This document shows, piece by piece, positions 1-64,000 of a stretch of 64,000 nucleotides of DNA. A program made the position numbers and the translations under genes. A model generated the notes under the pieces. The model worked only from the letters and a program-made list of their open reading frames with translations, had not been told where the DNA came from and ran no database searches. The stretch is from Acidobacteriota bacterium (GTDB lineage Bacteria; Acidobacteriota; Thermoanaerobaculia; Multivoradales; UBA5704). The first letter of the stretch is position 1. Each line of letters begins with the position of its first letter. The DNA is taken from positions 1,713 through 65,712 of the forward strand of contig JBKPTH010000123.1 of NCBI GenBank assembly GCA_046765915.1, given 5' to 3'.

Positions 1-516
1 ATCACGCCCGCAAAGGAGCCGCGCCTCGAACTCTGCGCGAAGCACGACCTCGCCTGGTACACCTGCGAGCTTGGGAGGCCGGATGAGGCCCTGGCCTTTC
101 TCGATCGCGCCCGCCCGCTCTACGCCTTGCACCAAGATAGCTACACTCAACTTCGCTTGCACTGGCTGGAGGGCAAGATCGCCTTCGCCCGCGGCGAGGT
201 GGACGAGGCGCAGAACGTCTTTGCCCGGCTCTGGGACGAGTTCCACGCCCGGGATCTGCATCAGGAAATGGTCCTGGTCGCGATCGACTTCGCCGAGGTG
301 CTCGCGATGAAAGGCGAGATCGAAGGAGCGGCCACCTTGGTGCGGGAGGTCCACACGATCATGGCCAACTGGAAGCTCCACCGCTACGCTTTGGCCGCGT
401 GGCTCTACTTCGAGCGGCTCTTGACCGAGGGCAGGTGGAGCCACGTCTTCGCAAAGCTCCGGATCTACTATCGGCGGCACTGGAACCGCGCGGAGGCGTT
501 CGAGGAAGTCGTCTAA
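1..516 (+). CDS. C-terminal part of a TPR-like helical-repeat protein (5' end outside window)
   Basis: Frame 1 is open from base 1 to TAA 514-516. Helical repeat-like segments (LAWYTCELGRPDEALAFLDRA, WLEGKIAFARGEVDEAQNVFARL) resemble TPR units. Confidence 0.4.
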   Translation: MTPAKEPRLELCAKHDLAWYTCELGRPDEALAFLDRARPLYALHQDSYTQLRLHWLEGKIAFARGEVDEAQNVFARLWDEFHARDLHQEMVLVAIDFAEVLAMKGEIEGAATLVREVHTIMANWKLHRYALAAWLYFERLLTEGRWSHVFAKLRIYYRRHWNRAEAFEEVV

Positions 517-542
517 GCCGAGAGCCGTGGCGGGCGTTTGGT

Positions 543-719
543 CTATGCGCCGACGAGCCGTAGCTCGAAGTCCCGGAGCCGCATGACCCGGAGCACGTAG
601 GTTTCGGCGAGAGCCGTTGCGGTCGCATAGTCCTCGACCGTGACCGGGAAGCTCTCTTCCTTGGTTTTGCCCTCGGCGTCCTTGTACTCCACCGAAGCGG
701 TGAAGCGGCGCACCTTCAT
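543..719 (-). CDS. Small hypothetical protein (58 aa)
   Basis: Internal ATG at 719 of ORF 543..740, preceded by GGAGGA at good spacing. No recognisable motif. Confidence 0.4.
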   Translation of the reverse strand: MKVRRFTASVEYKDAEGKTKEESFPVTVEDYATATALAETYVLRVMRLRDFELRLVGA

Positions 720-1002
720 GGGTCCTCCGGTGATATGCATTTCTAAGGCAGTTCATGATAGCAGGAGCCGATACATCCTCGTCGTCGCGGCTGTGCGTAG
801 CTGTGGGAATCCCGGGAGGGCGGAGGGCCGGGGGCCGGGATTTCCAACGGGTGTGGGAAGGTCCGGGGCGGGTGGATGGTGGCCGGAGCTTTCCACACCC
901 GGTCAGATTCCACAGCCGGGGTGGCGGGCTGCCAGTTATCCTGGGTCAACGAAAAGCCCCAACGGCGGTTGCCGTGGGGCCATGGGAATCAATATCCCTC
1001 CC

Positions 1003-1221
1003 TTAAGGAGGATGCTGGTGGGAAGAATCTGCAGGCCGCGCGAGGATCAGGTGTCCTGCCTTGACCTCGATCTCTATGGGATCGCCTTCGCGGAAACCGG
1101 CTCGCAGGAGCCACCGGCCGCGGAGACGGATCATGGGGACGCTCGCCCGTGCATCGAAGTATGAAGTCACCGTGGCTTTCCGGCTTTCGCGGACGGCGAC
1201 CTGCCGCGCCTCGTCTCTCAT
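1003..1221 (-). CDS. SymE/AbrB-fold-like small protein (72 aa)
   Basis: Segment PMIRLRGRWLLRAGFREGDPIEIEVKAGHLIL matches the SymE/SpoVT-AbrB swapped-hairpin pattern (L.G.WL..aGF..Gd.v.v....g.L.i). ATG 1221-1219 overlaps the TGA 1220-1218 of the upstream gene (ATGA coupling). Confidence 0.55.
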   Translation of the reverse strand: MRDEARQVAVRESRKATVTSYFDARASVPMIRLRGRWLLRAGFREGDPIEIEVKAGHLILARPADSSHQHPP

Positions 1222-1631
1222 GAGTCGACCTCTCTTAGCTCCTGCTCGATCTGTAGGGCGAGGCGCCCGACCTCGGGGGCGAGCGTCGCGGCGAGGCGCG
1301 AGAGCGCGGCATCCGCGCGGGAGAGCTCGGAAGCCTTTTGCGCGCCCACGGTCGCGAGGAAGCCTTCGAGGAAGCGGAGATCGCGAGCGGCGCCTTGAAG
1401 TTCGGCCATGATCGGTGATTCCGTCCAGGTCGGCCAGTCCTCGGCGGAGAGCATGAGGTCGAAGAAGAGGTTGCCGATGAAGCGGAAGGCGTCGGCGGCG
1501 CCGGGCGGGGTGAGCCAGACGAGGAAGGTCTCGCGGAAGACGCAGAGCGCCTCCCATTCGCGGGGTAAGGCAGTGGGCGGTGGTGATGCTACCGGGGCGG
1601 GCGGGGTAAACTTCGCGACTAGCTCGGGCAT
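1218..1631 (-). CDS. Hypothetical protein (137 aa), translationally coupled to the SymE-like gene
   Basis: Clean ORF with non-repetitive, helical-looking sequence. Its stop overlaps the downstream start. Confidence 0.5.
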   Translation of the reverse strand: MPELVAKFTPPAPVASPPPTALPREWEALCVFRETFLVWLTPPGAADAFRFIGNLFFDLMLSAEDWPTWTESPIMAELQGAARDLRFLEGFLATVGAQKASELSRADAALSRLAATLAPEVGRLALQIEQELREVDS

Positions 1632-1953
1632 GGGGTTCCTCCTTGCTCGGGTCAGGCTCCGTGAGAGGCCACACCTCTCCCGGAGCCGGTTTGTTTATGT
1701 GTTCACTTGTCGATGGACAAGGCCGGGCCGCCGGGTAGCTCCTGCTACGCAGCGGCCCGGCGATCCCTTTCCGTGTCGGACCCTTGGGTCCCGTTTTCCA
1801 TTCCTATCGCCTCATCGTCGTCTTCCTCTCCTTTGCTCCTTGGTTAGCCATGGAGGGACTCTTGCCTCTTCCATGGATCCCGCCTCCATGGCGGAATGTG
1901 AAAGTTGGGAACGCGCTGAAGTGCGCGTGAGATGTGGGATGAAGAGATGGCTT

Positions 1954-2901
1954 CTACAAGCTCGGGGACATTTGCTCAGGGACACTCGCGGCCCAGGAGA
2001 CGGTCGCGTACCGCGCGAGCTGGGCGATCGTGCGATCCGCAAAGCCCTCGCCTACGAGGACGAAGCCCTCATAGAGCGAGAGGGCGCCCACGATCGCCTC
2101 TTCCTGCTCCGAGGAGAGCGAACCGTCGAAGAGGCCGAGTACGGAGGTCACTCCGGCTTCGGAGAGCCGAAGCACGCCCTCGATCTCGGGGGTGAGATAA
2201 AGCGGGCCGGTCTCTTCGCTGACCTCCAAGAGACGATGCAGGTTGAAAACCTCGAGCCCGGCGTGGAACTTAGGCGGGAAGAGATAGCGCGGAGTCTCGT
2301 TCTCTAGGGCAAGACCGACGTAGGCGAGAAGCTCCCCGCGGGCGCTATGGACCGGGATCGCGAGCCTGCCTTTGAGGAGTCCGCGCGCGCAGTACCCCGC
2401 GCCGAAGCGCTCCAGTGTCTCTGTCCCGAATCCAAGCGCCGCAAGGCTCTCGTGGTTCGGGTCAAGGGTCTTCAAGGTGAAGGCGAGGGGTAGGTTTGAG
2501 GTGGGCAAAGTCTCTTGCGCCGCCGGCGGGACTTCGGGGGAAGCGGCTCGTGCCTCGGCCGGTGCGGCGAGACCTTCGGCATGCTGCTTTTCTTTTTCCT
2601 CCACGAGCCCCAGCTCGAACCAGGAATCGATCTTCAGGGCAGCGGTACGGATGGTCACGCCCTCCTTCTTCGCAACGAAATCCAGGATGTTCCCGCCAGC
2701 CTTGCACCCGAAGCAGTACCAGGCATTCTTCACGAGGTTCACCTGGAACTGGCGCCCGGATGCGCCCTTGCAGAAAGGGCACGGCCCCGCGAGGTTCATG
2801 CCCTTGCGGGTCAAGCCGTCGAGTAGCTCGTAGCGGGAGAGAATCGCTTCCAGGGACACCGCGCGCTTCACCTCCGCAAACGGTATGAAACCTTTTTGCA
2901 T
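1954..2901 (-). CDS. DNA primase, CHC2 zinc finger plus Toprim-like catalytic core (phage/plasmid type)
   Basis: CPFCKGASGRQFQVNLVKNAWYCFGCKAGGNILDFV is a canonical DnaG-type CHC2 zinc finger. The C-terminal part has a Toprim-like layout (RLAIPVHSARGELLAYVG..., LYLTPEIEGVLRL...VLGLFDG). Confidence 0.85.
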   Translation of the reverse strand: MQKGFIPFAEVKRAVSLEAILSRYELLDGLTRKGMNLAGPCPFCKGASGRQFQVNLVKNAWYCFGCKAGGNILDFVAKKEGVTIRTAALKIDSWFELGLVEEKEKQHAEGLAAPAEARAASPEVPPAAQETLPTSNLPLAFTLKTLDPNHESLAALGFGTETLERFGAGYCARGLLKGRLAIPVHSARGELLAYVGLALENETPRYLFPPKFHAGLEVFNLHRLLEVSEETGPLYLTPEIEGVLRLSEAGVTSVLGLFDGSLSSEQEEAIVGALSLYEGFVLVGEGFADRTIAQLARYATVSWAASVPEQMSPSL

Positions 2902-3016
2902 CGCATTCTCCTTTTCAGTTTTGAGGGTTCTGCGACTCAGGATAGAGGCGCGGACAAAGACGCAAAAGGCGGCTCCGGGAGCCGCCTTGCGTGACTCTGA
3001 CTTTGCGGCGCGGCTC

Positions 3017-3517
3017 CTACTTCATCGCGTAGGTCACCGCCAGGGCCAGGGCGTCGAAGGTCGCCATGCGCTCATCCTCGCTCTGGTAGATCTTGCGGCG
3101 CTTCGGCATTTTCGCGGCGAGTTCCGGAAAGGTCTCGGCGAGGTGCTCTGTGATCGAATATTTCGTGGCGCGCCTGTCCAGGGAGGAGAAGCACTCGATG
3201 ACCGCAAGCCGGGGGATGGCGTGTACCGCAATGCCGCGGGTGCGGGCGGTCTCTTGAAGCTTCCCCAAGAGCTTCCGCACCCGCGGCCGGCGGCGCGAGC
3301 CGGGGGCCGCAGAGTCTTCAAGGACGACGACATCCGGCCGGAACTGATCGAGGAGCACCTCAAAGCGGATAACGGCTCCGGAGTTCTTCTCGCCGGATAC
3401 ATGGGCGAGGTCCCAGTCTACTAGGCGAAACGGAGTTTCGAGGACGGCGTAGCCGAAGCCCTTGGTCGTGGGGTCCAAGGCGAAGATGCGAGTGGGGTCG
3501 TTGGGAACCTGTGACAT
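3017..3517 (-). CDS. RuvC-like (RNase H fold) nuclease, paralog 1
   Basis: IFALDPTTKGFGYAVLE (first Asp strand), VVVLED (acidic strand) and C-terminal ATFDALALAVTYA (RuvC DAxDALAxA-like helix). Clearly alignable with 14940..15449. Confidence 0.6.
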   Translation of the reverse strand: MSQVPNDPTRIFALDPTTKGFGYAVLETPFRLVDWDLAHVSGEKNSGAVIRFEVLLDQFRPDVVVLEDSAAPGSRRRPRVRKLLGKLQETARTRGIAVHAIPRLAVIECFSSLDRRATKYSITEHLAETFPELAAKMPKRRKIYQSEDERMATFDALALAVTYAMK

Positions 3518-4047
3518 GGTAAAAGGTTTTGTGTGGTTAGTGATGAACTGCGGTCTACAAAAAGAGCGCGGCTGGGGACCCGCGCGGATGTCGGGAGGAG
3601 TATTGAAAAGCTCGCGCGGATCTCTCTCATGGCGGCTCTCACGCTATCGCCATCGCCGCAAGAAAAAAGACGGCAAAAGTTGCCGCCTTGGCTAAGAAAT
3701 CGGTTTTATGCCTGATGCACCAAGGGTGCTCCGCGCAGGGAAAAATCGAAGCACGCGGCGATGGGCGCCTTTTGTGCACCGTCCGAGGGAAGTACGCTCT
3801 TCCCCATGTCGAATGCCGCCCACAATGCGGGGCTTGAAGAGGTCCCGCTAGAACACCGGGACGGAGACATCGCGGCGCCTAAAAACACGCCTGCGAGTTT
3901 GGGCTACGCTTACAAAGCCGAAGACGTGAAACCGCGTACATTGCCACAGGAGACAATAACGGCCTGCCTTGGCCTGGGGCGGATTTTGCGCGAGATACGT
4001 GCACGTATGTTGCGCGAGGGGTACAATATGCCTAAAGAAGAACTTCC

Positions 4048-5808
4048 ATGAGTAACCCACAGGTTACGGCAGAGGAGATAGTCCGTAAAATAGAGAGCGG
4101 CACGTACCGCGACTCGTATCTCGTATACAACCGCAAGAGCACGGATGAGCCCGATAACCAGAAAAATTCGATCAAGTATCAGAAGTCGCAGAACGCGCTT
4201 TTTGCATACCGCGAGCATCTGCCGGTAGCTTCCCTGACGCTCGAAGGATTCTCGCGGGACGGTATCGTCTCGGAGCGTCACTCCGGCTTCAAGGAAGATA
4301 CGGCGCTTCAATTCGGCGAGGGCAACACCGTCCAATTCCGCATCGAGCGGCCGAAGTTCCATCGCCTCGTGCAGTGGTTGGGGATGGGCTACTTCAAGGG
4401 CGCCATCTTCCTTTGCTGGGATAGGGCCAGTCGGAACCGCGGCGACGATACGATCCTCAGGAAGCTCATGAAGCAAGGCGTAGACATACGCTTTGTCTCG
4501 ACCACCTACGAAAAGTCCAGCTCCGGCGAACTCCACATGGACATCGACGGGATGTTCGCCGCGCACTACGCCCGCGTGACTGGCGAGAAGATCGCCATGA
4601 CGCTCCGCAGTAAGCGTGACCAAGGCGTCTGCACCTACCGGGCGCCCGCGGGCTACCTGAACCAGGGCCAGATGGAGCACAAGCCGATCGACCCGGAACG
4701 GGCCCCCGTCGTGAAGAAGCTCTTCGAGCTGTACGCTACCGGGCGCTGGAGCTTGATCGGTCTCACCCGTTGGGTGGTAGACCAGGGGTTTACCATGCCT
4801 CCGGTGCGTCGCCGGAGAACGCAGGCGGAAGTTCTAGCCGAAGAGGAAGATGATACCCGCGCAGCGATTGAGCCCGTCTCTCGGCCGCCGACGTATACCA
4901 ACATCCACAAGATACTCGTAAACCGCTTCTACGTAGGCGAGGTGCGCGGCAATGGCGGGACGTGGATAAAGAGCACGAGCCATGAGGCCCTGATCCCGGA
5001 GGATCTCTTCAACCGGGTCCAGGCGGAACTCCGAAAGAAGAACAAGAGCGCTCACTATGCGAACGTGCTCGACTACCCGCTCCGGGCGATGGTCCGCTGC
5101 GGCCTCTGCGGACGAGTCTACACTCCCTACCCGAAGAAGGGAATCATATACTACGGCGCGCGGTGCAGCGCGGGCTGCGCCAACCCGAAGCGGAGCTTCA
5201 ATTTCAAGTTCATTACCGACAAGATCGGGGACCGGATCGCCAAGCTATCCTTCACGGACGAGGAGCTTGAGGAGCTGGACGCTCAGACCAGCACAGACAT
5301 TGCGCTCTTGGAGGCAAAGCGCCTTCAGGAGCTAGAGGCTAATGAACGGAAGAAAAAGAGAATCCGCGAGGACTTGGCCTACCTGAACGCCAACCGCCTT
5401 ACGCTCTTGAAGACTGGCGCCTATACGCCGGAGACGATTGTCGCCGAGGAGACAAGGCTTAGCCTGGAACTCTCCACCTTAGAGAATTTGGAGAAGGCAT
5501 CCGATATCGCGATGCAGGAGACGGTCAGAGACGTGGTGAAACTTTCCGAACTCTTAAGAGACGTTTATTTCTATTACCAAAACGCCGATCCGCAGGAAAA
5601 AGAGGCAATTACCAAGGAGGTCTTTTCCGAACTCACTGTCCAAGGAGAAACGTTGGATTACAAATGCACGCGAGGCTTTCAACCTCTGGCAAGCCGTTTT
5701 GTCTCTCAGGGTGGACCTAAGGCTTGGCTTTCCGAACTGCTATTACAACGAGAGTATATAGCAGCCAGCATACAGAGGTTGGCTCCCTTCGTGGCAAATG
5801 CCGACTAG
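4048..5808 (+). CDS. Large serine recombinase
   Basis: N-terminal resolvase-type motif YLVYNRKSTDE (catalytic Ser). Recombinase domain, zinc-ribbon VRCGLCGRVYTP...YYGARCSAGC, then a long coiled-coil-like region. Confidence 0.9.
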   Translation: MSNPQVTAEEIVRKIESGTYRDSYLVYNRKSTDEPDNQKNSIKYQKSQNALFAYREHLPVASLTLEGFSRDGIVSERHSGFKEDTALQFGEGNTVQFRIERPKFHRLVQWLGMGYFKGAIFLCWDRASRNRGDDTILRKLMKQGVDIRFVSTTYEKSSSGELHMDIDGMFAAHYARVTGEKIAMTLRSKRDQGVCTYRAPAGYLNQGQMEHKPIDPERAPVVKKLFELYATGRWSLIGLTRWVVDQGFTMPPVRRRRTQAEVLAEEEDDTRAAIEPVSRPPTYTNIHKILVNRFYVGEVRGNGGTWIKSTSHEALIPEDLFNRVQAELRKKNKSAHYANVLDYPLRAMVRCGLCGRVYTPYPKKGIIYYGARCSAGCANPKRSFNFKFITDKIGDRIAKLSFTDEELEELDAQTSTDIALLEAKRLQELEANERKKKRIREDLAYLNANRLTLLKTGAYTPETIVAEETRLSLELSTLENLEKASDIAMQETVRDVVKLSELLRDVYFYYQNADPQEKEAITKEVFSELTVQGETLDYKCTRGFQPLASRFVSQGGPKAWLSELLLQREYIAASIQRLAPFVANAD

Positions 5809-5833
5809 AAGGGTGCTGCATGTCGATAGATCA

Positions 5834-6370
5834 TCACTGGCCGACCCTGAAGCCCATCCCGCCGCGGGCTGATTCCTGCGGCTGGGCCATTAGGATCTGG
5901 ATCACCTCGAAGATGGCTTTGAAGTGGGCGTCGTAACGCCGTTCCATCTCTTCGACCTTTGCCGCCAGCTCTCGGTTCGTCGCCAGGATTTCCCGGAGGC
6001 GCACGAAGGCCCGCATGATGGCGATATTGACCTTGACCGCCCGCGGGCTCTTGAGGACCGAGGAGAGCATAGCGACGCCCTCCTGGGTGAAGACGTAGGG
6101 CAGATAACGGCGACCGCCCCGGCTCTCGCCGTTTGAGGTGCCAATTTGGAACCTCAAAGCCCGGGCCTCGGCCGGGGTGAGCTGGAACATGAAGTCGGAG
6201 GGGAAGCGTTCCAAGTTGCGCCTTACGGCTCTGTTGAGCTGCTTGGTCTCGATGCCGTAGAGAATTGCGAGGTCGCTGTCGAGCATCACCTTCTGCCTGC
6301 GTAGGAGGTAGATCTTGCGTTCAATGACCGCTGGCGGCAATGGACCATCGTCGCGCTTGGCTTTTGGCAT
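5834..6370 (-). CDS. ORF6N (KilA-N-like) DNA-binding domain protein
   Basis: IERKIYLLRRQKVMLDSDLAILYGIETKQLNRAVRRNLERFPSDFMFQLT...YLPYVFTEQGVAMLSSVL-type sequence is typical of the ORF6N domain. Confidence 0.8.
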   Translation of the reverse strand: MPKAKRDDGPLPPAVIERKIYLLRRQKVMLDSDLAILYGIETKQLNRAVRRNLERFPSDFMFQLTPAEARALRFQIGTSNGESRGGRRYLPYVFTQEGVAMLSSVLKSPRAVKVNIAIMRAFVRLREILATNRELAAKVEEMERRYDAHFKAIFEVIQILMAQPQESARGGMGFRVGQ

Positions 6371-6462
6371 AACCCAAGCGTACTCGGCATATGAACAGGG
6401 TCAAGGAGGAACTTGATGCAGCCTTGACGGTGGTGCCGCCCGTCGGCACTATGTGAGACATC

Positions 6463-6882
6463 TCACCTGAACTTTTTATCAAGCAAGGACGGATCGATGT
6501 AGGGCATCTGTCCGCTTCCCAGCACGAAGACGCACTTGCCATTTGGCCTGCACAGCAGTTCCGCGCCTTGAACATGCATGGGGCACCAAGAACTACAGTC
6601 AAACCAAAGCGAAGATACCTTCTTGCAGCTGCACCAGACGGCGTAAACATCATATGCTACGCCCTTGCCACTTACCAATCTTCGCAACACTTGGGCGTGC
6701 CCAACGATCTCCTTTGCTCCAGCCTTGCCACAAGCAGGACATTTGAAACGGAACGCTATGTGCTCCTGAGCCTCGCCTTCCTTATTGGTAGCAAGTGCCG
6801 CTCCTGGATGTCCTGCCTCGTAGCCACCAAGCCACGATAGTCTTGCATTCAGGGTCAATCGCAACCAATTCCTGATTCCCAT
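6463..6882 (-). CDS. Cys-rich hypothetical protein (139 aa), last gene of the TPR-CHAT operon
   Basis: ATG at 6882 lies 4 nt after the CHAT gene stop (6887-6889). Contains CPAC plus several further Cys (WCSC, CSSWC). AT-richer composition like its neighbours. Confidence 0.5.
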   Translation of the reverse strand: MGIRNWLRLTLNARLSWLGGYEAGHPGAALATNKEGEAQEHIAFRFKCPACGKAGAKEIVGHAQVLRRLVSGKGVAYDVYAVWCSCKKVSSLWFDCSSWCPMHVQGAELLCRPNGKCVFVLGSGQMPYIDPSLLDKKFR

Positions 6883-6886
6883 AGAC

Positions 6887-9637
6887 TCACCTTGCACCTG
6901 AGGAAATAAACGCACCCCAGAAAAACGGGTGGGATATCTTCTCTATCTCTCCTGCCACCCCCTCGCGCCTAAGAACACTCCTTTGAGCCTCGTTCAATGC
7001 CCGCGCCCTAGTCATGTGCGGCTTAAGCAGGTTTGAGTACGCCAATGGTTTGATAACCGAAGACGCCAAGTCGTCCACAATCCATAGGCTCGACCACACC
7101 GTCGCCGCGCCCGCATATAAAGGCCCGCTGGCCAACGTAATCCATTCGTCACCTATATCAGGGAAATGAAAAGCCGTCTCGCATGTATCGCCATCCCATA
7201 AAAAACATTCAGGTAGCTCTAGTTTCGTAAACTGCTCTTTTAGAGTTAACTTCTCATCGCCAGAGAGTTTAATATGGGCTTCCTCAGCAACTCCGCTCAC
7301 CGAATGCCCGGTGACAAGTACAACCTCTGCTCTGCGAGCCTCCTCTAAGAAATCACTCTTAAGGGCTGGCCTTTGTCGTGAGGGACCGAGAACCACATGC
7401 TCTGGAAACATCCTGGATATAACTTGCACCTCCTTCTCGGCGAAGGCAAGATCCCCAGTAGGGTTCTCAACGGCAAGTAGCCTTTTGGGCCGATCACATC
7501 GAGACCGTTTCTCGCAGAGTGCGAAAATTGATGCACTCGGAGCATAAGAAATCTGTTCAAATTGTTCTATTAGGAACGCCTTGCTAGAACCTGATCGCTT
7601 AATCATTGCATGCAATGGAAATAGGTGAAAGGCTCGATGCGGCACGAAAACAAGCCGGTTGCAGTCTCTCGGCAGCAAATGTCTCAAAGGCTGAAACAGT
7701 CCCTCATAAAGTTCTTCTAGAATATCTTCCATTAGATGAAGCCAGTACTCCTCGTTTTCCCCAGTCAAGCGGAACTTTTGATATTCCTCACACCAATTGC
7801 CGAAGAGAGCCCGAATTCGTGAAGGGGTAAGATTAGACAATTCAACCCCCTGAACCCCGTTGAGTGAGGAAATACAGACTGCTGACGCAATATCCTTGCC
7901 TTCGTACAACTCTATGAGTGCAGTAGAATCTGCGAGGGCCGTTTTAAGCTCGTCCACACGCACGCACTCTACTCGAACCATGGCGGAGAACTCGGGGTCG
8001 TATAGGCGAACCTCGTCAACTATACTGTTGAATTCCTCGATCGCACTGCGGTGTTCGATCGATCTGGCAACAGCTACTTTCTCCTCCCTATTTTCGGCCA
8101 CCTCCGGCCAAGCTTCGAGTTCCCTGACCCGTTTCTGCGCTCTTCTATAACGCTCGAAGAGTTCGGATGGCACAGCTCTGCTAACCATGTGCTCTTCTTC
8201 GCGCAATAATCGAATGAGCGTGCGAGCCTTGGAACGCTCAGTGTATTCGAAAACCTCGCCATAGTCGCGTTTTGGTATTAGTACCCTCTCAATAAGGTGC
8301 TCATAAGGAGACGGCATGTTTCTGAAAATATTGATCTTCTGCTGTCTACTTCCAGTAATTACCTCGCTGAAATGCTCCAGCCTATCAATGGCCTTCTTGA
8401 GGTACTCCTCTCCCGATCCTCGATTTCCCTCTTCAATATAGACAACTCCTAATAGTGCAAGGCACATAGACAAGCCCTGCTTGTCATTATTATTCTCCAA
8501 GATCTCCACCGCTTCCTGATATTCGAGAACCGCCTTGCTAAGCTGCCTTGTAGAATGATAAATACTCCCTAGGCCTAATCGACAACGAACTCGCAAGAAG
8601 TCGCGGAATCTCTGCGGGCTGGCTAAGCTCTCGATCAGTGACATGGCGCGATTGTAGGTGGCTGAGGCTTCTTCATACTCCGCCAAGGACTCCTTGATTT
8701 CCGCGATGCTACACAGGCACTGCACTGTCGCAATGCGATGACCATCCTCTTCAGCTATAACCAGTGCCTGACGAAAAAACCAAAGAGCTTGCTTGTTATC
8801 CTCTAATCGCTGATAGATGATGGCTAAAGAAAAAAGGGTTGACTCGATATGCTCGCGCGAATTAATTTGCTTCGCAAGCCGCAATGAATCTAGATGATAG
8901 CTTGCGGCCTGTTGGATATCGTCATAGACCCAATAAATACCTGCAATTAAGTGTGAACATGTTAGAGCACTTGAATGGTCTTCTAGAAGTTTGTGTATCT
9001 GGAGAGATTTATGCAAGTGGTCAAGCGATAAGACGTAGTCATGCGCCGACTGGTAGAGATTTCCTAGAGAGAAATGGGCCATCGCTGCTCCCTTCTGGTC
9101 ATTGATCTGAAGGAAGACTTCGAGGGCTTGTTCATAGAAGGGAACAGCCTCACTGAAGAGCCCTTGGTAGCGATGGCAGCCACCAACTGCCAAGAGACAA
9201 ATGGCGACTTTATGGAAGTTCTGCTGAAGCCGATAGCGCCTCAAGGACTCTTGATAGAGTGCCAACGCTTGGCTGAGGTTCCCTTGTGCAGTCGCAACTA
9301 GAGCCATGTCGTAGACGATGTCACTTAGTATGGTGTGGCTGGTGTCCATCGCCTTAAAAGCCTTGAAGGCTTCTTGATAGTGGTGGAATGCCATTTCTTG
9401 ATTCGATAGGTTTCGATGGCAGACAGCGATTCCGAGGAGACAGAGAGCAATATTCTTGTTCTTTTCCAGAGGGAGACCCGATTCCAGGGTTCTCTGATAA
9501 TTATTCAGGGCTCTCGCCCAATCCCCCTTAGAATGTGCTGCGAGCGCAAGTTGGAAGTATTTCTCAACTGATGCCGCAGTAAGGGAAGCATGCAGGTTTC
9601 TGTATAATTTTTCCAGAAAACCAAAAATGCCAGCCAT
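6887..9637 (-). CDS. TPR-repeat / CHAT-domain (caspase-like) protease, 916 aa
   Basis: The N-terminal ~450 aa consist of repeated 34-40-aa TPR-like units (e.g. ALCLLGIAVCHRNLSNQEMAFHHYQEAFKAF). The C-terminal CHAT-like region has candidate His (VVLVTGHSVSG) and Cys (WDGDTCETAF) dyad residues. Confidence 0.85.
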   Translation of the reverse strand: MAGIFGFLEKLYRNLHASLTAASVEKYFQLALAAHSKGDWARALNNYQRTLESGLPLEKNKNIALCLLGIAVCHRNLSNQEMAFHHYQEAFKAFKAMDTSHTILSDIVYDMALVATAQGNLSQALALYQESLRRYRLQQNFHKVAICLLAVGGCHRYQGLFSEAVPFYEQALEVFLQINDQKGAAMAHFSLGNLYQSAHDYVLSLDHLHKSLQIHKLLEDHSSALTCSHLIAGIYWVYDDIQQAASYHLDSLRLAKQINSREHIESTLFSLAIIYQRLEDNKQALWFFRQALVIAEEDGHRIATVQCLCSIAEIKESLAEYEEASATYNRAMSLIESLASPQRFRDFLRVRCRLGLGSIYHSTRQLSKAVLEYQEAVEILENNNDKQGLSMCLALLGVVYIEEGNRGSGEEYLKKAIDRLEHFSEVITGSRQQKINIFRNMPSPYEHLIERVLIPKRDYGEVFEYTERSKARTLIRLLREEEHMVSRAVPSELFERYRRAQKRVRELEAWPEVAENREEKVAVARSIEHRSAIEEFNSIVDEVRLYDPEFSAMVRVECVRVDELKTALADSTALIELYEGKDIASAVCISSLNGVQGVELSNLTPSRIRALFGNWCEEYQKFRLTGENEEYWLHLMEDILEELYEGLFQPLRHLLPRDCNRLVFVPHRAFHLFPLHAMIKRSGSSKAFLIEQFEQISYAPSASIFALCEKRSRCDRPKRLLAVENPTGDLAFAEKEVQVISRMFPEHVVLGPSRQRPALKSDFLEEARRAEVVLVTGHSVSGVAEEAHIKLSGDEKLTLKEQFTKLELPECFLWDGDTCETAFHFPDIGDEWITLASGPLYAGAATVWSSLWIVDDLASSVIKPLAYSNLLKPHMTRARALNEAQRSVLRREGVAGEIEKISHPFFWGAFISSGAR

Positions 9638-9673
9638 TATAATTCTCTTTAAGTTGCTATGATGGAATGGGCT

Positions 9674-10024
9674 CTACTTGATAATGTGGATATGGCTGAC
9701 TTCTTTTGTTTTAACCAATTCAATTAGCTCCTCCAAATCTCGGCGATCGGTTCCCACGGGCACTCGCAGGCTCCACTCTTTACCGTGCAGTTCCATAAAG
9801 GCAGCCTGCCGTTGACCGGCCACGGCCAGCAAGCCAGAAATCAACGCTCCTAATCCAGTGCCGGCCATGCCGACAAGAGCGATCAGGATGTTGGGATCGT
9901 TCCGAAATCGAGGTGGGCGAGGAGTCAATTTGAGAAGAAGGTCCGTAGCCTGGTAAGCTCGAAGTTGTTCGGCAAGTTCTTTGGTATCGATGAAATCTGA
10001 TGTTATGGTGAGCTGTCTATCCAT
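9674..10024 (-). CDS. Small single-pass membrane protein (116 aa), first gene of the TPR-CHAT operon
   Basis: Central hydrophobic segment ILIALVGMAGTGLGALISGLLAVAG. Lies 36 nt upstream of the CHAT gene on the same strand, with the same AT-richer composition. Confidence 0.6.
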   Translation of the reverse strand: MDRQLTITSDFIDTKELAEQLRAYQATDLLLKLTPRPPRFRNDPNILIALVGMAGTGLGALISGLLAVAGQRQAAFMELHGKEWSLRVPVGTDRRDLEELIELVKTKEVSHIHIIK

Positions 10025-10225
10025 ATCGTAACCCCTTCTCGCTTCGTCTACAGGCCACTAAGCAAACCTTCTCAGGAGGCGACGCGGGTTAGAGATGGAC
10101 CACATGGTTACTCAGCGTTCGCCGGAGTTTTCGTAAGAGTAGCAGGCCGACGGCAGCAGCGCCACAGACTAATAGCCATTCGCGCATGTGAGCATGCTGA
10201 TGAGGAGGGCTTCATTCGTCCGGGA

Positions 10226-11233
10226 TCACTCCTCCGGCAGTATGCGGACAACCTCTCTCCAGCCGTTCACCCACTCGTGAGTGAGAATATCCCCGCTGCC
10301 AAGCGCCTCTCGATCGGTGAAAAGGAAGAGGCGCGCGCCGCCTACAGGAAGCGCCCTGTACGCGTCCACGAGGTGCTCTACCCGCTCGCTACTCGTCGTC
10401 ACGGTCAGGACCCTGAAGTTCGGAATCCCGAGGTGCGCTCTGTGAACCCTCTGCCGCCAGGTCTCTTGGTAGGCGAGGAGCTTGCGGAAGAAGCTCGTCT
10501 GCGCGAGCCCGTGCCGCGCGACCGGCATCGTGCCTCGGTCGGCTTCGAGGAAGAAAAATGCGTGCCGCCGGTTCTCCGGCGCGTCCTCGAAGCGAAGGCC
10601 GAAGACCTTATCCGGCTCCACTCCCAGGTGGTAGGGCTTCCCGCCCCAGCGAACCTCGACCTGCCAGCGGAAAGGAAGGCATAGGCGGCGAGTGGATTCG
10701 GGTGCTCCCGCGAGCACCTCCTCGGGCGGAATGAATCGCACTCCTTCTCGGCTTCGACAAGCGACCTCGAAGGCCACCATGATCTCGGCGACTGCGAGGG
10801 TGTGGTGCAGGAAAACCCGCGAGACGTTGCGTTTCTTTGTGTCCCAGCGGATACCGACCCGCCTCACGGTTTTCTCGGCCTCGAGGACCTCGGCGCCGCG
10901 TTTCCCCAAGGCGTAGACGAGCGGCTCGGACCCGCGGGCGTACCAATCGAGCTGCATGGCCGGGCGGTCAATGTAGCCGTGGTGGAAGAGGAGCTGCAGG
11001 CGCCGAAGGATCACCTGAAGACTCCCTCCCAAAAGGGCTGCGAGGTGTGTGGAGCGAAGCAACCGATGTCTGTGAACGGCGCGTAGGATTTCAAGGTCGC
11101 GGGGCGTAAGCACCATGCGGCGCACTTGGGCGCGCTCGAAGCGCGGCCGGCGGGTCTGAGGGTGAGACATAGGAAGCCAGAGTAATGGCCGACAGGCACT
11201 CAGGAAAGGCGGCGCCATCAGCCGCCAAGCCAA
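10226..11233 (-). CDS. Replication-relaxation family protein (putative plasmid relaxase/replication protein)
   Basis: LTPRDLEILRAVHRHRLLRSTHLAALL...ILRRLQLLFHHGYIDR (wHTH), HTLAVAEIMVAF and FFFLEADRGTM blocks match the family pattern. Alternative start at 11170. Overlaps the stop of the upstream ATPase gene. Confidence 0.75.
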   Translation of the reverse strand: MAWRLMAPPFLSACRPLLWLPMSHPQTRRPRFERAQVRRMVLTPRDLEILRAVHRHRLLRSTHLAALLGGSLQVILRRLQLLFHHGYIDRPAMQLDWYARGSEPLVYALGKRGAEVLEAEKTVRRVGIRWDTKKRNVSRVFLHHTLAVAEIMVAFEVACRSREGVRFIPPEEVLAGAPESTRRLCLPFRWQVEVRWGGKPYHLGVEPDKVFGLRFEDAPENRRHAFFFLEADRGTMPVARHGLAQTSFFRKLLAYQETWRQRVHRAHLGIPNFRVLTVTTSSERVEHLVDAYRALPVGGARLFLFTDREALGSGDILTHEWVNGWREVVRILPEE

Positions 11234-12495
11234 CGCTCAATCTTCGTCTCCACCTCCTCCCTTGGCCGGCCATACTGTTCCCGGGAGCGGCGGATGACTG
11301 CCTCCCGCCTGCCGCTCGCTGTGCCATGGATGGGCGGCAAGGTCCGCCCCCGGAAAGGCTCCCGCATCCGGCTCTGATCCAGGAGCCGGGCGTAGAACTC
11401 GTACTTCTCCAGGGAGACGAGATTCCCCATCTTCACGTCGCCGGCGAGCTCGTCCTCCAAGATGCGCGCGTCGGCCTGCCCCACCCGGAAGGCGATGAGG
11501 TTGCCGACATTGCCGAATACGCTTTGCCGGATCTCGTCGGTGAGCTGGTCTAGGTACTGATGGGCGATCACAAGGGAGAGGCCGTATTTCCTCGCCTCGG
11601 CGAGAATCGAGGCCAGGGCGTCGGTTGCGAAGCTTTGGAACTCGTCGATGTAGAGGTAGAAGGGAGTGCGGGGAGAGTCCGGCAAGACAGCTCGCTGCAT
11701 CGCCGTCCATTGGAACTGCGAGAGAAGAAGGGCGCCGAGGAGCCGGGAGTGGTCTTCGCCCACGACGCCCTTCGCGAGGTCGGCGATCATGATCCGGCTG
11801 CGGTCCATGAGGAATGCCGCGTCGAAGCGGCATCGCGTTTGGCCCAGGATGTTCCGGATGGGGGCATTCCCGAAGAGGCGCCCGACCTTGTTCTGAAGTG
11901 GGGCAATCGCCTCAAGCCGGAAGCGGCGCTCATATCCGGTGTACTCGTCCCGCCAGAAGGCGCGGACGACCGGATCCCGGATCTTCGCGGTCACGCGCTC
12001 CCGGAAGGCATCGTCTGAAAGAAGCCGCGGCAGTGCCAGGATCGTGAGCCCTCTGTCCAAGAGGGCTGCCAAGGCGTGCCCCAGGATGTATTCGAGCCGC
12101 GGCCCCCAGCTCGATCCCCAGATACCCCGAAAGGCCGAGAGCACCCCGGAGACCACGAGGTGCGCGGCATCAGGCGGCACCTTGGGGAGGAGGTTCAGGC
12201 CCACCGGGCGCGCAAGGTCGCCGGGATTGAAGTGCAGCACCTCGCCCGTCCTCCCCTTCGGAATCGCATCCAAGACCTCCCGGGCGAGGTCTCCATGAGG
12301 ATCAAGGAGACCCACACCTCGCCCGGCGTAGAGGTCTTGGAGGATGAGGTTCCGAAGAAGCGTGCTCTTGCCGAGTCCCGTCTTGCCGACGATATAGAGG
12401 TGCTGCGCCCGGTCCTCGGGGTGAAGCAAAACAAGCTTCGGCTCATCCGAAACCCAAAACGTGCGGGTGCCGATCGCGATAGGAGTCTGGTCCAT
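11218..12495 (-). CDS. Soluble VirD4/TraD/HerA-FtsK-type P-loop ATPase (type IV coupling protein-like), 425 aa
   Basis: Walker A GKTGLGKST, Walker B-like FYLYIDEF, and KYGLSLVIAHQYLDQL. No TM segment. Paralog of 21093..23306. Confidence 0.8.
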   Translation of the reverse strand: MDQTPIAIGTRTFWVSDEPKLVLLHPEDRAQHLYIVGKTGLGKSTLLRNLILQDLYAGRGVGLLDPHGDLAREVLDAIPKGRTGEVLHFNPGDLARPVGLNLLPKVPPDAAHLVVSGVLSAFRGIWGSSWGPRLEYILGHALAALLDRGLTILALPRLLSDDAFRERVTAKIRDPVVRAFWRDEYTGYERRFRLEAIAPLQNKVGRLFGNAPIRNILGQTRCRFDAAFLMDRSRIMIADLAKGVVGEDHSRLLGALLLSQFQWTAMQRAVLPDSPRTPFYLYIDEFQSFATDALASILAEARKYGLSLVIAHQYLDQLTDEIRQSVFGNVGNLIAFRVGQADARILEDELAGDVKMGNLVSLEKYEFYARLLDQSRMREPFRGRTLPPIHGTASGRREAVIRRSREQYGRPREEVETKIERWLGG

Positions 12496-12721
12496 GGGAA
12501 AGCCGCCCGACCTCTCTTCCCCTCCCCATGGGGAGCCAGTCTCCTCCGCAGGGAGGAACCTGGGGAAGCCCTAGCCTGGCGGCTTCGGGTTACGCCCGCA
12601 AAGCGGCGTGTGGTGACCGAGCGGGCGCGGCAAGAGAGGTGGGCGCGAGGAAAGCATGACGCGTGGTTTCCGATCTCACAAGGCGGAGAGATTCGACGCC
12701 TTAGCCAGTAGTGACGCGGAG

Positions 12722-12889
12722 CGTCGGCCCTTCGAGAGCCAGTCCCCCACCGCTGTCGGGAAGGCCGAGTATCGAGGCCGGTTGCGCCCGACTGGCGTGG
12801 TTTGGTCGAAGGGCCGACGATAGGAGAGAACGAGATCCATAGCCGTTAGGAAACCACGCCAGTCGGGCGCTAGCCCGACAGCGGTGGGG
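12722..12889. repeat. Cluster of three perfect complementary pairs (14, 16 and 20 bp) with pseudoknot-like topology; candidate oriT / single-strand origin / structured RNA
   Basis: 12784-12803 gcgcccgactggcgtggttt pairs with 12851-12870. 12745-12760 ccccaccgctgtcggg pairs with 12874-12889. 12722-12735 pairs with 12806-12819. All were checked base by base. Confidence 0.7.
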
Positions 12890-13025
12890 AGCCAGTCGGT
12901 GAAGCCCCGTATGGGGTTTCGGCCGTCCGCGTGAAGCGGAGCCCGTACATACCTTGTATGTAGGGGGGTATGTATACCCCATATACGGCCATGAGGCCGG
13001 ATTTTCTCTAGGTGGCCAGAATGCC

Positions 13026-13766
13026 TTATTGCTTTTTTGTCGTAATATCCAGGTCTAATATCCCGTGCTGCGCAAGACATTCATGATATTTTTTAAGAAT
13101 CGCAGGATCAGACAAGTCAATCACGTTGCGACTCGCTTCTGCTGCGTCTGCGCCATGCAGCACCTGGTTACTTTCCTTATCTACATACTCACCATGCTCA
13201 CCAACTAATACCTTCCTGCCATCGTGAAGGCGAATCGTCCGGCAATCCGCCTCCTGTATTTTTTGGTGCAATTCTTTTTCTAGCCGACCTATTTGTTCGA
13301 GCCGTAACTTTGTTAGGGCGGCAAGGGTGACTTTCCATTCTTCTTCAAGGGATTCGTCCGGCACGGACAGCAAGGCCGGTGTATCCGCCTGAAGCTTAGG
13401 CATGATATTGTTTTTTGCTATTTTCCCCAGTATCGCCTCGACATGGACATTGTCGCGATCAAACTTATCTTCCACAGTCTGTTTCTCTACCACCAGGAAT
13501 AATCCGACAAATGCAATCATACCGGGAGTTATTGTGTGTCCCTGTGCGGGGATCTCGAAATAATTGCGAATGGCTCTTGAGAGGTCCGGATTGATAGGTG
13601 CAACATCGGCAACAATTTTATGGACAGCATTGACGAGGAATTTCGCTTGCTGATCTCTGCTTAAGTCATCAAACTGATTCAAGGTTGTTGCGGAAGCCCG
13701 AGAAGACAGCAAGACCGATATCATAGTAAGAAATGCTGTCGCTAAGTCGATGCGGGTAGTCGGCAT
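13026..13766 (-). CDS. Hypothetical secreted protein (246 aa)
   Basis: N-terminal signal-like segment LATAFLTMISVLLSSRASA. AT-richer island. No recognisable domain. Confidence 0.55.
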   Translation of the reverse strand: MPTTRIDLATAFLTMISVLLSSRASATTLNQFDDLSRDQQAKFLVNAVHKIVADVAPINPDLSRAIRNYFEIPAQGHTITPGMIAFVGLFLVVEKQTVEDKFDRDNVHVEAILGKIAKNNIMPKLQADTPALLSVPDESLEEEWKVTLAALTKLRLEQIGRLEKELHQKIQEADCRTIRLHDGRKVLVGEHGEYVDKESNQVLHGADAAEASRNVIDLSDPAILKKYHECLAQHGILDLDITTKKQ

Positions 13767-13928
13767 ATGAATCTCTCCTTAGCCATAGCCCGTTGCGTTG
13801 ATGACAAACAATCTGGCTAGACAAACGAACAATATTGTGACGCCAAATGATTCGAAAGAGATATGCGCATTCCACGATCTGAACATACTGCCTCTTCATC
13901 TACGACCCTATCAGAATCGCGCAGCCTT

Positions 13929-14312
13929 TCATAGCTTAGAAGGTAGGCTGCACCATGGATTCAGGGTCGAAGATCCGATCTGGCTTACCCAAGCGGTGCA
14001 GCTTGCCGCCTTGGGCCCTCTCTGAGCGGCACTCAGTGGATACTCCCCCAGGGCGTATTCGCCGCCGTCAGCCTCCTCGAACATGCTCCAGTAGCGCTTC
14101 TCGCCGGCAATGATGAAATCGAGAAACGACATGTTCATGACCGCGGGCTGTTGCTTGAGAGCCTCCATCACGCCGCGATCCGCGGCTAATGGCGTGGGGT
14201 TGCCCGAAGGCTCGGGGCATGTACCGAGCTTCTCGACCGCACTTGCGGGTGCATCACGCTGCTCCTCGATGAGGCGGAGAAGCTCGCGGCGCCAACGGTC
14301 GGCGAGGAACAT
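13929..14312 (-). CDS. Hypothetical protein (127 aa)
   Basis: ORF only. Composition changes within it, so the true 3' end is uncertain. Confidence 0.35.
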   Translation of the reverse strand: MFLADRWRRELLRLIEEQRDAPASAVEKLGTCPEPSGNPTPLAADRGVMEALKQQPAVMNMSFLDFIIAGEKRYWSMFEEADGGEYALGEYPLSAAQRGPKAASCTAWVSQIGSSTLNPWCSLPSKL

Positions 14313-14382
14313 GTCTCGGCTCCGGTCACTATTGCCATAGCTGTCTGAAAGCCGCGCCTCAAACTCATCTCATTCCATCTCA

Positions 14383-14413
14383 GCCCCAGGATTGCTTCTG
14401 GGGCTTTCTCTTT
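14383..14413 (+). terminator. Hairpin plus T-rich tail (terminator-like), copy A of a repeated motif
   Basis: gccccagga-ttgc-ttctggggc followed by tttctcttt. Shares CATTCCAT..CCCCAGGATT..CTGGGG..TTT with 16511-16550. Confidence 0.4.
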
Positions 14414-14460
14414 GAGGTTAGCGATAAAGATTGCTGCGGTAAGCCCTCATGTCTGTCAAC

Positions 14461-14489
14461 TTGACACATATGTAATGTTAAAGTATAAT
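14461..14489 (+). promoter_or_regulatory. Consensus sigma-70-type promoter with overlapping palindrome
   Basis: TTGACA (14461-14466), a 17-nt spacer, then TATAAT (14484-14489), about 140 nt upstream of the XRE gene. The -35 element is part of the palindrome tgtcaa-c-ttgaca (14455-14467). Confidence 0.6.
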
Positions 14490-14629
14490 ATACATGTTTA
14501 TTTGTTTCAGCTTGTGAGTTGTTCGCAGCAGGCAGGATAGGACTCTCTCTTCCATTTAGTCTGCTGCCGCTCATGGAAAGTTCCGCTTCCTACGACGCCC
14601 TTTTCCCGCCGCCTATTCTTTGTGTTGCC

Positions 14630-14962
14630 ATGACACACTTTCACGGCCGGCCATCCAATTACTACCTCCGCAGTTATCGCCGCCACGCGCACCTGACTCA
14701 GGCGGGACTTGCCTATCTCCTCGGCGCCTCTACGGGCGTCAAGGTATCGCGCTACGAATCCGGGAACCGCACGCCTTCCCTTGAGACCGGACTTGCCTAC
14801 GAGGCCGCCCTTGGCGTTCCCGTCTGCGCCCTCTTCCGCGGCAGGTGCGAGGAGATCGCGGAGGAGGTCGCAAGGCGGCGGCGCAAGCTCGAAGAGAAAC
14901 GGCAGAGAGTCGGCTCTGCGTCTTCCCATAGAGCTTCAGATGCCGATTCTCCCGCCGCATGA
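14630..14962 (+). CDS. XRE/Cro-CI family helix-turn-helix regulator
   Basis: LRSYRRHAHLTQAGLAYLLGASTGVKVSRYESGNRTPSLETGLAYEAALGV is a typical HTH_XRE pattern. ATG at 14630 inside ORF 14519..14962. Confidence 0.7.
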   Translation: MTHFHGRPSNYYLRSYRRHAHLTQAGLAYLLGASTGVKVSRYESGNRTPSLETGLAYEAALGVPVCALFRGRCEEIAEEVARRRRKLEEKRQRVGSASSHRASDADSPAA

Positions 14963-15449
14963 CACCATCCTCGCAATAGATCCGACCTCAAGGGGTTTCG
15001 CCTTTGCCGTTCTCGAAGCTCCTGCATTTCTCGTGGATTGGGGCGAGAGGATCATACCCGCAAAAACCGGCGATCTGCTTAGCAAGGTTGACGAGCTGCT
15101 CTCGCGCTACGAGCCCGCCCTGCTCGTAATCGAGGATGTTGCCGTCCCTCACACCCGGCGCCGGAAGCGAGCGCGCAAGGAGATCGGCTCGATCGAACTC
15201 CTGGCCCTGAAGCGAGGGCTCTCTGCGGAACGGATCTCCCGCCTTGCGGTCATAGATACCTTCGCGCCAGCGAAAAGGAAGTTTGAAGTGGCGCTCCGGC
15301 TCGCAGAGATTTTCCCGGCTCTCGGGCAACGACTCCCCAGGAAGCGGAAGGCTTGGACGACAGAAGACGCCCGTATGAACATCTTCGACGCACTCGGCTT
15401 TGCGGCGGCGGTAATGAAGAGGAGTGGCATCGCAGAAAGACCGAAGTAG
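14940..15449 (+). CDS. RuvC-like (RNase H fold) nuclease, paralog 2
   Basis: ILAIDPTSRGFAFAVLE, LLVIED and NIFDALGFAAAV align along the whole length with 3017..3517. ATG 14940 overlaps the XRE gene end by 23 nt. Confidence 0.6.
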   Translation: MPILPPHDTILAIDPTSRGFAFAVLEAPAFLVDWGERIIPAKTGDLLSKVDELLSRYEPALLVIEDVAVPHTRRRKRARKEIGSIELLALKRGLSAERISRLAVIDTFAPAKRKFEVALRLAEIFPALGQRLPRKRKAWTTEDARMNIFDALGFAAAVMKRSGIAERPK

Positions 15450-15588
15450 GCACCCTTCCCATGTCGCCATAGAGCCTCGCCGCCACGCTGCCCTTCGAAG
15501 GCGGCACTTTGTGCCGCCTTTTCTCGCTTCGCATCCGCCCCTACTCTGAATCCGGTTTCTTCAAAACCATTTCAGAAAGGAGCCTCTG

Positions 15589-15837
15589 ATGTACGCGAAT
15601 CGATCTGTCTTACTACAGCCTAGAATCTCGAAGCTTGACGCCCTCGCCGAGGAGTGGGGCTTCACCGCAACCGAGCTCATCGAGGAGTACGCCCTGGATG
15701 ACATGGTGCCCGGGATCTGCCTGAATCCCGGCTGCGATTACACGACCACTGTCGAGCCCGATCAGCGGCAAGGCTGGTGCGAGATCTGCGGCACGACCTC
15801 GGTCCGCAGCGGCATTGTCTTGGCCGGCCTTATCTAG
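15589..15837 (+). CDS. Small zinc-ribbon protein typical of conjugative/integrative elements
   Basis: GICLNPGCDYTTTVEPDQRQGWCEICGTTSVRSGIVLAGLI (CxxC...CxxC). I recall the same ...PGIC.N.GCDYT..VEPDQ..G.CE.CGT..V.S.LILAGII pattern from ICE/plasmid accessory genes. Confidence 0.55.
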   Translation: MYANRSVLLQPRISKLDALAEEWGFTATELIEEYALDDMVPGICLNPGCDYTTTVEPDQRQGWCEICGTTSVRSGIVLAGLI

Positions 15838-15891
15838 CCTCGCCCCTCTCACATCTCATCTCCCATTCCAGACGAAAGGAGGAAGCTCCCA

Positions 15892-16386
15892 ATGAAGGAG
15901 CGTAAGCCGAAGTTTACCCGTTGCATGAGAAAAGCGGCGCGGCGGCGCGACATGGCGCCCACCTCCACACACCTCACGGCAATCCGGCGAAGCGTCACCA
16001 CAACCGCCGCGAGATTCGGGCGGCGACTCTCGCCGGAGTGCATCGAAGACCTGGTGCAGGAAGTGTTTCTGGGATTGTGGAAGTCGAGGGCGGAAGCCAA
16101 GCTCAACTGCCTGCCCTACGTGCGTCGAGTCGCCGCCAATGTCACCGTCGATTTGCTGCGGCAGCAGGGCGCACAGAAACGAAGGTGGCGCCACCGCATG
16201 AGTCCCGATCTGGAGAAAATGCTCTGGCCGCCTTCCCGCACACCCGAGGAGGTCTTGATCGAGCGCGAGGAGGCGCAACAACTCCTTGCGACCGATCGAG
16301 CGCTCAAAAGGCGGGTCAAGTGGGCGATGAAGCAGTACGCGACAGCGCAAGCGGCCATGGGACATGCGTATGGACCGCACCTGTAG
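15892..16386 (+). CDS. Sigma-70 region-2-like (ECF-like) protein
   Basis: EDLVQEVFLGLWKSR...YVRRVAANVTVDLLRQQ resembles sigma70_r2. No clear region 4. Confidence 0.5.
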   Translation: MKERKPKFTRCMRKAARRRDMAPTSTHLTAIRRSVTTTAARFGRRLSPECIEDLVQEVFLGLWKSRAEAKLNCLPYVRRVAANVTVDLLRQQGAQKRRWRHRMSPDLEKMLWPPSRTPEEVLIEREEAQQLLATDRALKRRVKWAMKQYATAQAAMGHAYGPHL

Positions 16387-16521
16387 GTGCATCACCCTAC
16401 TGCTCGACGAGGCAGAAGAAGTATTAGCGGAATCGATAATCAAGGCAGAGTACGCTCTGGCCTCGGTCGGCGCAGCCCCCTTCGATTGAGTCACCCTCGC
16501 GCCTCCGGCCCCATTCCATAC

Positions 16522-16550
16522 CCCCAGGATTCACCTCCTGGGGTCTTTTT
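16522..16550 (+). terminator. Rho-independent terminator-like hairpin, copy B of the repeated motif
   Basis: ccccagga-ttcacc-tcctgggg followed by tcttttt, downstream of the sigma-like gene. Confidence 0.55.
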
Positions 16551-16937
16551 CTAGAGTGTCGCGGAATCTGTGCGCCTGGATGGGAGCCAACAGCGGTGAA
16601 AATGGATCTTCTGCCAAAGTTCTCGGCATCCTCCTCGTCATGCAGATCGCGCTCTATCGACTCGCCAGGGCGGAGTCGCCGGAGGAGAGCTTGGCAGGCG
16701 ATCCTGGGGGGGACAGTCTCGCAGCCCTTCAGTAGGGAAACGGTGAAGATGTAGGGAAGAGAGAAATAGACGACTCGCCATGTCTCTATTTGCCTCAGAG
16801 ACTCCAGTACTGCTAAGCTCTAACACCATCGAGTACGGTGCCTTAGCGCAAGGATCTCTTATCGTGGCACCCAGGATCAGAGGCACCCTCATGACAAGGA
16901 ATCGCTTCAATCCCCACAAAGCCAAAAGGAGAAAAGA

Positions 16938-18161
16938 GTGCTTCTGAATAAGGAATTGGATGAGTTTCTCGAACAGAAGCAGGGAGAGAGGGATGAAGTT
17001 TTGCAGCCTTCTAGCCTCCGGAATTTTCCGTGGCCAAGCGAAGATCCTTTGAATATCCCTCAACCCTCGCGTATCGCCTCGGACGATGATTACCTACTAC
17101 TTACGGCAGCGGCTACGGCGGTTCCATTCGATGCGGAGCGCTTTGATCAGAGTACACGGCAACTCGATCTTCCTGGAAGAGTCCACTATCTTCTCACCGG
17201 AGCGAAGTTTCAATTTAACGGCGTCGAAGCTGTCAGATCAGAGCAACTGTGGAAAGACCGCATCGCGCTGGCAGTGGCAAGGGGCCAGCCAATCTTCATA
17301 GTCTATCCCCTCTTCTGCAAGATTGGCAACTGGGCAAAGCAGATGAATAACATTGCGCCTAATGCGGGGGATGAGGCCACTATTATCTTCTTTGGACATC
17401 TAAATAATCTGGTGAAGAGAATCTACCCGCCCGGGCTACATATCGCAGTAGTGTCAGATGCACAACTATACAACTCGGCCTTTCAAAACCCAGAAGTAGA
17501 GGTGGCTACATATATGGAGGGTGTGAAGGATCTAATCCGCAAGCATGAGGCGGACCAATATATTCTATTCTATAATTACGTAGACATTCTCCGCGAGTTC
17601 TCAGCCGAATATATGAAAGCGCATCAGCACTTCCATCGCACAATTTGCGACGAGCCCAAGAAGGTAATGAGCATGATCAGCAGCGCTAGGACTCTCTTTG
17701 AGAGCGTTAAGGCCAGTATCAACACCCGGAAGTATGAGATGTCCTACCGTGATCATCTGGAACTATTCAGTTCTCTGGAAGACCGAAACAATGCCTTCTT
17801 CAAAATCATCGAGAATATGACCAAGCTCGCTTTTGAGGAGGTCTTGGCTATCCGACTTGCCTGTGGCTATCTCAATGTCTTTGATAGAGTTTGGCCTGAG
17901 CACGTTCGCGCGACGTGCCATAAGGGCAAGAAGGATGGCAGGGCAGTAATTGGACTCCGGCCGTATCCAGAGTATTATGGGAGCTCGAAGCTATTGCCTT
18001 ACCATGGCGTGCCGCTTATTCATAAGCCAAATAATAGAACTAGGCTGGATATCGTTCCGGAGGTTCTACTAAGGGGCCGGCCAGAATTGACACGGATTCT
18101 TACCGCAACCGACGTGACGTATTTCTACGATGGCACATCCTCTACACCACAAGCCGCATAA
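16938..18161 (+). CDS. PvcA/IsnA/Dit1-family isonitrile-synthase-like protein (divergent)
   Basis: Blocks PIFIVYPLFCKIG, DEATIIFFGHLNNLVKRIYPPGLHIAVVSDAQLYN, WPEHVRATCHKGKK..IGL and LLPYHGVPLI parallel the family blocks I recall (FPxKS, YPPG..xxSDG, FPxxxRLSIH, TPWH). GTG start with AAAGGAGAAAAGA upstream. Confidence 0.5.
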   Translation: MLLNKELDEFLEQKQGERDEVLQPSSLRNFPWPSEDPLNIPQPSRIASDDDYLLLTAAATAVPFDAERFDQSTRQLDLPGRVHYLLTGAKFQFNGVEAVRSEQLWKDRIALAVARGQPIFIVYPLFCKIGNWAKQMNNIAPNAGDEATIIFFGHLNNLVKRIYPPGLHIAVVSDAQLYNSAFQNPEVEVATYMEGVKDLIRKHEADQYILFYNYVDILREFSAEYMKAHQHFHRTICDEPKKVMSMISSARTLFESVKASINTRKYEMSYRDHLELFSSLEDRNNAFFKIIENMTKLAFEEVLAIRLACGYLNVFDRVWPEHVRATCHKGKKDGRAVIGLRPYPEYYGSSKLLPYHGVPLIHKPNNRTRLDIVPEVLLRGRPELTRILTATDVTYFYDGTSSTPQAA

Positions 18162-18179
18162 TGGAGGTTCCAAGCTAAT

Positions 18180-19151
18180 ATGAAAGCTTTAGGTGTCTTT
18201 GAAGCCGGTGCTCCTGAGAATCTTCGAATAATTGAGTTGCCGGACCCTCATCCGGCGGCTAGCGAGGTTGTGATAAAGACCGCCTTTGCAGGCGTGAATT
18301 ATGGTGATGTCATTCGACGCAAGCGCGGTCTCTTCCCAAAGGACAAAGAGTCGCCGTATGTTCTTGGATTCGAGGGAGCAGGTATCGTCTATCAAGCAGG
18401 AGAAGGAACCTCACTCAAAGAGGGTGAGCGTGTTGCCTTTTTTGTAGAAAGCGGCGGGTATGCGCAGTTAGTGCGAGTGAATGAAGCCTACGTCTCCCGG
18501 ATACCCGAATCAGTGAGCCTGGAGGTGGCAGCCGGTGCGACATGCGTAGGCACAACTGCATGGCACATTCTGAACCTCGCGGCTCTCAAACCTGGGTGCA
18601 AAGTCATAGTTCATGGAGGCGCTGGTGGTGTCGGTTCGGCGTTACTTCAGTTCGGTCGCGAGTTTGGGCTACGACAGCTTGCTACAGTCGGATCATCCGA
18701 GGAGAAGGCAAGGTATGCAAAAGGGCTTGGGGCTGATGAGGTAGTCGTGAGATCTCGTGAGAATTTTGCGGCACGCGCCATGGAGTTTGGTGCTGAAACA
18801 GGAGTCGACGCCATATTCGATTGCATCGGTGCCGAGGTCGTGGAGGACAATTTGAAGGTTCTGAAATCCGGGGGAATGTTAGTGTACTATGGATCTACTT
18901 CTGGACATCCGAACTTCCCTGGCGGCACGGTGCTCATGAAGGGCCTGCGAATCCAAGGCTTCGTTATCTTTGATGTAATGTACGATAAATCGCGATGGAG
19001 GAAGGGGGCCGATGCTGTTTTCGAAGCGCTTGCAAGCAAGAAATATTCAATCAACATAGAGAAAGTTGTACCTATGGAGAATGCGCGCGAGGCTCACGAG
19101 CTACTTGAGGCTCGACAAGTGATCGGAAAAGTCGTAGTCGATATGTCGTGA
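18180..19151 (+). CDS. NADPH:quinone oxidoreductase / zinc-type alcohol dehydrogenase superfamily (MDR) protein
   Basis: EVVIKTAFAGVNYGDVIRRKG, Rossmann motif VHGGAGGVGSALLQ and C-terminal GKVVV are typical QOR features. Confidence 0.85.
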   Translation: MKALGVFEAGAPENLRIIELPDPHPAASEVVIKTAFAGVNYGDVIRRKRGLFPKDKESPYVLGFEGAGIVYQAGEGTSLKEGERVAFFVESGGYAQLVRVNEAYVSRIPESVSLEVAAGATCVGTTAWHILNLAALKPGCKVIVHGGAGGVGSALLQFGREFGLRQLATVGSSEEKARYAKGLGADEVVVRSRENFAARAMEFGAETGVDAIFDCIGAEVVEDNLKVLKSGGMLVYYGSTSGHPNFPGGTVLMKGLRIQGFVIFDVMYDKSRWRKGADAVFEALASKKYSINIEKVVPMENAREAHELLEARQVIGKVVVDMS

Positions 19152-19176
19152 TTTTACCCGTGGTTGAGCAAGCTCA

Positions 19177-20100
19177 ATGGTGACTAGGGCCGGCAGTGGT
19201 GACCTTCCGCTTCGGCCAGCGGTGTGGGAAAAGTCTTGGAGTCATTATAAGATACTCGCCTCGTGTTCACCGCTTGCGTTCGATCAGAAAGTGCTTCAGG
19301 TGCCCCCCGAGCAACGCGAGGTACTTCGCTCGACATGTTCGGTATTCGTAGATGTCTTACGTGCCACAACAACTTTGGTAGCGGTGGCTGCGGCAGGATG
19401 CCAGGGCATCTTCGTTGATATCAAGCCGAAGGACAGAAAGTTTCGATTCGTGCCGCCATTTGAGCGCGGAGAGTGGGTCTACGGCGGCGAGCAATATGGA
19501 AAGCCAATCGAAGGTGAGACTGTAACGGGAGAGCTTGTCGCTGGGGTTATCGACAACTCGCCCATGTCTGTTCGGCCTGAAGACCTCGCCGGCAAATCGC
19601 TCCGGTTCTTTAGTACGAATGGCGCGCGCGCCTTGGGAGCGTTGGCGTCCACCGGATTCGCATCGGTGCATGCGGTAAGTTTTGCTAATATCGAGGCTAC
19701 TATACAGTCAATTATGAATCGCGCGCCGGAGCGTATGTGGTTCACATGCGGCGGCTTCTACGGATGTGCTTCGCTTGAGGATAGTGTTGCCGCAGGTATG
19801 GCTATTAATCTGAGCATCGCTAGTGGTTTTGCGGATCTTGACGAGATCGACGATGAAGCGATGGCTATGCTGATTCAGGCACAACACTTTATGGAGAACG
19901 GCATATTGCAGGCCGATCGTCTCCAAAGAGTGCTCGCCAATAAGCAAGTAGCGCGCCTGATCGGAGCATACGAACATGCGGCAGATATCCCTGCTTGCGT
20001 GTCTGGAATCGGTCTGCCAGATGGGTTGTGGCTCGCGATGGAGTCTACTGTTTTAGCTGTCGAACGCACAGGGATTCCATTCTTAGTAGTTGAGAATTGA
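19177..20100 (+). CDS. 2-phosphosulfolactate phosphatase (ComB) family protein
   Basis: VFVDVLRATTTLVAVAAAG and GGEQ...VIDNSP match the ComB family signature (DVLRAxTT, GGE, NSP). Confidence 0.6.
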   Translation: MVTRAGSGDLPLRPAVWEKSWSHYKILASCSPLAFDQKVLQVPPEQREVLRSTCSVFVDVLRATTTLVAVAAAGCQGIFVDIKPKDRKFRFVPPFERGEWVYGGEQYGKPIEGETVTGELVAGVIDNSPMSVRPEDLAGKSLRFFSTNGARALGALASTGFASVHAVSFANIEATIQSIMNRAPERMWFTCGGFYGCASLEDSVAAGMAINLSIASGFADLDEIDDEAMAMLIQAQHFMENGILQADRLQRVLANKQVARLIGAYEHAADIPACVSGIGLPDGLWLAMESTVLAVERTGIPFLVVEN

Positions 20101-20369
20101 GATAGGAGTGTGGCTGCTTGCTCGAAAGCGGTGCGGTAGAGGCTGGAGTTTTTCTCATAGGCTTGGGTCCGGTGGCGCTTCCATTAGACTGCTAAGACAC
20201 GGCGGCTATGCGGTAGGTTAGCAGGTTCCATGGTGCAAGTACCTGAGGAGAGGACTGTCATGGCATCGATGTTCTGCCAACCTTTCGGCCAGATGGCTAC
20301 GCCTGCATTGAACCTTAAGCACTCCTCCTCCGTACACTTACCGGTATCCGTCTTGAAAGGAGCCAAGTC

Positions 20370-21074
20370 ATGGGCAAGCCGCAGGTGGAGGGTCATTGGC
20401 ACAGCCTGATCGAGGGCTTCTCGACCTCAACATTGGACTTCTACGAGCTGGTCAAAGCCGGCATCGCTCGGCGGGAGATCCCCAATCTCAAGATCTCCCA
20501 AGTCGAGTGGAAACAGAGCGGCCTCGGTTCGGGAAAGCGAGTGTATCTGAGGGTCAGCCGCGAGGAGCTGAACTTCGACATCTGCGCCGCGCCTTTCGGC
20601 ACCGGGTACTTCTTCTCCTGGTGGCTCGCAAAAATCTCAAGGGCTCTCCTCGATGTTCTCTTCCTTTTCCTTTACGTGGTCGTGGTGGGGTTCATCCTCT
20701 TCCGCGCCACGGCCGGGAATTCCGGGAGTGGTGAGGAGATGATGGTGGGCGACTCAAGCTCTGGCTGCGCCGGGTTCTTCCTTAAGCCCCTCATCTTCTT
20801 CGGCATCCTTGTCGCTCTCGGCTTCCTCGTCCGCTACAACGAGAACCTCGGCCTTGAGCCCACCGTCCTCTCCATGCCGATTACGGGCTTCTTCTACGGC
20901 CTCATTTTCCGCCCGGCCACGTACTTCAACGAGGACACCGCGATCATGTTCCGGGAGTCCGTCCACCACGCCGTTCTTGAGGCCATCGACCAAGTGACCA
21001 CGGCCCAAGGCGTGCGCGGACTCTCCGAGGAGGCGCGTAAGATAACCTTTGAGCCCCGCGGCAGGAGGAGCTGA
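20370..21074 (+). CDS. Hypothetical multi-pass membrane protein (234 aa)
   Basis: Soluble N-terminal ~85 aa followed by hydrophobic segments (LLDVLFLFLYVVVVGFILF, LKPLIFFGILVALGFLV). Lies 18 nt upstream of the large ATPase gene. Confidence 0.6.
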   Translation: MGKPQVEGHWHSLIEGFSTSTLDFYELVKAGIARREIPNLKISQVEWKQSGLGSGKRVYLRVSREELNFDICAAPFGTGYFFSWWLAKISRALLDVLFLFLYVVVVGFILFRATAGNSGSGEEMMVGDSSSGCAGFFLKPLIFFGILVALGFLVRYNENLGLEPTVLSMPITGFFYGLIFRPATYFNEDTAIMFRESVHHAVLEAIDQVTTAQGVRGLSEEARKITFEPRGRRS

Positions 21075-21092
21075 GCCGCCCGGCCCTAAGCG

Positions 21093-23306
21093 ATGCCTGA
21101 ACCGTCCCTGCCAGAGCGCTTGGCCGAGCAGTTCTATGCCTGGGAACTCAGGGGTCGGGGCTGGCAGGAGTTCGCCCGTCCCGTCGCACTTGAGCCGCCC
21201 TTTCGCCCCTTTCCCGGATACTTCCTGCCACCAGTCCGGGACGACGGCTACCGGGCGGGACTCCTGGAGCGCCTCTTCGTGCCGCGCCGCAGGGAGCCCG
21301 CGACACCGGAGACCCTGGAGCCGGAGGCGGAGACCTTCCAAGGCGGCGAAGCGCTCATCGAGTGCGCGGTCTCGCTGCCCTCTGATGCGGCGGTCAGAGC
21401 GGAGAGCGCGGAGCGCTTTCTCCTGGCCCTCTCCGGGGCGGAGCTGCCGCTGGCCTTCGAGGTCGTGGGCCTCCCCGAGACTCTGAAGGTACAGATCGTT
21501 TCCCGGAGCCCTGATGCCGCGCTGCTCGGAAACCAGCTCCGCGCTTTCTTCCCTGAGGTCGGGGTCCAAGTGCAGCCCCAAGGACTGCGTGAGGTGTGGA
21601 CGAGAGAGGCGGGCGAGACCGTGCTCGTCCAGTTCGGCTTGGCGCGTGAGTTCATGCTGCCCCTAGCCTCCTTCCGCTCCCTCGATCCGGACCCGCTCCT
21701 GCCGCTCTTCGGGGCGCTCTCCGAGCTTGAGCCCGGAGAAGTCGGCCTCGTGCAGATCCTCTTTGCGCGGGTGCGGGAGGAGTGGGCCGAGAGCGTCATG
21801 CGGGCGGTGCTTGCTCCCGGCGGTGACAAGCCCTTCTTCGTGGACTATCCCGAACTCACGAAGGCTGCGCGAGAGAAGATCTCCCGCCCGCTCTTCGCCG
21901 CCTGTCTCCGGGTGGCCGCGAAGAGCGGGGATGCGACCGGCGCCTGGCGCATCGTCCGCGACCTCGATGGCGCCCTGACTCACTTCGGCGCTCCCACCGG
22001 GAACGAGCTTCTGCCTCTCGCCGCAGAGGAGGGCGAGGAGGCTATGGCGGAGATTTGCTCGCGGACCTCCCGCCGGCCGGGAATGATCCTCGGGAGCGAC
22101 GAACTTGCCGCCCTCGCCCACCTGCCGAGCGCCTCGGTGCGGGTCCCGAAGCTCGCGAGGGAAATCCGGCGCTCGAAGGCGGCGCCGGCGCTCTCAGAAG
22201 GCGCGGGGATTCTCCTTGGCGAGAACCTGCATCACGGCAGGACCGTACCGGTCAGGCTCCCGAATGACCTCCGCCTCCGGCACCTGCACGTGATCGGCGC
22301 CTCGGGGAGCGGCAAGTCCACGCTCCTCTTGGACCTCATTTCGCAGGACATCGACGCCGGCCGGGGTGTCGCCCTCCTCGATCCGCACGGCGATCTTGTG
22401 GATGAGATCCTCTGCCGCATCCCCGAGGAGAGGCTCGGCGACGCGATTCTCTTCGACCCGGCCGATACGGGCTACCCGGTCGCCTGGAACATCCTCGAAG
22501 CCCACAGCGAGCTGGAGCGCACCCTGCTGGCCTCGGACCTCGTAGGCATCTTCCGCCGCTTCTCGACCTCCTGGGGCGACCAGATGACCTCGGTCCTCGG
22601 GAACGCGGTCTTGGCGCTCCTTGAAAATCCCGGCTCCACCCTTCTTGATCTCAGGGAGTTCCTGGTGGACCGGCAGACCCGCGAGCGGCTCCTCGCCGCG
22701 GTAGAGGACCCCTACCTCCTCTCGTACTTCCGGCATGAGTTCCAGCTTGCAGCCGGGAAGAGCGTAGGGGCGATCCTCACCCGTCTCGATGGATTCTTGC
22801 GCTCGAAGACAGTGCGCCAGATTGTAGGGGCCAGGGAGAGCCGCCTCGATCTGCGGGCCGTCGTGGACCGGGGGCAGATCTTCCTTGCGAGGCTCTCCGA
22901 GGGGGCGATCGGCGAGGAGAATGCCGCGCTCCTCGGCAGCCTCCTCGTCTCCAAGTTCCACCAGATCACGATGAGCCGGCAGGAGATGAAACGGGAAGAG
23001 CGCCGGCCCTTCTTCCTCTACGCCGACGAGTGCCAGGAAGTCGCGACCGCTTCCATGGCGCAGCTCCTTGCGGGGGCGAGGAAGTACGGCCTGGGACTCA
23101 CCCTCGCCCATCAGGATCTCCGCCAGCTCGAAGGGAAAGCGCCCGAGGTCTCCGCCGCACTCTTGGGGAACGCGGGGACGCGAATCTCTTTCCGGGTCGG
23201 TGATCGGGATGCGAAGGCCCTCTCTGAGGGCCTCTCTTTCTTCGGGCCGGCCGATCTCATGAGCCTCAGGGTCGGCGAGGCCATCGCCCGGATCGACAAC
23301 TCCTAG
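21093..23306 (+). CDS. VirD4/TraD/HerA-FtsK-type P-loop ATPase with ~380-aa N-terminal extension; ends at an in-frame TAG inside conserved sequence
   Basis: Walker A GASGSGKST, FFLYADEC, KYGLGLTLAHQDLRQL. Aligns with 11218..12495 through and beyond the TAG at 23304-23306. Confidence 0.8.
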   Translation: MPEPSLPERLAEQFYAWELRGRGWQEFARPVALEPPFRPFPGYFLPPVRDDGYRAGLLERLFVPRRREPATPETLEPEAETFQGGEALIECAVSLPSDAAVRAESAERFLLALSGAELPLAFEVVGLPETLKVQIVSRSPDAALLGNQLRAFFPEVGVQVQPQGLREVWTREAGETVLVQFGLAREFMLPLASFRSLDPDPLLPLFGALSELEPGEVGLVQILFARVREEWAESVMRAVLAPGGDKPFFVDYPELTKAAREKISRPLFAACLRVAAKSGDATGAWRIVRDLDGALTHFGAPTGNELLPLAAEEGEEAMAEICSRTSRRPGMILGSDELAALAHLPSASVRVPKLAREIRRSKAAPALSEGAGILLGENLHHGRTVPVRLPNDLRLRHLHVIGASGSGKSTLLLDLISQDIDAGRGVALLDPHGDLVDEILCRIPEERLGDAILFDPADTGYPVAWNILEAHSELERTLLASDLVGIFRRFSTSWGDQMTSVLGNAVLALLENPGSTLLDLREFLVDRQTRERLLAAVEDPYLLSYFRHEFQLAAGKSVGAILTRLDGFLRSKTVRQIVGARESRLDLRAVVDRGQIFLARLSEGAIGEENAALLGSLLVSKFHQITMSRQEMKREERRPFFLYADECQEVATASMAQLLAGARKYGLGLTLAHQDLRQLEGKAPEVSAALLGNAGTRISFRVGDRDAKALSEGLSFFGPADLMSLRVGEAIARIDNS

Positions 23307-23510
23307 GGCGACTGCAACCTGAAGACGCGGCTCCTGCCGGCGATTCCCTCCGAGGTCGCCACAGAGCGGTACCACGCGGTCACTCTGCGCTCGCGGGAGC
23401 ACTATGCAGTTCGGCGGGAAGAGCCGCAGAGAGCGGAGCCGGAGCGCGAAGCTCCGCCGGAGGCGACAGAGCCGGAAGCGCCACGGACTTCGGCGCCGCC
23501 CCGTCCCGCA

Positions 23511-24083
23511 GTGCCGCCGCCTCCGCCCCCGAAGCGAGCGACGCGAGAGGAACCTCCCGTCCTGCCCTTGGGGCGCGGAGGCCCCGAGCACCAGTACCTC
23601 CAGGATCTCGTAAAGCGTTGGGCGGAATCGAACGGCTACCGCGCCGTGGTCGAAGAGGAGATCCTGGGAGGGAAGGGCAGCGTGGATGTCGCGCTCCGCA
23701 CCGATGAGTTCTCCATCGCCTGCGAGATCTCGGTCACCTCGACCGTAGGCCAGGAGGTCGGCAACGTCCTGAAGTGCCTCGAAGCCGGTTTCCATGAGGT
23801 CGCAGTCCTGGCGCTGAAACGTCCGCGCCTCGCGAAGATCGAAGCCGCCCTGAAGGCGAAGCTCCCGGCCGCAGACCTCGCCCGGGTGCATTACCTGACG
23901 CCCGAGGAACTCTTCACCATGCTTTCCATGCGGCCCGTGACCCGGGAGACCGTAGTCGGCGGGTACAAGGTGAGGGTCCGGCACGAGGCGGTCGATCCCG
24001 AGGAGGCCGCCGCCCGCTACAAGGCCTTGACCGAAGTGATCGCGAAGAGCGTGCGGCGCATGCAGGGCAGGGAGAAACCATAG
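23511..24083 (+). CDS. Continuation/second part of the ATPase reading frame: Pro-rich linker plus ~150-aa domain with possible restriction-endonuclease-like (PD-(D/E)xK-type) pattern
   Basis: Same frame as 21093..23306, with no stop between 23307 and 23510. The pattern GGPEHQYLQDLVKRW...GSVDVAL...ACEISVTS is tentative. The GTG at 23511 is the first start-type codon. Confidence 0.45.
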   Translation: MPPPPPPKRATREEPPVLPLGRGGPEHQYLQDLVKRWAESNGYRAVVEEEILGGKGSVDVALRTDEFSIACEISVTSTVGQEVGNVLKCLEAGFHEVAVLALKRPRLAKIEAALKAKLPAADLARVHYLTPEELFTMLSMRPVTRETVVGGYKVRVRHEAVDPEEAAARYKALTEVIAKSVRRMQGREKP

Positions 24084-24195
24084 TGGGTCGCGGTGAAGGG
24101 GGGCACATTCTGCCGCCTTTCCTCCTGCGCCTGAGGTCCCCATCATGACGGGAGTCCTTTCCTAACCCCACCCTCAATCCCTAAGGAGGAATCCC

Positions 24196-25899
24196 ATGGA
24201 GCGGAAGATCGATCCGGCGTCGGATCAGAAGCCCATCGGCATCTGGATTCGGGTCTCGACCGAAGACCAAGCCCAGGGCGAGAGCCCCAAGCATCACGAG
24301 ATGCGCGCCCGAAGCTACGCCGACTCGCGCGGTTGGAAGGTCGCCGAGGTCTACCACCTGGAAGGCGTCTCCGGGAAATCCGTCATGGAGCACCCGGAGA
24401 CGAAGCGGATGATGATTGACGTGCGCCGCAAGCGGATCACGGGCCTCATCTTCTCGAAGCTCGCGAGACTCGCGCGGAACACGAAGGAGCTACTGGAGTT
24501 TTCGGAGTACTTCCGGGAGCACGGGGCGGATCTCGTCTCGCTGCAGGAGTCGATCGACACCTCGACCCCGCACGGCCGCCTCTTCTACACCATGATCGCG
24601 GCCATGGCCGAGTGGGAGCGGGAGGAGATCGCCTCCCGGGTCGCGGCTTCCGTGCCTATCCGGGCGCGGCTCGGGAAGCCGATTTCCAGTCCGCCGCCCC
24701 TCGGGTACCGCTGGGTAGACAAGCGGATGGAGGTCCATCCCGAGGAGGCTCCGCTGCGGCGCTTGATCTACGATCTCTTCAAGGAGCACAAGCGCGTGAA
24801 GACGGTGGCGAAGCTCCTGAATGACGCCGGCTACCGGAGCCGCAAGGGCAGGCCTTTCCAGGGCCTAACCGTGGAGCGGCTCCTTACGGACCCGAGCGCC
24901 AAGGGCCTCCGGAGGGCCAACTACACAAAGATGGTGAAGGGAAGGCCGGTCCTGAAGCCCGAGTCGGAATGGGTCCTCGTGCCCTGTCCCGCAATCATCT
25001 CCGAGGAGCTTTGGGAGGAGTGCAATGCTCTCCTCCAGGCCCGCAAAGCTTCCCGGAAGCCCATTACGAAGCGGGCCGTCTACGTCTTCGCGGGCTACGT
25101 CTACTGCGCCTGCGGGGAGAAGATGTACGTGCGCTCCAACACCCCGAAATACGTCTGCATGAGCTGCCGCAGGAAGGTCGCGATCAGGGACTTGGATCAT
25201 GCTTTCCAGAGCGAGCTGGAGCGCTTCACCCTCTCTCCCAAGGCCATCGCCGCCTGGCTCGCCCAAGGGACCGAGGCCGTATCAGCGCAGGAGGAACGCC
25301 TCGGCGCCCTACTCCGGGAGCGGGAGCGCCTCGGGAAGGAAGCCGACAAGCTCTACCGCCTCTACCAGGAGGATGCCCTCTCGGTCGATGGCTTCCGGGA
25401 GCGTCACCGGCCCCTCGAAGAACGCCTCGCGGGGCTCGGTATGGAGACCTCCAGCCTCCAGGGGGAGATCGACTTCCTCAAAGTGAAAACGGTCATGCAG
25501 GATGAGATCCTCGGCCACACCCGGGAGCTTGCCCAAAACTGGCTTACCATGGACCTCCAAGGGAAGCGGACTGTGGTCGAGGGCCTCCTCAAACGCATCG
25601 TGGTCCACCCGGACGCCGTGGACATCGTCTTCGCGAACCTCCCGCTCCTCTCTGAGATAATGGCAAATGGGCCACCTGGTCCCGCCGCTACGACCCTCCG
25701 GCGATTTCTGTTTTCTCCGAGGAGCGCGGCTTCCTGGGCTACACTCCCCCGCCATGAGAAACCGAGTCGCCGCCGCTTTCTGCCTCCTCGCTTTCTGGGC
25801 CCCCGCCGCGTTCGCCGTCGAGGGCAAATGGACTCCCGAGCAGGTGCTCGAGCACGATCCGCAATGGCTGCGCGCGTTGGGTCTCGAGATCCCTCCTGA
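24196..25899 (+). CDS. Large serine recombinase (3' end probably extended artificially across the element junction)
   Basis: IGIWIRVSTEDQ (catalytic Ser), LIFSKLARLARN, recombinase domain, zinc ribbon YVYCACGEKMY...YVCMSCRRK, coiled coil. The last ~75 codons are Arg/Pro-rich and overlap the next gene. Confidence 0.9.
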   Translation: MERKIDPASDQKPIGIWIRVSTEDQAQGESPKHHEMRARSYADSRGWKVAEVYHLEGVSGKSVMEHPETKRMMIDVRRKRITGLIFSKLARLARNTKELLEFSEYFREHGADLVSLQESIDTSTPHGRLFYTMIAAMAEWEREEIASRVAASVPIRARLGKPISSPPPLGYRWVDKRMEVHPEEAPLRRLIYDLFKEHKRVKTVAKLLNDAGYRSRKGRPFQGLTVERLLTDPSAKGLRRANYTKMVKGRPVLKPESEWVLVPCPAIISEELWEECNALLQARKASRKPITKRAVYVFAGYVYCACGEKMYVRSNTPKYVCMSCRRKVAIRDLDHAFQSELERFTLSPKAIAAWLAQGTEAVSAQEERLGALLRERERLGKEADKLYRLYQEDALSVDGFRERHRPLEERLAGLGMETSSLQGEIDFLKVKTVMQDEILGHTRELAQNWLTMDLQGKRTVVEGLLKRIVVHPDAVDIVFANLPLLSEIMANGPPGPAATTLRRFLFSPRSAASWATLPRHEKPSRRRFLPPRFLGPRRVRRRGQMDSRAGARARSAMAARVGSRDPS

Positions 25900-27916
25900 G
25901 AAGCTGTGGAGCCGCGAGGGCGGCGGCCTGCTGGAGGCGGCGGTGAAGATCGAGGGCTGCTCGGCCGGCTTCATCTCGCCCCAGGGGCTGCTGATCACCA
26001 ACCACCACTGCGCCTTCAGCATCCTGCAGCAGCACTCGACGCCCGAGCGGGACCTCATCACCCACGGCTTCCTCGCCCGCACGGCGGCCGAGGAGCTGCC
26101 CGGCGCGGGAACCCACGCGGCCCTCCCCCACCGCACCACCGACGTCACCGCCGAGGTGGAGGCCGCCGTGCCGGCGGGAGCGGACGACCTGGCGCGCTTC
26201 CGCGCCGTCGAGCGCAAGCAGAAGGAGCTGGTGGCGGCCTGCGAGGAGGCCGCGCACCGCCGGTGCGATGTCGCCGCCTTCGACGGCGGCCTGCGCTACG
26301 TGCTGGTGGAGAACCTCGAGTTTCCCGACGTGCGGCTGGTCTACGCGCCGCCGCGCGCCGTGGGCGAATACGGCGGCGAGATCGACAACTGGAGCTGGCC
26401 GCGCCACACCGGCGACTTCGCCCTGCTGCGGGTCTACGCCGGCCCGGACGGCCAGCCCGCCGAGAAAGCGGACGCCAACGTCCCCTACCATCCTCGGCAC
26501 TGGTTTCCGGTGTCGCCGCGCGGAGCCGAGCCGGACGGCTTCGTCTTCGTCCCCGGCTACCCGAGCACCCCCACCTATCGCTCCTACACCGAAGCCGAGA
26601 TACGCGAGCGGGCGGAGCTCTACTTCCCGCGCCGCGCCGAGCTGTACCGCGCCTGGATCGATCTCATGGAGGCCGCCGCCGCCAAGGACGAAGCCGCCCG
26701 CATCGCGCTCGCGGACCGCTTGAAGATCCTCGCCAACCGGCAGAAGAACGCCCGCGGCCAGGTGGACGGCATCCGCCGCGGCCGCATCCTGGAGGGCAAG
26801 GCAGCCGCCGAGCGGGACGTCCTGGCGTGGGCCGCGAAACGTCCCGAGCAGGCGGCCGCGGTGGCCGCTCGTGACGAGCTGGCGAGGCTCGTCGCCGAGC
26901 GCCGGCGCACCTGGGACCGCGACTTCCTGCTCGATCAGGCGAAGAACGGTCCCAAGCCTCTCGAGCTGGCGCTCATTCTCGTCCGCTGGGCGGACGAGAA
27001 GGCCAAGCCGGATCTCGAACGCGAGCCGGACTACCAGGAGCGCAACCGCCAGCGCCTGGCCGAGCGGCTGGAGCGCGAGCAGAAGCGCATGCACCCGCCG
27101 GCCGAGGCCGCTCTCCTCACCGACGTCCTCACCCGCCTCGCCAATCTTCCGCAGGCGAGCCGCGTGCCGGCCGTCGAGGCCGTGCTGGGCGGCGCCCGCG
27201 AGAGCGGCGCCATCCGCGCCAGGGTGGACGATCTCCTCGCGAAGTCACGGGTGACCGACGCCGCCGAGCGCAAGCGGATGTTCGACGAGAGCGCCGAGCA
27301 GCTCCGCGCGCGGCGCGATCCGCTCCTCGATCTGGCCTTCGCCCTGGACCGCGAGCTGCTGGACCTCAAAGAACGGGACGACCGCTTCAAGGGTGCGGTC
27401 TCGCGCCTGCGTCCCCGCTGGCAGCGGGCCGTCATCGCGCACGCCGGCCGGCCGGTGGCGCCGGACGCCAACGGCACGCTGCGCGTGAGCTTCGCCAAGG
27501 TACAGGGCTACAGCCCCCGCGACGGCGAGTGGATGTTGCCGCAGACGACCGTCGGCGGAGTCGTGCGGAAGGACACCGGAGAGGAGCCTTTCAACGCGCC
27601 GCGGGAGCTGCTCGCCGCCGCGCCCAAGGCGCCGGAGAGCCGCTGGGCGGACGGGCGCCTGAAGGACGTCCCGGTCAACTTCCTCGCCGACGCCGACACC
27701 ACCGGCGGCAACTCCGGCAGCCCCGTCCTCAACGGCCGGGGAGAGCTGGTGGGAGTCAACTTCGATCGCGTCTGGGAGAACGTGGCCAACGACTTCGGCT
27801 ACAACCCGGAGGTGGCGCGCAACGTCAGCGTCGACGTCCGCTACGCGCTCTGGGTGCTCGAGACGCTCTACGGCGAGGCGGGCCGCGGGCTGCTGGTGGA
27901 GATGGGGATTCGATAA
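25754..27916 (+). CDS. S46 family dipeptidyl-peptidase (DPP7/DPP11-like)
   Basis: Signal peptide MRNRVAAAFCLLAFWAPAAFA. GCSAGFISPQGLLITNHHC (catalytic His block) and GGNSGSPVLNGRGELVGVNFD (catalytic Ser block). Confidence 0.85.
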   Translation: MRNRVAAAFCLLAFWAPAAFAVEGKWTPEQVLEHDPQWLRALGLEIPPEKLWSREGGGLLEAAVKIEGCSAGFISPQGLLITNHHCAFSILQQHSTPERDLITHGFLARTAAEELPGAGTHAALPHRTTDVTAEVEAAVPAGADDLARFRAVERKQKELVAACEEAAHRRCDVAAFDGGLRYVLVENLEFPDVRLVYAPPRAVGEYGGEIDNWSWPRHTGDFALLRVYAGPDGQPAEKADANVPYHPRHWFPVSPRGAEPDGFVFVPGYPSTPTYRSYTEAEIRERAELYFPRRAELYRAWIDLMEAAAAKDEAARIALADRLKILANRQKNARGQVDGIRRGRILEGKAAAERDVLAWAAKRPEQAAAVAARDELARLVAERRRTWDRDFLLDQAKNGPKPLELALILVRWADEKAKPDLEREPDYQERNRQRLAERLEREQKRMHPPAEAALLTDVLTRLANLPQASRVPAVEAVLGGARESGAIRARVDDLLAKSRVTDAAERKRMFDESAEQLRARRDPLLDLAFALDRELLDLKERDDRFKGAVSRLRPRWQRAVIAHAGRPVAPDANGTLRVSFAKVQGYSPRDGEWMLPQTTVGGVVRKDTGEEPFNAPRELLAAAPKAPESRWADGRLKDVPVNFLADADTTGGNSGSPVLNGRGELVGVNFDRVWENVANDFGYNPEVARNVSVDVRYALWVLETLYGEAGRGLLVEMGIR

Positions 27917-27919
27917 GGG

Positions 27920-30900
27920 TCAGGCCGCCGCCGCCAGCCGCTTGAAGCCGCGCGTTTTCGCTTCCTTGCGTACGGCGGCGAGGGCGGCCTCCGCCGCGGG
28001 ATCTTTCAGGCTGCGCTGGAGCTCGGCGAGGGCGAGCCGAGCTTCCAGGCCGGCGGCGATGAAACCGCTCCTCGCCGCTTCGGCGGTGGCGTGGCGCAGC
28101 AGCTCGACCGCCTCCTGCGGCTGTCCCAAGGCGATTTCGCTCTGCGCCAGCCGCAGATCGACCATGACGCGCACCTCGCGGTCTTCGCACGCCTCCACCC
28201 TGGCGCGCGCCTCCGCCGCAGCCTGGCGGCCCTTCTCCTTCCGGCCTTGACGTACCAGCGCCTCGGCGAGCAGCGACAGGGCCTCGGCCTCGCCGCCGGG
28301 GATCCCACGCTCGCGGTACCAGGCCGCCGCCTCGCCGGCGAGGAGCGCGGCCTCCCCGGGTTGGCCGGCGGCCAGGGCGAGCCCGGCGAGGTCGAGGCGG
28401 ATCTCCATGGCCCGCAGAGTCTCGCCGAGGGATGAGGCGGAGCGCAGGGCTTCCTCGAACGAGCCCCGCGCGGCGGCGAGATCTCCGGCGGCGAGCTCGA
28501 CGCGGCCCCGGTTCTGGAGCGCCCGGGCGGCGAGGGATTTCGCGCCGGTTTCCCGCGCGATCCGGAGCTGTTCCTCGGCCATGGCACGGGACGCGGCGAG
28601 ATCCCCCATCTCGTAGGCCAGCCAGGCGCGCGAGCCGAGGACGCGGCCGGCACCGATCCGATCGCCGGCCTGCTGCATGGTGCTCAGGGCCCGCGCCGAT
28701 CGCTGCCAGGCCGCGCGCGGATCGCCGAGCCTCGCCGTGGCGTCGGCCCACGCGGCCAGCGCCGACGCGGCGAGGCCCGGGTCTCCCGATTTTTGCAATT
28801 GATCGAAGGCCTTCCCATGGCGGCGCAGGGCTTCGTCGAGCTCGCCACGGACCGCCATGACGCCGCCGAGACCGTCGAGAGCAACCGCCTCTTCCGTGAG
28901 GCCGCCGGTCGACTGGCTGAATTGCAGGGCCGTCTCGAATCGCTGCTGGGCCCCCGCGAGGTCCCCCTGCCCGCGGAGGGCCGAGCCCGCCGCGTTCAGG
29001 GCCCGCGCTTCCAGCAGCCGGTCTCCCATCCTGGCGTACCACTGGCGGGATTGCTCGAACCGCGCCGAGGCCTCTCGCAGATCGCCACCGTCCCGCTGCA
29101 TCACGCCGAGATTGTAGAGCTGCGACGCCATGCCGATCGCGCTGCCCAGGCGGTGCGCGATGGCGAGCGACTCCTCGTGCGCTTTCTGCGCCCCCGCGAG
29201 ATCGCCCAGGATCTGCAGTCCGTTGCCGACGTTGGCGAGCGCGCGGCCGATTCCCAACTGATAGCCGCCTTTCTCGCACAGCGCCGCGGATTCCCGATAG
29301 AGGCGGATCGCCTCCCGCGTCCGTCCCAGCTTCTCCAGCGCCTGCCCTTCGAAGACGAGCGCCTGGGCGACGAGCAGGCTCTGTCCGGACCTCCTGCCCT
29401 TCGCCGCGGCCCTCTCGGCCGCCAGCTTTTCGGTGCCGTAGTCGGCAAGGCGCGAGGCATTCCGGGCCTCGATGAGATCGATGTGCGGATCCTCGCCCAT
29501 CGGCGGCGGCAGCTTGCGCAGTGCCGCCAGGGCCTCCGTCGCTTCGGCGCCGCGGCCGCCGGTCATCAGGCTCTCGGCCAGCTCCACCCCGGAGTCGAGG
29601 TCATCCGGATGGAAGGTCCAGAGAGTGAGATAGGTGCGGCTCGCCTGCTCCCAGTCCTTCGCCGCCTTGTAGAAGCGCCCGTCGATCGCCAGCCGGGCCT
29701 CCCGCGACAACGGCCGCGCCAGCTTCCGCGCCTGCCTCGCCTCCTCGACGGCCCGCACGTCGTAGCCGAGCGCCGACCAGGCCTGCGAGAGGGCGGAATG
29801 GATCATCGGCGACTCCGGATCGGCCGCGGCGGCTTGCTGCAGGAAGGAGAGCGCCCCGGGAGGGTCGAAGGCACGCAGCCGCGAGAGACCTTCGGCATAG
29901 AGCTTCTGCGCCTTGGAGCTCGCCAACCGCAGGGCGCGGGTTTCGCGGACCTGCTGCGGCGACGGCTCTTCGATCTCCAGCGATCGCCGCAGGTCCATGC
30001 CGGTATGGGTGACGAGATCGAACAGCTCCGCCTCGGTGCCGACCTCCGCCAGCGAGGCCACCATCTCGCCGCCCGGAGCTCCCAACACCCGGACGTCGAG
30101 ACGGATCTTGTCGCGCAGCGGCAGATAGGAGCCGACGACGAGGAAATCGGCGCCCAAGGCCTCGTGCAGTCGTTGCAGCTCGGCCGGCCCTAGGCTGACG
30201 GGATCGCGCAGCCCCAGCGAAGCCCGCGCCTGCGCCACGGTCTCGCCGCGGATCACCCGCATCGAGCCTCCCGCCGCGAGCTCCGTCGCCAGCATCTCGG
30301 TGAAGGCGGTGTCGAGCCAGCGCGTGCCGTCGCCGGGCGAAAGGCTCTTGAATCCCAGCACCGCGATGGCCCGCCGGACCGCGGGACCGCCGGCGCCGGT
30401 CCGCGGCAGGGAAGGCTGCCGATCGGCCCGCAGGAGGAACCCGGCGAGCACCGCCAGCACCGCCACCGCCGCGAGCACCGCCAGGACTCCGAACGGCAGC
30501 CGCCGCCTGCGGAGCAGCGCCGGCGCGGCGGGAGCTTCGACGACCGGGATCTCCTCGCCGGGCGGCGCCGCGGCGGCGGGAGCCGGCGGCGCTTCCACGA
30601 CGATGGGCATCTCGCCGGTGGATTGGCGCTCCATCCGCTGCACCTCGCCGGCGAAGGAGTATCCCTGCCCGGGTATGGTGACGATGAAGCGGTTGCCACC
30701 CGCCCGCTCCCCCAGGGTCTTGCGCAGCGAAAAGACGTTCTGCGTCAGGTTCGCGTCGCTGACGAACATCCCCGGCCAGACCCGCTCGATGAGCTCCTTC
30801 TTCTCCACCACGTCGCCCGCGCGCTCGAGCAGGACGAGGAGGATCGACAGGGCCTTCGGCGTGATCGCCACCGGCTCGCCGCGGCGGTAGAGGACGCGGC

Positions 30901-30979
30901 GCACGGGATCGGCGCGGAAGGCGTCGAACTCGTAGACCACGCGCTCCTTCTCCTCGGAGCCGGCAGACCCTATTTTCAT
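27920..30979 (-). CDS. OmpR/PhoB-type winged-helix DNA-binding protein with TM segment and long TPR region
   Basis: N-terminus YEFDAFRADPVRRVLYRRGEPVAITPKALSILLVLLE...IVTIPGQGYSF (trans_reg_C). TM segment FGVLAVLAAVAVLAVLAGFLL. Many TPR-like repeats follow. Confidence 0.8.
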   Translation of the reverse strand: MKIGSAGSEEKERVVYEFDAFRADPVRRVLYRRGEPVAITPKALSILLVLLERAGDVVEKKELIERVWPGMFVSDANLTQNVFSLRKTLGERAGGNRFIVTIPGQGYSFAGEVQRMERQSTGEMPIVVEAPPAPAAAAPPGEEIPVVEAPAAPALLRRRRLPFGVLAVLAAVAVLAVLAGFLLRADRQPSLPRTGAGGPAVRRAIAVLGFKSLSPGDGTRWLDTAFTEMLATELAAGGSMRVIRGETVAQARASLGLRDPVSLGPAELQRLHEALGADFLVVGSYLPLRDKIRLDVRVLGAPGGEMVASLAEVGTEAELFDLVTHTGMDLRRSLEIEEPSPQQVRETRALRLASSKAQKLYAEGLSRLRAFDPPGALSFLQQAAAADPESPMIHSALSQAWSALGYDVRAVEEARQARKLARPLSREARLAIDGRFYKAAKDWEQASRTYLTLWTFHPDDLDSGVELAESLMTGGRGAEATEALAALRKLPPPMGEDPHIDLIEARNASRLADYGTEKLAAERAAAKGRRSGQSLLVAQALVFEGQALEKLGRTREAIRLYRESAALCEKGGYQLGIGRALANVGNGLQILGDLAGAQKAHEESLAIAHRLGSAIGMASQLYNLGVMQRDGGDLREASARFEQSRQWYARMGDRLLEARALNAAGSALRGQGDLAGAQQRFETALQFSQSTGGLTEEAVALDGLGGVMAVRGELDEALRRHGKAFDQLQKSGDPGLAASALAAWADATARLGDPRAAWQRSARALSTMQQAGDRIGAGRVLGSRAWLAYEMGDLAASRAMAEEQLRIARETGAKSLAARALQNRGRVELAAGDLAAARGSFEEALRSASSLGETLRAMEIRLDLAGLALAAGQPGEAALLAGEAAAWYRERGIPGGEAEALSLLAEALVRQGRKEKGRQAAAEARARVEACEDREVRVMVDLRLAQSEIALGQPQEAVELLRHATAEAARSGFIAAGLEARLALAELQRSLKDPAAEAALAAVRKEAKTRGFKRLAAAA

Positions 30980-31077
30980 GATTTACTTTTAGAGACTATA
31001 ACGCAAATGAGCCGAGCGGGTACGATTTGCTTCCGGCCCCACGAAATGTTCTCCCGGAGTCCGTCACTACTGGGTGT

Positions 31078-31126
31078 AGGAGAGCTCGAAGCTCGGCGGC
31101 AATGGTAAATCTCTTCGAGCTCTCCT
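31078..31126 (-). terminator. Perfect 14-bp inverted repeat just downstream of ppa (terminator or operator)
   Basis: aggagagctcgaag (31078-31091) and cttcgagctctcct (31113-31126). No clear T-tract. Confidence 0.35.
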
Positions 31127-31132
31127 AATCCT

Positions 31133-31828
31133 TTACGCCTTTTCCCGCCTGCCGAGGACTTCCAGCAGCCGGTGCTCCAGCTGCGGGAACCGGCTGCGGT
31201 AGTCGTCGCGGCTCCTCTCGATCACGTCGCGCGCCTCGCCGCTGCCGTAGACGTGGGTGATCTCGATGGCGCTCCGCTCCGCCTCGGGCGGCCGCTTGTA
31301 GGTGAGAAAGTAGTGCTTGAGCCGCTCGACGAGCGCCTCGGGCACGTCGGAGATCTCCCGCCACTTTCCGAACGTCGCGTCCCCCTTGAGCACGGCGATG
31401 ATCTTGTCATCCGCCTGGTTGCGGTCGATCAGGCGCAGGCCGCCGACCGGCACCGCCTGCAGCAGGAAATCGCCGTGCGAGAAGGCGTTCTCGGCGAGGA
31501 TGCAGACGTCCAGCGGATCGCCGTCCCCCTCCACCGTCGGCAGCCGGGTCTTCTCCTGCGACAGCTCGGCCACCCGCGGGCCGCAGAAGGTCTGGGGGAT
31601 GAAGCCGTAGAGCGTCGGGCAGACGTTCGAGAACTGCTGCGGCCGGTCCACCTTGAGATGGCCGCTGGCCTTGTCGATCTCGTACTTCACCGTGTCGGTG
31701 GGCACGATCTCGACGTAGGCGGTCACCACCCTGGGCGCGTCGGCACCGATCGACACGCCATGCCAGGGATGCGCCTTGAGGAGCAGCCCCAGCAGCTCCC
31801 AGGCCCGTTCAGGATCCCTCTCGTCCAT
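31133..31828 (-). CDS. ppa: Inorganic pyrophosphatase (family I)
   Basis: YVEIVPTDTVKYEIDK, DGDPLDVCIL and DDKIIAV are classical family I PPase motifs. Confidence 0.9.
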   Translation of the reverse strand: MDERDPERAWELLGLLLKAHPWHGVSIGADAPRVVTAYVEIVPTDTVKYEIDKASGHLKVDRPQQFSNVCPTLYGFIPQTFCGPRVAELSQEKTRLPTVEGDGDPLDVCILAENAFSHGDFLLQAVPVGGLRLIDRNQADDKIIAVLKGDATFGKWREISDVPEALVERLKHYFLTYKRPPEAERSAIEITHVYGSGEARDVIERSRDDYRSRFPQLEHRLLEVLGRREKA

Positions 31829-31892
31829 GTAATCCCCTCTCGCTCTCCAGGACCGCGGCGCAACCCGGGAATCCTAATATGATCGGCGCGCC

Positions 31893-32090
31893 ATGAGATG
31901 GCTGGCCGTCTGGATCTTTCTCGCCGGGGTCTATCTGGCCGGACAGCTCGGCATTCCACTCCTGCTCGGCGGGAGCTGGAGCTACACCCGGGAGGACGCC
32001 GCCCACCTCGCCACGGTTCCCTTCGTCCAGACCGCGTCTCTGTGGATCGTGACCTGGGTGCGGCGGGGCGTACGCTCCCGTCTCCACTAA
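31893..32090 (+). CDS. Possible small membrane protein (65 aa)
   Basis: Two hydrophobic segments. ORF only. Confidence 0.3.
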   Translation: MRWLAVWIFLAGVYLAGQLGIPLLLGGSWSYTREDAAHLATVPFVQTASLWIVTWVRRGVRSRLH

Positions 32091-33409
32091 CGCCGCACCA
32101 CCGTCAACACCGTCCTGCCGTCCTGCTGAGCGCCCCGGGCCAGCGCGATCCGTTCGCCGCCGGGAAGGTTGAACGCCGAGAGGAAGCGCTCGCGCTCGAA
32201 ATCCGGGGCCTCCTCCTCGTCGCTCCCGCGCCGGTCCTTCTTCGGCGCGCCGGCCACGGTCACCGACCAGACCGGCCTCCCCGCCAGCGGACGCGAGCCC
32301 GTGGCATCGCCGGCGTAGAGGAGGAGACGGTCCCTCACCATCACCAGGAGGTCCGGCACGCCGTCCGCCGTCAGATCGGTGCCGTACAGCCAGTCGGCGG
32401 CCTCGTCGTTCAGCTTCCAGCGCCGCGGCTCGGGATCGAATTTTCCTCGTCCGAGGCCGCGATAGACCGTGACCTGCAGCTCCTTGCCCCGCAATCCTCC
32501 GAGATGGACGAGGACGAGGTCCTTGCCGAGATCGCCGACGGCGTTGACGGACGTCACGTCGAGGGGATACCAGAGCGGACAGTCCGTCTCGAAGGCCAGG
32601 ACTGGAGCGCTGCCCTTGCGCGAACGGTCCTTGCCGAGGACGAACAGCCGGAAGCGCTTCTTGGCGAGCAGGCCGATCCTCTCGAACGTCGCCGCCGCGA
32701 GCGCCGGCGTGCCGTCGAACCGCAGATAGCGCCGGTCGTCCGTCAGCCGCTCGTCCGCCGGCAGCAGCGACCAGGCCTCCTCCATCTCGCCGCCGGCAGG
32801 TGGAAGCAGCAGCGTCTTGAGCCTGCGCCGGCCCACCTCCTGCGGACCGATCGCGAACAGAGGCGGATCGCCGGTCAGCAACGTCACCGGCGGACTGGTG
32901 AGGCGCAGGCCCCACCGCAGCCGCTCGGCACGCACCGGCAGAGGAAACGACGCGCGCCGCGCCAGCGAGCCGGACGCAGACCCGAGCAGCTCGAGCAAAC
33001 CCGTTCTGGCTACCGGCAGCCAAGGCCGGCCCGCGAGAGTCCCGGTCACGGAGCGCAGATCCACGTTCGCCTGCTCCAGGACCTTGCGCGACGCGGTGAA
33101 CAGCGTACCGGGCATGCCGGCGATCGGCACCTCAGCCCCATCCCCCGCGACATCGAACGCCGCCAGGGCATTGACCTCCTCGTGCAGCCCGCCAACCAGC
33201 CGCTCCACACCCCGCCGCGCCGGATCGAGAAACAGCAGGCTCTTCGCACCCTTGCCGTCGCGATGGGCCGCGACCAGCAGCGCGATACCGGGCCGGCCGC
33301 CGGGACCGGTGGCGGCGACGGCTTGCACGAGGGTGCCGGGGAGGGGGAGGGTGAAGGTTTCGGGGTGGGCGGGGACCGCGCAGAAAACAAGAACAAGAAT
33401 CGCGGACAT
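32087..33409 (-). CDS. FG-GAP/VCBS-like repeat protein, secreted
   Basis: Signal peptide from ATG 33409 (MSAILVLVFCAVPAHP). FDVAGDGAE and DLTADGVPDLLV are FG-GAP-type Ca-binding loops. Confidence 0.6.
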   Translation of the reverse strand: MSAILVLVFCAVPAHPETFTLPLPGTLVQAVAATGPGGRPGIALLVAAHRDGKGAKSLLFLDPARRGVERLVGGLHEEVNALAAFDVAGDGAEVPIAGMPGTLFTASRKVLEQANVDLRSVTGTLAGRPWLPVARTGLLELLGSASGSLARRASFPLPVRAERLRWGLRLTSPPVTLLTGDPPLFAIGPQEVGRRRLKTLLLPPAGGEMEEAWSLLPADERLTDDRRYLRFDGTPALAAATFERIGLLAKKRFRLFVLGKDRSRKGSAPVLAFETDCPLWYPLDVTSVNAVGDLGKDLVLVHLGGLRGKELQVTVYRGLGRGKFDPEPRRWKLNDEAADWLYGTDLTADGVPDLLVMVRDRLLLYAGDATGSRPLAGRPVWSVTVAGAPKKDRRGSDEEEAPDFERERFLSAFNLPGGERIALARGAQQDGRTVLTVVRR

Positions 33410-33449
33410 GACGACGACGGTCCTGCCTGGACGGATCGTCGTCCGCCGC

Positions 33450-33611
33450 CGCTGGCCCCTCACTCCCCCTTCCCCCTCTCTCCCACCGCACTCCCGCCCA
33501 CCGGGAGAGAGGGGGTTTTAAAAAGCAAACTAATTTCTTCTTCTGCAGTCTCCCTCCTCTCCCCGGGCGGGCGGGTGTGAGGTGGGAGAGGAGGGCCGGG
33601 GAGGTGAGGGG
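33450..33611. repeat. ~160-bp double-hairpin intergenic repeat element, copy 1
   Basis: Near-identical to 63764-63916. Contains the hairpins ccctctctccc/gggagagaggg (33474-33484/33503-33513) and ccctcctctccc/gggagaggaggg, separated by an AT-rich spacer. Confidence 0.85.
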
Positions 33612-35277
33612 GCACGGCGGCGCGGCCACCGGTCCGATTCGAGACGGCGGGGGGAGCGGAATTCGAGAGATACACCTCCAGCCGCACCGCCGGAGCAAAC
33701 CCCGCCTCCGCCGCGCCCTTGGGCTGCACGACGAGGAGGTCCGAGCGGCGATCGCCGTCGAGGTCGCGGATCTGCACCAGCGAGAGGTCGCGCGGCTCCT
33801 CGCGCAGGTCGAAGGCGAGGTCCGGCGCGGCGGGAAAGCTACAGTCCGGCCGGCCGCGGTGGATGGTCACCCGCCGGCCGCGGCCGAGCTGCACGAAGTC
33901 GGCGCGGCCGTCGCCGTCGAAATCTCCCGAGAACAGCGAGAGCTGGCTCACCCGCAAGTCGTTGAGGTTGACGCGGAAAGTGCCGGAGAGATCGAGCCCT
34001 TTCACGGCGCGAAATCCACCGTCCGGCTGCTGGCACCAGACGTGGAAGTCGAGCCCGACGCTGAGCCTCTTGGTGGCGAGGCTGCCCAGGAGCTTCGGCA
34101 GGCCGACGTCGAGGGTCATGGTGACGAGATCCTGGCGGCCGTCGCCGTTGAGATCGCGGAAGCCTCCCGGCAGGTCCACCTCGCTCTCCTCGTCCCCGAA
34201 GCCGTAGCCGGTGACGTCGAAGGTGCGGTAGGGCGTCTTCTCCGGCACGAGGTCCGGGCTCAGCCGCCGGAGGGTGAGCCGGCCGTGCGGCTGGCGGGCT
34301 TTCTCGAGCTCCTTGCGGAGACCGCCGCGATTGGGATCGTCCAGGCTCTGGCGCAGCACGACTTGGGACCGCCCATCGCCGGTGAGGCTGCCCATCCAGA
34401 CGGGATTGGGTCCGCGGCGATCTCCCGTGCCGAGAGTCACTTCGACCGCCGGCAGAAAGCGTCCCTGGCCGGCGTTGCGCGCCACCCGGACCGAGCGCCA
34501 GCGCTTGGCCGGATCGCGGAAGATGAGGTCCGGCCGGCCGTCGCCGTTGACGTCCTGCACGGTGGGCAGCGGATATTTGTGCTCGAGATCGCCGGCCGAG
34601 CGGTACCGCTCTCCGGGCACGGGCAGACGCGAGGCGGCCCGGCGCGCCAGACCCTTCCCTTCCGCACGGCCGAGATACACGGCGAGGCCGTCGCGGGCCG
34701 GCAGCAGGAGATCCGCGGCGCCGTCGCCATTGACGTCCTGCATCAGGTGGAGATCGCCGAGGAAATTGCCCGTGCCGGCGAGCACCGGCGGATCGGCGAT
34801 CCACGGCTCCAGGCGCGGCCCGCCATCCGCGCCGAGCCGCAGGACGCTCGCGCCCTCGTCCGTGAGCGCGATCACGGGTGTTCCCGGCGGGCCGGCCTCC
34901 AAGCCAAGCACGGAGAGAGGAAGCGGCAGGCTGCGCGGCGGCTCGTAGGAACCGTCCGGCCGCGCGCGGTAGACCCGCACCTCGCGGCGGTCCATCACCG
35001 CCGGCACGATGGTCATCACCTCCACCAGCCCCGTCACGTCGTCCATCGTGCTGCTCTCGGTGATGGCGATCTCGTCCCACTGGTTGTAGGCGACCACCAC
35101 GACGAGATCCCGCCGGCCGTCGCCATCCACGTCGGAGGAGACCACCGCGGCGGGAGCGCCGGGGAGATCGAGCGTCAGGGAGCGCAGGGAGGAAACCGCG
35201 GGCTTTCCGGAACCAGGCGCCGGCACGAAAAGGACCGCAGCAATCAGGACCGCGAGGCAAGGACGGATCGGCTCCAC
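33460..35277 (-). CDS. FG-GAP/VCBS repeat protein, secreted (C-terminal ~45 aa are a translation of the repeat element)
   Basis: Signal peptide, then repeated DVDGDGRRDLVV, DVNGDGAADLLL, DVNGDGRPDLIF, DLNGDGRQDLV, DFDGDGRADFV, DLDGDRRSDLLV. Confidence 0.7.
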   Translation of the reverse strand: MEPIRPCLAVLIAAVLFVPAPGSGKPAVSSLRSLTLDLPGAPAAVVSSDVDGDGRRDLVVVVAYNQWDEIAITESSTMDDVTGLVEVMTIVPAVMDRREVRVYRARPDGSYEPPRSLPLPLSVLGLEAGPPGTPVIALTDEGASVLRLGADGGPRLEPWIADPPVLAGTGNFLGDLHLMQDVNGDGAADLLLPARDGLAVYLGRAEGKGLARRAASRLPVPGERYRSAGDLEHKYPLPTVQDVNGDGRPDLIFRDPAKRWRSVRVARNAGQGRFLPAVEVTLGTGDRRGPNPVWMGSLTGDGRSQVVLRQSLDDPNRGGLRKELEKARQPHGRLTLRRLSPDLVPEKTPYRTFDVTGYGFGDEESEVDLPGGFRDLNGDGRQDLVTMTLDVGLPKLLGSLATKRLSVGLDFHVWCQQPDGGFRAVKGLDLSGTFRVNLNDLRVSQLSLFSGDFDGDGRADFVQLGRGRRVTIHRGRPDCSFPAAPDLAFDLREEPRDLSLVQIRDLDGDRRSDLLVVQPKGAAEAGFAPAVRLEVYLSNSAPPAVSNRTGGRAAVPPHLPGPPLPPHTRPPGERRETAEEEISLLFKTPSLPVGGSAVGERGKGE

Positions 35278-35573
35278 ACCCCTAGCCTACGCGGAACAGG
35301 AGCCGTCCGTCGCGTCCTATGTGGCCGCCCTGGGGGAAGGGGCGGGGTTACATCCCCGAAGCCGAGAGGGTCGCCGCCGCGAACAGCAGGAGGACGGACG
35401 TGAGCGACAGCGCCAGCATCTTGACGAACTCTTTGGTCATGGCCGGTTGCCTTTCCGATGGATTCCCGTCACCCCCTACAGGCGACGCACCCGCCTCCAT
35501 CGTTACAACGACCGGGAGAGGCGGACTCCCTCACCACCGTCGGGCGTCAGCAATGCCTGGCGAGGGGGAGCCG

Positions 35574-35875
35574 AACATCGGCAGGATGACCGGAGGCATC
35601 CTCAACCTGACTGCTGTCATCCTCAACATGACTGAAGTCATCCTCAGAATGACTGGAGTCATGTTCAACATGACACCTGTCAGCTTGAAGAATACTTGAG
35701 TCATCCTTGACATGACCGCGGTCAGCCTCAGGATGACCAGTGGTCATGTTCAACGTGACACCTGTCAGCTTGAAGAATACTTGAGTCATCCTTGACGTGA
35801 CCGCGGGCATCCTCAGGATGACCGGGAGTCATGTTCAACCTGACTGCGGTCATCCTCGACGTGACCAGGCGTCAG
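35574..35875. repeat. Tandem array of ~14 degenerate 21-bp units, each with a GTCAT-N7-ATGAC dyad; higher-order ~85-bp duplication
   Basis: Units read directly, e.g. gtcatcctcaacatgactgaa (35615-35635) and gtcatcctcagaatgactgga (35636-35656). 35657-35741 is nearly identical to 35742-35826. Confidence 0.9.
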
Positions 35876-36195
35876 GGACCGCCAAGAACATGTCGCCTGC
35901 CGCGGGATCCCGGACGCCCAATCACTACCCTAAGCGGCTGATCTGCAATCACTTAGCATACTGGTGCCGCCTCTTCTGGCGAGGAGCAGGGTGATGGAAG
36001 GCGGTGCTGTGGAAGGCGGAGCTTCTCGAAAACGCCAAGGCGCCGCGCGTTTTTTGGTCAGCATACTGCTCATCTTGTTGGCACTTCTCAGCGGTAGCGG
36101 CGGCACCGGGCACCAAGGCGACCCTGGGGAATACGCCTGGGGAATCGCCTCCCTGGGGAATCGCCTGGCACTTCTTCTGGGGAGATCACAATGGC

Positions 36196-37041
36196 TCAGG
36201 AGCTCGACAGGACCTCGCCGGCGGAGGCAGCCTGGATAGCCCGGCTCAGCCACCGGTTCAGGCGATCGAGGTCGTGGCAGCGGAGGATCTCCTGCCGCTG
36301 CGCTTCGCTGACCGCCACACCGCGCGCTTCCAGCACCTTGAGAATGGCCGAGGCTTTTTCCTCGCTCCTCGCCGCAGCTTCCCGCTGCCGGATCGCCGGG
36401 TTGCCCTTGGCGGCCAAAGCCGCGACCACGGCGTCGTCAGCCGCGGCGGCGTCGAGCAGAGCGGCGACGACAAGCGGTACGACGAAGCACGGATCCTCGA
36501 TCCGCGAGTCCGCCGCCAATGGCCGCCAGCTCTGGCTCTCGGGGGACCACTCACAGACCCGCCGATCTTTGACCCAGACCGCGAAGATCCGGCGCACCCC
36601 GCAGCGATACATCCGCAGGGCTTTCTCTCTTACATACCGTTCCTTCTGCTCCGACACCACCTCAAAGGCGATCTCCTCCAGGTAGCGCCCGCCGGTCTGA
36701 GGATCGACGCCCTTCTTGCGCACGCAGGTATCGGTGGCGAAGTCGGACTCTTCGTCGTGGCGGGTGAGCAGGTCCGTTGCCACGCCGTAGCCGGAAGCCA
36801 CATGGGCCCGCACGACGTAGTCGAGCTCGGTGTGCTCCGTGGCGTGAGGCTCATGGGCCGGCGACAAGACCACTCGTTGGCCGCCTATGATCTCGTCGCG
36901 CGTAATCTCGGCCTCGACCAGATGATCGTCGAGCCCGGGGAAGGAGCCGCGGCCCGGCAGGTGCCGCGGGGAGCCCGCATCCGAAGAGCCGGGAGCCTTG
37001 AGCCTATAAGGCGGGCGGTTTTCATCCATCGCCGAAATCAT
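36196..37041 (-). CDS. Uma2 (DUF820) family PD-(D/E)xK endonuclease with DUF4351-like C-terminal tail
   Basis: The layout LVEAEITRDEIIGG...PAHEPHATEHTELDYVV...DLLTRHDEE..FATDTCV...YLEEIAFEVVSEQ is Uma2-like. The tail ILKVLEARGVAVSEAQRQEILRCHDLDRLNRWLSRAIQAAS resembles DUF4351. Start ATG at 37041 or 37029. Confidence 0.65.
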   Translation of the reverse strand: MISAMDENRPPYRLKAPGSSDAGSPRHLPGRGSFPGLDDHLVEAEITRDEIIGGQRVVLSPAHEPHATEHTELDYVVRAHVASGYGVATDLLTRHDEESDFATDTCVRKKGVDPQTGGRYLEEIAFEVVSEQKERYVREKALRMYRCGVRRIFAVWVKDRRVCEWSPESQSWRPLAADSRIEDPCFVVPLVVAALLDAAAADDAVVAALAAKGNPAIRQREAAARSEEKASAILKVLEARGVAVSEAQRQEILRCHDLDRLNRWLSRAIQAASAGEVLSSS

Positions 37042-37131
37042 AGCAGAGCGCGCTCTGCTGCGTCCTTGCGGTGATCGTCGCCTGGCTTGGCAGCTTGGTA
37101 GGGGATAATGTATCGGGCGAGAGGTGGGATT

Positions 37132-37381
37132 ATGCCGAAAGCCAAAGTTTCCGTGACAATCGAGGATTCCCTGCTCCGGGCAGGTGGATCGAATGGCGCG
37201 CGGGGCGAGCCGCAGCGAAGTGTTCGAGGATGCGCTCACCAGTTGGCTGCGGAATCGCCGCCGCGAGAGGCTGGAAGAGGAGATTGAGCTCTATTACCGC
37301 TCCCTCGGTGACGCCGAACGCGAGGAAGACTCCGCCTGGGCGGAGCTCTCCGGCCGATTTCTGGGCGAGAGCTGGAGATGA
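37132..37381 (+). pseudogene. Ribbon-helix-helix (CopG-type) antitoxin with +1 frameshift in a G run
   Basis: MPKAKVSVTIEDSLLR (frame of 37132) continues as (Q)VDRMARGASRSEVFEDALTSWL in the frame of 37184. Removing one G of cggg 37177-37180 restores a canonical RHH N-terminus. Confidence 0.55.
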
Positions 37382-37482
37382 GCGGCGGCCCGAGGAAGTC
37401 GAGAGAGGTGTTCTACGCGCGATCGGAGTCGTGGTGTGATGGCGGGTGGTGTCCTTGTCTTGTAGGGCGGTCCATATTCTGA
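37378..37482 (+). pseudogene. Short ORF coupled to the RHH gene; possible truncated toxin (PemK/MazF-like N-terminus?)
   Basis: ATG 37378 overlaps the RHH TGA (ATGA). MSGGPRKSREVFYA weakly resembles the RGEVWWA start of MazF/PemK toxins. The ORF stops after 34 codons just before mrr. Confidence 0.3.
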
Positions 37483-37494
37483 CGGAGGAGAGCC

Positions 37495-38427
37495 GTGTCC
37501 ATTCCTGATTACGAGACCTTGATGCTTCCCCTTTTGAACTTTGCGGCCAAGGAATCACAGGCAGAGCTCTCGACGCGTGATGCCGCGCTTGCTCTGGCTG
37601 ACCAATTTCAACTGTCGGACGAGGAGCGAGCTGCTCTTCTCCCTAGCGGAGGAACTCTCGTATTCCCCAGTCGTGTAAGCTGGGCGTGCACTTATCTCAA
37701 GAAGGCAGGTCTTCTTGTTGCCACCCGGCGAGGTTTCTTCCAGATTACGAGCCGGGGCTTGGACGTACTCAAGTCCAATCCTAAGAGTGTCGACAATGAC
37801 TTTCTGGACCGATTCCCAGAATTCAGAGAATTCAGGACCAGGGGGAAGAGAGAGACTCGCGGGCCTGCTAAGCCTGAAGGAGGGGAGCCGACCGGTGTTC
37901 CAGAAGAGGTGATTGCCAATCAGTACGAACTACAGCGTAAAGCTCTTGCCGCCCAGCTTCTTGACGCGGTGAAGAATGCTTCACCACAGTTCTTTGAGCG
38001 TCTTGTTGTGATGCTCCTGGTCAAGATGGGCTATGGCGGAACGCTGCAAGATGCGGGCGCCGCAGTAGGGCGTAGTGGCGATGGAGGCGTTGATGGTGTC
38101 ATCAAAGAGGATAAGCTTGGCCTTGACACAATCTACCTTCAAGCAAAGCGATGGGATGACAAACCAGTGGGATCGCCGCAGATCGACCAATTTGCAGGTG
38201 CCCTTCAGAAGAAAAAGGCGCGCAAGGGAGTATTTCTTACTACCTCTACTTTCACCAACGAAGCCTTGCGGTCTGTTGCAGAGTACTCAGCGCGTATCGT
38301 ACTTATAGATGGCCAGACTTTGGCGGAACTCATGATTGACCACGATGTGGGTGTCTCCGTGACAACAACCTATCAGCTAAAGAGGATTGATTCCGACTTT
38401 TTTGATGAGGGTTACGAGAGCACATAG
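37495..38427 (+). CDS. mrr: Mrr restriction system protein (type IV restriction endonuclease)
   Basis: N-terminal Mrr_N winged helix (IPDYETLMLPLLNFAA...SRVSWACTYLKKAGLL). Catalytic core GDGGVDGVI...IYLQAKRW...KGVFLTTSTFT. GTG start with GGAGGAG upstream. AT-richer than the flanks. Confidence 0.9.
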   Translation: MSIPDYETLMLPLLNFAAKESQAELSTRDAALALADQFQLSDEERAALLPSGGTLVFPSRVSWACTYLKKAGLLVATRRGFFQITSRGLDVLKSNPKSVDNDFLDRFPEFREFRTRGKRETRGPAKPEGGEPTGVPEEVIANQYELQRKALAAQLLDAVKNASPQFFERLVVMLLVKMGYGGTLQDAGAAVGRSGDGGVDGVIKEDKLGLDTIYLQAKRWDDKPVGSPQIDQFAGALQKKKARKGVFLTTSTFTNEALRSVAEYSARIVLIDGQTLAELMIDHDVGVSVTTTYQLKRIDSDFFDEGYEST

Positions 38428-38477
38428 CGGTGGCTGATGTACCAGAGGAATACGTGAGTGTCGAGCAGCAGCCTCAT
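38412..38477 (-). pseudogene. Truncated PIN-domain VapC toxin (21 codons)
   Basis: MRLLLDTHVFLWYIS is the canonical VapC N-terminus. ATG 38477 overlaps the antitoxin TGA (ATGA). The frame then runs into the mrr 3' end and stops at 38412-38414. Confidence 0.6.
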
Positions 38478-38713
38478 TGGCCCTCGAATTCCCGCAGGAT
38501 CTCCTCAGGCAGCGACGCGTCGAAGTCATCCGGAACTGTGAATTCCCCGGCGCAGAGGCCGAACGGCCGCGGACCAGGCTGGGTGACGGGAACGGGCCGC
38601 AGCTCGGCGACTGCTCGTCCGCCACGGACTACGACGAGGCGTTCTCCAGCCTCAACCCGGTCCAAGAGAGAATCCGGATCCTGTTGAAGCTCTTTTGCGC
38701 TCACAGTACCCAT
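38474..38713 (-). CDS. Phd/YefM-type antitoxin
   Basis: MGTVSAKELQQDPDSLLDRVEAGERLVVVRGGRAVAELRPV is a typical prevent-host-death family pattern. ATG at 38713. Confidence 0.75.
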   Translation of the reverse strand: MGTVSAKELQQDPDSLLDRVEAGERLVVVRGGRAVAELRPVPVTQPGPRPFGLCAGEFTVPDDFDASLPEEILREFEGQ

Positions 38714-38899
38714 ACCGGAATTGTAGCAGGCCGAGATTGCCACGTTGGACGGGTCCGAACTTGACGAGTCTCTGCCGAGCCAGCGGTGAGACCTTGACGC
38801 CCTCCGCCGCCACGTAGAGAATCGCTCAGCCTTTCGCCAGCATCGCGCTTCCTCGGAACGTTGACGGCCGTCTCGCGTGTGGGACGGCGGGAGACCGCC

Positions 38900-39409
38900 A
38901 TGAGCCGATTCCTCGACTTCTTTTCAAAACAGCAAGCTGGCATCGCCGTCTTTCTCGGCAGCGTGCTCGTCCTGGTGCTCCTCGTGCAGTGGCTGGCGTG
39001 GATCTTCCGCTGGGGCCGGTTCGGCCGCAAGCAGCCGGAGAGGACTTCGCAGCTCCGCTTCGTCATCGCCGACCTCTTCGTCAAGATCATCAACGACTTC
39101 CGCCACCTCCTGGCCCTCGTCATCATGCTGATCTTCGCCGCGACGCTGGCGGCCGTTCTGCTTTGGGCTCCTCATTTCAAGGAGGTGAAAGACGGGCTCC
39201 AGGTGGTGGTGGCGGCCATGGGCGGTCTCGTCGGCTCGATCATCGGCTACTACTTCGGCGAATCCGCGGCCAAGGCAAAACCCGCGGGCGAGTCCGCCGA
39301 GGAATCACCCGCCGCGGCCTCCGGACAGCCGGTGCAGGACCCGAACGCGCCCGCCGCTCCGGACATCCGCGAGGCGCCCCCTCTGCCGGAAGGGGCCAAG
39401 GTCGATTAG
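38900..39409 (+). CDS. Hypothetical membrane protein (3 predicted TM) with Pro/Ala-rich tail
   Basis: Hydrophobic segments IAVFLGSVLVLVLLVQWLAWIF, LLALVIMLIFAATLAAVLLW, VVVAAMGGLVGSIIGYYF. Start at ATG 38900. Confidence 0.5.
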   Translation: MSRFLDFFSKQQAGIAVFLGSVLVLVLLVQWLAWIFRWGRFGRKQPERTSQLRFVIADLFVKIINDFRHLLALVIMLIFAATLAAVLLWAPHFKEVKDGLQVVVAAMGGLVGSIIGYYFGESAAKAKPAGESAEESPAAASGQPVQDPNAPAAPDIREAPPLPEGAKVD

Positions 39410-39451
39410 GATGGTCATCGGGCGCCTAAAGGCGCCGCGGAGGAACCCGGT

Positions 39452-39838
39452 ATGAAGCGACCACTAGAGCTACAGATCAAGGATTCCGCGTTCGATCCGG
39501 ACGTCCCCGACCGCGGTAAGGACCAGAGGATCCTCATCCGGCAGACGAACGGCCGCACCCTCTACCGCATCTTCATCTATCTCGACGGTCCCGACCTTCC
39601 CTTCGTGCAAGCCGTCACCTACTTCCTCCATCCGACGTTCAAGCCGAGCCAGCGCACCGTCTCCCGCACGCCGCGCAATCCCACCTGCAAGCTCGAGCTC
39701 TGGACCTGGGGGATCTTCGAGATCAGCGCCCGCGTCATCGACAAATCCGGCGACACGTTCCCGCTCACCCACACGCTGGAGTACGAGCGCGAGATCTCGC
39801 AGAAGGGCGTGGCCTTCTCCACCGCGCCTGCAGGATAG
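39452..39838 (+). CDS. pYEATS (prokaryotic YEATS-like) domain protein
   Basis: YRIFIYLDGPDLPFVQAVTYFLHPTFKPSQRTVSR...KLELWTWGIFEISARVIDKSGDTFPLTHTLEY fits the pYEATS pattern as I recall it (W.v.l.G.d...v..V.Y.LHPTF.....v......F.l...GWG.F.i.a.v..kdG....L.h.L). Confidence 0.6.
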   Translation: MKRPLELQIKDSAFDPDVPDRGKDQRILIRQTNGRTLYRIFIYLDGPDLPFVQAVTYFLHPTFKPSQRTVSRTPRNPTCKLELWTWGIFEISARVIDKSGDTFPLTHTLEYEREISQKGVAFSTAPAG

Positions 39839-39875
39839 GAACGCCGCGCGGCCACCTGGCACCGCGGCCGAACCC

Positions 39876-40148
39876 ATGAACAAACCCTCCCGGCGCTTGG
39901 TCCGTATATACCTGATAACCGGCGGGCTGTTCATCCTCTTCGGCTTTGCCCAGTTTGTCTTTTCCCTTGGTCTTGATGCGCTCGGCGTGATCGAGGTTGG
40001 CAACGCTCTGGGGCTCGGCTTGCTTCTCTGGATCTCCGTGGCTGTCGGGTTCTTCTTCTTGTTGCTCGGGTTGGTGCTCGCGGCGTTCCTCGGCAAAGAC
40101 CCGCCGCCGCGGCCCCGAGTCGCCGGCAACCCCTTCGACGGTGAGTGA
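39876..40148 (+). CDS. Small membrane protein (90 aa, 2-3 TM)
   Basis: Hydrophobic segments only. Confidence 0.4.
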   Translation: MNKPSRRLVRIYLITGGLFILFGFAQFVFSLGLDALGVIEVGNALGLGLLLWISVAVGFFFLLLGLVLAAFLGKDPPPRPRVAGNPFDGE

Positions 40149-40155
40149 CGTAACG

Positions 40156-40551
40156 ATGCGGATCCTCGCCTTTGTGCTCAGTGGCGTGACGCTCTTCGGG
40201 ATTCTCTGGGTGGGTGCCTGGCTCGTCGTCTGGCTTGTCATCTATCCGGCCTTCCCCGAGTACTTCGGACACTATCGGTTCTACAGAACGTGCAAGAGCC
40301 TCAGGCCAGGGATGACCCTGCAGGATGCAAGGACGGCCATGGCGCCGTTTCTGGAGGTGGGCACGAACTGGAAGCCTCCGGGTGATATCCCCGCGGGGAT
40401 CATGAGCGCTACCGTCATGGGAGTCGACGAGACCAGGAAAGAGCACGACTCGCGGGTCCTCTTCATTCCGGACGCCAGGAACATCGCGGATTGGTGCATC
40501 GTCTACCCGGAGAACGGGAAGGTCAGGCGGGTGGACATCTCACCCGATTGA
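40156..40551 (+). CDS. Membrane-anchored hypothetical protein (131 aa)
   Basis: ATG at 40156. N-terminal TM segment MRILAFVLSGVTLFGILWVGAWLVVWLVIY followed by a soluble domain. Confidence 0.4.
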   Translation: MRILAFVLSGVTLFGILWVGAWLVVWLVIYPAFPEYFGHYRFYRTCKSLRPGMTLQDARTAMAPFLEVGTNWKPPGDIPAGIMSATVMGVDETRKEHDSRVLFIPDARNIADWCIVYPENGKVRRVDISPD

Positions 40552-40693
40552 GCCCGCCCGAGCCGGCCTGAAGTATTGCCTCGCCAGGGGAGGCTTGACA
40601 CCGCTCCACGAGAGGTGCTAGTGTATCAGCATCATGCTGGTACATTGGCACTCCGTTGATGCACCCGCACTCTCCGGCCGGTGGGAGGACGAC

Positions 40694-41086
40694 ATGGCGA
40701 AGCCGCTTTCCGATCTCGGGCGCCGCGAACGGCAGATCATGGAGGTCCTCTTCCGCCGCGGGCAGGCAACGGCGGCGGAAGTGCTCGCGGACCTGCCCGA
40801 TCCGCCTTCCTACTCCTCGGTGCGCAGCATGCTCCGCCTGCTGGAGGAGAAAGGCTACGTCGCTCACCAGTGGGAGGGGCCGCGCCACGTCTTCCGCCCG
40901 ACGGCGGACCCGGAGCAGGCCCAGCGCTCGGCCGTGCGCGACCTGCTGCACACCTTCTTCAACAATTCCGTGGAGTCGGCGGTCGCCGCCATGCTGGGCG
41001 CCGCCGAGAAGCCGCTTTCCGAGGAACAGGTTCGGCGCCTCTCGAAGCTCATCGAGCAGGCGCGCCGGAAGGGAGCCCGCAAATGA
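40694..41086 (+). CDS. BlaI/MecI/CopY family transcriptional repressor
   Basis: RERQIMEVLFRRGQATAAEVLADLPDPPSYSSVRSMLRLLEEKGYV is the winged-helix Penicillinase_R pattern. The stop overlaps the next start (ATGA). Confidence 0.85.
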   Translation: MAKPLSDLGRRERQIMEVLFRRGQATAAEVLADLPDPPSYSSVRSMLRLLEEKGYVAHQWEGPRHVFRPTADPEQAQRSAVRDLLHTFFNNSVESAVAAMLGAAEKPLSEEQVRRLSKLIEQARRKGARK

Positions 41087-43286
41087 TCTTCATCGTCAAG
41101 ATCACGCTCGTGTTCTTGCTCGGCGGAATGCTCGCCGCCTTGCTGCGTCACCGTTCGGCGGCCGCGCGGCATTTCGTCTGGGCGCTGACGCTCGGCGGCG
41201 CGTTGGCGCTGGCCCTGCTCGCGCCGGTCGCTCCGCGTCTGGAGTTGCCGGTGATGACGGTGGGGAACGCCGTGCCCGCGCCAGAGGCCTCGATTCTGGA
41301 GCGTGTTGTGCCGGCTACGGCGGCTCCCGTGGTGAGAACCCTCCTGCCGGCGGTGACGGCGCACGACGCGGCGAAGCCTCGCGCGGCGGCGGCGCCTTCA
41401 CCGCTGCTCCTGCTCTGGCTCGCCGGCTTCGGCGCGGTGATCCTGTGGTGCGCGATCGGCCATTGGGGCCTCGTGCGCCTCGCCCGCCGGTCGGCTCTCG
41501 TCGACGACGGTCCATGGCTCGCTCTTCTCGACGAAACCGCGGCGCTCGCCGGCGTGACGCGGCCGGTGCGCCTCCTGCGCAGCGCGGCGGTGGGCGCGCC
41601 GATGACCTGGGGATTCCTCCGGCCCGTCGTGATGTTGCCCGCGGACGCCGGCGAGTGGACGGCCGAGCGGCGCCGGGCCGTGCTGCTGCACGAGCTGGCG
41701 CACGTGGCGCGGCTCGACTGCCTGGTGCAGCTCGCGGCGACCGCGGCCTGCGCGCTCTATTGGTTCCATCCCGCGGCCTGGATGGCGACCCGGCGCTTGC
41801 GCAACGAGAGCGAACGCGCCTGCGACGATCACGCGCTCGCCTGCGGTACGCCCGCGGCGGATTACGCGTCGCACTTGCTGAGCGTGGCGTGCAAGGCGCG
41901 GGCTCCGCGGCTGAGCGGCGCGGCGGCGATCGGCATGGCGCAGCGCTCGACGCTCGAATCGCGCCTGCTCTCCGTGCTGGACGACTCAGTTCCGCGCCGC
42001 GCGATGTCGGCGCGGGCCCGTGCCCCGGTGCGGTCCTGCTGGTGTTGGCGCTGGCGCCCCTGGCCGCGATTACGCCGGTGGCGCGCGCGGTGGCGTCCGA
42101 GAAAGGATCCGAGATTGAAGTTGATTCCGAAAAAGCATCCGCCGCGGCTGGACCGGCCGTCGAACGATCCGTCGACGCGGCGCCCGGCGAGCAGCTCGAT
42201 CTCGACCTGGAGTCGGGCGCGACGGTGCGGATCCAGGGCTGGGACGAGCCTCGCGTCCACGTGCGCGCCCGGCTCGGCGGCCGCGATGGGGCGGATACTC
42301 GCGTCACCGTGGAACGCCAGGCGGGCGGCGTCAAGGTGCGCTCCTTCTTCCCGTCACAGCGGATCTCGCGCTCGACGTCCAACGAGCTCGACATCCAGGT
42401 GCCGCGCCGCTTCGACCTTCACCTCTCCTCCTCGGGCGGAGACCTGAGGATGAAGGACGTGGAGGGGACCTTCCGCGGCTCGACCGGCGGCGGCGAGCTC
42501 GTGCTCGCGCGCCTGAACGGCGAGGCCCACCTCTCCACCGGCGGCGGCGACATCCGCGTCACCGACTGCGATCTCGCGGGCTCGGTGAGCACCGGGGGTG
42601 GCGCCGTCCTGCTGTCGCGCGTGCGCGGCGGGCTGCACGGCTCGTCGGGAAGCGGCCCGGTGGTCTACGGCGACAAGACCGAGGGTAAAGACGCGGACGA
42701 GGAGACGGCCGATCTCAGCGCGCTCGAAATCGACCGCTCGCATACCCGCGTCCGCACCAACGAGCCTACGGGCGTGTTGCACATCAGGAAGGCCGGCGGC
42801 GACGTAGAGCTCGAAGAGGCCCCGGAGGGAGCGGTGATCAGCACCGGCGGCGGGCGCGTGACCGTCGGGCGCTCGGCCGGGCTCGTGGACGCGAGCACCG
42901 GCGGCGGAGACGTCGAGATCGGTCCGGTGGCCGGTTCCGTGCGCGCCGGCACCGGAGCCGGAGACATCCACGTCACGCTGGCGGAGGCGGGCGGCGAGCG
43001 GCAGACGGTCGATCTGACCTCGGGCTCGGGGAAGATGATCGTCGAGCTGCCGGCCGGCTTCGACGGCACGGTCGAGCTGGAAACGGCCTACACCAGAAGC
43101 TTCGGCCGCACCACCCGCATCGAGAGCGCCTGGGAGCTGCAGCGTGAACCGACGACGGAGTGGGACAGCCGCCAGGGAACGCCGCGCCGTTACGTGCGGG
43201 CGCGAGGCGTCCTCGGCAGCGGCCGCGGGCTCGTGCGCGTCAAGACCGTGAACGGAGACATCGAGCTGCGCCGCGCATCCCGCTGA
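41083..43286 (+). pseudogene. BlaR1-like M56 metallopeptidase/sensor with DUF4097-like beta-repeat C-terminal domain; apparent 1-nt frameshift near 42010-42033
   Basis: The N-terminal part is in the frame of 41083 (TM helices, LLHELAHVARLD HExxH). The C-terminal part is in the frame of ORF 40656..43286 (LLVLALAPLAAITPV TM, then repeated STGGGDIRV / SSSGGDLRM / GTGAGDIHV units). There is no plausible start for a separate second gene. Confidence 0.6.
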
Positions 43287-43523
43287 ACTTGCCCATCCCG
43301 GATCGGATCGCGCACGGCGCCGGCCGCGGAGCGCCGTCGCGATCCGGGCGAATCCTGCCGCAAGGGGCACGAACGCGTGTGCAGCCGCGGTATCGCGACG
43401 CGTCCGCTCCGCTTCTTCTCCCGCTTTCCTACGATGGTAAGATCGTTACCAGGCTGCGGTGCCAATAACGTCGTTAGCGATCGAAACGCTTATCCGAGAG
43501 CACTTGTGCGAGGCCACGACTAG

Positions 43524-43910
43524 ATGAGCGAGGAACTTGCAACGGCCGCAACCTTCAATGACCTCACACAAGCCCAGGGTGCTCGGGCCGCTTTAGAAGC
43601 CGCCGGAATTACCAGCAATCTCCGAGACGAGAACACCGGCAGCATTGACTGGGGGCTCATGCCAGCCTTCGGCGGTCTTCGCCTGCAGGTCAAGAACGCA
43701 GACCTCGCGCGCGCTCTCGAGGTCCTCAATGGAGCCGGCTCGTCAGAGGACTCCCCGGCGGACTCCGAACAGAGCGATCCAGCGGCACCTGACGAGGTCG
43801 AATACCGCGAATCGTCAAGGAGACGCAAGCGGCTGGTCGGACTCATCTCGTTCCTGATCCTGTTCCTGCCTCTCCTTGTGGCCATTGTGGTCGCCTGCCT
43901 GGATAGATAG
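43524..43910 (+). CDS. DUF2007-like small protein with C-terminal TM anchor
   Basis: ATFNDLTQAQGARAALEAAGITSNLRDE...LRLQVKNADLARALEVL resembles the putative signal-transducing DUF2007 fold. C-terminal segment LVGLISFLILFLPLLVAIVVA. Confidence 0.45.
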   Translation: MSEELATAATFNDLTQAQGARAALEAAGITSNLRDENTGSIDWGLMPAFGGLRLQVKNADLARALEVLNGAGSSEDSPADSEQSDPAAPDEVEYRESSRRRKRLVGLISFLILFLPLLVAIVVACLDR

Positions 43911-44074
43911 CCGCAGCCGTTTCGCGGCCGGGCCCGGATCCGTGTGCATGGAACGGGCGGGTACGTCGAGATCCTGCCCTCGCCGGGCCAGCGCGACAGG
44001 AAGCCGAGCGGCACGTGGTCGGTCGGCCAGATGCCCAGGGCTCGGCCAAGTGCCTGCCGGGTTTGGCAGGCACT

Positions 44075-44419
44075 TTAGTCGGGGGCCTTCCGGTGGACGT
44101 CCTCGCCCTTGAGAAAGAAGACTCCGCCTCTCTCGTCTCCCTCAAAGAAGATACGTGCCTCGATGAGGTCCCCTTCCTTGATTTCCACCTTCAGGTCGGG
44201 GTGGACGTAGATCGGGAGGCATTCGCCCACGCGAGAGAGGGCGAGGTTCGCCAAGTTGCCGGCGTCCTCCGCTTCCTGGATCTCCACGTCCCAGACGGTG
44301 CCGACGCCACCGGGCGCGGGCTGGACACGGAGGACCTTGCCCCGGACGACGCTCTCGTTCGGGGCGGCGGGTACGCTGCTGTAGGTTTTCGGCTTGTCCA
44401 AGATCGGCCTCCTTTCCAT
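44075..44419 (-). CDS. Hypothetical protein (114 aa) downstream of the M6-like protease
   Basis: ATG 44419 preceded by AAGGAGG. No motif recognised. Confidence 0.4.
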   Translation of the reverse strand: MERRPILDKPKTYSSVPAAPNESVVRGKVLRVQPAPGGVGTVWDVEIQEAEDAGNLANLALSRVGECLPIYVHPDLKVEIKEGDLIEARIFFEGDERGGVFFLKGEDVHRKAPD

Positions 44420-44447
44420 GGATGCCGATGCTACTATCCGGCCCCGC

Positions 44448-45980
44448 TCAAGGAGCAATCGTGACGTCGATCGTCATCTGGTCGTCGCCGGGCGTTCCTT
44501 TCACTTCGATGGTGATCCCCGTCCACTGCCCACCCGTGGGAGGGATGCCCGGCATATTCAAGGGTGGCTTGGACGTCTTGCCGACGGATTTGACGACTTT
44601 GGGCCCAGTGGGGCTCGGAAAGGTACTCGGGAAGAGGTCGTCCGCATCGCCTCGATTCCCCTGGCCGAAAATTTTCGACAGATCACGGCGGTTGTCCGCC
44701 TGGATCAGCTCGATCGCGAGGTTCGATTCGTCGTTCACGTTGTCGATTTCCTCGTCCACGACGTAGATCGCCACTCCTTCGTCCGGCAGGAAATGGTCCT
44801 GGTCCAGGCGCCTCCGGTATTCCACGAAGACGTACTGCAAGGGTTTGGGCATTCGAGACGCATTCTTGATCATCACGATGCTGCCGCCTTCGGCCGCGGG
44901 CTTGAGGACGATACCCTTCTGGCTCTCCGTTACCATCAGCGGCTGAATCCACTTGTGGAACATCCGCAGCATTCCGTTCGGCAGACAGGGCGTGATGCCG
45001 CCGTTGTTCCAGGAGCCGGCTGCCATCAGGCAGTAATTGCCCAGGCCATTGGATTTCTGTAGTTTGTTGTCCCCAGTGTCATAGAAATCTGCCCACCGCG
45101 CCGCCAGATGCCCCCATTCATGGGCACAGACACCCATCTGGCAGTTCTCCGGCACGGTGAGGAACGTGGTCGCCCGCACGCCGGGGCTGCCGGTGTCGGC
45201 GCCATTGCCGGGAATGACCCACTTCAGGCTCCAGAAATCGTCCCGGCTCCCGGTCTGCTCGGCGCCGTTGCCCGAGTGGATGATGAAGAGGGCCGTGACG
45301 ATCCCTTCTCCCAGGACGTCGTATTGCGAGAAATCCACCCCCGACAACCGGGCCGCTTCGACGGCGTCTTTCGCCAGTCCCTGCGCGTTACCCGGGAACG
45401 CGCCCATCCCGGAAGCGCCGTTGGTGTAAAACGTGCTGGGATGGGGCATCCGAAACCAGCCGAAGACCTCTCCCTGGATGTCGATTCCCAACTCGCCCTG
45501 GAGATCGTAGTCGACCTCCTTTGGCTCTGGCCCTCTGCTGCGAGTGTGGTTGCTGATTCTCCGGTAGTACTCCGCCATGCTCCCCGCGGGGAAGACGTCG
45601 AGGTCTCCAAAAAGCATCTGCTTGAAGAAGGACGGCGCCCGGTCCTGGCTGTGAGGCTTGTCTTCAAAGTCGACCAGCAACACGAGCGTTCTGACGACTC
45701 CCGCCAGGGTCACGTCCGGCCGGTCGATGAGCTGAGGCGCGTTCGGATCGGTGGATTCCTGGATTTTGCCGTCGTCGAGCCCAGCAAAGTCCTGCCCCCG
45801 CCGGCTTGAGCTCCAGACGTCGAAGAACTGCTCGAACGTGAGGTCGTCCGGCAGACGCTTCTCGTCTTTCAGTCCTTTCCACCGGCCGTAGAGTGCCAGG
45901 AGAAGCTCCGGGGAAGGGGGCACCGGGCAGAACGGCCGGCGGCAGGACACGTTTTTCAAGACAGGCACTGTGGTGAGCAT
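44448..45980 (-). CDS. M6 (immune inhibitor A-like) family metalloprotease
   Basis: HExxH in [20 protein letters not shown] (M6-like HE.GH...D.YD). ATG 45980 preceded by GGAGGAACG. Confidence 0.6.
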
Positions 45981-46494
45981 CGTTCCTCCAAGGGAGGCGA
46001 GCCTCCTGCTGGACCAAGGCCCAGGAGACGGACCTCGTCTTCTATCTAGACGGCCCTCCCTACGCTTTTTTCCAGTAAGCGTCCTCCTCCATAGGTTTCT
46101 GGAGGTCACCTTGAACGAACCCAGCCCTCATAGGGTAGAGTCGAGGACGGGCGCGGTGGCTGTGGGTCGCGGTCGCTCTTGCCGGCGGCTTTCGCCGAAC
46201 GCCGGTGCCTCAGTCGTGGCCGTGGCTCTGTTTCCCGTTCCCGCTCATCGAACCGGAGCCCGTACCATGGCCGAGAAGCCCGTCGTGAACTCGCAGGTCA
46301 CCGATGAGGTTGAGGAGAGCCCCGAAAAACCCGGTGGCGATGCAGACATCGAGGCCGGTCGCGTCGTCTCTCACGAAGAAGCCAAGCGGCGCTGGGGCCT
46401 ATGTTCTCCGAGCTCTTCCAGAGGATAAGGCACACCGCTGATATGGCTTGATAACGTTGTAGTCTTCCTCCAACAAGCAAGACTCTAAAGGCAG

Positions 46495-47655
46495 GTGCCC
46501 ATGCTGGTCGAGCTGCTGGAGAGAGACGCGGTCCCTTTCGAGACACTGCACAGCCATTACGGCTCCCTGCTCGAGCTCGTGCGCAAGCTCATCGGCGTGG
46601 TGCCCAATTGCGACCGCTACCTGGAGATCTGGCCGCCGGCGTTTCGCACGTACAACGTGATGGTCCCGAACCTGCTCAATCTGCCGTTCCTGATGTGGGG
46701 CCTGGGCGCGCCGCGCTCGACGGTGGGGCTGGCGGCGTACGTGGCGAGCCGCACGGCCGGCTGTCCTTACTGCTCGGCCCACACGTGCTCGTTCGCCCTG
46801 CGCAACGGCGCCACCCTCGAAGAGGTGGCCTCGGCTCTCGACGGCGGGCGGACCCTGAGCGCGGCCGATCGGGCGGCCGTGCGTGTGGCGCGCGCTCTCG
46901 CGGTGGTGCCCGCCGCCATCGACGACGAGGCCCGCGCCGACCTGCGGCGGCACTTCTCCGCGGCCGACGCGGAATGGGTGGTCCTCGTGATCGCGATGGT
47001 GGGATGGCTCAGCAAGATGATGGACGCCCTCGGCGTTCCGCTCGAGGAGGCCACCTTCTCCGAGATCAGCGGAGTGATCGCGCCTTCGGGATGGACGCCC
47101 GGCCAGCACATGAAGGGCACGGCGCCGACCGGAGCCCCGCCGCGCGCCAGCTCGCTCCTAGCCCGGTTGGGCATGATCCGCTACGCCCCGCAGGCGCTCA
47201 AGCTCGACAAGAAGTGGACCGCGGGCGTCCCCGATCGCTGGCCGGCGGTCGGCGAGTTCCTGCGGCGGAGCACCGGCCACTCCTTCCCCGTCCTCTCCCG
47301 CCTCCGGCACCGCCGGGCCGTCCGCGCCATCGCCACCATGATCATGGAAAACCTCGCCGAGGGCATGGAGAGCGTCATCGGCCGCGACGACAAACTCGCG
47401 GCGGGCCTGATCTATGCGCGCACCGTCGGCGATCCCGCGCTGGCCGAGGAGCTGCGCACGCTCGGCGCGAGGGAGCTGGCCGACTCGCCGGCGCAGATCC
47501 TGGCGCGCGCGGTCTCGCCCAGCCCGGCCGCGGTGGACCGCGGGGTGCTGGAGTCCTCGCGGGCGATTCCGCCGGCGGGAATCGTCGAGCTGGTGACGTT
47601 CCTCTCGCTGCTGCAGATGCTGCACCGGATCGAGAGTTTCTACTCTATAAAGTAG
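46495..47655 (+). CDS. Carboxymuconolactone decarboxylase/AhpD-like family protein
   Basis: SRTAGCPYCSAHTCSF is the AhpD-type CxxC..H motif. Two-domain length. Confidence 0.6.
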   Translation: MPMLVELLERDAVPFETLHSHYGSLLELVRKLIGVVPNCDRYLEIWPPAFRTYNVMVPNLLNLPFLMWGLGAPRSTVGLAAYVASRTAGCPYCSAHTCSFALRNGATLEEVASALDGGRTLSAADRAAVRVARALAVVPAAIDDEARADLRRHFSAADAEWVVLVIAMVGWLSKMMDALGVPLEEATFSEISGVIAPSGWTPGQHMKGTAPTGAPPRASSLLARLGMIRYAPQALKLDKKWTAGVPDRWPAVGEFLRRSTGHSFPVLSRLRHRRAVRAIATMIMENLAEGMESVIGRDDKLAAGLIYARTVGDPALAEELRTLGARELADSPAQILARAVSPSPAAVDRGVLESSRAIPPAGIVELVTFLSLLQMLHRIESFYSIK

Positions 47656-48490
47656 GCACTCCCCTGCCCCGCCGGCCGCGCGGGAAGGCCTCGTCGATCT
47701 GACGCACCTCCTCCTCGCCAAGCTCGATCTCCGCCGCCGCGGCGTTGTCCATGGCGTGCTCGATGCGGGCGGCCTTCGGGATCGCAAAGAGGATCGGGAA
47801 GCGCAGCAGGAAGGCGAGGGCGATCTGGCGCGGCGTGGCATCGTGGGACGCAGCAATATCGGCGAGAACGCGTCCTCCTGAGCTGCTCGGCGAAGGAAAG
47901 TCGCCGGAGCCGAAGGGGCTATAGGCGACGACGGCGATGCCGTGCTGCTCGCAGAACGGGATCACCGCGTGCTCGATGGCCCGCTCCTGGAGATGGTAGA
48001 GGACCTGGTTGCAGGCGATCTTCCCTTGGCCCGCGATGCGGATGGCGTCCGCGAGATCCTCCTCGTCGAAGTTGCTCAGGCCCCAGACGAGGATCTTCCC
48101 GGCCTCGCGCAGCTCTTCGAAGGCGGCGATCGTGTCCCGGAGGGGATGGCTGCCCGGCCAGTGCAGAAGGTAGCAGTCGAGGTGGTCCGTGCGCAGCCGC
48201 CGGAGGGAGCGTTCGCAGGCCTGAATCGTGCCCCGCCGCGAGGCGTTCTGCGGCAGCACCTTGCTCACCAGGAAGACCTCGCCGCGCCGGTCCGCGAGCG
48301 CCTCCCCTACCATCTCCTCCACCCGGCCGTCGCCGTACATCTCCGCGGTGTCGACGTGGCTCATCCCCGCGTCGAGCCCGCGTAGCAACGCCTCGACGGC
48401 GGCGCGGCGGTTGTCCTTCTCCATGTTCCAGGTCCCCTGGCCGACGACGGAGACTTCTCTGCCTGTGGGTCCGAAGATGCGGTGCTTCAT
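47645..48490 (-). CDS. Aldo/keto reductase
   Basis: GQGTWNM, HVDTAEMYGDGRVEEMVGEAL, LDCYLLHWP, GLSNF. Confidence 0.9.
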   Translation of the reverse strand: MKHRIFGPTGREVSVVGQGTWNMEKDNRRAAVEALLRGLDAGMSHVDTAEMYGDGRVEEMVGEALADRRGEVFLVSKVLPQNASRRGTIQACERSLRRLRTDHLDCYLLHWPGSHPLRDTIAAFEELREAGKILVWGLSNFDEEDLADAIRIAGQGKIACNQVLYHLQERAIEHAVIPFCEQHGIAVVAYSPFGSGDFPSPSSSGGRVLADIAASHDATPRQIALAFLLRFPILFAIPKAARIEHAMDNAAAAEIELGEEEVRQIDEAFPRGRRGRGVPTL

Positions 48491-48566
48491 GGCGCGGCCC
48501 TCCTCTCCCTCTCTACGGTATGCTGCGCGTGCAAATCTCTGGCCGCCATCAGGTTCGCGGCGATGA

Positions 48567-48668
48567 AAGGACCTAAAGGATTACAAGGACAGCAAGGACA
48601 GGCACCATTCGGGTGAGCTCCTTGTCCTTCTCTATTCCTTGCTATCCTTGTCATCTCTTGGTGTCCTT
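48567..48668 (+). repeat. Phased hexamer arrays: 4 x AAGGA(C/T) at exact 9-nt period, then 5-6 x TCCTT(G/C) at ~9-nt period
   Basis: AAGGAC 48567, AAGGAT 48576, AAGGAC 48585, AAGGAC 48594. TCCTT at 48619, 48625, 48636, 48645, (48654 degenerate), 48664. Lies in the divergent intergenic region between the AKR and GH1 genes. Confidence 0.8.
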
Positions 48669-50022
48669 CCCACCCACCTTCCTCTGGGGAGCCGCGACCG
48701 CCGCTTATCAGGTGGAGGGCTCGCCGCTCGCCGACGGCGCCGGCGCGAGCATCTGGCACCGCTTCAGCCATACCCCCGGGCGCGTCACCAACGGCGACAC
48801 CGGCGACGTGGCGTGCGACCACTACAACCGCTTCCGCGAAGACGTCGCCCTCATGCGCGAGCTGGGCCTCGGCGCCTACCGCTTCTCCATCGCCTGGGGA
48901 CGCGTGCTGCCGGAGGGCAGGGGCCAAGTGAACGAGCGCGGGCTCGACTTCTACCGGCGGCTCGTGGATGCGTTGCGCGAGGCGGGCATCGCGCCGGTGG
49001 CCACGCTCTATCACTGGGATCTGCCGGCGGCGCTCGACGATCGCGGCGGCTGGGTGAACCGCGACGCGGCGGACTGGTTCGCGGAGTACGCGGCCGTCTG
49101 CTATCGCGCGCTCGACGACGGCATCGAGCTGTGGGCCACGCTCAACGAGCCCTGGGTGATCGCCGACGGCGGCTATCTCGCCGGCGTGCTCGCGCCCGGC
49201 CATCGCAGCCACTTCGAGGCCGTGCGCGCCGGGCACAACCTGCTGCGCGCGCACGCCGCCGCGGTCGCGGCCTACCGCGCCGAGGGAAAAGGCCGCATCG
49301 GCGTCGTGGTGAACGTGGAGCCGAAGCATCCGGCGAGCGGCAGCCCCGAGGACCTCGCCGCCACGGCCCGCGCCGACGCGGACATGAACCGCCATTACCT
49401 CGATCCGCTCTTCCTCGGCCGCTATCCGGGGGAGTTGCCGGGGATCTACGGCGAGGCCTGGAGCGAGGTCTTCGATCGCGAGGCCGGCTCCCTCAACGTG
49501 CCGATCGATTGGCTCGGCGTCAACTACTACAGCCGCAACGTAGTGCGTCATCAGCCGGACGCCTGGCCCCTCGCCGCGGTGCGCGTCCGCCAGCCGCAGA
49601 GCATCCACACCGAAACCGATTGGGAGGTCTACCCCGCCGGCCTGGAGGAGACGCTGCGCTGGATCTCTTCCCGGTATGGCTCCGTTCCCCTCTACGTGAC
49701 CGAGAACGGCGCCGCCTTCTACGATCCGCCGTCGCCGATCGACGGCCGCATCGACGATCCGCTACGTACCGCCTATCTGCGCGATCATCTGCGCGCCGTC
49801 GGCCGTGCGATCGCCGCCGGCGTCGACGTGCGCGGCTACTTTGTCTGGTCGTTGCTGGACAACCTCGAATGGAGCCACGGCTACTCGAAGCGCTTCGGCA
49901 TCGTGCACGTGGATTTCGCCACGCTGCGGAGGACGGTAAAGGCCAGCGGCAGGTGGTATGCGGAGGTGGTGAGGTCCAATTCCCCCCTCTCCCTCTTCGA
50001 GGGAGAGGGGGCCAGGGGGTGA
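48613..50022 (+). CDS. GH1 beta-glucosidase
   Basis: FLWGAATAAYQVEG, YRFSIAWGRVLP, TLNEP (acid/base Glu), YVTENGAA (nucleophile Glu). The true start is possibly TTG 48658 or GTG 48661. The last ~12 codons derive from a hairpin repeat. Confidence 0.9.
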   Translation: MSSLSFSIPCYPCHLLVSFPPTFLWGAATAAYQVEGSPLADGAGASIWHRFSHTPGRVTNGDTGDVACDHYNRFREDVALMRELGLGAYRFSIAWGRVLPEGRGQVNERGLDFYRRLVDALREAGIAPVATLYHWDLPAALDDRGGWVNRDAADWFAEYAAVCYRALDDGIELWATLNEPWVIADGGYLAGVLAPGHRSHFEAVRAGHNLLRAHAAAVAAYRAEGKGRIGVVVNVEPKHPASGSPEDLAATARADADMNRHYLDPLFLGRYPGELPGIYGEAWSEVFDREAGSLNVPIDWLGVNYYSRNVVRHQPDAWPLAAVRVRQPQSIHTETDWEVYPAGLEETLRWISSRYGSVPLYVTENGAAFYDPPSPIDGRIDDPLRTAYLRDHLRAVGRAIAAGVDVRGYFVWSLLDNLEWSHGYSKRFGIVHVDFATLRRTVKASGRWYAEVVRSNSPLSLFEGEGARG

Positions 50023-50024
50023 GG
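49984..50024. repeat. Short hairpin repeat related to the double-hairpin element
   Basis: cccctctccc-tcttcga-gggagagggg followed by gccagggggtgagg, the same sequence style as the arms of 33450-33611. Confidence 0.6.
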
Positions 50025-50074
50025 CTTCGAAGGGCAGAACGCCCCGCCCGGCAACGAACTCCTGGACCGCGAAC

Positions 50075-50458
50075 CTACCCGCCCGCCCGCAGCACCTCCA
50101 GAAACGGCCGCCCCCACCCCTCCATCCGCGCTTCCAGCCTGGCGGTGCAGTCGCAGTCGCAGCAGGCCCAGGGCTCTTCGCCGTTGAGGTCGCGGCAGCG
50201 GTCGCGGCTGTGGGCGTCCTGGACGCGGACGAGGTCGAAGTACTCTTCCCAGTAAGGGCGCTCCTCGGCGAGCGGCTCCCAGCAGAAGCAGACCTCGACC
50301 CAGCGAATCGCGCCGTTATCGAGAAGGCGGGCCTGGGCCATGTCGCTCAGGTACTCGTCGCCGGCGACGGAGCCGAGGCCCAGGTTGCCGCCCTCGATGG
50401 CCCGCAACAGATCGGCCTCGCGCCCGGGCCGCACGCGCGCCGTCACCAGATACCGCAC
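50075..50458 (-). CDS. Hypothetical Cys-rich protein (127 aa)
   Basis: ORF with plausible composition (CFCWEP, WACCDCDC). Lies directly downstream of the large outer-membrane protein gene. Confidence 0.45.
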   Translation of the reverse strand: MRYLVTARVRPGREADLLRAIEGGNLGLGSVAGDEYLSDMAQARLLDNGAIRWVEVCFCWEPLAEERPYWEEYFDLVRVQDAHSRDRCRDLNGEEPWACCDCDCTARLEARMEGWGRPFLEVLRAGG

Positions 50459-50467
50459 GCCGCCATC

Positions 50468-53400
50468 CTACCAGCCCGGCGCGATGAGGAAGCCGGTGAC
50501 CCAGCTCTCGTTCGGCCGCTGGAACGGCTTCGCATAGTAGAACTCCAGCACGGCGAAGCCTCCCAGCAGGATGCGCGCCGAGACGCCGGCGCTGAACACC
50601 GGCACTCTCTCGGTGGTGTTCGTCTCGTAACGCAGCTTCGGCGTCTGGCCCTTGGACCAGGCCGTCCCCGCGTCGACGAAGAAATTCAGGTCCGTGGGCA
50701 GGAAAGGCGCGCGGATCAATCCATAACCCTCGACCCCCAGCAGCGGCACCCGCACCTCGAGATTCGCCACCGCGAGCTTGCTGCCCACCAGGCGGTCGAA
50801 CTCGGGACAGGCCTGCGTGTTGCCCGGCACCGGAGTGCACTCCGAAAGCCCGATGTCTCCCAGCTCGTAGCCGCGCACCAGCGTGGGATAGCCGACGTAG
50901 AGGGTGGTCAGGCGATCGCTCTCGGCGTCCCGGCCGTAACGGCCGAAGTGGAGGCCGCGCATGGCGAGCGTCACCGGCCGGAAGAAGAAGTAGCGCCGGT
51001 AGTCCGCGGTCAGCGATTGGAATTCGAGATCGCCGAAAGTCGGCTCCACGCCCAGCCGGTAGCGGCGGCCGCGCACCGGCGCCGTGAAGCCGAAGTAGCT
51101 GCTGTCGCCGACGAAGGCGAGATTGCCCTGGAAGAGCTGGAGGTCCTCCGGGGCCGGCAGGTTCTGGGTGAAGCGGTCCACCACGGCGTTGCCGACGACC
51201 GCGACCTGCTCGAGCTCGTTCTTGAAACCGATGCGGGTGATGCCGGCCGAGGCTTCCACCCGTTGCGTGGTGGAGAACGGGTATTGCGTGATGAATTCCG
51301 CCCGGTCCTCGGTGATCGTCTGGCGGATCTGCTGCACGATCGTCGCCGGCACCTGGTCGCCGTCGATGTCCACGCTGCCGTTGGTCACCGAGGTGAACGC
51401 CGAGATGTAGGGCAGGTGGCTCGCGGCGCCGCCCCATTGCAGGCGGTTGGCGAGGCTCAGGTAATAGCTCTGGAAGCCGAACTCGTTCAAGGCCCCGGTC
51501 TGGCCCTGCACGGCGACGCCGATCTCCCTCTGGCCAAGCTCGTCGCTGAAGATCGCCGCGATGTCGCCGCCGACGCCGGTGCCGTAGGTGCTGCTGTAGC
51601 CGACGCCGATGCTGGGTCCGATCCAGTCGAGCTTGAAACCGGGATGGTACGGCCGGATCGTCGGCGGCTCGCCCGCCGGCTGCGCCGGCAGGGAGCGGTC
51701 GCGCAGGTATTCCGCCACTAGGCTGCGCGCCTCCGTGCGCTGCGGCGGCAGCATGGCCGCCCGCGCCTCGGCCGCCTCGTCGCGCGCCGCCACCACCGCC
51801 TCGCCGCGCGCCGCCTCGCGGCTCAGGGAGTGAATCTCGTAACGGTCGGCGTTGAAGATCGAGACCAGCACGTCGCCGGTGCGCTGCGAGACCGAAAGCG
51901 CCGGCGAGAGCCGGGTGATGCCGGCCACGCCGGTGGCGGCGCGGGTGACGCGGAACAGCTCGCCGCTGGCGAGCGACAGCCGGTAGAGATCGCTGACGCC
52001 GGCGCGGTCGGAGAGGAAGTAGAGGTCCTCGCCGCCCGGGCCGAAGCGCGGATTGATCTGGGTGGAGCCCGCCATGGGAGCGACCACCTGCTTCGATTGA
52101 CCGCTCGCCACGTCCATCAGCCAGATGCCGACGTCGCTGTATTGCCGGTTGGCCGGATCGCCGCCGGTGCCGCGGTCGGTGACGTAGGCCAGGCTGCGGC
52201 CGTCCGGCGACCATTCGGGCTGCAGCTCGGCGAAGGCGTCGTTGGTCAATCGCCGCGAGCGGCCGCTCTCCACGTCGACCAGGAAGAGGTCCGTCCACCC
52301 TCCCACGGAGCCGGAGAGCGCGATGGAGCGGCCATCCGGCGACCAGGCGGGATTCCAGAGCTGCCCCGCCTCGGGAATGCCGATCTGCCGCTCGATGCGG
52401 CGGGACCCCACGTTGAGGATGGCCAGCTCGTTGTCTCCCCGCGTCTGCACGACGAGGGCGAACTTCGAGCCGTCGGGCGACCAGGCGCCGGCCGAGTCGA
52501 GGAAGCGCAGCGAATCGAGGTGCGCGTCGGCGTCGGCCGAGAACAGCCGACCCTTGATCTCGCCGGTCCGGGCGTCCGCCAGATAGAGGTCGAAGGTGAA
52601 CAGGCTGCGCGTCGAGAAGACGGCGAATTGCGTGCCGTCCGGGCTGAGCACCGGCGAGACGTAGGTATCGATCGTCTTCTTCTCCTTCGGCAGCAGGATC
52701 TGGCCGAGCACGGCGGGCGTCTGCCGGCTCTCGATCACCGGGCCGTAGGCCTCGCGGATGGACGCCTTCCAATCCTCGGAGAACTGCTTGAGGTCGGAGG
52801 CGAGCACCTCCTGCAGCGCGCCCTCGATGCCCACCCGCGCGCCGCGGGCGAACAGCCGGCCGACGACCATGTCACCCCACCGTCCGCCGACGTAGGCCCA
52901 GAAGGCGTGGCCCCAGCGGTAGGGGAAGTAGCGCGGATCGCGCGACAGCTTCTCCAGGTCGGGCAGCGAGTCGCGGGCCAGGGCGTCGCGCAGGTACATG
53001 GCCGTCTGCGGCGCGAAGCGGCCGAGGGAGAGGTACTCTGCCATGCCCTCGACGAACCACAGCGGCAGATCGACCGGCGCGGAGCGGGCGGCCGCCTCCG
53101 GTTGGGCGCCGCGCCGATCCTGCAGAATGTCGTACTGGAAGACGTGCACCAGCTCGTGGCCGAGCACGTGGTCGGTGTCCTCGAAGTTGCCGGTGAAGGG
53201 CAGGACGACGCGCGTGCGCAGCCCCTCGGTGAAGCCGCCCGTCCCTTCGCCGATGAGGCCGCGGGTCACCGTGGTCTGCTGGAAATCCGCCTGATCGGCG
53301 TAGAGGATGATGGTCTTCCGCTCGGAGAACTCGCGGCCGAAGATCTGCGACAGGCGTCCGTACCAGCGCTCCGCCATGCGGGCGGCCTCGCGCACGGCGG

Positions 53401-53587
53401 CCTCCTCCTCCGGATAGAAATGGATGTCGAAGTGCTCCGTCTTGAGCACCTGCCAGTGGAAATTCTCGTATTGGACCTTGTTGCGGCCGAAGTATTGGGC
53501 GGAGGCGTCACCCGGCAGACACGCCAGCGCGGCGAGGGCGAGGACGAACCGGAGTGCCGTCCAAGGGGGAGGGAGGGGGCGGGCCAT
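50468..53587 (-). CDS. Large secreted protein: MA-clan metallopeptidase-like domain, TolB-type (PD40) beta-propeller repeats, and C-terminal Omp85/surface-antigen-like barrel
   Basis: Signal peptide from ATG 53587 (AAGGAGG upstream). HELVHVFQYD. Repeated SPDG motifs (VLSPDGTQFAV, WSPDGSKFAL, WSPDGRSIAL, WSPDGRSLAY). C-terminal beta-barrel-like end ...FLIAPGW. Confidence 0.7.
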   Translation of the reverse strand: MARPLPPPWTALRFVLALAALACLPGDASAQYFGRNKVQYENFHWQVLKTEHFDIHFYPEEEAAVREAARMAERWYGRLSQIFGREFSERKTIILYADQADFQQTTVTRGLIGEGTGGFTEGLRTRVVLPFTGNFEDTDHVLGHELVHVFQYDILQDRRGAQPEAAARSAPVDLPLWFVEGMAEYLSLGRFAPQTAMYLRDALARDSLPDLEKLSRDPRYFPYRWGHAFWAYVGGRWGDMVVGRLFARGARVGIEGALQEVLASDLKQFSEDWKASIREAYGPVIESRQTPAVLGQILLPKEKKTIDTYVSPVLSPDGTQFAVFSTRSLFTFDLYLADARTGEIKGRLFSADADAHLDSLRFLDSAGAWSPDGSKFALVVQTRGDNELAILNVGSRRIERQIGIPEAGQLWNPAWSPDGRSIALSGSVGGWTDLFLVDVESGRSRRLTNDAFAELQPEWSPDGRSLAYVTDRGTGGDPANRQYSDVGIWLMDVASGQSKQVVAPMAGSTQINPRFGPGGEDLYFLSDRAGVSDLYRLSLASGELFRVTRAATGVAGITRLSPALSVSQRTGDVLVSIFNADRYEIHSLSREAARGEAVVAARDEAAEARAAMLPPQRTEARSLVAEYLRDRSLPAQPAGEPPTIRPYHPGFKLDWIGPSIGVGYSSTYGTGVGGDIAAIFSDELGQREIGVAVQGQTGALNEFGFQSYYLSLANRLQWGGAASHLPYISAFTSVTNGSVDIDGDQVPATIVQQIRQTITEDRAEFITQYPFSTTQRVEASAGITRIGFKNELEQVAVVGNAVVDRFTQNLPAPEDLQLFQGNLAFVGDSSYFGFTAPVRGRRYRLGVEPTFGDLEFQSLTADYRRYFFFRPVTLAMRGLHFGRYGRDAESDRLTTLYVGYPTLVRGYELGDIGLSECTPVPGNTQACPEFDRLVGSKLAVANLEVRVPLLGVEGYGLIRAPFLPTDLNFFVDAGTAWSKGQTPKLRYETNTTERVPVFSAGVSARILLGGFAVLEFYYAKPFQRPNESWVTGFLIAPGW

Positions 53588-53748
53588 GGGACCTCCTTTG
53601 CCAGATGGGGAGGCCGGGCCTGCAACAGCAAGACCGTCAAGGCACCGGAGACCTCCCCGACCGTCCGGCATTCAAAACCGGTGCCTCGGACCTCGCTATA
53701 CTAGCCTCAACTGGGCGGCTCGGCGCCGATCCGCCTGGAAAGGACACC

Positions 53749-53955
53749 ATGCGAGTCAAACGGGTAGCGGGACGCAGGGAGGGGGAAGATCCCCTGCGGG
53801 ACATCGATATCCTTCAGGACACCGTCAACAAGCTGCGCGGCTGCGGTCTGATCCCCAAGGGCGTGTACCGGTTCCGGACGCACGAGGAGGCGGATGAATG
53901 GATGATGCGCCAGATCGCGGCGAATCACGCGCGCCACGCCTCGAAGACCTCGTAG
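53749..53955 (+). CDS. Small hypothetical protein (68 aa)
   Basis: Internal ATG of ORF 53554..53955. GVYRFRTHEEADEWMM resembles a recurrent small-protein motif. Weak. Confidence 0.3.
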   Translation: MRVKRVAGRREGEDPLRDIDILQDTVNKLRGCGLIPKGVYRFRTHEEADEWMMRQIAANHARHASKTS

Positions 53956-53985
53956 AGCTCTGCAGGGCCCTCGAGTAATGCGGGG

Positions 53986-55524
53986 CTATTGGGATTCCTT
54001 GATCGGGACCTCGGCTGCCGGTGCCACCGCCCGCCTGCCCGCCAACAACCGCTTCACCGTCAACCGCGCATTGTCCAGCTCCGCGAACACCCAGAGCTTC
54101 ACGCCCCTCGCCGCCATGTGGAAAGGCGCGAGCTTGAGGTCGTAGAGGGCCCGGATCCGCCGGCCGTCGTTGCGCCTGCCCGCCTCGCCGGCGGCCCGGC
54201 GGGCGAGCGCGATCCTGGCAAAGCGGCGGTTGTAGATCCGCATCATGTGGTAGCTCAGGAAAGCCGGCTTGGGACCGAGCACGGGCATCCAGTGGAACTT
54301 GCCGAAGAAGCGATAGGCCGGGATCACCACGAAGATGTAGTACTGCGCCGTGTCCATGAGGAACGACGCCGACAGCAGGTCGTGCTCCCCCATGTAGAAG
54401 TACTTGTCCTTGAAGATCGCGCGGAAGAAGCGGTGATAGGAGCGCACGAAGGTCGCGTTGTGTTCGGCGATGCGGGCGGCGACGTCCTCCCCCGCCGTCT
54501 GCGCCTTGACGATCTCCACCGTCGCCTCGACGGAGAACGAGGCGTGGTCGAGCCCCGGCGAGTAGTAGGGATCGAGAAAGGCCGCCGCGTCTCCGAGCAG
54601 CGCCCAGCCGTCGCCCATGTACTGGCGGGTCACGTAGGCCAGGTTCGAATAGGTGCGCAGGTCCTCCGCCTTGTGGCTCGCCCCTTCGATCAGCTCCGCC
54701 GCCGCCGGGATGGCGCGCAGGAACGCCAGATAGTCGCGCTCCAGGTTCTCGCCCCGCTCGAGGTGCACCAGCCGGGTGTCGAAGACGATGCCGATGCTGG
54801 TCTCGCCGTTGCCGAGGGGAATGAACCAGACCCAGTAGCCGAAGCCCAGGTAGTGGTTGGTGGCCAGGCGGCGCGACGCCACGTTGCCGCGGGAGAAGGC
54901 GAGCGGACCGCGGGCGGCGACGTCGTCGAGGTGGCGCACGCCCTCCCACCGGCACCAGACCGCCGCCGTCGGGTGCTCGCGGTTGCGCTCGATCAGGCCC
55001 AGGCGCTTGCCGAGGAAGGTGGCCCGCCCGGTGGCATCGAGCACCCAGCGGCAGCCGACCGTCTCCGTCTCGCCGTCCCGTTCGATGGTGACGCGGTGGT
55101 CGAAGGTCCCCAGCTCGACCTCCCGCACCCGCGCCGGCCGGACCAGCTCCGCGCCCTCCGCCACGGCCGTGGCGAGCAGGTGCTCGTCGAGGACGTCGCG
55201 GCGGAGCTGGAAGGAGGGGACGGTGCTGCGCTGGTAGGCGCCGCTCTCGCTGGCCTCGGCGTGGCGGCTCACCTTCTCGTTATGGAACCAGTAGCGCAGC
55301 CCCTCCTTCGGCAGGTGCTCGCGCTCCAGGTGCTGCCACATGGCGAGCCGCCGGGTGAGGAACATCCCCGACATCTCCGTCGTCGCCTCCCCCACCTTGG
55401 CGTCGAAGGCCGCCGCCTTCTCCACGACCAGGACGGAGAGGTCCGGCCGGTCCCGCCGCAGCAGGATCGCCGCCGAGGCGCCGCTGAAGGCACCGCCGAG
55501 GATGATGACGTCGTAGTGCTTCAT
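53986..55524 (-). CDS. FAD-dependent oxidoreductase of the flavin-dependent (tryptophan) halogenase-like family
   Basis: DVIILGGAFSGASAA (GxGxxG), KVGEAT, GYWVWFIPL (halogenase WxWxIP-like motif), FLDPYYSPGLD. Confidence 0.65.
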   Translation of the reverse strand: MKHYDVIILGGAFSGASAAILLRRDRPDLSVLVVEKAAAFDAKVGEATTEMSGMFLTRRLAMWQHLEREHLPKEGLRYWFHNEKVSRHAEASESGAYQRSTVPSFQLRRDVLDEHLLATAVAEGAELVRPARVREVELGTFDHRVTIERDGETETVGCRWVLDATGRATFLGKRLGLIERNREHPTAAVWCRWEGVRHLDDVAARGPLAFSRGNVASRRLATNHYLGFGYWVWFIPLGNGETSIGIVFDTRLVHLERGENLERDYLAFLRAIPAAAELIEGASHKAEDLRTYSNLAYVTRQYMGDGWALLGDAAAFLDPYYSPGLDHASFSVEATVEIVKAQTAGEDVAARIAEHNATFVRSYHRFFRAIFKDKYFYMGEHDLLSASFLMDTAQYYIFVVIPAYRFFGKFHWMPVLGPKPAFLSYHMMRIYNRRFARIALARRAAGEAGRRNDGRRIRALYDLKLAPFHMAARGVKLWVFAELDNARLTVKRLLAGRRAVAPAAEVPIKESQ

Positions 55525-55776
55525 GGGTGTCGAGTTTAGCAGGCCGATGTGCGCTCCGAAGCCTCACCCTTTTCTGGGAGCGCCGGCGTCCTCGCCGGCC
55601 TTACCTCTTCAAAGCTGCCGGCGAGGACGCCGGCGTTCCCAGGAAATCCCCCGTGGTTGCGGGAATACCCAACCTGGTTCACAATACGGACCCGCCAGAC
55701 ATGCCACGCCCTCACCCCGTCTCACCCACCTTTCCCGCATGAACTAGCCGATATCGGAGACAACTTGACTCGCAGA

Positions 55777-57639
55777 ATGCTGATCAACGCGCAGCGTCCG
55801 GAAGAGTTGCGCGTCGCCATCGTCCACGGCAACGCCCTGGAGAACTACAAGGTCGACGTCGCGGAGGCCGGCCTCACCCGCGGCAACATCTACCGCGGCA
55901 TCATCGCCAACATCCAGCCCAGCCTGAACGCCGCGTTCATCGACTACGGCACCGAGCGCCACGGTTTCCTGGCGATCCAGGACGTCGTCCCCGACGCCTT
56001 CTACCGCCACCCGAAGAACCCCCACCCGCGCATCGAGGAGGTCCTGGAAAAGGGCAAGCCGATCGTCGTCCAGGTGACCAAGGACCCCATGGGGCAGAAG
56101 GGCGCGGCGCTCACCACCAGCCTCTCGCTCGCCGGCCGCTACCTCGTGCTGACGCCCTTCGACGACACCCGCGGCGTCTCCCGCAAGGTCGAGGACGAGG
56201 ACACGCGCAAGAAGCTCAAGGGGCTCGCCAACAGCCTCGACCTGCCGCAGGGCTGCGGCGTCATCCTGCGCACCAACGCCCTCGGCCAGACCAAGACGAC
56301 GCTCAACCGCGACCTCGCGGCCCTGCTGCGGCTGTGGAAGCGCGTGCAGGCCGCGGCCATCCAGGGCAAGGGGACGCGGCTGCTCTACAGCGACCAGGAC
56401 CTGATCCTCCAGGCGCTGCGGGACTATCTCGACCCCACCATCGCCGAGGTGCTGGCCGACGACGACGAGGCCTACCGCAAGGCGCAGGCGTACATCCAGG
56501 CGTTCCTGCCGCGCTCGAAGACCCGGCTGGTGCGCTACTCGGACCGCCTGCCCCTCTTCAGCCGCTACGATCTCGAGCCGCAGATCGACCGCATCTACGA
56601 GCGGCGGGTGGAGTTGCCGAGCGGCGGCTCGATCGTCATCGACGCCACCGAGGCGCTCACCGCGATCGACGTCAACTCCGGCCGTTCGACCCGCGCCGCC
56701 ACCCAGGAGGAAACGGCGGTCCACACCAACCTCGAAGCGGCCGCCGAGGTGGCGCGCCAGCTCCGCCTGCGCGACATCGGCGGCATCGTGGTGGTGGATT
56801 TCATCGACATGCGCGCGTCGAAGAACCAGCGCCGGGTCGAGAAGGATCTCAAGGAGGCGCTCAAGAACGACAAGGCGCGCACGACGGTGGGCCGCATCTC
56901 CGCCAACGGTCTGCTGGAGATCAACCGCCAGCGCATCCAGCAGGCCCTCCAACTCCGCACCCACCGCACCTGCCCCACCTGCAACGGCGTCGGCAGCCTG
57001 GCGAGCGAGGAGATGGTGAGCCTCTCCATCCTCCGTCGCGTCGAGGCCCGCGCCGCCACCGGCTCGATCCAGGGCGTGCGCATCAGCCTCCACCCGGAGC
57101 TGGCGGACGCGCTGCAGAATCACTATCGGCGTGAGCTCGGCGCCTTGGAAGAAGAGTTCGACATCGAGATCGAGATCATCGCTCAGCCGGGTCTCCACCG
57201 TCCCGAGGAGCGCCTCGATTGGCAGAAGCGGGAGCGGCCCGTGCGTCCGCCGAAGCAGGCGGCGCCCGTCATCCTCCAGCCCTGGGACCTGGCTCTTCCC
57301 GGGCTGGAGGAGGAAGAGGAAGAGATAATAGACGTAGAGCCCGTCGAAGCCGAAGATCGCGAGGAAAAACCCGAGACCGCGGAAGAAGCGGAACAGAGAC
57401 GCCGCCGAAGGCGCCGCGGCGGGCGCAAGCGCAAGAAGAAGACAGTGGGAGGTGGCGGCGAGGGCGCCGCGGAGGAGGCCGGCGCCGCCATACAGGCTAC
57501 GGAAGCGTCCGGAGATGCCGAAGATGGTGAAGGGCCAGACGAAGAGGAGGAGTCCCCTGAAGGCGGTGCGCCCAGTGAGGGAAGCAACGGCGGCGGCCAG
57601 GGAAAGCGGCGGAGGCGGCGACGACGGCGGCGGAAGTAG
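55777..57639 (+). CDS. rne: Ribonuclease E/G family protein with Arg/Glu-rich C-terminal tail
   Basis: MLINAQRPEELRVAIVHGNALENY..., S1 domain GNIYRGIIANIQPSLNAAFIDYG, and catalytic region IDATEALTAIDVNSG. Alternative TTG start at 55765. Confidence 0.85.
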   Translation: MLINAQRPEELRVAIVHGNALENYKVDVAEAGLTRGNIYRGIIANIQPSLNAAFIDYGTERHGFLAIQDVVPDAFYRHPKNPHPRIEEVLEKGKPIVVQVTKDPMGQKGAALTTSLSLAGRYLVLTPFDDTRGVSRKVEDEDTRKKLKGLANSLDLPQGCGVILRTNALGQTKTTLNRDLAALLRLWKRVQAAAIQGKGTRLLYSDQDLILQALRDYLDPTIAEVLADDDEAYRKAQAYIQAFLPRSKTRLVRYSDRLPLFSRYDLEPQIDRIYERRVELPSGGSIVIDATEALTAIDVNSGRSTRAATQEETAVHTNLEAAAEVARQLRLRDIGGIVVVDFIDMRASKNQRRVEKDLKEALKNDKARTTVGRISANGLLEINRQRIQQALQLRTHRTCPTCNGVGSLASEEMVSLSILRRVEARAATGSIQGVRISLHPELADALQNHYRRELGALEEEFDIEIEIIAQPGLHRPEERLDWQKRERPVRPPKQAAPVILQPWDLALPGLEEEEEEIIDVEPVEAEDREEKPETAEEAEQRRRRRRRGGRKRKKKTVGGGGEGAAEEAGAAIQATEASGDAEDGEGPDEEEESPEGGAPSEGSNGGGQGKRRRRRRRRRK

Positions 57640-57676
57640 CGGTTCAGGGGGCGAGGTGCAATTCGGCGCGCCGTTC

Positions 57677-60109
57677 TCAGCGCCAGAAAATCGGAAACGC
57701 CCCCGGATCCCCCTCGTGCATGATCTCGTACACCGCTTCGAAGACGGACTCCCGGTTGGGCTTCGAGAAGTAGTCGCCGTCCGAGCCGTAGGAGGGGCGG
57801 TGTTCCTTGCCGGTCAGGGTCCGCGGCGCGGCGTCGAGCCAGACGAAGCCGCCCTGTACCTCCAGAACCTGCCGCATCATGTAGGCGCTGGCGCCGCCGG
57901 GCACGTCCTCGTCCAGGAAGAGGACACGGCTCGTCTTCTTGAGTGACTCGACGATCTTTCCTTGTAAATCGAACGGCAGCAAGGTCTGCACGTCGATGAT
58001 CTCGGTGTCGATCCCCACCTCCGCCAGCTTCTGCGCCGCGTCGAGGGCGATGCGACAACAGGCGCCGTAAGTGACGACGGTCAAGTCGCTCCCCTCGCGG
58101 ATCACCTCCGGCACGCCCAACGGCACTCGCATCTCGCCGATGTTGGATGGCAGCTTCTCTTTCAGGCGATAGCCGTTCAGCACCTCGACGACCAGGCCCG
58201 GATCGTCCCCTTCGAGGAGGGTGTTGTAGAAGCCGGCGGCCTGGGTCATGTTGCGCGGCACGCAGACGTAGATGCCGCGCACCAGGTTGAGGATGCCCGC
58301 CATCGGCGAGCCGGAGTGCCAGATCCCCTCCAGGCGATGGCCGCGCGTGCGCACGATCACCGGCGCCTTCTGGCGGCCCTTGGTGCGCCAGCGCAGGGTG
58401 GCGAGATCGTCGGAGAGGATCTGCAGGCCGTAGAGGACGTAATCGAGATACTGGATCTCGGCGATCGGCCGCAAGCCGCGCATCGCCATGCCGATCGCCT
58501 GGCCCATGATCGTCGTCTCGCGGATGCCGGTGTCGGTCACCCGCAGAGGGCCGTACTTGGCTTGCAGGCCGGCGAAGCCCTGGTTGACGTCGCCGATCTT
58601 GCCCACGTCCTCGCCGATGGCGACGACGTTGGGGAAGCGCGAGAGCGCGGCGTCGAAGCAGGCGTTGAGCACCTCGAAGCCGTTGAGCACCGGCGAGTCG
58701 TCCTGGTAGACGGCCGCCACCGGCTCGACCTTCAGGGCCGCCTGCGGCGTGCGGCTGTAGAGGTCGGAGTTGTAGCGGTCCTCGTTGAGCCGCTCCTGCT
58801 CCTGCCGCCACTCGATCAGCCGGCGGGCGGCGTCCTCCCCCGCCGCGGCGACGATGGCGCTGTGGACGGCCGCCAGGATGTCGCGGCGCAGCGCCATCGG
58901 CTGCCGCTCGAGGTCCTGGCGGATCTTCCGCACCTCCTCGCCGGCCGCCGACTGGCGGGCGAGCTCGTCGAGCAGCCCCAGCGCCGTCTTCTTTTCCTCG
59001 TCGATCGGCGCGCGGAACGCCTCCCAGGCCCGGCGCTGCGCCTCGCGCACGGCGCGCAGATCCTCCTCCTCCGCCGCGTCGAGCTCGGCGGCGGCGGCGA
59101 TGCCCTGCTCGATCATCCACAGGCGCATCTTGCGGATGGGATCGAACTCGGCTTCCCAGTCCAGCCTCTCGCGCGACTTGTAGCGCTCGTGGCTGCCCGA
59201 GGTGGAGTGGCCCTGCGGCTGGGTCATCTCCGTGACGTGGACGATGGCCGGCACGTGCTCGCGGCGCACGATCTGCACGGCCGAGAGATAGGTCTCGCAG
59301 AGGCCCGCGTAATCCCAGCCCTTCACCGTGTAGAGGTCGTACCCCTGGCGGCTCTCGGGCAGGCGGCGGAACCCGGAGAGCAGGGCCGAGAGGTCCCCCT
59401 TGGTGACCTGCATCTCGTTGGGCACCGAGATGCCGTAGCCGTCGTCCCAGATGGAGAGCAGCATCGGCGACTGCAGGACGCCCACGGCGTTGACCGCCTC
59501 CCAGAACATGCCCTCGGCGCAGCTCGCGTTGCCGATGGTGCCGAAGGCCACCTCCTCGCCGTTGCGCGAGAACGGCGCCGCCGTCTCGCGCAGCTCCGGC
59601 AGCTCGCGGTAGAGGCGCGAGGCATAGGCGAGCCCCACCAGGCGCGGCATCTGCGAGCCGGTGGGCGACACGTCGGACGGTACGTTGACCCCGTCGAGCT
59701 GATTCCGGAAGCGGCCGTCCGGCTCGAGCATGCAGGTGGCGAAATGAGCGGTCATCGAGCGGCCCGCCGAGCAGGGTTCCCGCTCGATGTCGGCATCGGC
59801 GTAGAGCTGGGCGAAGAGCTCCTCCAGGGTGAGGAGGCCGAGCGCCATCATCAGCGTCTGGTCGCGGTAATAACCGGAGCGGAAATCCCCCGGCCGGAAG
59901 GCGCGCGCGAGCGCCACCTGCGCCACCTCCTTGCCGTCGCCGAAGATGCCGAACTTGGCCTTGCCGGTGAACACCTCCCGGCGCCCGATCAGGCTCGCCT
60001 GACGGCTCTGATAGGCGATGCGGTAGTCGCGAAGAATGCTCTCCTTCGTGAACTGCGAGCCGCCGCCGGCCGGAAGCGCCGCGTCCCGATCAGTCAGGGG
60101 AATGGTCAT
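57677..60109 (-). CDS. Fused 2-oxoacid dehydrogenase E1 component (alpha+beta, TPP-dependent)
   Basis: The N-terminal half is E1-alpha-like ([16 protein letters not shown]). The C-terminal half is transketolase-pyrimidine/E1-beta-like (VVAIGEDVG...GGVF-type, [10 protein letters not shown]). Confidence 0.8.
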
Positions 60110-60147
60110 ACGCGAAATGCTAGCACGCGTTGCCTGAAGATAACGCT

Positions 60148-60180
60148 GTCCTTGCCGTCCTTTTCGTCCTTGTCGTCCCT
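60148..60180 (-). repeat. 4 x AAGGAC (GTCCTT on + strand) at exact 9-nt period upstream of the E1 gene
   Basis: GTCCTT at 60148, 60157, 60166 and GTCCCT at 60175. Lies 39-71 nt upstream of the E1 start (60109) in sense orientation. Confidence 0.8.
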
Positions 60181-60187
60181 TCTTCGA

Positions 60188-62107
60188 TCAGGGCGCCGGC
60201 ACCAGGCGGATTCTCCGAACCCGGCTCTCCGGCGCCAGGAAAAGGGTGATCAGCACCTTCTCCCGGCGCGGCAAGGAAAACGGCCCGGCCGCCTTCTGGC
60301 CCGTCTGCAGCGCCGCCTTGCCGATCTCGCGGCCGTCCACCGAGCGGATGCGGATCTCGCCCGGCGCGAGGACGGTGCCGTCCAGCTCGATCCGGTACAC
60401 GCCCGGCGCGAAGCAGCCCTTGAACAGCGACCACTGGCCCGGAGCGAACCAGCGCACCGGCATCTTCGGGCCGCGCCGCATGCCGCCGTCCGGGATGAAG
60501 GCGAGATCCGACGAGAGGGTCCCGCCGGCCGTGCAGAGGACAGGATCGGGCTCGACGCGATACAGCTTGAGGGTCGGACCGAGCTGCCAGCGCCCGGGGC
60601 TCCACTCCCGCACCTGGGGAAACCCGCGGAAGAATTCCTGATAGTTGCCGGCGATACCGCGCTGGTGCTCCTTGGTCACGGCCGCCGCATCCTGAAACCG
60701 GTTGTAGGCGGCGCTGGCCAGGAGGAGATAGTCGTTCTGCGGATCGCGGATCTGGGCGGCGGTGAACCTGCCGGCAAAGCGGCTCTGCAGGACCGCGAAC
60801 TCTTCCGGCCGGAAGCTCGGAGTGTAGGACTCCTTGACGATCCGCACCCCGTGCGGCAGGTTGCCGCGGATCCATTCCCGCGCCTCGTCGCGCGTGCTCG
60901 GCCGGCTGAGGCTGATCCCCTGCTCCATCGTCCGCGCCACGGCCACGCCCACGGCGAGCACGACGAGGAGCGCCGTGACCGCGGTCCTCAGCAGTGGCCG
61001 CGGCAGGAACGAAGGGACCCGGACAAGGGCGGCCGCGACGCCGGCGCCCAGGAAGACGGCGAGGATCGGGATCGCAGGATAGAGATTGCGCCGCACCACC
61101 ATGTTCATCGAGCCGATCAGGGCCAGATAGAGAACCGGGAACGGCAGCAGCCAAAGAAACCGCGTCCTCTCCGGAGGCTTCAACAGGAACAGTCCGCCCA
61201 GCCCCAGAAGAACGGCCGGCCAGCCGCAGCTCTCCGCCAGGAGCTGCCCGTAGTAGAGGGCGTTGCTCCGCGGCATGACGCCGATCCAGCCGCCCTCGCC
61301 GTACTGGCGGACGCCGAAGAAGATGCCACGGCCGCCGAAGAACGCGAGGTCCGGAAACACCAGCAGGCTCGGCGTCGTGGCCACGAAGGCCGCGAGCGCC
61401 GCCAGACCGGCGATGACGAGCCCGGGCGAAACGTTGCGGCGCGCGATCCGCCAGCGCAGCCAGGCCGCGACGATCGCCACCGCCACGAGCCCCGCCGGAT
61501 ACTTGCTGCCGGCGGCGAGACCCGCCGCGAGGCCGGCCCGGACGTAGTCCTGCCAGCGTTCCTCGTCGATCAAGCGGGCGACGAACGCCAGACAGACCGT
61601 GGCGAAGAACGCCGACGGCACGTCGCACGTGTTCAGGTGCGAGCCTTCGTTGAACACCGGCGAGAAGATCACCAGGAGAGCCGCCAGGACGCCGGCCGTC
61701 GTGCCTCCCAACCGGCGGCCGAGGAAAAACGCGGGCACCGTGGTCAGCGCCGAGAGCACCGCCACGACGCCGCGCAGGAGAAGCCAGGAGACGGCGAGCG
61801 GCTCTTCGACGCCGAAGAGGCCCGCGGCCAGCGCGGCCACGGCCCTGGGAAAGAGCGACGCCAACCCCAGGGCCAGCGCGTCGAGGTAATAGAGCAGGTG
61901 AGGATAGACGAACGTGGGGCTGAAGAACCGGCCTGCGAGGATCTCGGTGGCGTGATGGTAATAGGTGCCTTCGTCCAGATAGTAGCGGCCCTCGACCTCA
62001 TGGCCGAGGCCGACGAGCCGCACGGCGAACGCCAGAACGAGCAGAACGAGCACCAACCTACGCGATTGCAAGGGATCCTTTCGGCTTAACGGACCCCAGA
62101 ATAGCAT
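60188..62107 (-). CDS. GT39/ArnT-PMT-like membrane glycosyltransferase
   Basis: About 12 hydrophobic segments. N-terminal loop YLDEGTYYHHA (DE motif region). Soluble C-terminal domain. Start ATG at 62107. Confidence 0.7.
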   Translation of the reverse strand: MLFWGPLSRKDPLQSRRLVLVLLVLAFAVRLVGLGHEVEGRYYLDEGTYYHHATEILAGRFFSPTFVYPHLLYYLDALALGLASLFPRAVAALAAGLFGVEEPLAVSWLLLRGVVAVLSALTTVPAFFLGRRLGGTTAGVLAALLVIFSPVFNEGSHLNTCDVPSAFFATVCLAFVARLIDEERWQDYVRAGLAAGLAAGSKYPAGLVAVAIVAAWLRWRIARRNVSPGLVIAGLAALAAFVATTPSLLVFPDLAFFGGRGIFFGVRQYGEGGWIGVMPRSNALYYGQLLAESCGWPAVLLGLGGLFLLKPPERTRFLWLLPFPVLYLALIGSMNMVVRRNLYPAIPILAVFLGAGVAAALVRVPSFLPRPLLRTAVTALLVVLAVGVAVARTMEQGISLSRPSTRDEAREWIRGNLPHGVRIVKESYTPSFRPEEFAVLQSRFAGRFTAAQIRDPQNDYLLLASAAYNRFQDAAAVTKEHQRGIAGNYQEFFRGFPQVREWSPGRWQLGPTLKLYRVEPDPVLCTAGGTLSSDLAFIPDGGMRRGPKMPVRWFAPGQWSLFKGCFAPGVYRIELDGTVLAPGEIRIRSVDGREIGKAALQTGQKAAGPFSLPRREKVLITLFLAPESRVRRIRLVPAP

Positions 62108-62222
62108 CGCCCATCCGATATCGACGACGTATCTGTAGGGGCGCCCCTGCGTGGGCGCCCTGGGTGGGAGCGGCCACATGGGACCGCCATGCTACGATCC
62201 CCCTTTCATTTCCGAGGAGACC

Positions 62223-63743
<1,521 letters not shown>

Positions 63744-63763
63744 GATACAGATCGCACCTCCGG

Positions 63764-63916
63764 CGCTGGCCCCTCACTCCCCCTTCCCCCTCTCTCCCGC
63801 CGCACGCCCTTCCCTCGGGAGAGAGGGGGTTTAAAAAAGCTAACTTTGATCAGTCTCCCTCCTCTCCCCGGGCGGGTGGGTGTGAGGTGGGAGAGGAGGG
63901 CCGGGGAGGTGAGGGG
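63764..63916. repeat. ~150-bp double-hairpin intergenic repeat element, copy 2
   Basis: cgctggcccctcactcccccttccccctctctccc ... gggagaggagggccggggaggtgagggg shared with 33450-33611. Confidence 0.85.
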
Positions 63917-64000
63917 CCGGGCGGGCGGCTCGCGCTGCTCATCGCTATCCTTGCCCTCGTTCTGGCAGCCGCCCCAACCCTCGCCGAGACCATCGCCATC
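63887..64000 (+). CDS. 5' end of a secreted protein (continues beyond window); start uncertain
   Basis: The frame is open to the window end and encodes the signal-like sequence RLALLIAILALVLAAAPTLAETIAI. In-frame GTG at 63887 inside the repeat, or ATG 63740 overlapping the previous stop. Confidence 0.3.
   Translation, partial: MGEEGRGGEGPGGRLALLIAILALVLAAAPTLAETIAI

Follow-up and report, generated by a model that had tools for sequence, protein, structure and literature searches.

In the stretch of DNA analysed here (64,000 nucleotides of an Acidobacteriota contig, in the following called the window), the gene for a small membrane protein and that for a caspase-like TPR–CHAT protease probably form a two-gene protease–effector abortive-infection module of the EACC1–caspase type, which travels as mobile-element cargo in a member of the Acidobacteriota (Thermoanaerobaculia). 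The two genes are regarded as a divergent EACC1–caspase pair because of the family to which the small protein belongs, the sub-threshold EACC1 matches within this family and the recurrent adjacency of CHAT genes; an intact catalytic dyad, operon-like spacing and SD motifs further support a paired module. Several points speak against it: the link to EACC1 is transitive, the nearest CHAT-domain relatives of the protease have no EACC1-like gene beside them, one relative of the small protein (P0002) has no CHAT nearby, PADLOC offers no matching model, the surroundings of the catalytic Cys are atypical, and the domain order of the protease, as read from its sequence, is reversed with respect to canonical EACC1 partners.

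The two genes are part of a block of three co-directional open reading frames on the minus strand, encoding the small protein (9674..10024), the TPR–CHAT protease (6887..9637) and a Cys-rich protein, ORF3 (6463..6882), with intergenic gaps of 36 and 4 nt, exactly as in a preliminary description made from the sequence. This block (approx. 6.4–10.1 kb) has a GC content of 47–54%, versus 63–66% in its flanks and 68–72% in the chromosome, and GC3 is 0.51–0.56 in the three genes versus 0.74–0.81 in the flanking mobility genes, which bears out the earlier claim of low-GC cargo. The foreign composition is common to all three genes, and their neighbours encode a recombinase, a relaxase and a T4CP. Upstream and co-directional are a Replic_Relax relaxase-like gene (10226-11233, minus strand) and a TraD/VirD4-like coupling ATPase gene (11218-12495, minus strand), as judged from Pfam, NCBIfam and PHROG, while a large serine recombinase gene (4048..5808, plus strand; Pfam Resolvase and Recombinase, NCBIfam XisF-like) converges with the block. 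An ORF6N/KilA-N-like gene (5834..6370, minus strand; Pfam ORF6N 2e-32, PADLOC PDC-S05 1e-55, PHROG anti-repressor 2e-25) runs in the same direction as the block, 92 nt downstream of ORF3, and is host-like in its GC3 of 0.81. As previously stated, the block contains no NTPase gene, and cas-like genes are absent from the neighbours scanned. Overall, these data suggest that the module is horizontally acquired cargo in a mobile-element-like region of this Thermoanaerobaculia (Acidobacteriota) genome.

For the small protein, an exhaustive profile search uncovered a family of which 340 representatives score E≤1e-3 or better and 72 score E≤1e-10 or better. Almost without exception these are 112–130 aa long, and they share R-x-x-[D/E]-P as a near-invariant linker, a hydrophobic helix rich in Gly and small residues, and ends of the alpha+beta type. 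Pfam EACC1 (PF19953; gathering score 23.6 bits, profile length 107) is matched by 7 of 67 family members at E≤0.01 (best 5.8e-5). Relatives score 22.5, 18.0 and 15.4 bits against this profile, i.e. all below the gathering score, with collinear matches; in the highest-scoring one (P0116, 22.5 bits) residues 19–107 fall on profile positions 14–104 of 107. The window's own 116-aa protein, as well as the relative P0002, does not match Pfam EACC1 even at E≤10. This pattern indicates that, at the level of sequence, its homology to EACC1 is remote, transitive and sub-threshold only. The connection to EACC1, which had been drawn in the preliminary description, is thus upheld by way of the family, its collinear sub-threshold matches and its repeated CHAT neighbours. 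EACC1 was defined as a protein of approx. 110 aa whose only TM helix is conserved, has a small/Gly patch at its centre and is flanked by short alpha+beta extensions (PMC7159879), a description which fits the 116-aa protein in length, helix, Gly patch and alpha+beta flanks.

By its family and its AF2 model, this 13.0 kDa protein, the ATG of which is preceded by an SD-like GAAGGGG, is predicted to be a protease-activated pore-forming pro-toxin. It has a single hydrophobic segment at residues 46–70 (ILIALVGMAGTGLGALISGLLAVAG; 9815..9889, minus strand; maximum Kyte–Doolittle value 1.93), consistent with the single-TM protein originally described. This helix is rich in Gly and small residues, with column conservation in a 151-member family alignment of 70% for G52, 83% for G55, 75% for G59 and 92% for G64, and with G57 likewise conserved. 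The AF2 model (pLDDT 86.3) places the helix between a beta-alpha-beta unit and a beta-beta-alpha-beta unit. The N-terminal unit (aa 1–43; 9896..10024, minus strand; strand 3–9, helix 14–23, strand 29–34) corresponds to a fragment of approx. 5.1 kDa, for which an autoinhibitory role is predicted because K. racemifer EACC1 (KrEACC1) has a 5.7-kDa N-terminal fragment (bioRxiv 10.1101/2025.11.14.688446). Overlapping its end is the linker motif R41-N42-D43-P44 (9893..9904, minus strand), which lies in the linker with the lowest confidence in the AF2 model. Of the 151 sequences in the family alignment, 146 have the Arg of this motif, 144 an acidic residue (Asp or Glu) and 99 the Pro. Since this linker is conserved and corresponds in position to the Asp49 site proposed for KrEACC1 (bioRxiv 10.1101/2025.11.14.688446), we infer that CHAT may cleave within R41-N-D43-P. 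The small protein and/or the Cys-rich protein had originally been put forward as substrate or effector: the small membrane protein is likely to be both, rather than just a membrane partner, whereas for the Cys-rich protein, an orphan ORF, membership in the module lacks support.

The protease is a 916-aa protein that combines TPR and CHAT regions (Pfam TPR_12 5e-40, CHAT 6e-35), and is taken to be cytoplasmic since it has no TM segment. Its TPR array (aa approx. 22–425; 8363..9574, minus strand), detected by Pfam TPR families and predicted to be a sensor or scaffold, shows a lag-40 self-similarity peak over residues approx. 20–430; this 40-residue periodicity translates into the roughly ten TPR-like units that had been proposed. 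PDB matches of the array are TPR proteins such as LGN/Pins, and at the DNA level direct repeats with spacings of 123, 243 and 459 nt run across it. The CHAT domain (aa 638–914; 6896..7726, minus strand) matches PF12770 (clan CD) with 121.5 bits (cut-off 24) over positions 2–288 of the 289 in the profile. The catalytic His778 (7304-7306, minus strand; motif VLVTGHS) and Cys819 (7181-7183, minus strand; motif GDTCET), which had been noted as a candidate dyad, occupy conserved columns of a 28-sequence CHAT alignment, with His in 27/28 and Cys in 28/28; in an alignment with Csx29 (7zoq), they fall on its dyad region. The surroundings of Cys819 are atypical, with WDGDTCET instead of the usual hydrophobic xLSAC. 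As a singleton, the protein shares 20–29% identity with its nearest relatives; it aligns end to end (24% identity) with the TPR–CHAT protein encoded beside an EACC1-like gene in locus L014. A PADLOC run matched no system model: PADLOC-DB v2 returned no named system, only generic TPR models for the TPR–CHAT protein and nothing for either of the two small proteins.

Pairing of the two genes recurs in independent loci. A CHAT protease gene adjoins an EACC1-like gene or is two genes away from it in six of seven informative independent loci, the window included, and in the window as well as in two of the other loci the partner is confirmed as TPR–CHAT. In the window, the EACC1-like gene lies 36 nt upstream of the TPR–CHAT gene, and the same order (EACC1-like gene, a 61-aa gene, a 1035-aa TPR–CHAT gene) is found on the P0088 contig. 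In L014-16, a 1080-aa TPR–CHAT gene followed by the EACC1-like gene converges on two CHAT genes; in L018 and L005, a C-terminal CHAT fragment precedes the EACC1-like gene; in L006, L007 and L008, the EACC1-like gene converges on CHAT; and in L002 and L004, a CHAT-CHASE2 gene is found two genes from the EACC1-like gene. The sole informative locus without CHAT is L001, where none occurs near the EACC1-like relative P0002. Thus, gene order and orientation differ among related loci. CHAT is C-terminal in L014, L018, L006, L007 and the P0088 contig just as it is in the window. Gene-neighbourhood conservation is thereby limited to genes 1 and 2 and fails for ORF3, and the trio does not stand as the unit that it was first taken for.

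An alternative that has to be considered here is a three-component system, in which Cys-rich ORF3 (139 aa, or 150 aa from an alternative GTG start at 6915) would act on the CHAT protease as a Zn-binding regulator, an inhibitor or an adaptor, or else be another of its substrates. ORF3 begins only 4 nt after the CHAT gene, with an SD-like AAGGTGA that overlaps the CHAT stop codon, its GC3 equals that of the other two genes, and the CxxC...CxC spacing among its eight Cys residues, which include the previously reported CPAC, WCSC and CSSWC motifs, recalls zinc ribbons. Nevertheless, we consider such a system rather unlikely, as ORF3 is an orphan in all searches: a word-indexed search of 5.8 billion proteins and one of plasmids returned no homolog, and Pfam, NCBIfam, PADLOC and PHROG no family match. 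Moreover, its AF2 model is poor (pLDDT 45) and its length is not significant (p approx. 0.07), since 143 of 2000 dinucleotide shuffles of 6371-6886 stay open over 139 codons or more. Like the TPR–CHAT protein, it has no hydrophobic segment. Neither L001-L019 nor the P0088 contig has a counterpart after the CHAT or EACC1-like genes; a 137-aa gene 3' of TPR–CHAT in L012 is unrelated and was rejected as an equivalent. ORF3 thus most likely lies outside of the conserved module, as an accessory gene specific to its lineage or as a spurious ORF.

A regulatory role of the pair is still less probable. Following the model of TPR–CHAT proteins linked to sigma or anti-sigma factors (DdvA, Csx29–Csx30), the small protein would be a membrane-anchored regulatory substrate or sensor rather than a toxin, and its cleavage would alter expression, e.g. 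of the transfer genes of the element. The genes of the best CHAT-domain relatives (P0044, P0075 and P0038; 27–29% identity) come directly after two genes, one for an ECF sigma factor and one for a protein of approx. 200 aa, in ECF-sigma/S8-peptidase contexts; DdvA is a TPR–CHAT anti-sigma factor (PMC11506125); and EACC1 itself was first proposed to be a membrane sensor that activates the caspase (PMC7159879). However, these sigma-linked loci carry no EACC1-like gene, none of the three genes in the window codes for a sigma or anti-sigma factor or for a DNA-binding domain, and the one EACC1 homolog tested, that of K. racemifer, is a cleaved pore-former (bioRxiv 10.1101/2025.11.14.688446). Finally, that we are looking at a decayed, currently functionless remnant, i.e. 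an inactive CHAT protein and a solo small gene, is highly improbable, because despite the singleton status of the CHAT protein (with its 20–29% identity to relatives) and the atypical Cys819 surroundings all ORFs are intact, the CHAT profile match is full-length, both dyad residues are kept and so are the family-conserved R41, D43, G55, G64 and P89 of the EACC1-like protein.

For the protease–effector pair, domain content, the intact dyad, the small-protein family, linker conservation and recurrent CHAT pairing are directly supported here. In the mechanism that we propose, the cytoplasmic TPR–CHAT protein would be kept latent until a phage- or stress-derived ligand binds to the roughly ten-unit TPR array, which would render the His778/Cys819 dyad active. 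The protease would then cut the EACC1-like protein in the R41-N-D43-P linker and thereby remove the N-terminal beta-alpha-beta fragment of approx. 5 kDa, with its predicted autoinhibitory function. The remaining C-terminal fragment of approx. 8 kDa (the Gly-rich hydrophobic helix plus beta-beta-alpha-beta) could oligomerize into membrane pores, and these pores, a step demonstrated for KrEACC1 (bioRxiv 10.1101/2025.11.14.688446), would kill or arrest the cell. A more far-reaching version seems unlikely: an Acidobacteriota-centred branch would represent a distinct, NTPase-free minimal sensor–protease–pore module, in which the TPR array directly recognizes the invader and licenses cleavage of a divergent EACC1-like pro-toxin by C-terminal CHAT, with ORF3 as a lineage-specific Zn-binding regulator (e.g. 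a securin-like inhibitor or decoy), i.e. a three-part variant without a described counterpart.

According to a recent proposal, protease-gated death effectors are a dominant logic in prokaryotic immunity, in parallel to caspase–gasdermin. With this locus and its relatives, the EACC1 effector family reaches further than is captured by the curated Pfam model, and its range now takes in Acidobacteriota and soil metagenomes; an EACC1-like effector is here combined with another protease architecture, i.e. TPR–CHAT with a C-terminal protease and without an NTPase switch. At approx. 3.4 kb, this compact two-gene system could serve as a test case for a repeat-only sensor that activates a caspase-like protease, and could address whether the R-x-x-D/E-P linker is a universal EACC1 licensing site. 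It also exemplifies how EACC1-type modules travel as cargo on an integrative mobile element and should be useful for better defence-finder models.

The preliminary description had been unable to match the locus to a named system, and had named such a match as grounds for refutation; this now partly applies, as the pair corresponds in kind to EACC1–caspase (PMC7159879; bioRxiv 10.1101/2025.11.14.688446). The EACC1–caspase two-gene conflict system was described as 'System 4' (Kaur, Burroughs, Iyer & Aravind 2020, PMC7159879), with the EACC1 gene typically 5' of a gene for a caspase-superfamily peptidase that consists of an N-terminal caspase followed by variable domains; it was reported to be prevalent among Actinobacteria and to occur sporadically in Proteobacteria (PMC7159879). 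The window likewise features a 5' gene whose product, approx. 115 aa long, has a single conserved hydrophobic helix, rich in Gly and small residues, between short alpha+beta ends; the gene next to it encodes a Cys protease of the caspase superfamily, joined to a sensor region of the variable kind. In contrast to System 4, the small protein of the window escapes Pfam EACC1, with relatives just under threshold; in the protease, the TPR array comes first and CHAT occupies the C-terminus; a STAND/Avs NTPase, a DGR and a DnaK fusion are absent; the host belongs to the Acidobacteriota; and related loci differ in gene order and orientation. Experimentally characterized is K. racemifer EACC1 with KrAvs12, where proteolysis, with Asp49 as the proposed cut site and fragments of 5.7 and 7.1 kDa, releases the EACC1 pore-former (Evans et al. 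2025, bioRxiv 10.1101/2025.11.14.688446). A conserved Asp-containing linker at the cut position is present here as well, with predicted fragments of approx. 5 and 8 kDa as compared to 5.7 and 7.1 kDa.

Csx29 also has TPR followed by CHAT, with an alignable dyad region (H in xxxCHG/TGHS, C in GACET/DTCET), but its sequence similarity to the TPR–CHAT protein is marginal (phmmer E approx. 0.06), the match to Csx29 NCBIfam NF041237 is sub-threshold (24.9 bits versus a cut-off of 300; 8e-6), and gRAMP/Cas7-11, Csx30, Csx31 and the sigma factor of the type III-E CRISPR Craspase are absent. Identity with Craspase was therefore rejected, given an NF041237 score far below cut-off and no cas-like genes among the neighbours scanned; moreover, the predicted substrate is a small membrane protein and not, as in Csx29–Csx30, a sigma-factor regulator. 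ECF-sigma-linked TPR–CHAT proteins, including the anti-sigma factor DdvA (PMC11506125), have the same layout and are the closest CHAT-domain relatives (27–29% identity), but in their loci the companions are a sigma factor and an S8 peptidase, with no EACC1-like gene, whereas the window has no sigma factor and a TPR–CHAT protein without a TM segment. Bacterial gasdermins differ in that the effector here (approx. 116 aa) has an unrelated fold, no gasdermin Pfam match and a predicted inhibitory piece at the N-terminus rather than a C-terminal peptide. Nevertheless, the putative logic resembles that of bacterial gasdermins with their caspase-like/CHAT proteases, i.e. a neighbouring protease would strip an inhibitory segment from a latent pore-former and thereby bring about abortive infection.

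The genes for a 116-aa EACC1-like protein (9674-10024, minus strand) and a 916-aa TPR-CHAT protein (6887-9637, minus strand) constitute a protease–effector pair of the EACC1-caspase kind. The preliminary interpretation is supported in part; its view of a trio without a match gives way, the EACC1-caspase kind being already known. The layout of three co-directional minus-strand ORFs was described correctly, with coordinates, lengths and gaps all in agreement; the third, ORF3 (6463-6882), encodes 139 aa, or 150 aa if a GTG start at 6915 is used. The genes are separated by 36 and 4 nt and each has a Shine–Dalgarno-like motif, which in the case of ORF3 (AAGGTGA) includes the stop codon of the CHAT gene. 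All three show a GC3 of 0.51-0.56, as compared with 0.74-0.81 in the flanking mobility genes, and overall GC, 47-54% over approximately 6.4-10.1 kb, rises to 63-66% in the flanks and to 68-72% where the window appears to be chromosomal, i.e. the block is foreign by composition. No flanking direct or inverted repeats bounding the low-GC block were found, and scans for promoters and terminators yielded no excess of matches over shuffled controls.

The domain architecture proposed earlier for the 916-aa protein, i.e. TPR units followed by a CHAT domain with a His/Cys dyad, is confirmed by Pfam matches and by a 28-sequence alignment. TPR_12 is matched at 5e-40, and a self-similarity peak at 40 residues across positions 20-430 indicates about ten TPR-like units, with which DNA repeats at 123, 243 and 459 nt spacing within the gene are consistent. 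The CHAT match (6e-35; residues 638-914 on profile positions 2-288 of 289) is full length. Of 28 aligned CHAT domains, 27 have His at the column of His778 (in VLVTGHS) and all 28 have Cys at that of Cys819 (in GDTCET); in the alignment with Csx29, too, both residues fall in the dyad region. Identity with Csx29/Craspase itself is rejected, since the protein reaches 24.9 bits with the NCBIfam model, for which 300 is the cut-off. Since no hydrophobic segment was found in the 916-aa protein, it is taken to be cytoplasmic. It has no close relative, its closest matches being 20-29% identical; the TPR-CHAT partner at the soil-metagenome locus L014 aligns with it end to end at 24% identity.

The small protein found no direct match among the curated families of Pfam, NCBIfam, PADLOC and PHROGs, and a word-indexed search returned a single relative (P0002, 42% identity). 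Its family was revealed only by an exhaustive profile search, which, started from the window protein and P0002, collected 340 representatives at E<=1e-3, nearly all of 112-130 aa. An Arg is conserved in 146 of 151 family sequences and is followed, mostly three residues on, by Asp/Glu in 144 and then by Pro in 99; in the window protein a one-residue deletion shortens this linker to R41-N-D43. Also common to the family are the conserved Pro89 and a hydrophobic helix in which Gly or small residues are conserved (G52, G55, G59, G64). An AlphaFold2 model from a 67-sequence alignment is confident (pLDDT 86.3, pTM 0.76) and consists of a beta-alpha-beta unit (residues 3-34), a linker of lower confidence (35-45), a strand (46-51), a helix (55-70) and a beta-beta-alpha-beta unit; Foldseek gave no significant match to a solved structure in the PDB. 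The Pfam EACC1 profile (PF19953) is matched by seven of 67 family members, with a best E-value of 5.8e-5, and these matches are collinear, near full length and just under the gathering score, as exemplified by the relative P0116 (22.5 bits against a gathering score of 23.6; residues 19-107 on profile positions 14-104 of 107). No matches came from tblastn against plasmids, from a scan of viral contigs or from genome-collection scans with alignment A4 and with P0116; a degenerate motif pattern recovered three loci in the genome collection, all in Pyrinomonadaceae MAGs.

When genomic contexts were gathered for the closest relatives of the 116-aa protein, a CHAT protease was paired with the small gene in six of seven informative independent contexts (the window included), and the two genes are therefore co-conserved. 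On the contig of the relative P0088, an EACC1-like gene, a 61-aa gene and a gene for a TPR-CHAT protein of 1035 aa follow each other in the same order as in the window. At L014, L015 and L016, a gene for a 1080-aa TPR-CHAT protein is followed by the EACC1-like gene, and these are convergent with two CHAT genes (829 and 1001 aa). A C-terminal CHAT fragment precedes the EACC1-like gene at L018 and also at L005, where a 1545-aa protein without assigned family comes next; at L006, L007 and L008 the EACC1-like gene is convergent with one or two C-terminal-CHAT genes, and at L002 and L004, both in Pyrinomonadaceae MAGs, with a TPR-PASTA and a CHAT-CHASE2 gene. Across loci the CHAT domain is consistently at the C-terminus of the partner. 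L001 is without CHAT and has an nSTAND3-like NTPase in its place; no cryptic CHAT domain was found in the 1545-aa partner at L005 or in the 746-aa and 1055-aa partners at L001.

Some of these loci are more elaborate. In soil-metagenome relatives (L014, 1043-10293; L007, 736-6272), up to three different CHAT-protease genes (TPR-CHAT 1080 aa, CHAT 829 aa, CHAT 1001 aa) surround one EACC1-like gene, and several sensors may here converge on a single pore-forming effector. At L002 (1590-7504; JACCUI010000078.1) the convergent genes encode a CHAT-CHASE2 protein of 851 aa and a TPR-PASTA protein of 1120 aa with five PASTA repeats, an architecture reminiscent of the caspase-CHASE2 proteins reported for EACC2 systems (Kaur et al. 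2021). At L001 (11203-16660) the gene for P0002, lacking an adjoining CHAT gene, is convergent on those for the nSTAND3-like NTPase (1055 aa) and the 746-aa protein, which has no Pfam match, and this locus may represent a protease-free or differently armed variant.

ORF3 does not share in this conservation, and the three-gene unit previously envisaged is reduced to a co-conserved pair. No homolog appeared in a word-indexed search of 5.8 billion proteins, nor in plasmids (tblastn), nor among the families of Pfam, NCBIfam, PADLOC and PHROGs, and neither the related loci L001-L013 nor the other contexts examined contain a counterpart. A 137-aa gene behind TPR-CHAT at L012 was considered and rejected, as it shows no similarity. 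A single-sequence AlphaFold2 model is uninformative (pLDDT 45), and when the 516-nt interval is dinucleotide-shuffled, 7% of the shuffles yield an open stretch as long as ORF3. Points in favour of the gene are its Shine–Dalgarno motif, a spacing of 4 nt and a composition like that of the other two genes; it is treated as a putative ORF outside the conserved module.

By analogy with DdvA, the window pair could also be read as a regulatory protease system, a minor rival to which the best CHAT-domain relatives of the window protein lend some weight: these (L009-L013) recur together with an ECF sigma factor, an approximately 200-aa protein and a Peptidase_S8 gene. No EACC1-like gene was found in these sigma-linked loci, which seem to form a conserved TPR-CHAT regulatory module of their own. 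Elsewhere in the window, in the high-GC chromosomal part beside an S46 peptidase gene, a 1019-aa protein (27920-30979, minus strand) combines an N-terminal Trans_reg_C (winged-helix) domain with TPR_12/MalT-like repeats and is similar to AfsR/SARP- or MalT-type regulators.

Mobility genes flank the protease–effector pair. A Replic_Relax gene (10226-11233, minus strand) and a gene for a TraD/VirD4-like, i.e. T4CP-like, ATPase (11218-12495, minus strand) stand on one side; on the other are an ORF6N gene (5834-6370, minus strand) and a large serine recombinase gene (4048-5808, plus strand), with a CHC2 primase-like gene (1954-2901), a second T4CP gene (21093-23306, plus strand) and a second serine recombinase gene (24196-25899, plus strand) nearby. 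This setting fits an integrative element, mobilisable or conjugative, with the block as its cargo; no tRNA gene was found in the window. That large serine recombinases and T4CP-like ATPases each occur twice inside about 22 kb could reflect two nested or tandem elements, or one with duplicated functions. The ORF6N/KilA-N-like protein, encoded 92 nt downstream of ORF3, matches the candidate defence family PDC-S05 of PADLOC at 1e-55 and also PHROG anti-repressor families; its gene has a host-like GC3 of 0.81 and is thus part of the backbone of the element and distinct from the low-GC cargo. The element-like region contains other islands of low GC (47-51%) that may have been acquired separately as cargo: one (13001-14000) holds a 246-aa ORF without Pfam match (13026-13766), the other (17000-18500) a DIT1_PvcA-like gene (16938-18161) and, after it, genes for a Zn-dehydrogenase and a 2-phosphosulfolactate-phosphatase-like protein. 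The adjacent chromosomal S46 peptidase shares up to 86% identity with its counterparts in Thermoanaerobaculia MAGs, which places the host in the Acidobacteriota; the Pyrinomonadaceae relatives, the only ones of the small protein that were found in genomes, are likewise Acidobacteriota.

By the definition of Kaur et al. 2020 (PMC7159879), EACC1 is small, has a single, strongly conserved TM helix with small or Gly residues clustered at its centre, carries short alpha+beta extensions and is encoded 5' of a caspase-superfamily gene; compared by description, the window protein agrees with this definition in every structural and positional respect. In K. racemifer, the partner caspase cuts EACC1 (KrEACC1) near Asp49, which yields fragments of 5.7 and 7.1 kDa; toxicity and permeabilisation of liposomes were shown for the C-terminal one (Evans et al. 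2025, preprint; bioRxiv 10.1101/2025.11.14.688446). A cut of the window protein at R41/D43 would yield fragments of about 5 and 8 kDa. Homology and motif conservation predict that proteolytic activation and pore formation would operate in this branch as well. The branch is nevertheless divergent, in that it is sub-threshold to Pfam EACC1, comes from an acidobacterial host and has its protease domains in TPR-then-CHAT order without an NTPase: the canonical EACC1-caspase partner has the reverse domain order, whereas here CHAT is at the C-terminus.

Follow-up and report, generated by a model that had tools for sequence, protein, structure and literature searches.

The DNA analysed here, a 64,000-nucleotide stretch from a soil Acidobacteriota bacterium (the window), contains an operon of three plus-strand ORFs separated by intergenic gaps of 18 nt (genes 1 and 2) and 25 nt (genes 2 and 3). 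The three genes encode a divergent protein of the DIT1/PvcA/IsnA fold, a QOR-type MDR reductase and a ComB-family phosphatase (Table 1). Gene 1 starts with a GTG codon and is preceded by AGGAG 7-11 nt upstream. GC content is 0.49-0.53 at 17-20 kb, compared with 0.67-0.69 at 21-24 kb and at least 0.70 in the chromosome, and the GC3 of the three genes (0.50-0.55) is likewise distinct from that of the carrier backbone (0.82-0.84) and the chromosome (0.91). The first-pass annotation had described three tightly spaced genes in an AT-richer island, and these coordinates, gaps and compositions confirm that description. The genes are under purifying selection, with dN/dS values of 0.06-0.12 (0.064 for gene 1 in the comparison of related loci L043 and L038, 0.08 for gene 2 and 0.12 for gene 3). 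A promoter scan upstream of gene 1 yielded no signal exceeding shuffled expectation, and an Rfam search of the operon region and eight related loci revealed no riboswitch or leader. The cassette of the window contains no exporter, riboswitch or further biosynthetic gene pointing to a product. Among the ORFs at 12-26 kb there is no Fe/2OG dioxygenase and no P450, in keeping with the earlier remark that neither PvcB/IsnB nor a P450, the customary partners, accompanies gene 1.

Table 1. Features of the operon and its surroundings, numbered from the first nucleotide of the window
Feature	Position	Strand	Evidence or remark
Serine recombinase	4048-5808	+	Profile match
TPR-CHAT protein, 916 aa	6887-9637	-	CHAT 121.5 bits, TPR_12 136 bits
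Replic_Relax	10226-11233	-	PF13814 86 bits; overlaps T4CP-like gene
Second T4CP-like ATPase	11218-12495	-	PF10412 30.4 bits
Sigma-70 region-2 protein, 164 aa, backbone gene	15892-16386	+	PF04542 32.2 bits; L038 homologue 85% identical
Terminator-like hairpin between sigma ORF and operon	16522-16543	+	Consensus scan
Gene 1, divergent DIT1/PvcA/IsnA-fold enzyme, 407 aa	16938-18161	+	PF05141, AF2, Foldseek
Gene 2, QOR-type (zinc-less) MDR NAD(P)H reductase, 323 aa	18180-19151	+	Pfam, TIGR02824, PDB
Gene 3, ComB-family (PF04029) phosphatase, 307 aa	19177-20100	+	PF04029, NCBIfam, PDB
Membrane protein, 234 aa	20370-21074	+	76% identical in L043, 68% in L038
T4CP-like ATPase	21093-23306	+	PF10412 TrwB_AAD_bind 51 bits, TraG-D_C; L043 79% identical
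Conserved 190-aa backbone protein after T4CP	23511-24083	+	Identity 86% L043, 42% L040, 34% L003
Large serine recombinase, element right end	24196-25899	+	Resolvase 111.6 bits, Recombinase 64.9 bits

The operon is foreign cargo of an integrative, mobilisable element residing in a Thermoanaerobaculia (Acidobacteriota) chromosome. The carrier element is syntenic with L038 and L043 at 68-90% identity, and homology to L038 resumes merely 10 nt upstream of gene 1, which places the left edge of the cassette near 16927. The recombinase at the right end is 90% identical to a fragment in L043 and 41% identical to the recombinase of L008, and the chromosome resumes at about 25.67 kb, where a Thermoanaerobaculia chromosomal gene starts (about 25667). 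A tRNA scan for an integration site returned none. The flanking mobility genes, the foreign GC3 and the syntenic copies in L038 and L043 bear out the initial proposal that the cluster is horizontally mobile. The sigma-70 region-2 protein encoded directly upstream of the operon is a candidate regulator. The membrane protein encoded downstream has no match in Pfam, NCBIfam or PADLOC; we considered it as an exporter for the cassette, and rejected it because its GC3 of 0.82 and its synteny assign it to the conjugation backbone. The 190-aa protein that follows the T4CP-like ATPase has no Pfam match. The genes at 10226-12495 belong to the carrier element(s), and homologues of Replic_Relax and the second T4CP adjoin the cassette in L001 and L005. 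The TPR-CHAT protein is another low-GC cargo gene (GC3 0.51); a non-orthologous TPR-CHAT gene lies beside the trio in L042, and an nSTAND-CHAT gene is found in L006.

Gene 1 scores 55.1 bits against PF05141 DIT1_PvcA (E 1e-14, cut-off 26.4), aligning with profile positions 4-248 of 273, and carries the sequence blocks IYPPGLHIAVVSD, WPEHVRATCH and LLPYHGV. In a Foldseek search with its AF2 model (pLDDT 90.8), the sole significant matches, at E 1e-11 to 1e-13, were PvcA (3e59; best match, E 1.3e-13, TMt 0.77) and PIsnA (9dhm and 9dh4, E 1e-12), all others having E >4e-3. Against the PvcA equivalog model NF045653, it reaches 33.7 bits where the cut-off is 600, in an alignment limited to residues 103-244, and its identity to PvcA and PIsnA is 15-20%. 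Judged by these scores, gene 1 is not a PvcA equivalog, even though source annotations call its homologues L-tyrosine/L-tryptophan isonitrile synthase family. The first-pass annotation had placed the three genes in these families and had called gene 1 divergent, and both views agree with the profile scores; each motif that it quoted for genes 1 and 3 is present.

The divergence of gene 1 extends to the predicted active site. Of 22 superfamily positions with a conservation of 80% or more in other clades, 13 are kept, including R324, H328, K332, P354, H356, G357, D174, Y178 and Y192, and nine are systematically replaced, including G->N94, P->C127, K->I129, G->A175 and Y->V302. Two new cysteines, C127 and C327 (the latter in place of Val or Ile in PvcA, IsnA and PIsnA), and K134 are invariant within the subclade. 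The altered FPxK loop (P->C127, K->I129), together with G->A175, suggests that the reaction catalysed may be something fundamentally other than isonitrile formation. We rejected, as a general feature, retention of the canonical FPxK lysine as K128 with a one-residue register shift: just half of the subfamily has K128, and the invariant lysine is K134. The subclade is rare, with 53 representatives (about 50) at E<=1e-30 among 1.84e9 and homologues in 9 of 185,579 species genomes, and no homologue was found in viral contigs, a phage collection or PLSDB sequenced plasmids. In subclade members of the window type, the gene order is DIT1 -> MDR.

Gene 2 contains the general MDR domains ADH_N, ADH_zinc_N and ADH_zinc_N_2 and scores 222 bits against TIGR02824 (PIG3/QOR subfamily), below the cut-off of 296.8; in the PDB, it matches M. 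tuberculosis Qor best (4rvu, 145 bits). Its clade is rare (32 clusters at E<=1e-40) and occurs on contigs that coincide with those of the DIT1 matches, MDR partners in Coriobacteriia and an archaeon scoring 259-299 bits. By this distribution, gene 2 is a member of a dedicated partner clade that is essentially confined to sites beside a DIT1-like gene. It has the domain architecture of zeta-crystallin/QOR (E. coli QOR 1QOR, Qor 4RVU and 2-haloacrylate reductase 1WLY), and like QOR-type MDRs it is zinc-less and possesses a GxGxxG NADPH motif. Its substrate bond is likely an activated C=C or C=N. Unlike the MDRs named, it belongs to a separate rare clade located beside a DIT1-like gene.

Gene 3 scores 94.2 bits against PF04029 (cut-off 26.4), bears the motifs DVLRATTT, GGE and DNSP, and matches 2yyv (E 3e-9) and 1vr0 (E 6e-8) in the PDB. 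Residues D59, R62, E105, N127-S128-P129, N148 and E201-D202 are invariant within its ComB-like subclade, and the protein is probably an Mg-dependent phosphomonoesterase. It falls short of the NCBIfam ComB equivalogs, which have cut-offs of at least 175; the highest score is 75 bits, for a model that requires 323. Gene 3 shares DxxRATT, GGE, NSP, TNG and ED with ComB, the 2-phosphosulfolactate phosphatase of coenzyme M synthesis (1VR0, 2YYV), but is about 60-80 aa longer and has a conserved C-terminal extension, and its neighbours are DIT1-like, MDR and conjugation genes, coenzyme M genes not being among them. The subclade comprises about 30 clusters of ~300-aa proteins with this extension, including orthologues in L043 (81%) and L042 (59%), both within the trio, and in L015 (31%). 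It is found in only two kinds of mobile cargo cassette. The second kind (Caulobacter ginsengisoli, Nocardia barduliensis and Kribbella turkmenica; 45-48% identity in gene 3) consists of HbpS-like, ComB-like, FAD amine oxidase and YjgF-like genes and, in L040, occupies the same slot upstream of a homologous T4CP and orf190. It also includes an amine-processing enzyme, but has an oxidase and a RidA-like protein in place of the DIT1-like gene and the MDR.

Comparison of about 26 distinct loci revealed that the conserved core of the cassette is the DIT1-like gene and its dedicated MDR. These two genes adjoin one another, overlapping or closely spaced, in 16 of the loci, and the loci bearing both span Acidobacteriota, Actinomycetota, Bacteroidota, Chlorobiales and Methanobacteriota; in eight loci the DIT1-like gene is accompanied by neither MDR nor SDR. 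The third gene varies: it is most often an SDR, which the window lacks, and sometimes a ComB (4 loci) or HAD (2 loci) phosphatase, neither of which is present in most. The first-pass annotation had treated the trio as a unit, and the exact trio does recur in L043 and L042, and with an extra SDR in L015. Neither of the contrary outcomes that it had named, no score against DIT1_PvcA profiles or a trio without counterpart in other genomes, was therefore observed. In the close relative L038, ComB has been deleted and a remnant remains. On this pattern the phosphatase is a variable accessory of the cassette, outside the core. The earlier interpretation is supported in part: the pathway is non-canonical and mobile, but the phosphatase is an accessory, and an isonitrile or formamide product is conjectural. 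HAD::DIT1 fusion proteins (P0030, P0054) make a direct link between the DIT1-like step and removal of phosphate. Other accessory genes encode an alpha/beta-hydrolase and an amidohydrolase. A Fe/2OG dioxygenase or P450 is absent from 25 of the approximately 26 loci, the exception being L006, with an adjacent TauD-family fragment. In the window and in L001, L003, L005, L008, L015, L029 and L043, mobility genes are neighbours of the cassette, which is nearly always the cargo of conjugative or integrative elements. Recurrence of these gene sets in genomes that are not related to one another makes a chance arrangement implausible by a wide margin; a literature search turned up no account of a DIT1 + MDR + SDR/ComB cluster. 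The cassette is short, at 2-4 genes.

Until now, a single reaction and a single kind of partner, either an Fe/2OG dioxygenase or a P450, have been associated with PvcA/IsnA-type isonitrile synthases. PvcA, IsnA and PIsnA (3E59, 9DH4, 9DHM; NF045653; PF05141) have their fold in common with gene 1 (TM up to 0.77) and share with it PG, D-x-x-x-Y, R-x-(S/T)-x-H-x-x-x-K and P-(W/Y)-H-G, and a general amine plus ketose-phosphate logic is probably common to them all. Gene 1, however, is about 80 residues longer, is partnered by a dedicated MDR (and SDR) rather than by the PvcB/IsnB dioxygenase, and travels as mobile-element cargo, whereas PvcA/IsnA reside in a chromosomal biosynthetic cluster. Yeast Dit1, which acts in N-formyl-tyrosine formation with the P450 Dit2, belongs to the same Pfam family as gene 1, but is eukaryotic, P450-paired and without a reductase or phosphatase partner. 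Dit1 apparently releases no isonitrile and, as reported in PMC7345447, does not act as an isocyanide synthase, indicating that the fold supports other C-N outcomes. The cassette represents a deep, rare branch of the fold in which the active site is changed and an NAD(P)H reductase of its own co-evolves with it. Mobile elements have carried this branch to several bacterial phyla and to an archaeon.

These observations suggest, with a probability of roughly 0.55, that the operon is a functional, rare and horizontally scattered cassette with a DIT1-like/MDR core that directs formation of a small molecule. We infer the substrate, order of reactions and product as follows. The DIT1-like enzyme would condense a primary amine with the carbonyl of a ribulose-5-phosphate-type ketose phosphate, the altered active site of the subclade (invariant C127, C327 and K134) modifying the outcome of this C-N chemistry. 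The MDR, using NAD(P)H, would then reduce an unsaturated or imine-type intermediate or product, and ComB, or an HAD phosphatase in other versions, would strip a phosphate ester from the precursor or product. The end product may be a small non-canonical isonitrile, formamide or N-alkyl metabolite of use to the element or the host, and sigma factors or sensors encoded on the element probably control expression. Canonical isonitrile synthesis involves elimination of phosphate from ribulose-5-phosphate; a phosphatase would then be unnecessary, which counts against the proposal. Also counted against it are the dispensability of ComB in L038 and its absence from most cassettes, the eight loci without MDR or SDR, the failure of gene 1 as a PvcA equivalog, and the lack of an exporter, riboswitch or other biosynthetic gene. 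The product, if characterised, would reveal either a reductive route in isonitrile/formamide biochemistry or a new reaction for the fold.

The association of the cassette with mobile elements and conflict-type sensor genes opens the tentative reading that it is the output module of a mobile-element-borne system for defence, counter-defence or inter-bacterial antagonism. Sensors (ECF sigma plus Ser/Thr-kinase-TPR, TPR-CHAT or STAND) would switch the operon on, and its product, or its use of a phospho-amine or nucleotide-like metabolite, would block a phage, a host defence or a competitor. Conflict-type neighbours are recurrent and non-orthologous: ECF sigma and kinase-TPR genes in L038, L039 and L043, TPR-CHAT in the window and L042, caspase and nSTAND-CHAT in L006, DUF2326/MC6/CTD10 in L003, restriction-modification genes in L005 and L021, ArdC with an orphan C5 methylase in L015 and a KAP NTPase in L024. 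Thymidylate kinase or dNK genes lie near the cassette in L038 and L039, the distribution is patchy and rare (9 of 185,579 species genomes), and the cargo slot upstream of the T4CP also hosts alternative ComB-containing cassettes. However, defence-gene neighbours are expected for any mobile-element cargo, the window lacks an ECF-sigma/kinase pair, and the cassette does not occur in viral contigs, phages or sequenced plasmids. A PADLOC-DB v2 search with the trio and two neighbours gave no match at E<=0.1 save a spurious methyltransferase (E 0.038), and a literature search turned up no link of isonitrile synthases to anti-phage or mobile-element functions. More doubtful still is the specific version in which the effector of an unrecognised class of mobile chemical conflict system is the DIT1-like/MDR pair, supplemented by exchangeable SDR, ComB or HAD modules. 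Under ECF-sigma/kinase-TPR or CHAT-type control, an isonitrile-synthase fold remodelled around a new Cys/Cys/His active site would convert a phospho-amine or nucleotide-like metabolite to a reduced C-N compound, which would serve to defend against phage, to counter host defences as a conjugative element enters, or to antagonise other cells. A conflict role, if true, would add a small-molecule module to the defence/counter-defence repertoire of mobile elements.

Membership in PF05141, the PvcA/PIsnA fold, the isonitrile synthase names of homologues and the TauD-family fragment adjoining the relative in L006 would all accommodate a canonical pathway, in which gene 1 joins Tyr or Trp to ribulose-5-phosphate as an isonitrile synthase and the MDR and ComB tailor a metal-binding or antibiotic product. 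We regard this as unlikely given the equivalog score (33.7 versus 600 bits), the 15-20% identity, the systematic replacement of superfamily positions and the new invariant cysteines, the 25 of about 26 loci without Fe/2OG dioxygenase or P450, and the report that even Dit1 is no isocyanide synthase (PMC7345447). Degradation or neutralisation of an exogenous phospho-amine or reactive carbonyl, with no synthesis involved, seems improbable. Such a catabolic, salvage or detoxification module would fit the catabolic-looking company of the ComB-like subclade elsewhere (FAD amine oxidase, YjgF/RidA-like protein and a GntR/FCD regulator) and the accessory hydrolases that differ between loci, and QOR-type MDRs often detoxify enones and quinones. 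But the window cassette contains no transporter or catabolic regulator, we know of no catabolic DIT1/PvcA member, and a dedicated, co-evolving MDR and the HAD fusion better fit a short biosynthetic route. Finally, the loss of ComB in L038 and the solitary DIT1-like gene of some loci might be expected if unrelated or decaying genes had been juxtaposed by chance on a mobile element. The recurrence of the gene sets across phyla, the dN/dS values of 0.06-0.12 and the derivation of both MDR and ComB from rare clades that track the cassette stand against this, and the co-occurrence and selection data effectively refute it.

The analysis shows that a DIT1/PvcA-like enzyme (gene 1) and a QOR-type MDR reductase (gene 2) form a functional, mobile core with modular accessory genes, one of which encodes the ComB-family phosphatase of the window (gene 3). 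The coordinates of the three tightly spaced plus-strand genes, separated by 18 nt (genes 1/2) and 25 nt (genes 2/3), agree exactly with those of the first-pass annotation, and every peptide motif that it quoted is present in the window ORFs. Gene 1 scores 55.1 bits against the Pfam DIT1_PvcA profile (cut-off 26.4), the domains of gene 2 are ADH_N, ADH_zinc_N and ADH_zinc_N_2, and gene 3 scores 94.2 bits against PF04029 (ComB family). The trio is also co-located on two other contigs, L043 and L042. The interpretation given in that annotation is partly supported. The cluster is non-canonical and mobile, as it had proposed, and built on an isonitrile-synthase-like enzyme, but the chemistry, including the isonitrile/formamide-type product that it envisaged, is not established by the data. 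No riboswitch or known leader was found ahead of the operon.

Features of the operon and its carrier element in the window
Feature	Coordinates	Strand	Remarks
Large serine recombinase	4048-5808
Large serine recombinase	24196-25899
ORF6N protein	within ~4 to 25.9 kb
HTH protein	within ~4 to 25.9 kb
TPR-CHAT protein	6887-9637	-	916 aa; low GC, GC3 0.51
Replic_Relax	10226-11233	-
T4CP-like ATPase 1	11218-12495	-	425 aa
Orphan ORF	13026-13766	-	246 aa; GC 0.47, lowest of region
Sigma-70 region-2 protein	15892-16386		just upstream of operon
Gene 1 (DIT1/PvcA-like)	16938-18161	+	407 aa; GTG start; AGGAG 7-11 nt upstream
Gene 2 (MDR)	18180-19151	+	323 aa
Gene 3 (ComB family)	19177-20100	+	307 aa
T4CP-like ATPase 2	21093-23306	+	737 aa
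orf190	23511-24083	+	190 aa; after T4CP
S46-like peptidase	25667-27916

The base composition of the operon sets it apart from its surroundings. GC content is 0.49-0.53 over the operon genes, as against 0.67-0.69 immediately downstream and at least 0.70 in the chromosome, and GC3 is 0.50-0.55 in the operon, 0.82-0.84 in the element backbone and 0.91 in the one chromosomal gene measured. By this measure the operon is foreign not only to the chromosome but also to its carrier element. Purifying selection acts on all three genes, with dN/dS values of 0.064 for DIT1 (L043 versus L038), 0.08-0.09 for MDR (window versus L043 and versus L038) and 0.12 for ComB (window versus L043).

Two metagenomic contigs, L043 and L038, carry the same element family as the window. 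L043 shares with it DIT1 (78% identity), MDR (78%), ComB (81%), a membrane protein (76%), T4CP (79%), orf190 (86%) and a recombinase (90%), and L038 shares the HTH protein (71%), orf246 (62%), sigma factor (85%), DIT1 (78%), MDR (79%) and membrane protein (68%). Of ComB, L038 keeps no more than the first ~100 nt (10281-10382, matching window 19195-19280 at 81% nucleotide identity), with ~1.07 kb missing; this remnant indicates that ComB was probably deleted there. Despite this loss, DIT1 and MDR of L038 retain 96% identity to their L043 counterparts with dN/dS of 0.06-0.17, so that the core pair of genes is maintained in the absence of ComB. In both contigs an ECF sigma factor and a large kinase-TPR-type gene lie divergently upstream of the DIT1-like gene, a pair that is absent from the window.

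The composition of the cassette was compared across ~26 loci, with loci of identical sequence taken once.

Gene orders at loci with an MDR or SDR gene beside the DIT1-like gene
Loci	Gene order
window, L043, L042	DIT1-MDR-ComB
L038	DIT1-MDR + ComB remnant
L008, L012, L039	DIT1-MDR
L001	SDR-DIT1-MDR
L003, L010, L022	MDR-DIT1-SDR
L005	MDR-DIT1-SDR-Amidohydro_2
L015	MDR-ComB-DIT1-SDR
L021	DIT1-SDR-MDR
L007	abhydrolase-HAD::DIT1-SDR-MDR
L029	DIT1-MDR-abhydrolase-HAD
L020, L033	DIT1-SDR; contig ends

By this tally, MDR is adjacent in 16 of the ~26 loci. Eight others have neither MDR nor SDR; they include L006, which has a fragment of TauD, several loci from Acidobacteria adjoining TPR regulators, and L024, where the gene has a polysaccharide cluster and a KAP NTPase as neighbours. 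The MDR partner itself belongs to a rare clade (32 clusters at E<=1e-40), and nine or more of these clusters are on contigs equal in length to those of DIT1 matches; the Coriobacteriia and archaeal partners score 259-299 bits against the window MDR, versus 145 bits for the best characterised QOR. Two proteins, P0030 (L007 1195-3180) and P0054, are natural fusions of ~660 aa in which an N-terminal HAD phosphatase precedes the DIT1-like enzyme; in L007 the fusion is preceded by an alpha/beta-hydrolase and followed by SDR and MDR.

Gene 1 yields a confident AF2 model (pLDDT 90.8, pTM 0.89). Structural matches to it are significant only for PvcA (3e59; E 1.3e-13, target-normalised TM 0.77) and PIsnA (9dh4/9dhm), with 15-20% identity. 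Its score of 33.7 bits against the PvcA equivalog model (cut-off 600) shows that it is not a PvcA equivalog. The family is rare: 53 relatives were recovered when 5.8 billion clusters were searched by word index, and 53 at E<=1e-30, fragments included, when 1.84 billion representatives were searched exhaustively with a profile, beyond which scores fall sharply to other DIT1 clades at ~100 bits or less. It occurs in 9 of 185,579 species-representative genomes, spread over Flavobacteriaceae, Bacteroidota, Chlorobiales, Coriobacteriia, Bifidobacteriaceae, Acidobacteriota and Methanobacteriota, and no homologue was found in viral contigs, phages or sequenced plasmids. Two cultured strains, Streptomyces sp. 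CJ_13 and SAJ15, also have homologues (P0046, P0049).

Of 22 positions with a conservation of 80% or more in other DIT1 clades, the subfamily keeps 13, including PG, Y178, Y192, K332, P354 and G357; R324, H328 and H356 likewise do not vary among its members. The other nine are systematically replaced, among them Pro by an invariant Cys127, Lys by Ile129 and Gly by Ala175, and, separately from these nine, Val/Ile of the R-x-T-x-H motif is replaced by an invariant Cys327. Both cysteines (codons at 17316-17318 and 17916-17918) are invariant in 26 of 26 aligned members and fall in the two strongest superfamily motifs, beside the conserved H328 and H356. C127 and C327 could be part of a novel site for metal binding or redox chemistry. 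Several positions divide 13:12 or 13:13 between two residues, and these define two subclades that match the gene orders DIT1-MDR (window type) and MDR-DIT1-SDR.

Most economically, the DIT1-like enzyme would keep the family's condensation of an amine with a ketose phosphate, an NAD(P)H-dependent reduction by MDR would come next, and dephosphorylation, before or after, would be carried out by ComB or elsewhere by a HAD phosphatase, in one arrangement fused to the DIT1-like enzyme. That fusion argues that the phosphatase acts on the same metabolite as the DIT1-like enzyme. The canonical isonitrile-synthase reaction is described as eliminating phosphate, so the need for a phosphatase, together with the altered active site, suggests that the amine precursor is phosphorylated or that phosphate stays on the product. 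The outcome would be reductive and non-isonitrile; Dit1 already provides an example of this fold without isonitrile release (PMC7345447). L042 encodes, divergently and 97 bp upstream of its DIT1-like gene, an 806-aa fusion of NUDIX and class-III aminotransferase domains (3106-5526, minus strand), with radical SAM and AIRS-family genes nearby. This fusion may point to a substrate that is nucleotide-linked or an amino sugar; together with the polysaccharide context of L024 and the dNK or thymidylate kinase genes of L038 and L039, it gives a weak hint that the substrate is a sugar or a nucleotide.

Genes for mobility are present no more than 8 kb from the cassette in the window, L001, L003, L005, L006, L008, L015, L029, L039 and L043; L015 has a TrwC relaxase, T4CP, ArdC and an orphan C5 methylase nearby, and L029 has TrwC. 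Conflict-type genes also recur beside cassettes and are non-orthologous between loci: ECF sigma with kinase-TPR, TPR-CHAT, caspase with nSTAND-CHAT, DUF2326/MC6/CTD10, restriction-modification, HNH and KAP NTPase. This repeated association, purely one of gene neighbourhood, raises a conflict-system role for the cassette, which would make it more important. Such a role is less likely than not, and it is compatible with the biosynthetic reading of the DIT1-MDR core. None of the three proteins has a PADLOC match, and no paper was found tying the family to defence. The CHAT neighbours in L042 and L006 (TPR-CHAT or nSTAND-CHAT) are non-orthologous to the window TPR-CHAT protein, a further piece of foreign cargo, distinct from the operon but carried by the same element.

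The genes listed for the carrier lie between ~4 and 25.9 kb of the window. Its two serine recombinases and two T4CP-like ATPases, the first ATPase being the shorter, suggest two tandem or nested elements. The 246-aa ORF, with no match in Pfam, NCBIfam or PADLOC and no homologue among the fetched loci, is another orphan cargo gene. The orf190 product has no Pfam match; its gene always follows the T4CP gene (86% identity in L043, 42% in L040 and 34% in archaeal L003) and is a conserved, unnamed component of this element type. The chromosomal S46-like peptidase gene, starting at ~25667, is conserved in Thermoanaerobaculia (Acidobacteriota), with up to 86% identity to genes of MAGs of this class; this match assigns the host to the class and puts the element's right end near 25.67 kb. 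The last ~75 residues of the second recombinase ORF are of low complexity and overlap the start of this gene, and the element-chromosome junction probably lies inside the overlap.

The ComB-like proteins form a subclade of ~30 clusters, ~300 aa in length with a conserved C-terminal extension, which also occurs in a second cassette encoding HbpS-like, ComB-like, FAD amine oxidase, FCD (FCD/GntR) regulator and YjgF/RidA-like proteins. ComB therefore behaves as a module that amine-processing cassettes have in common. The second cassette is present in Caulobacter ginsengisoli (L040/L044, 6491-10718), Nocardia barduliensis (L045) and Kribbella turkmenica (L041/L046). Immediately downstream of it in Caulobacter are homologues of the window T4CP (30%) and orf190 (42%), and the position upstream of T4CP thus behaves as a cargo slot, filled by different cassettes. 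This second cassette is uncharacterised and, being carried by cultured strains, is open to experiment.
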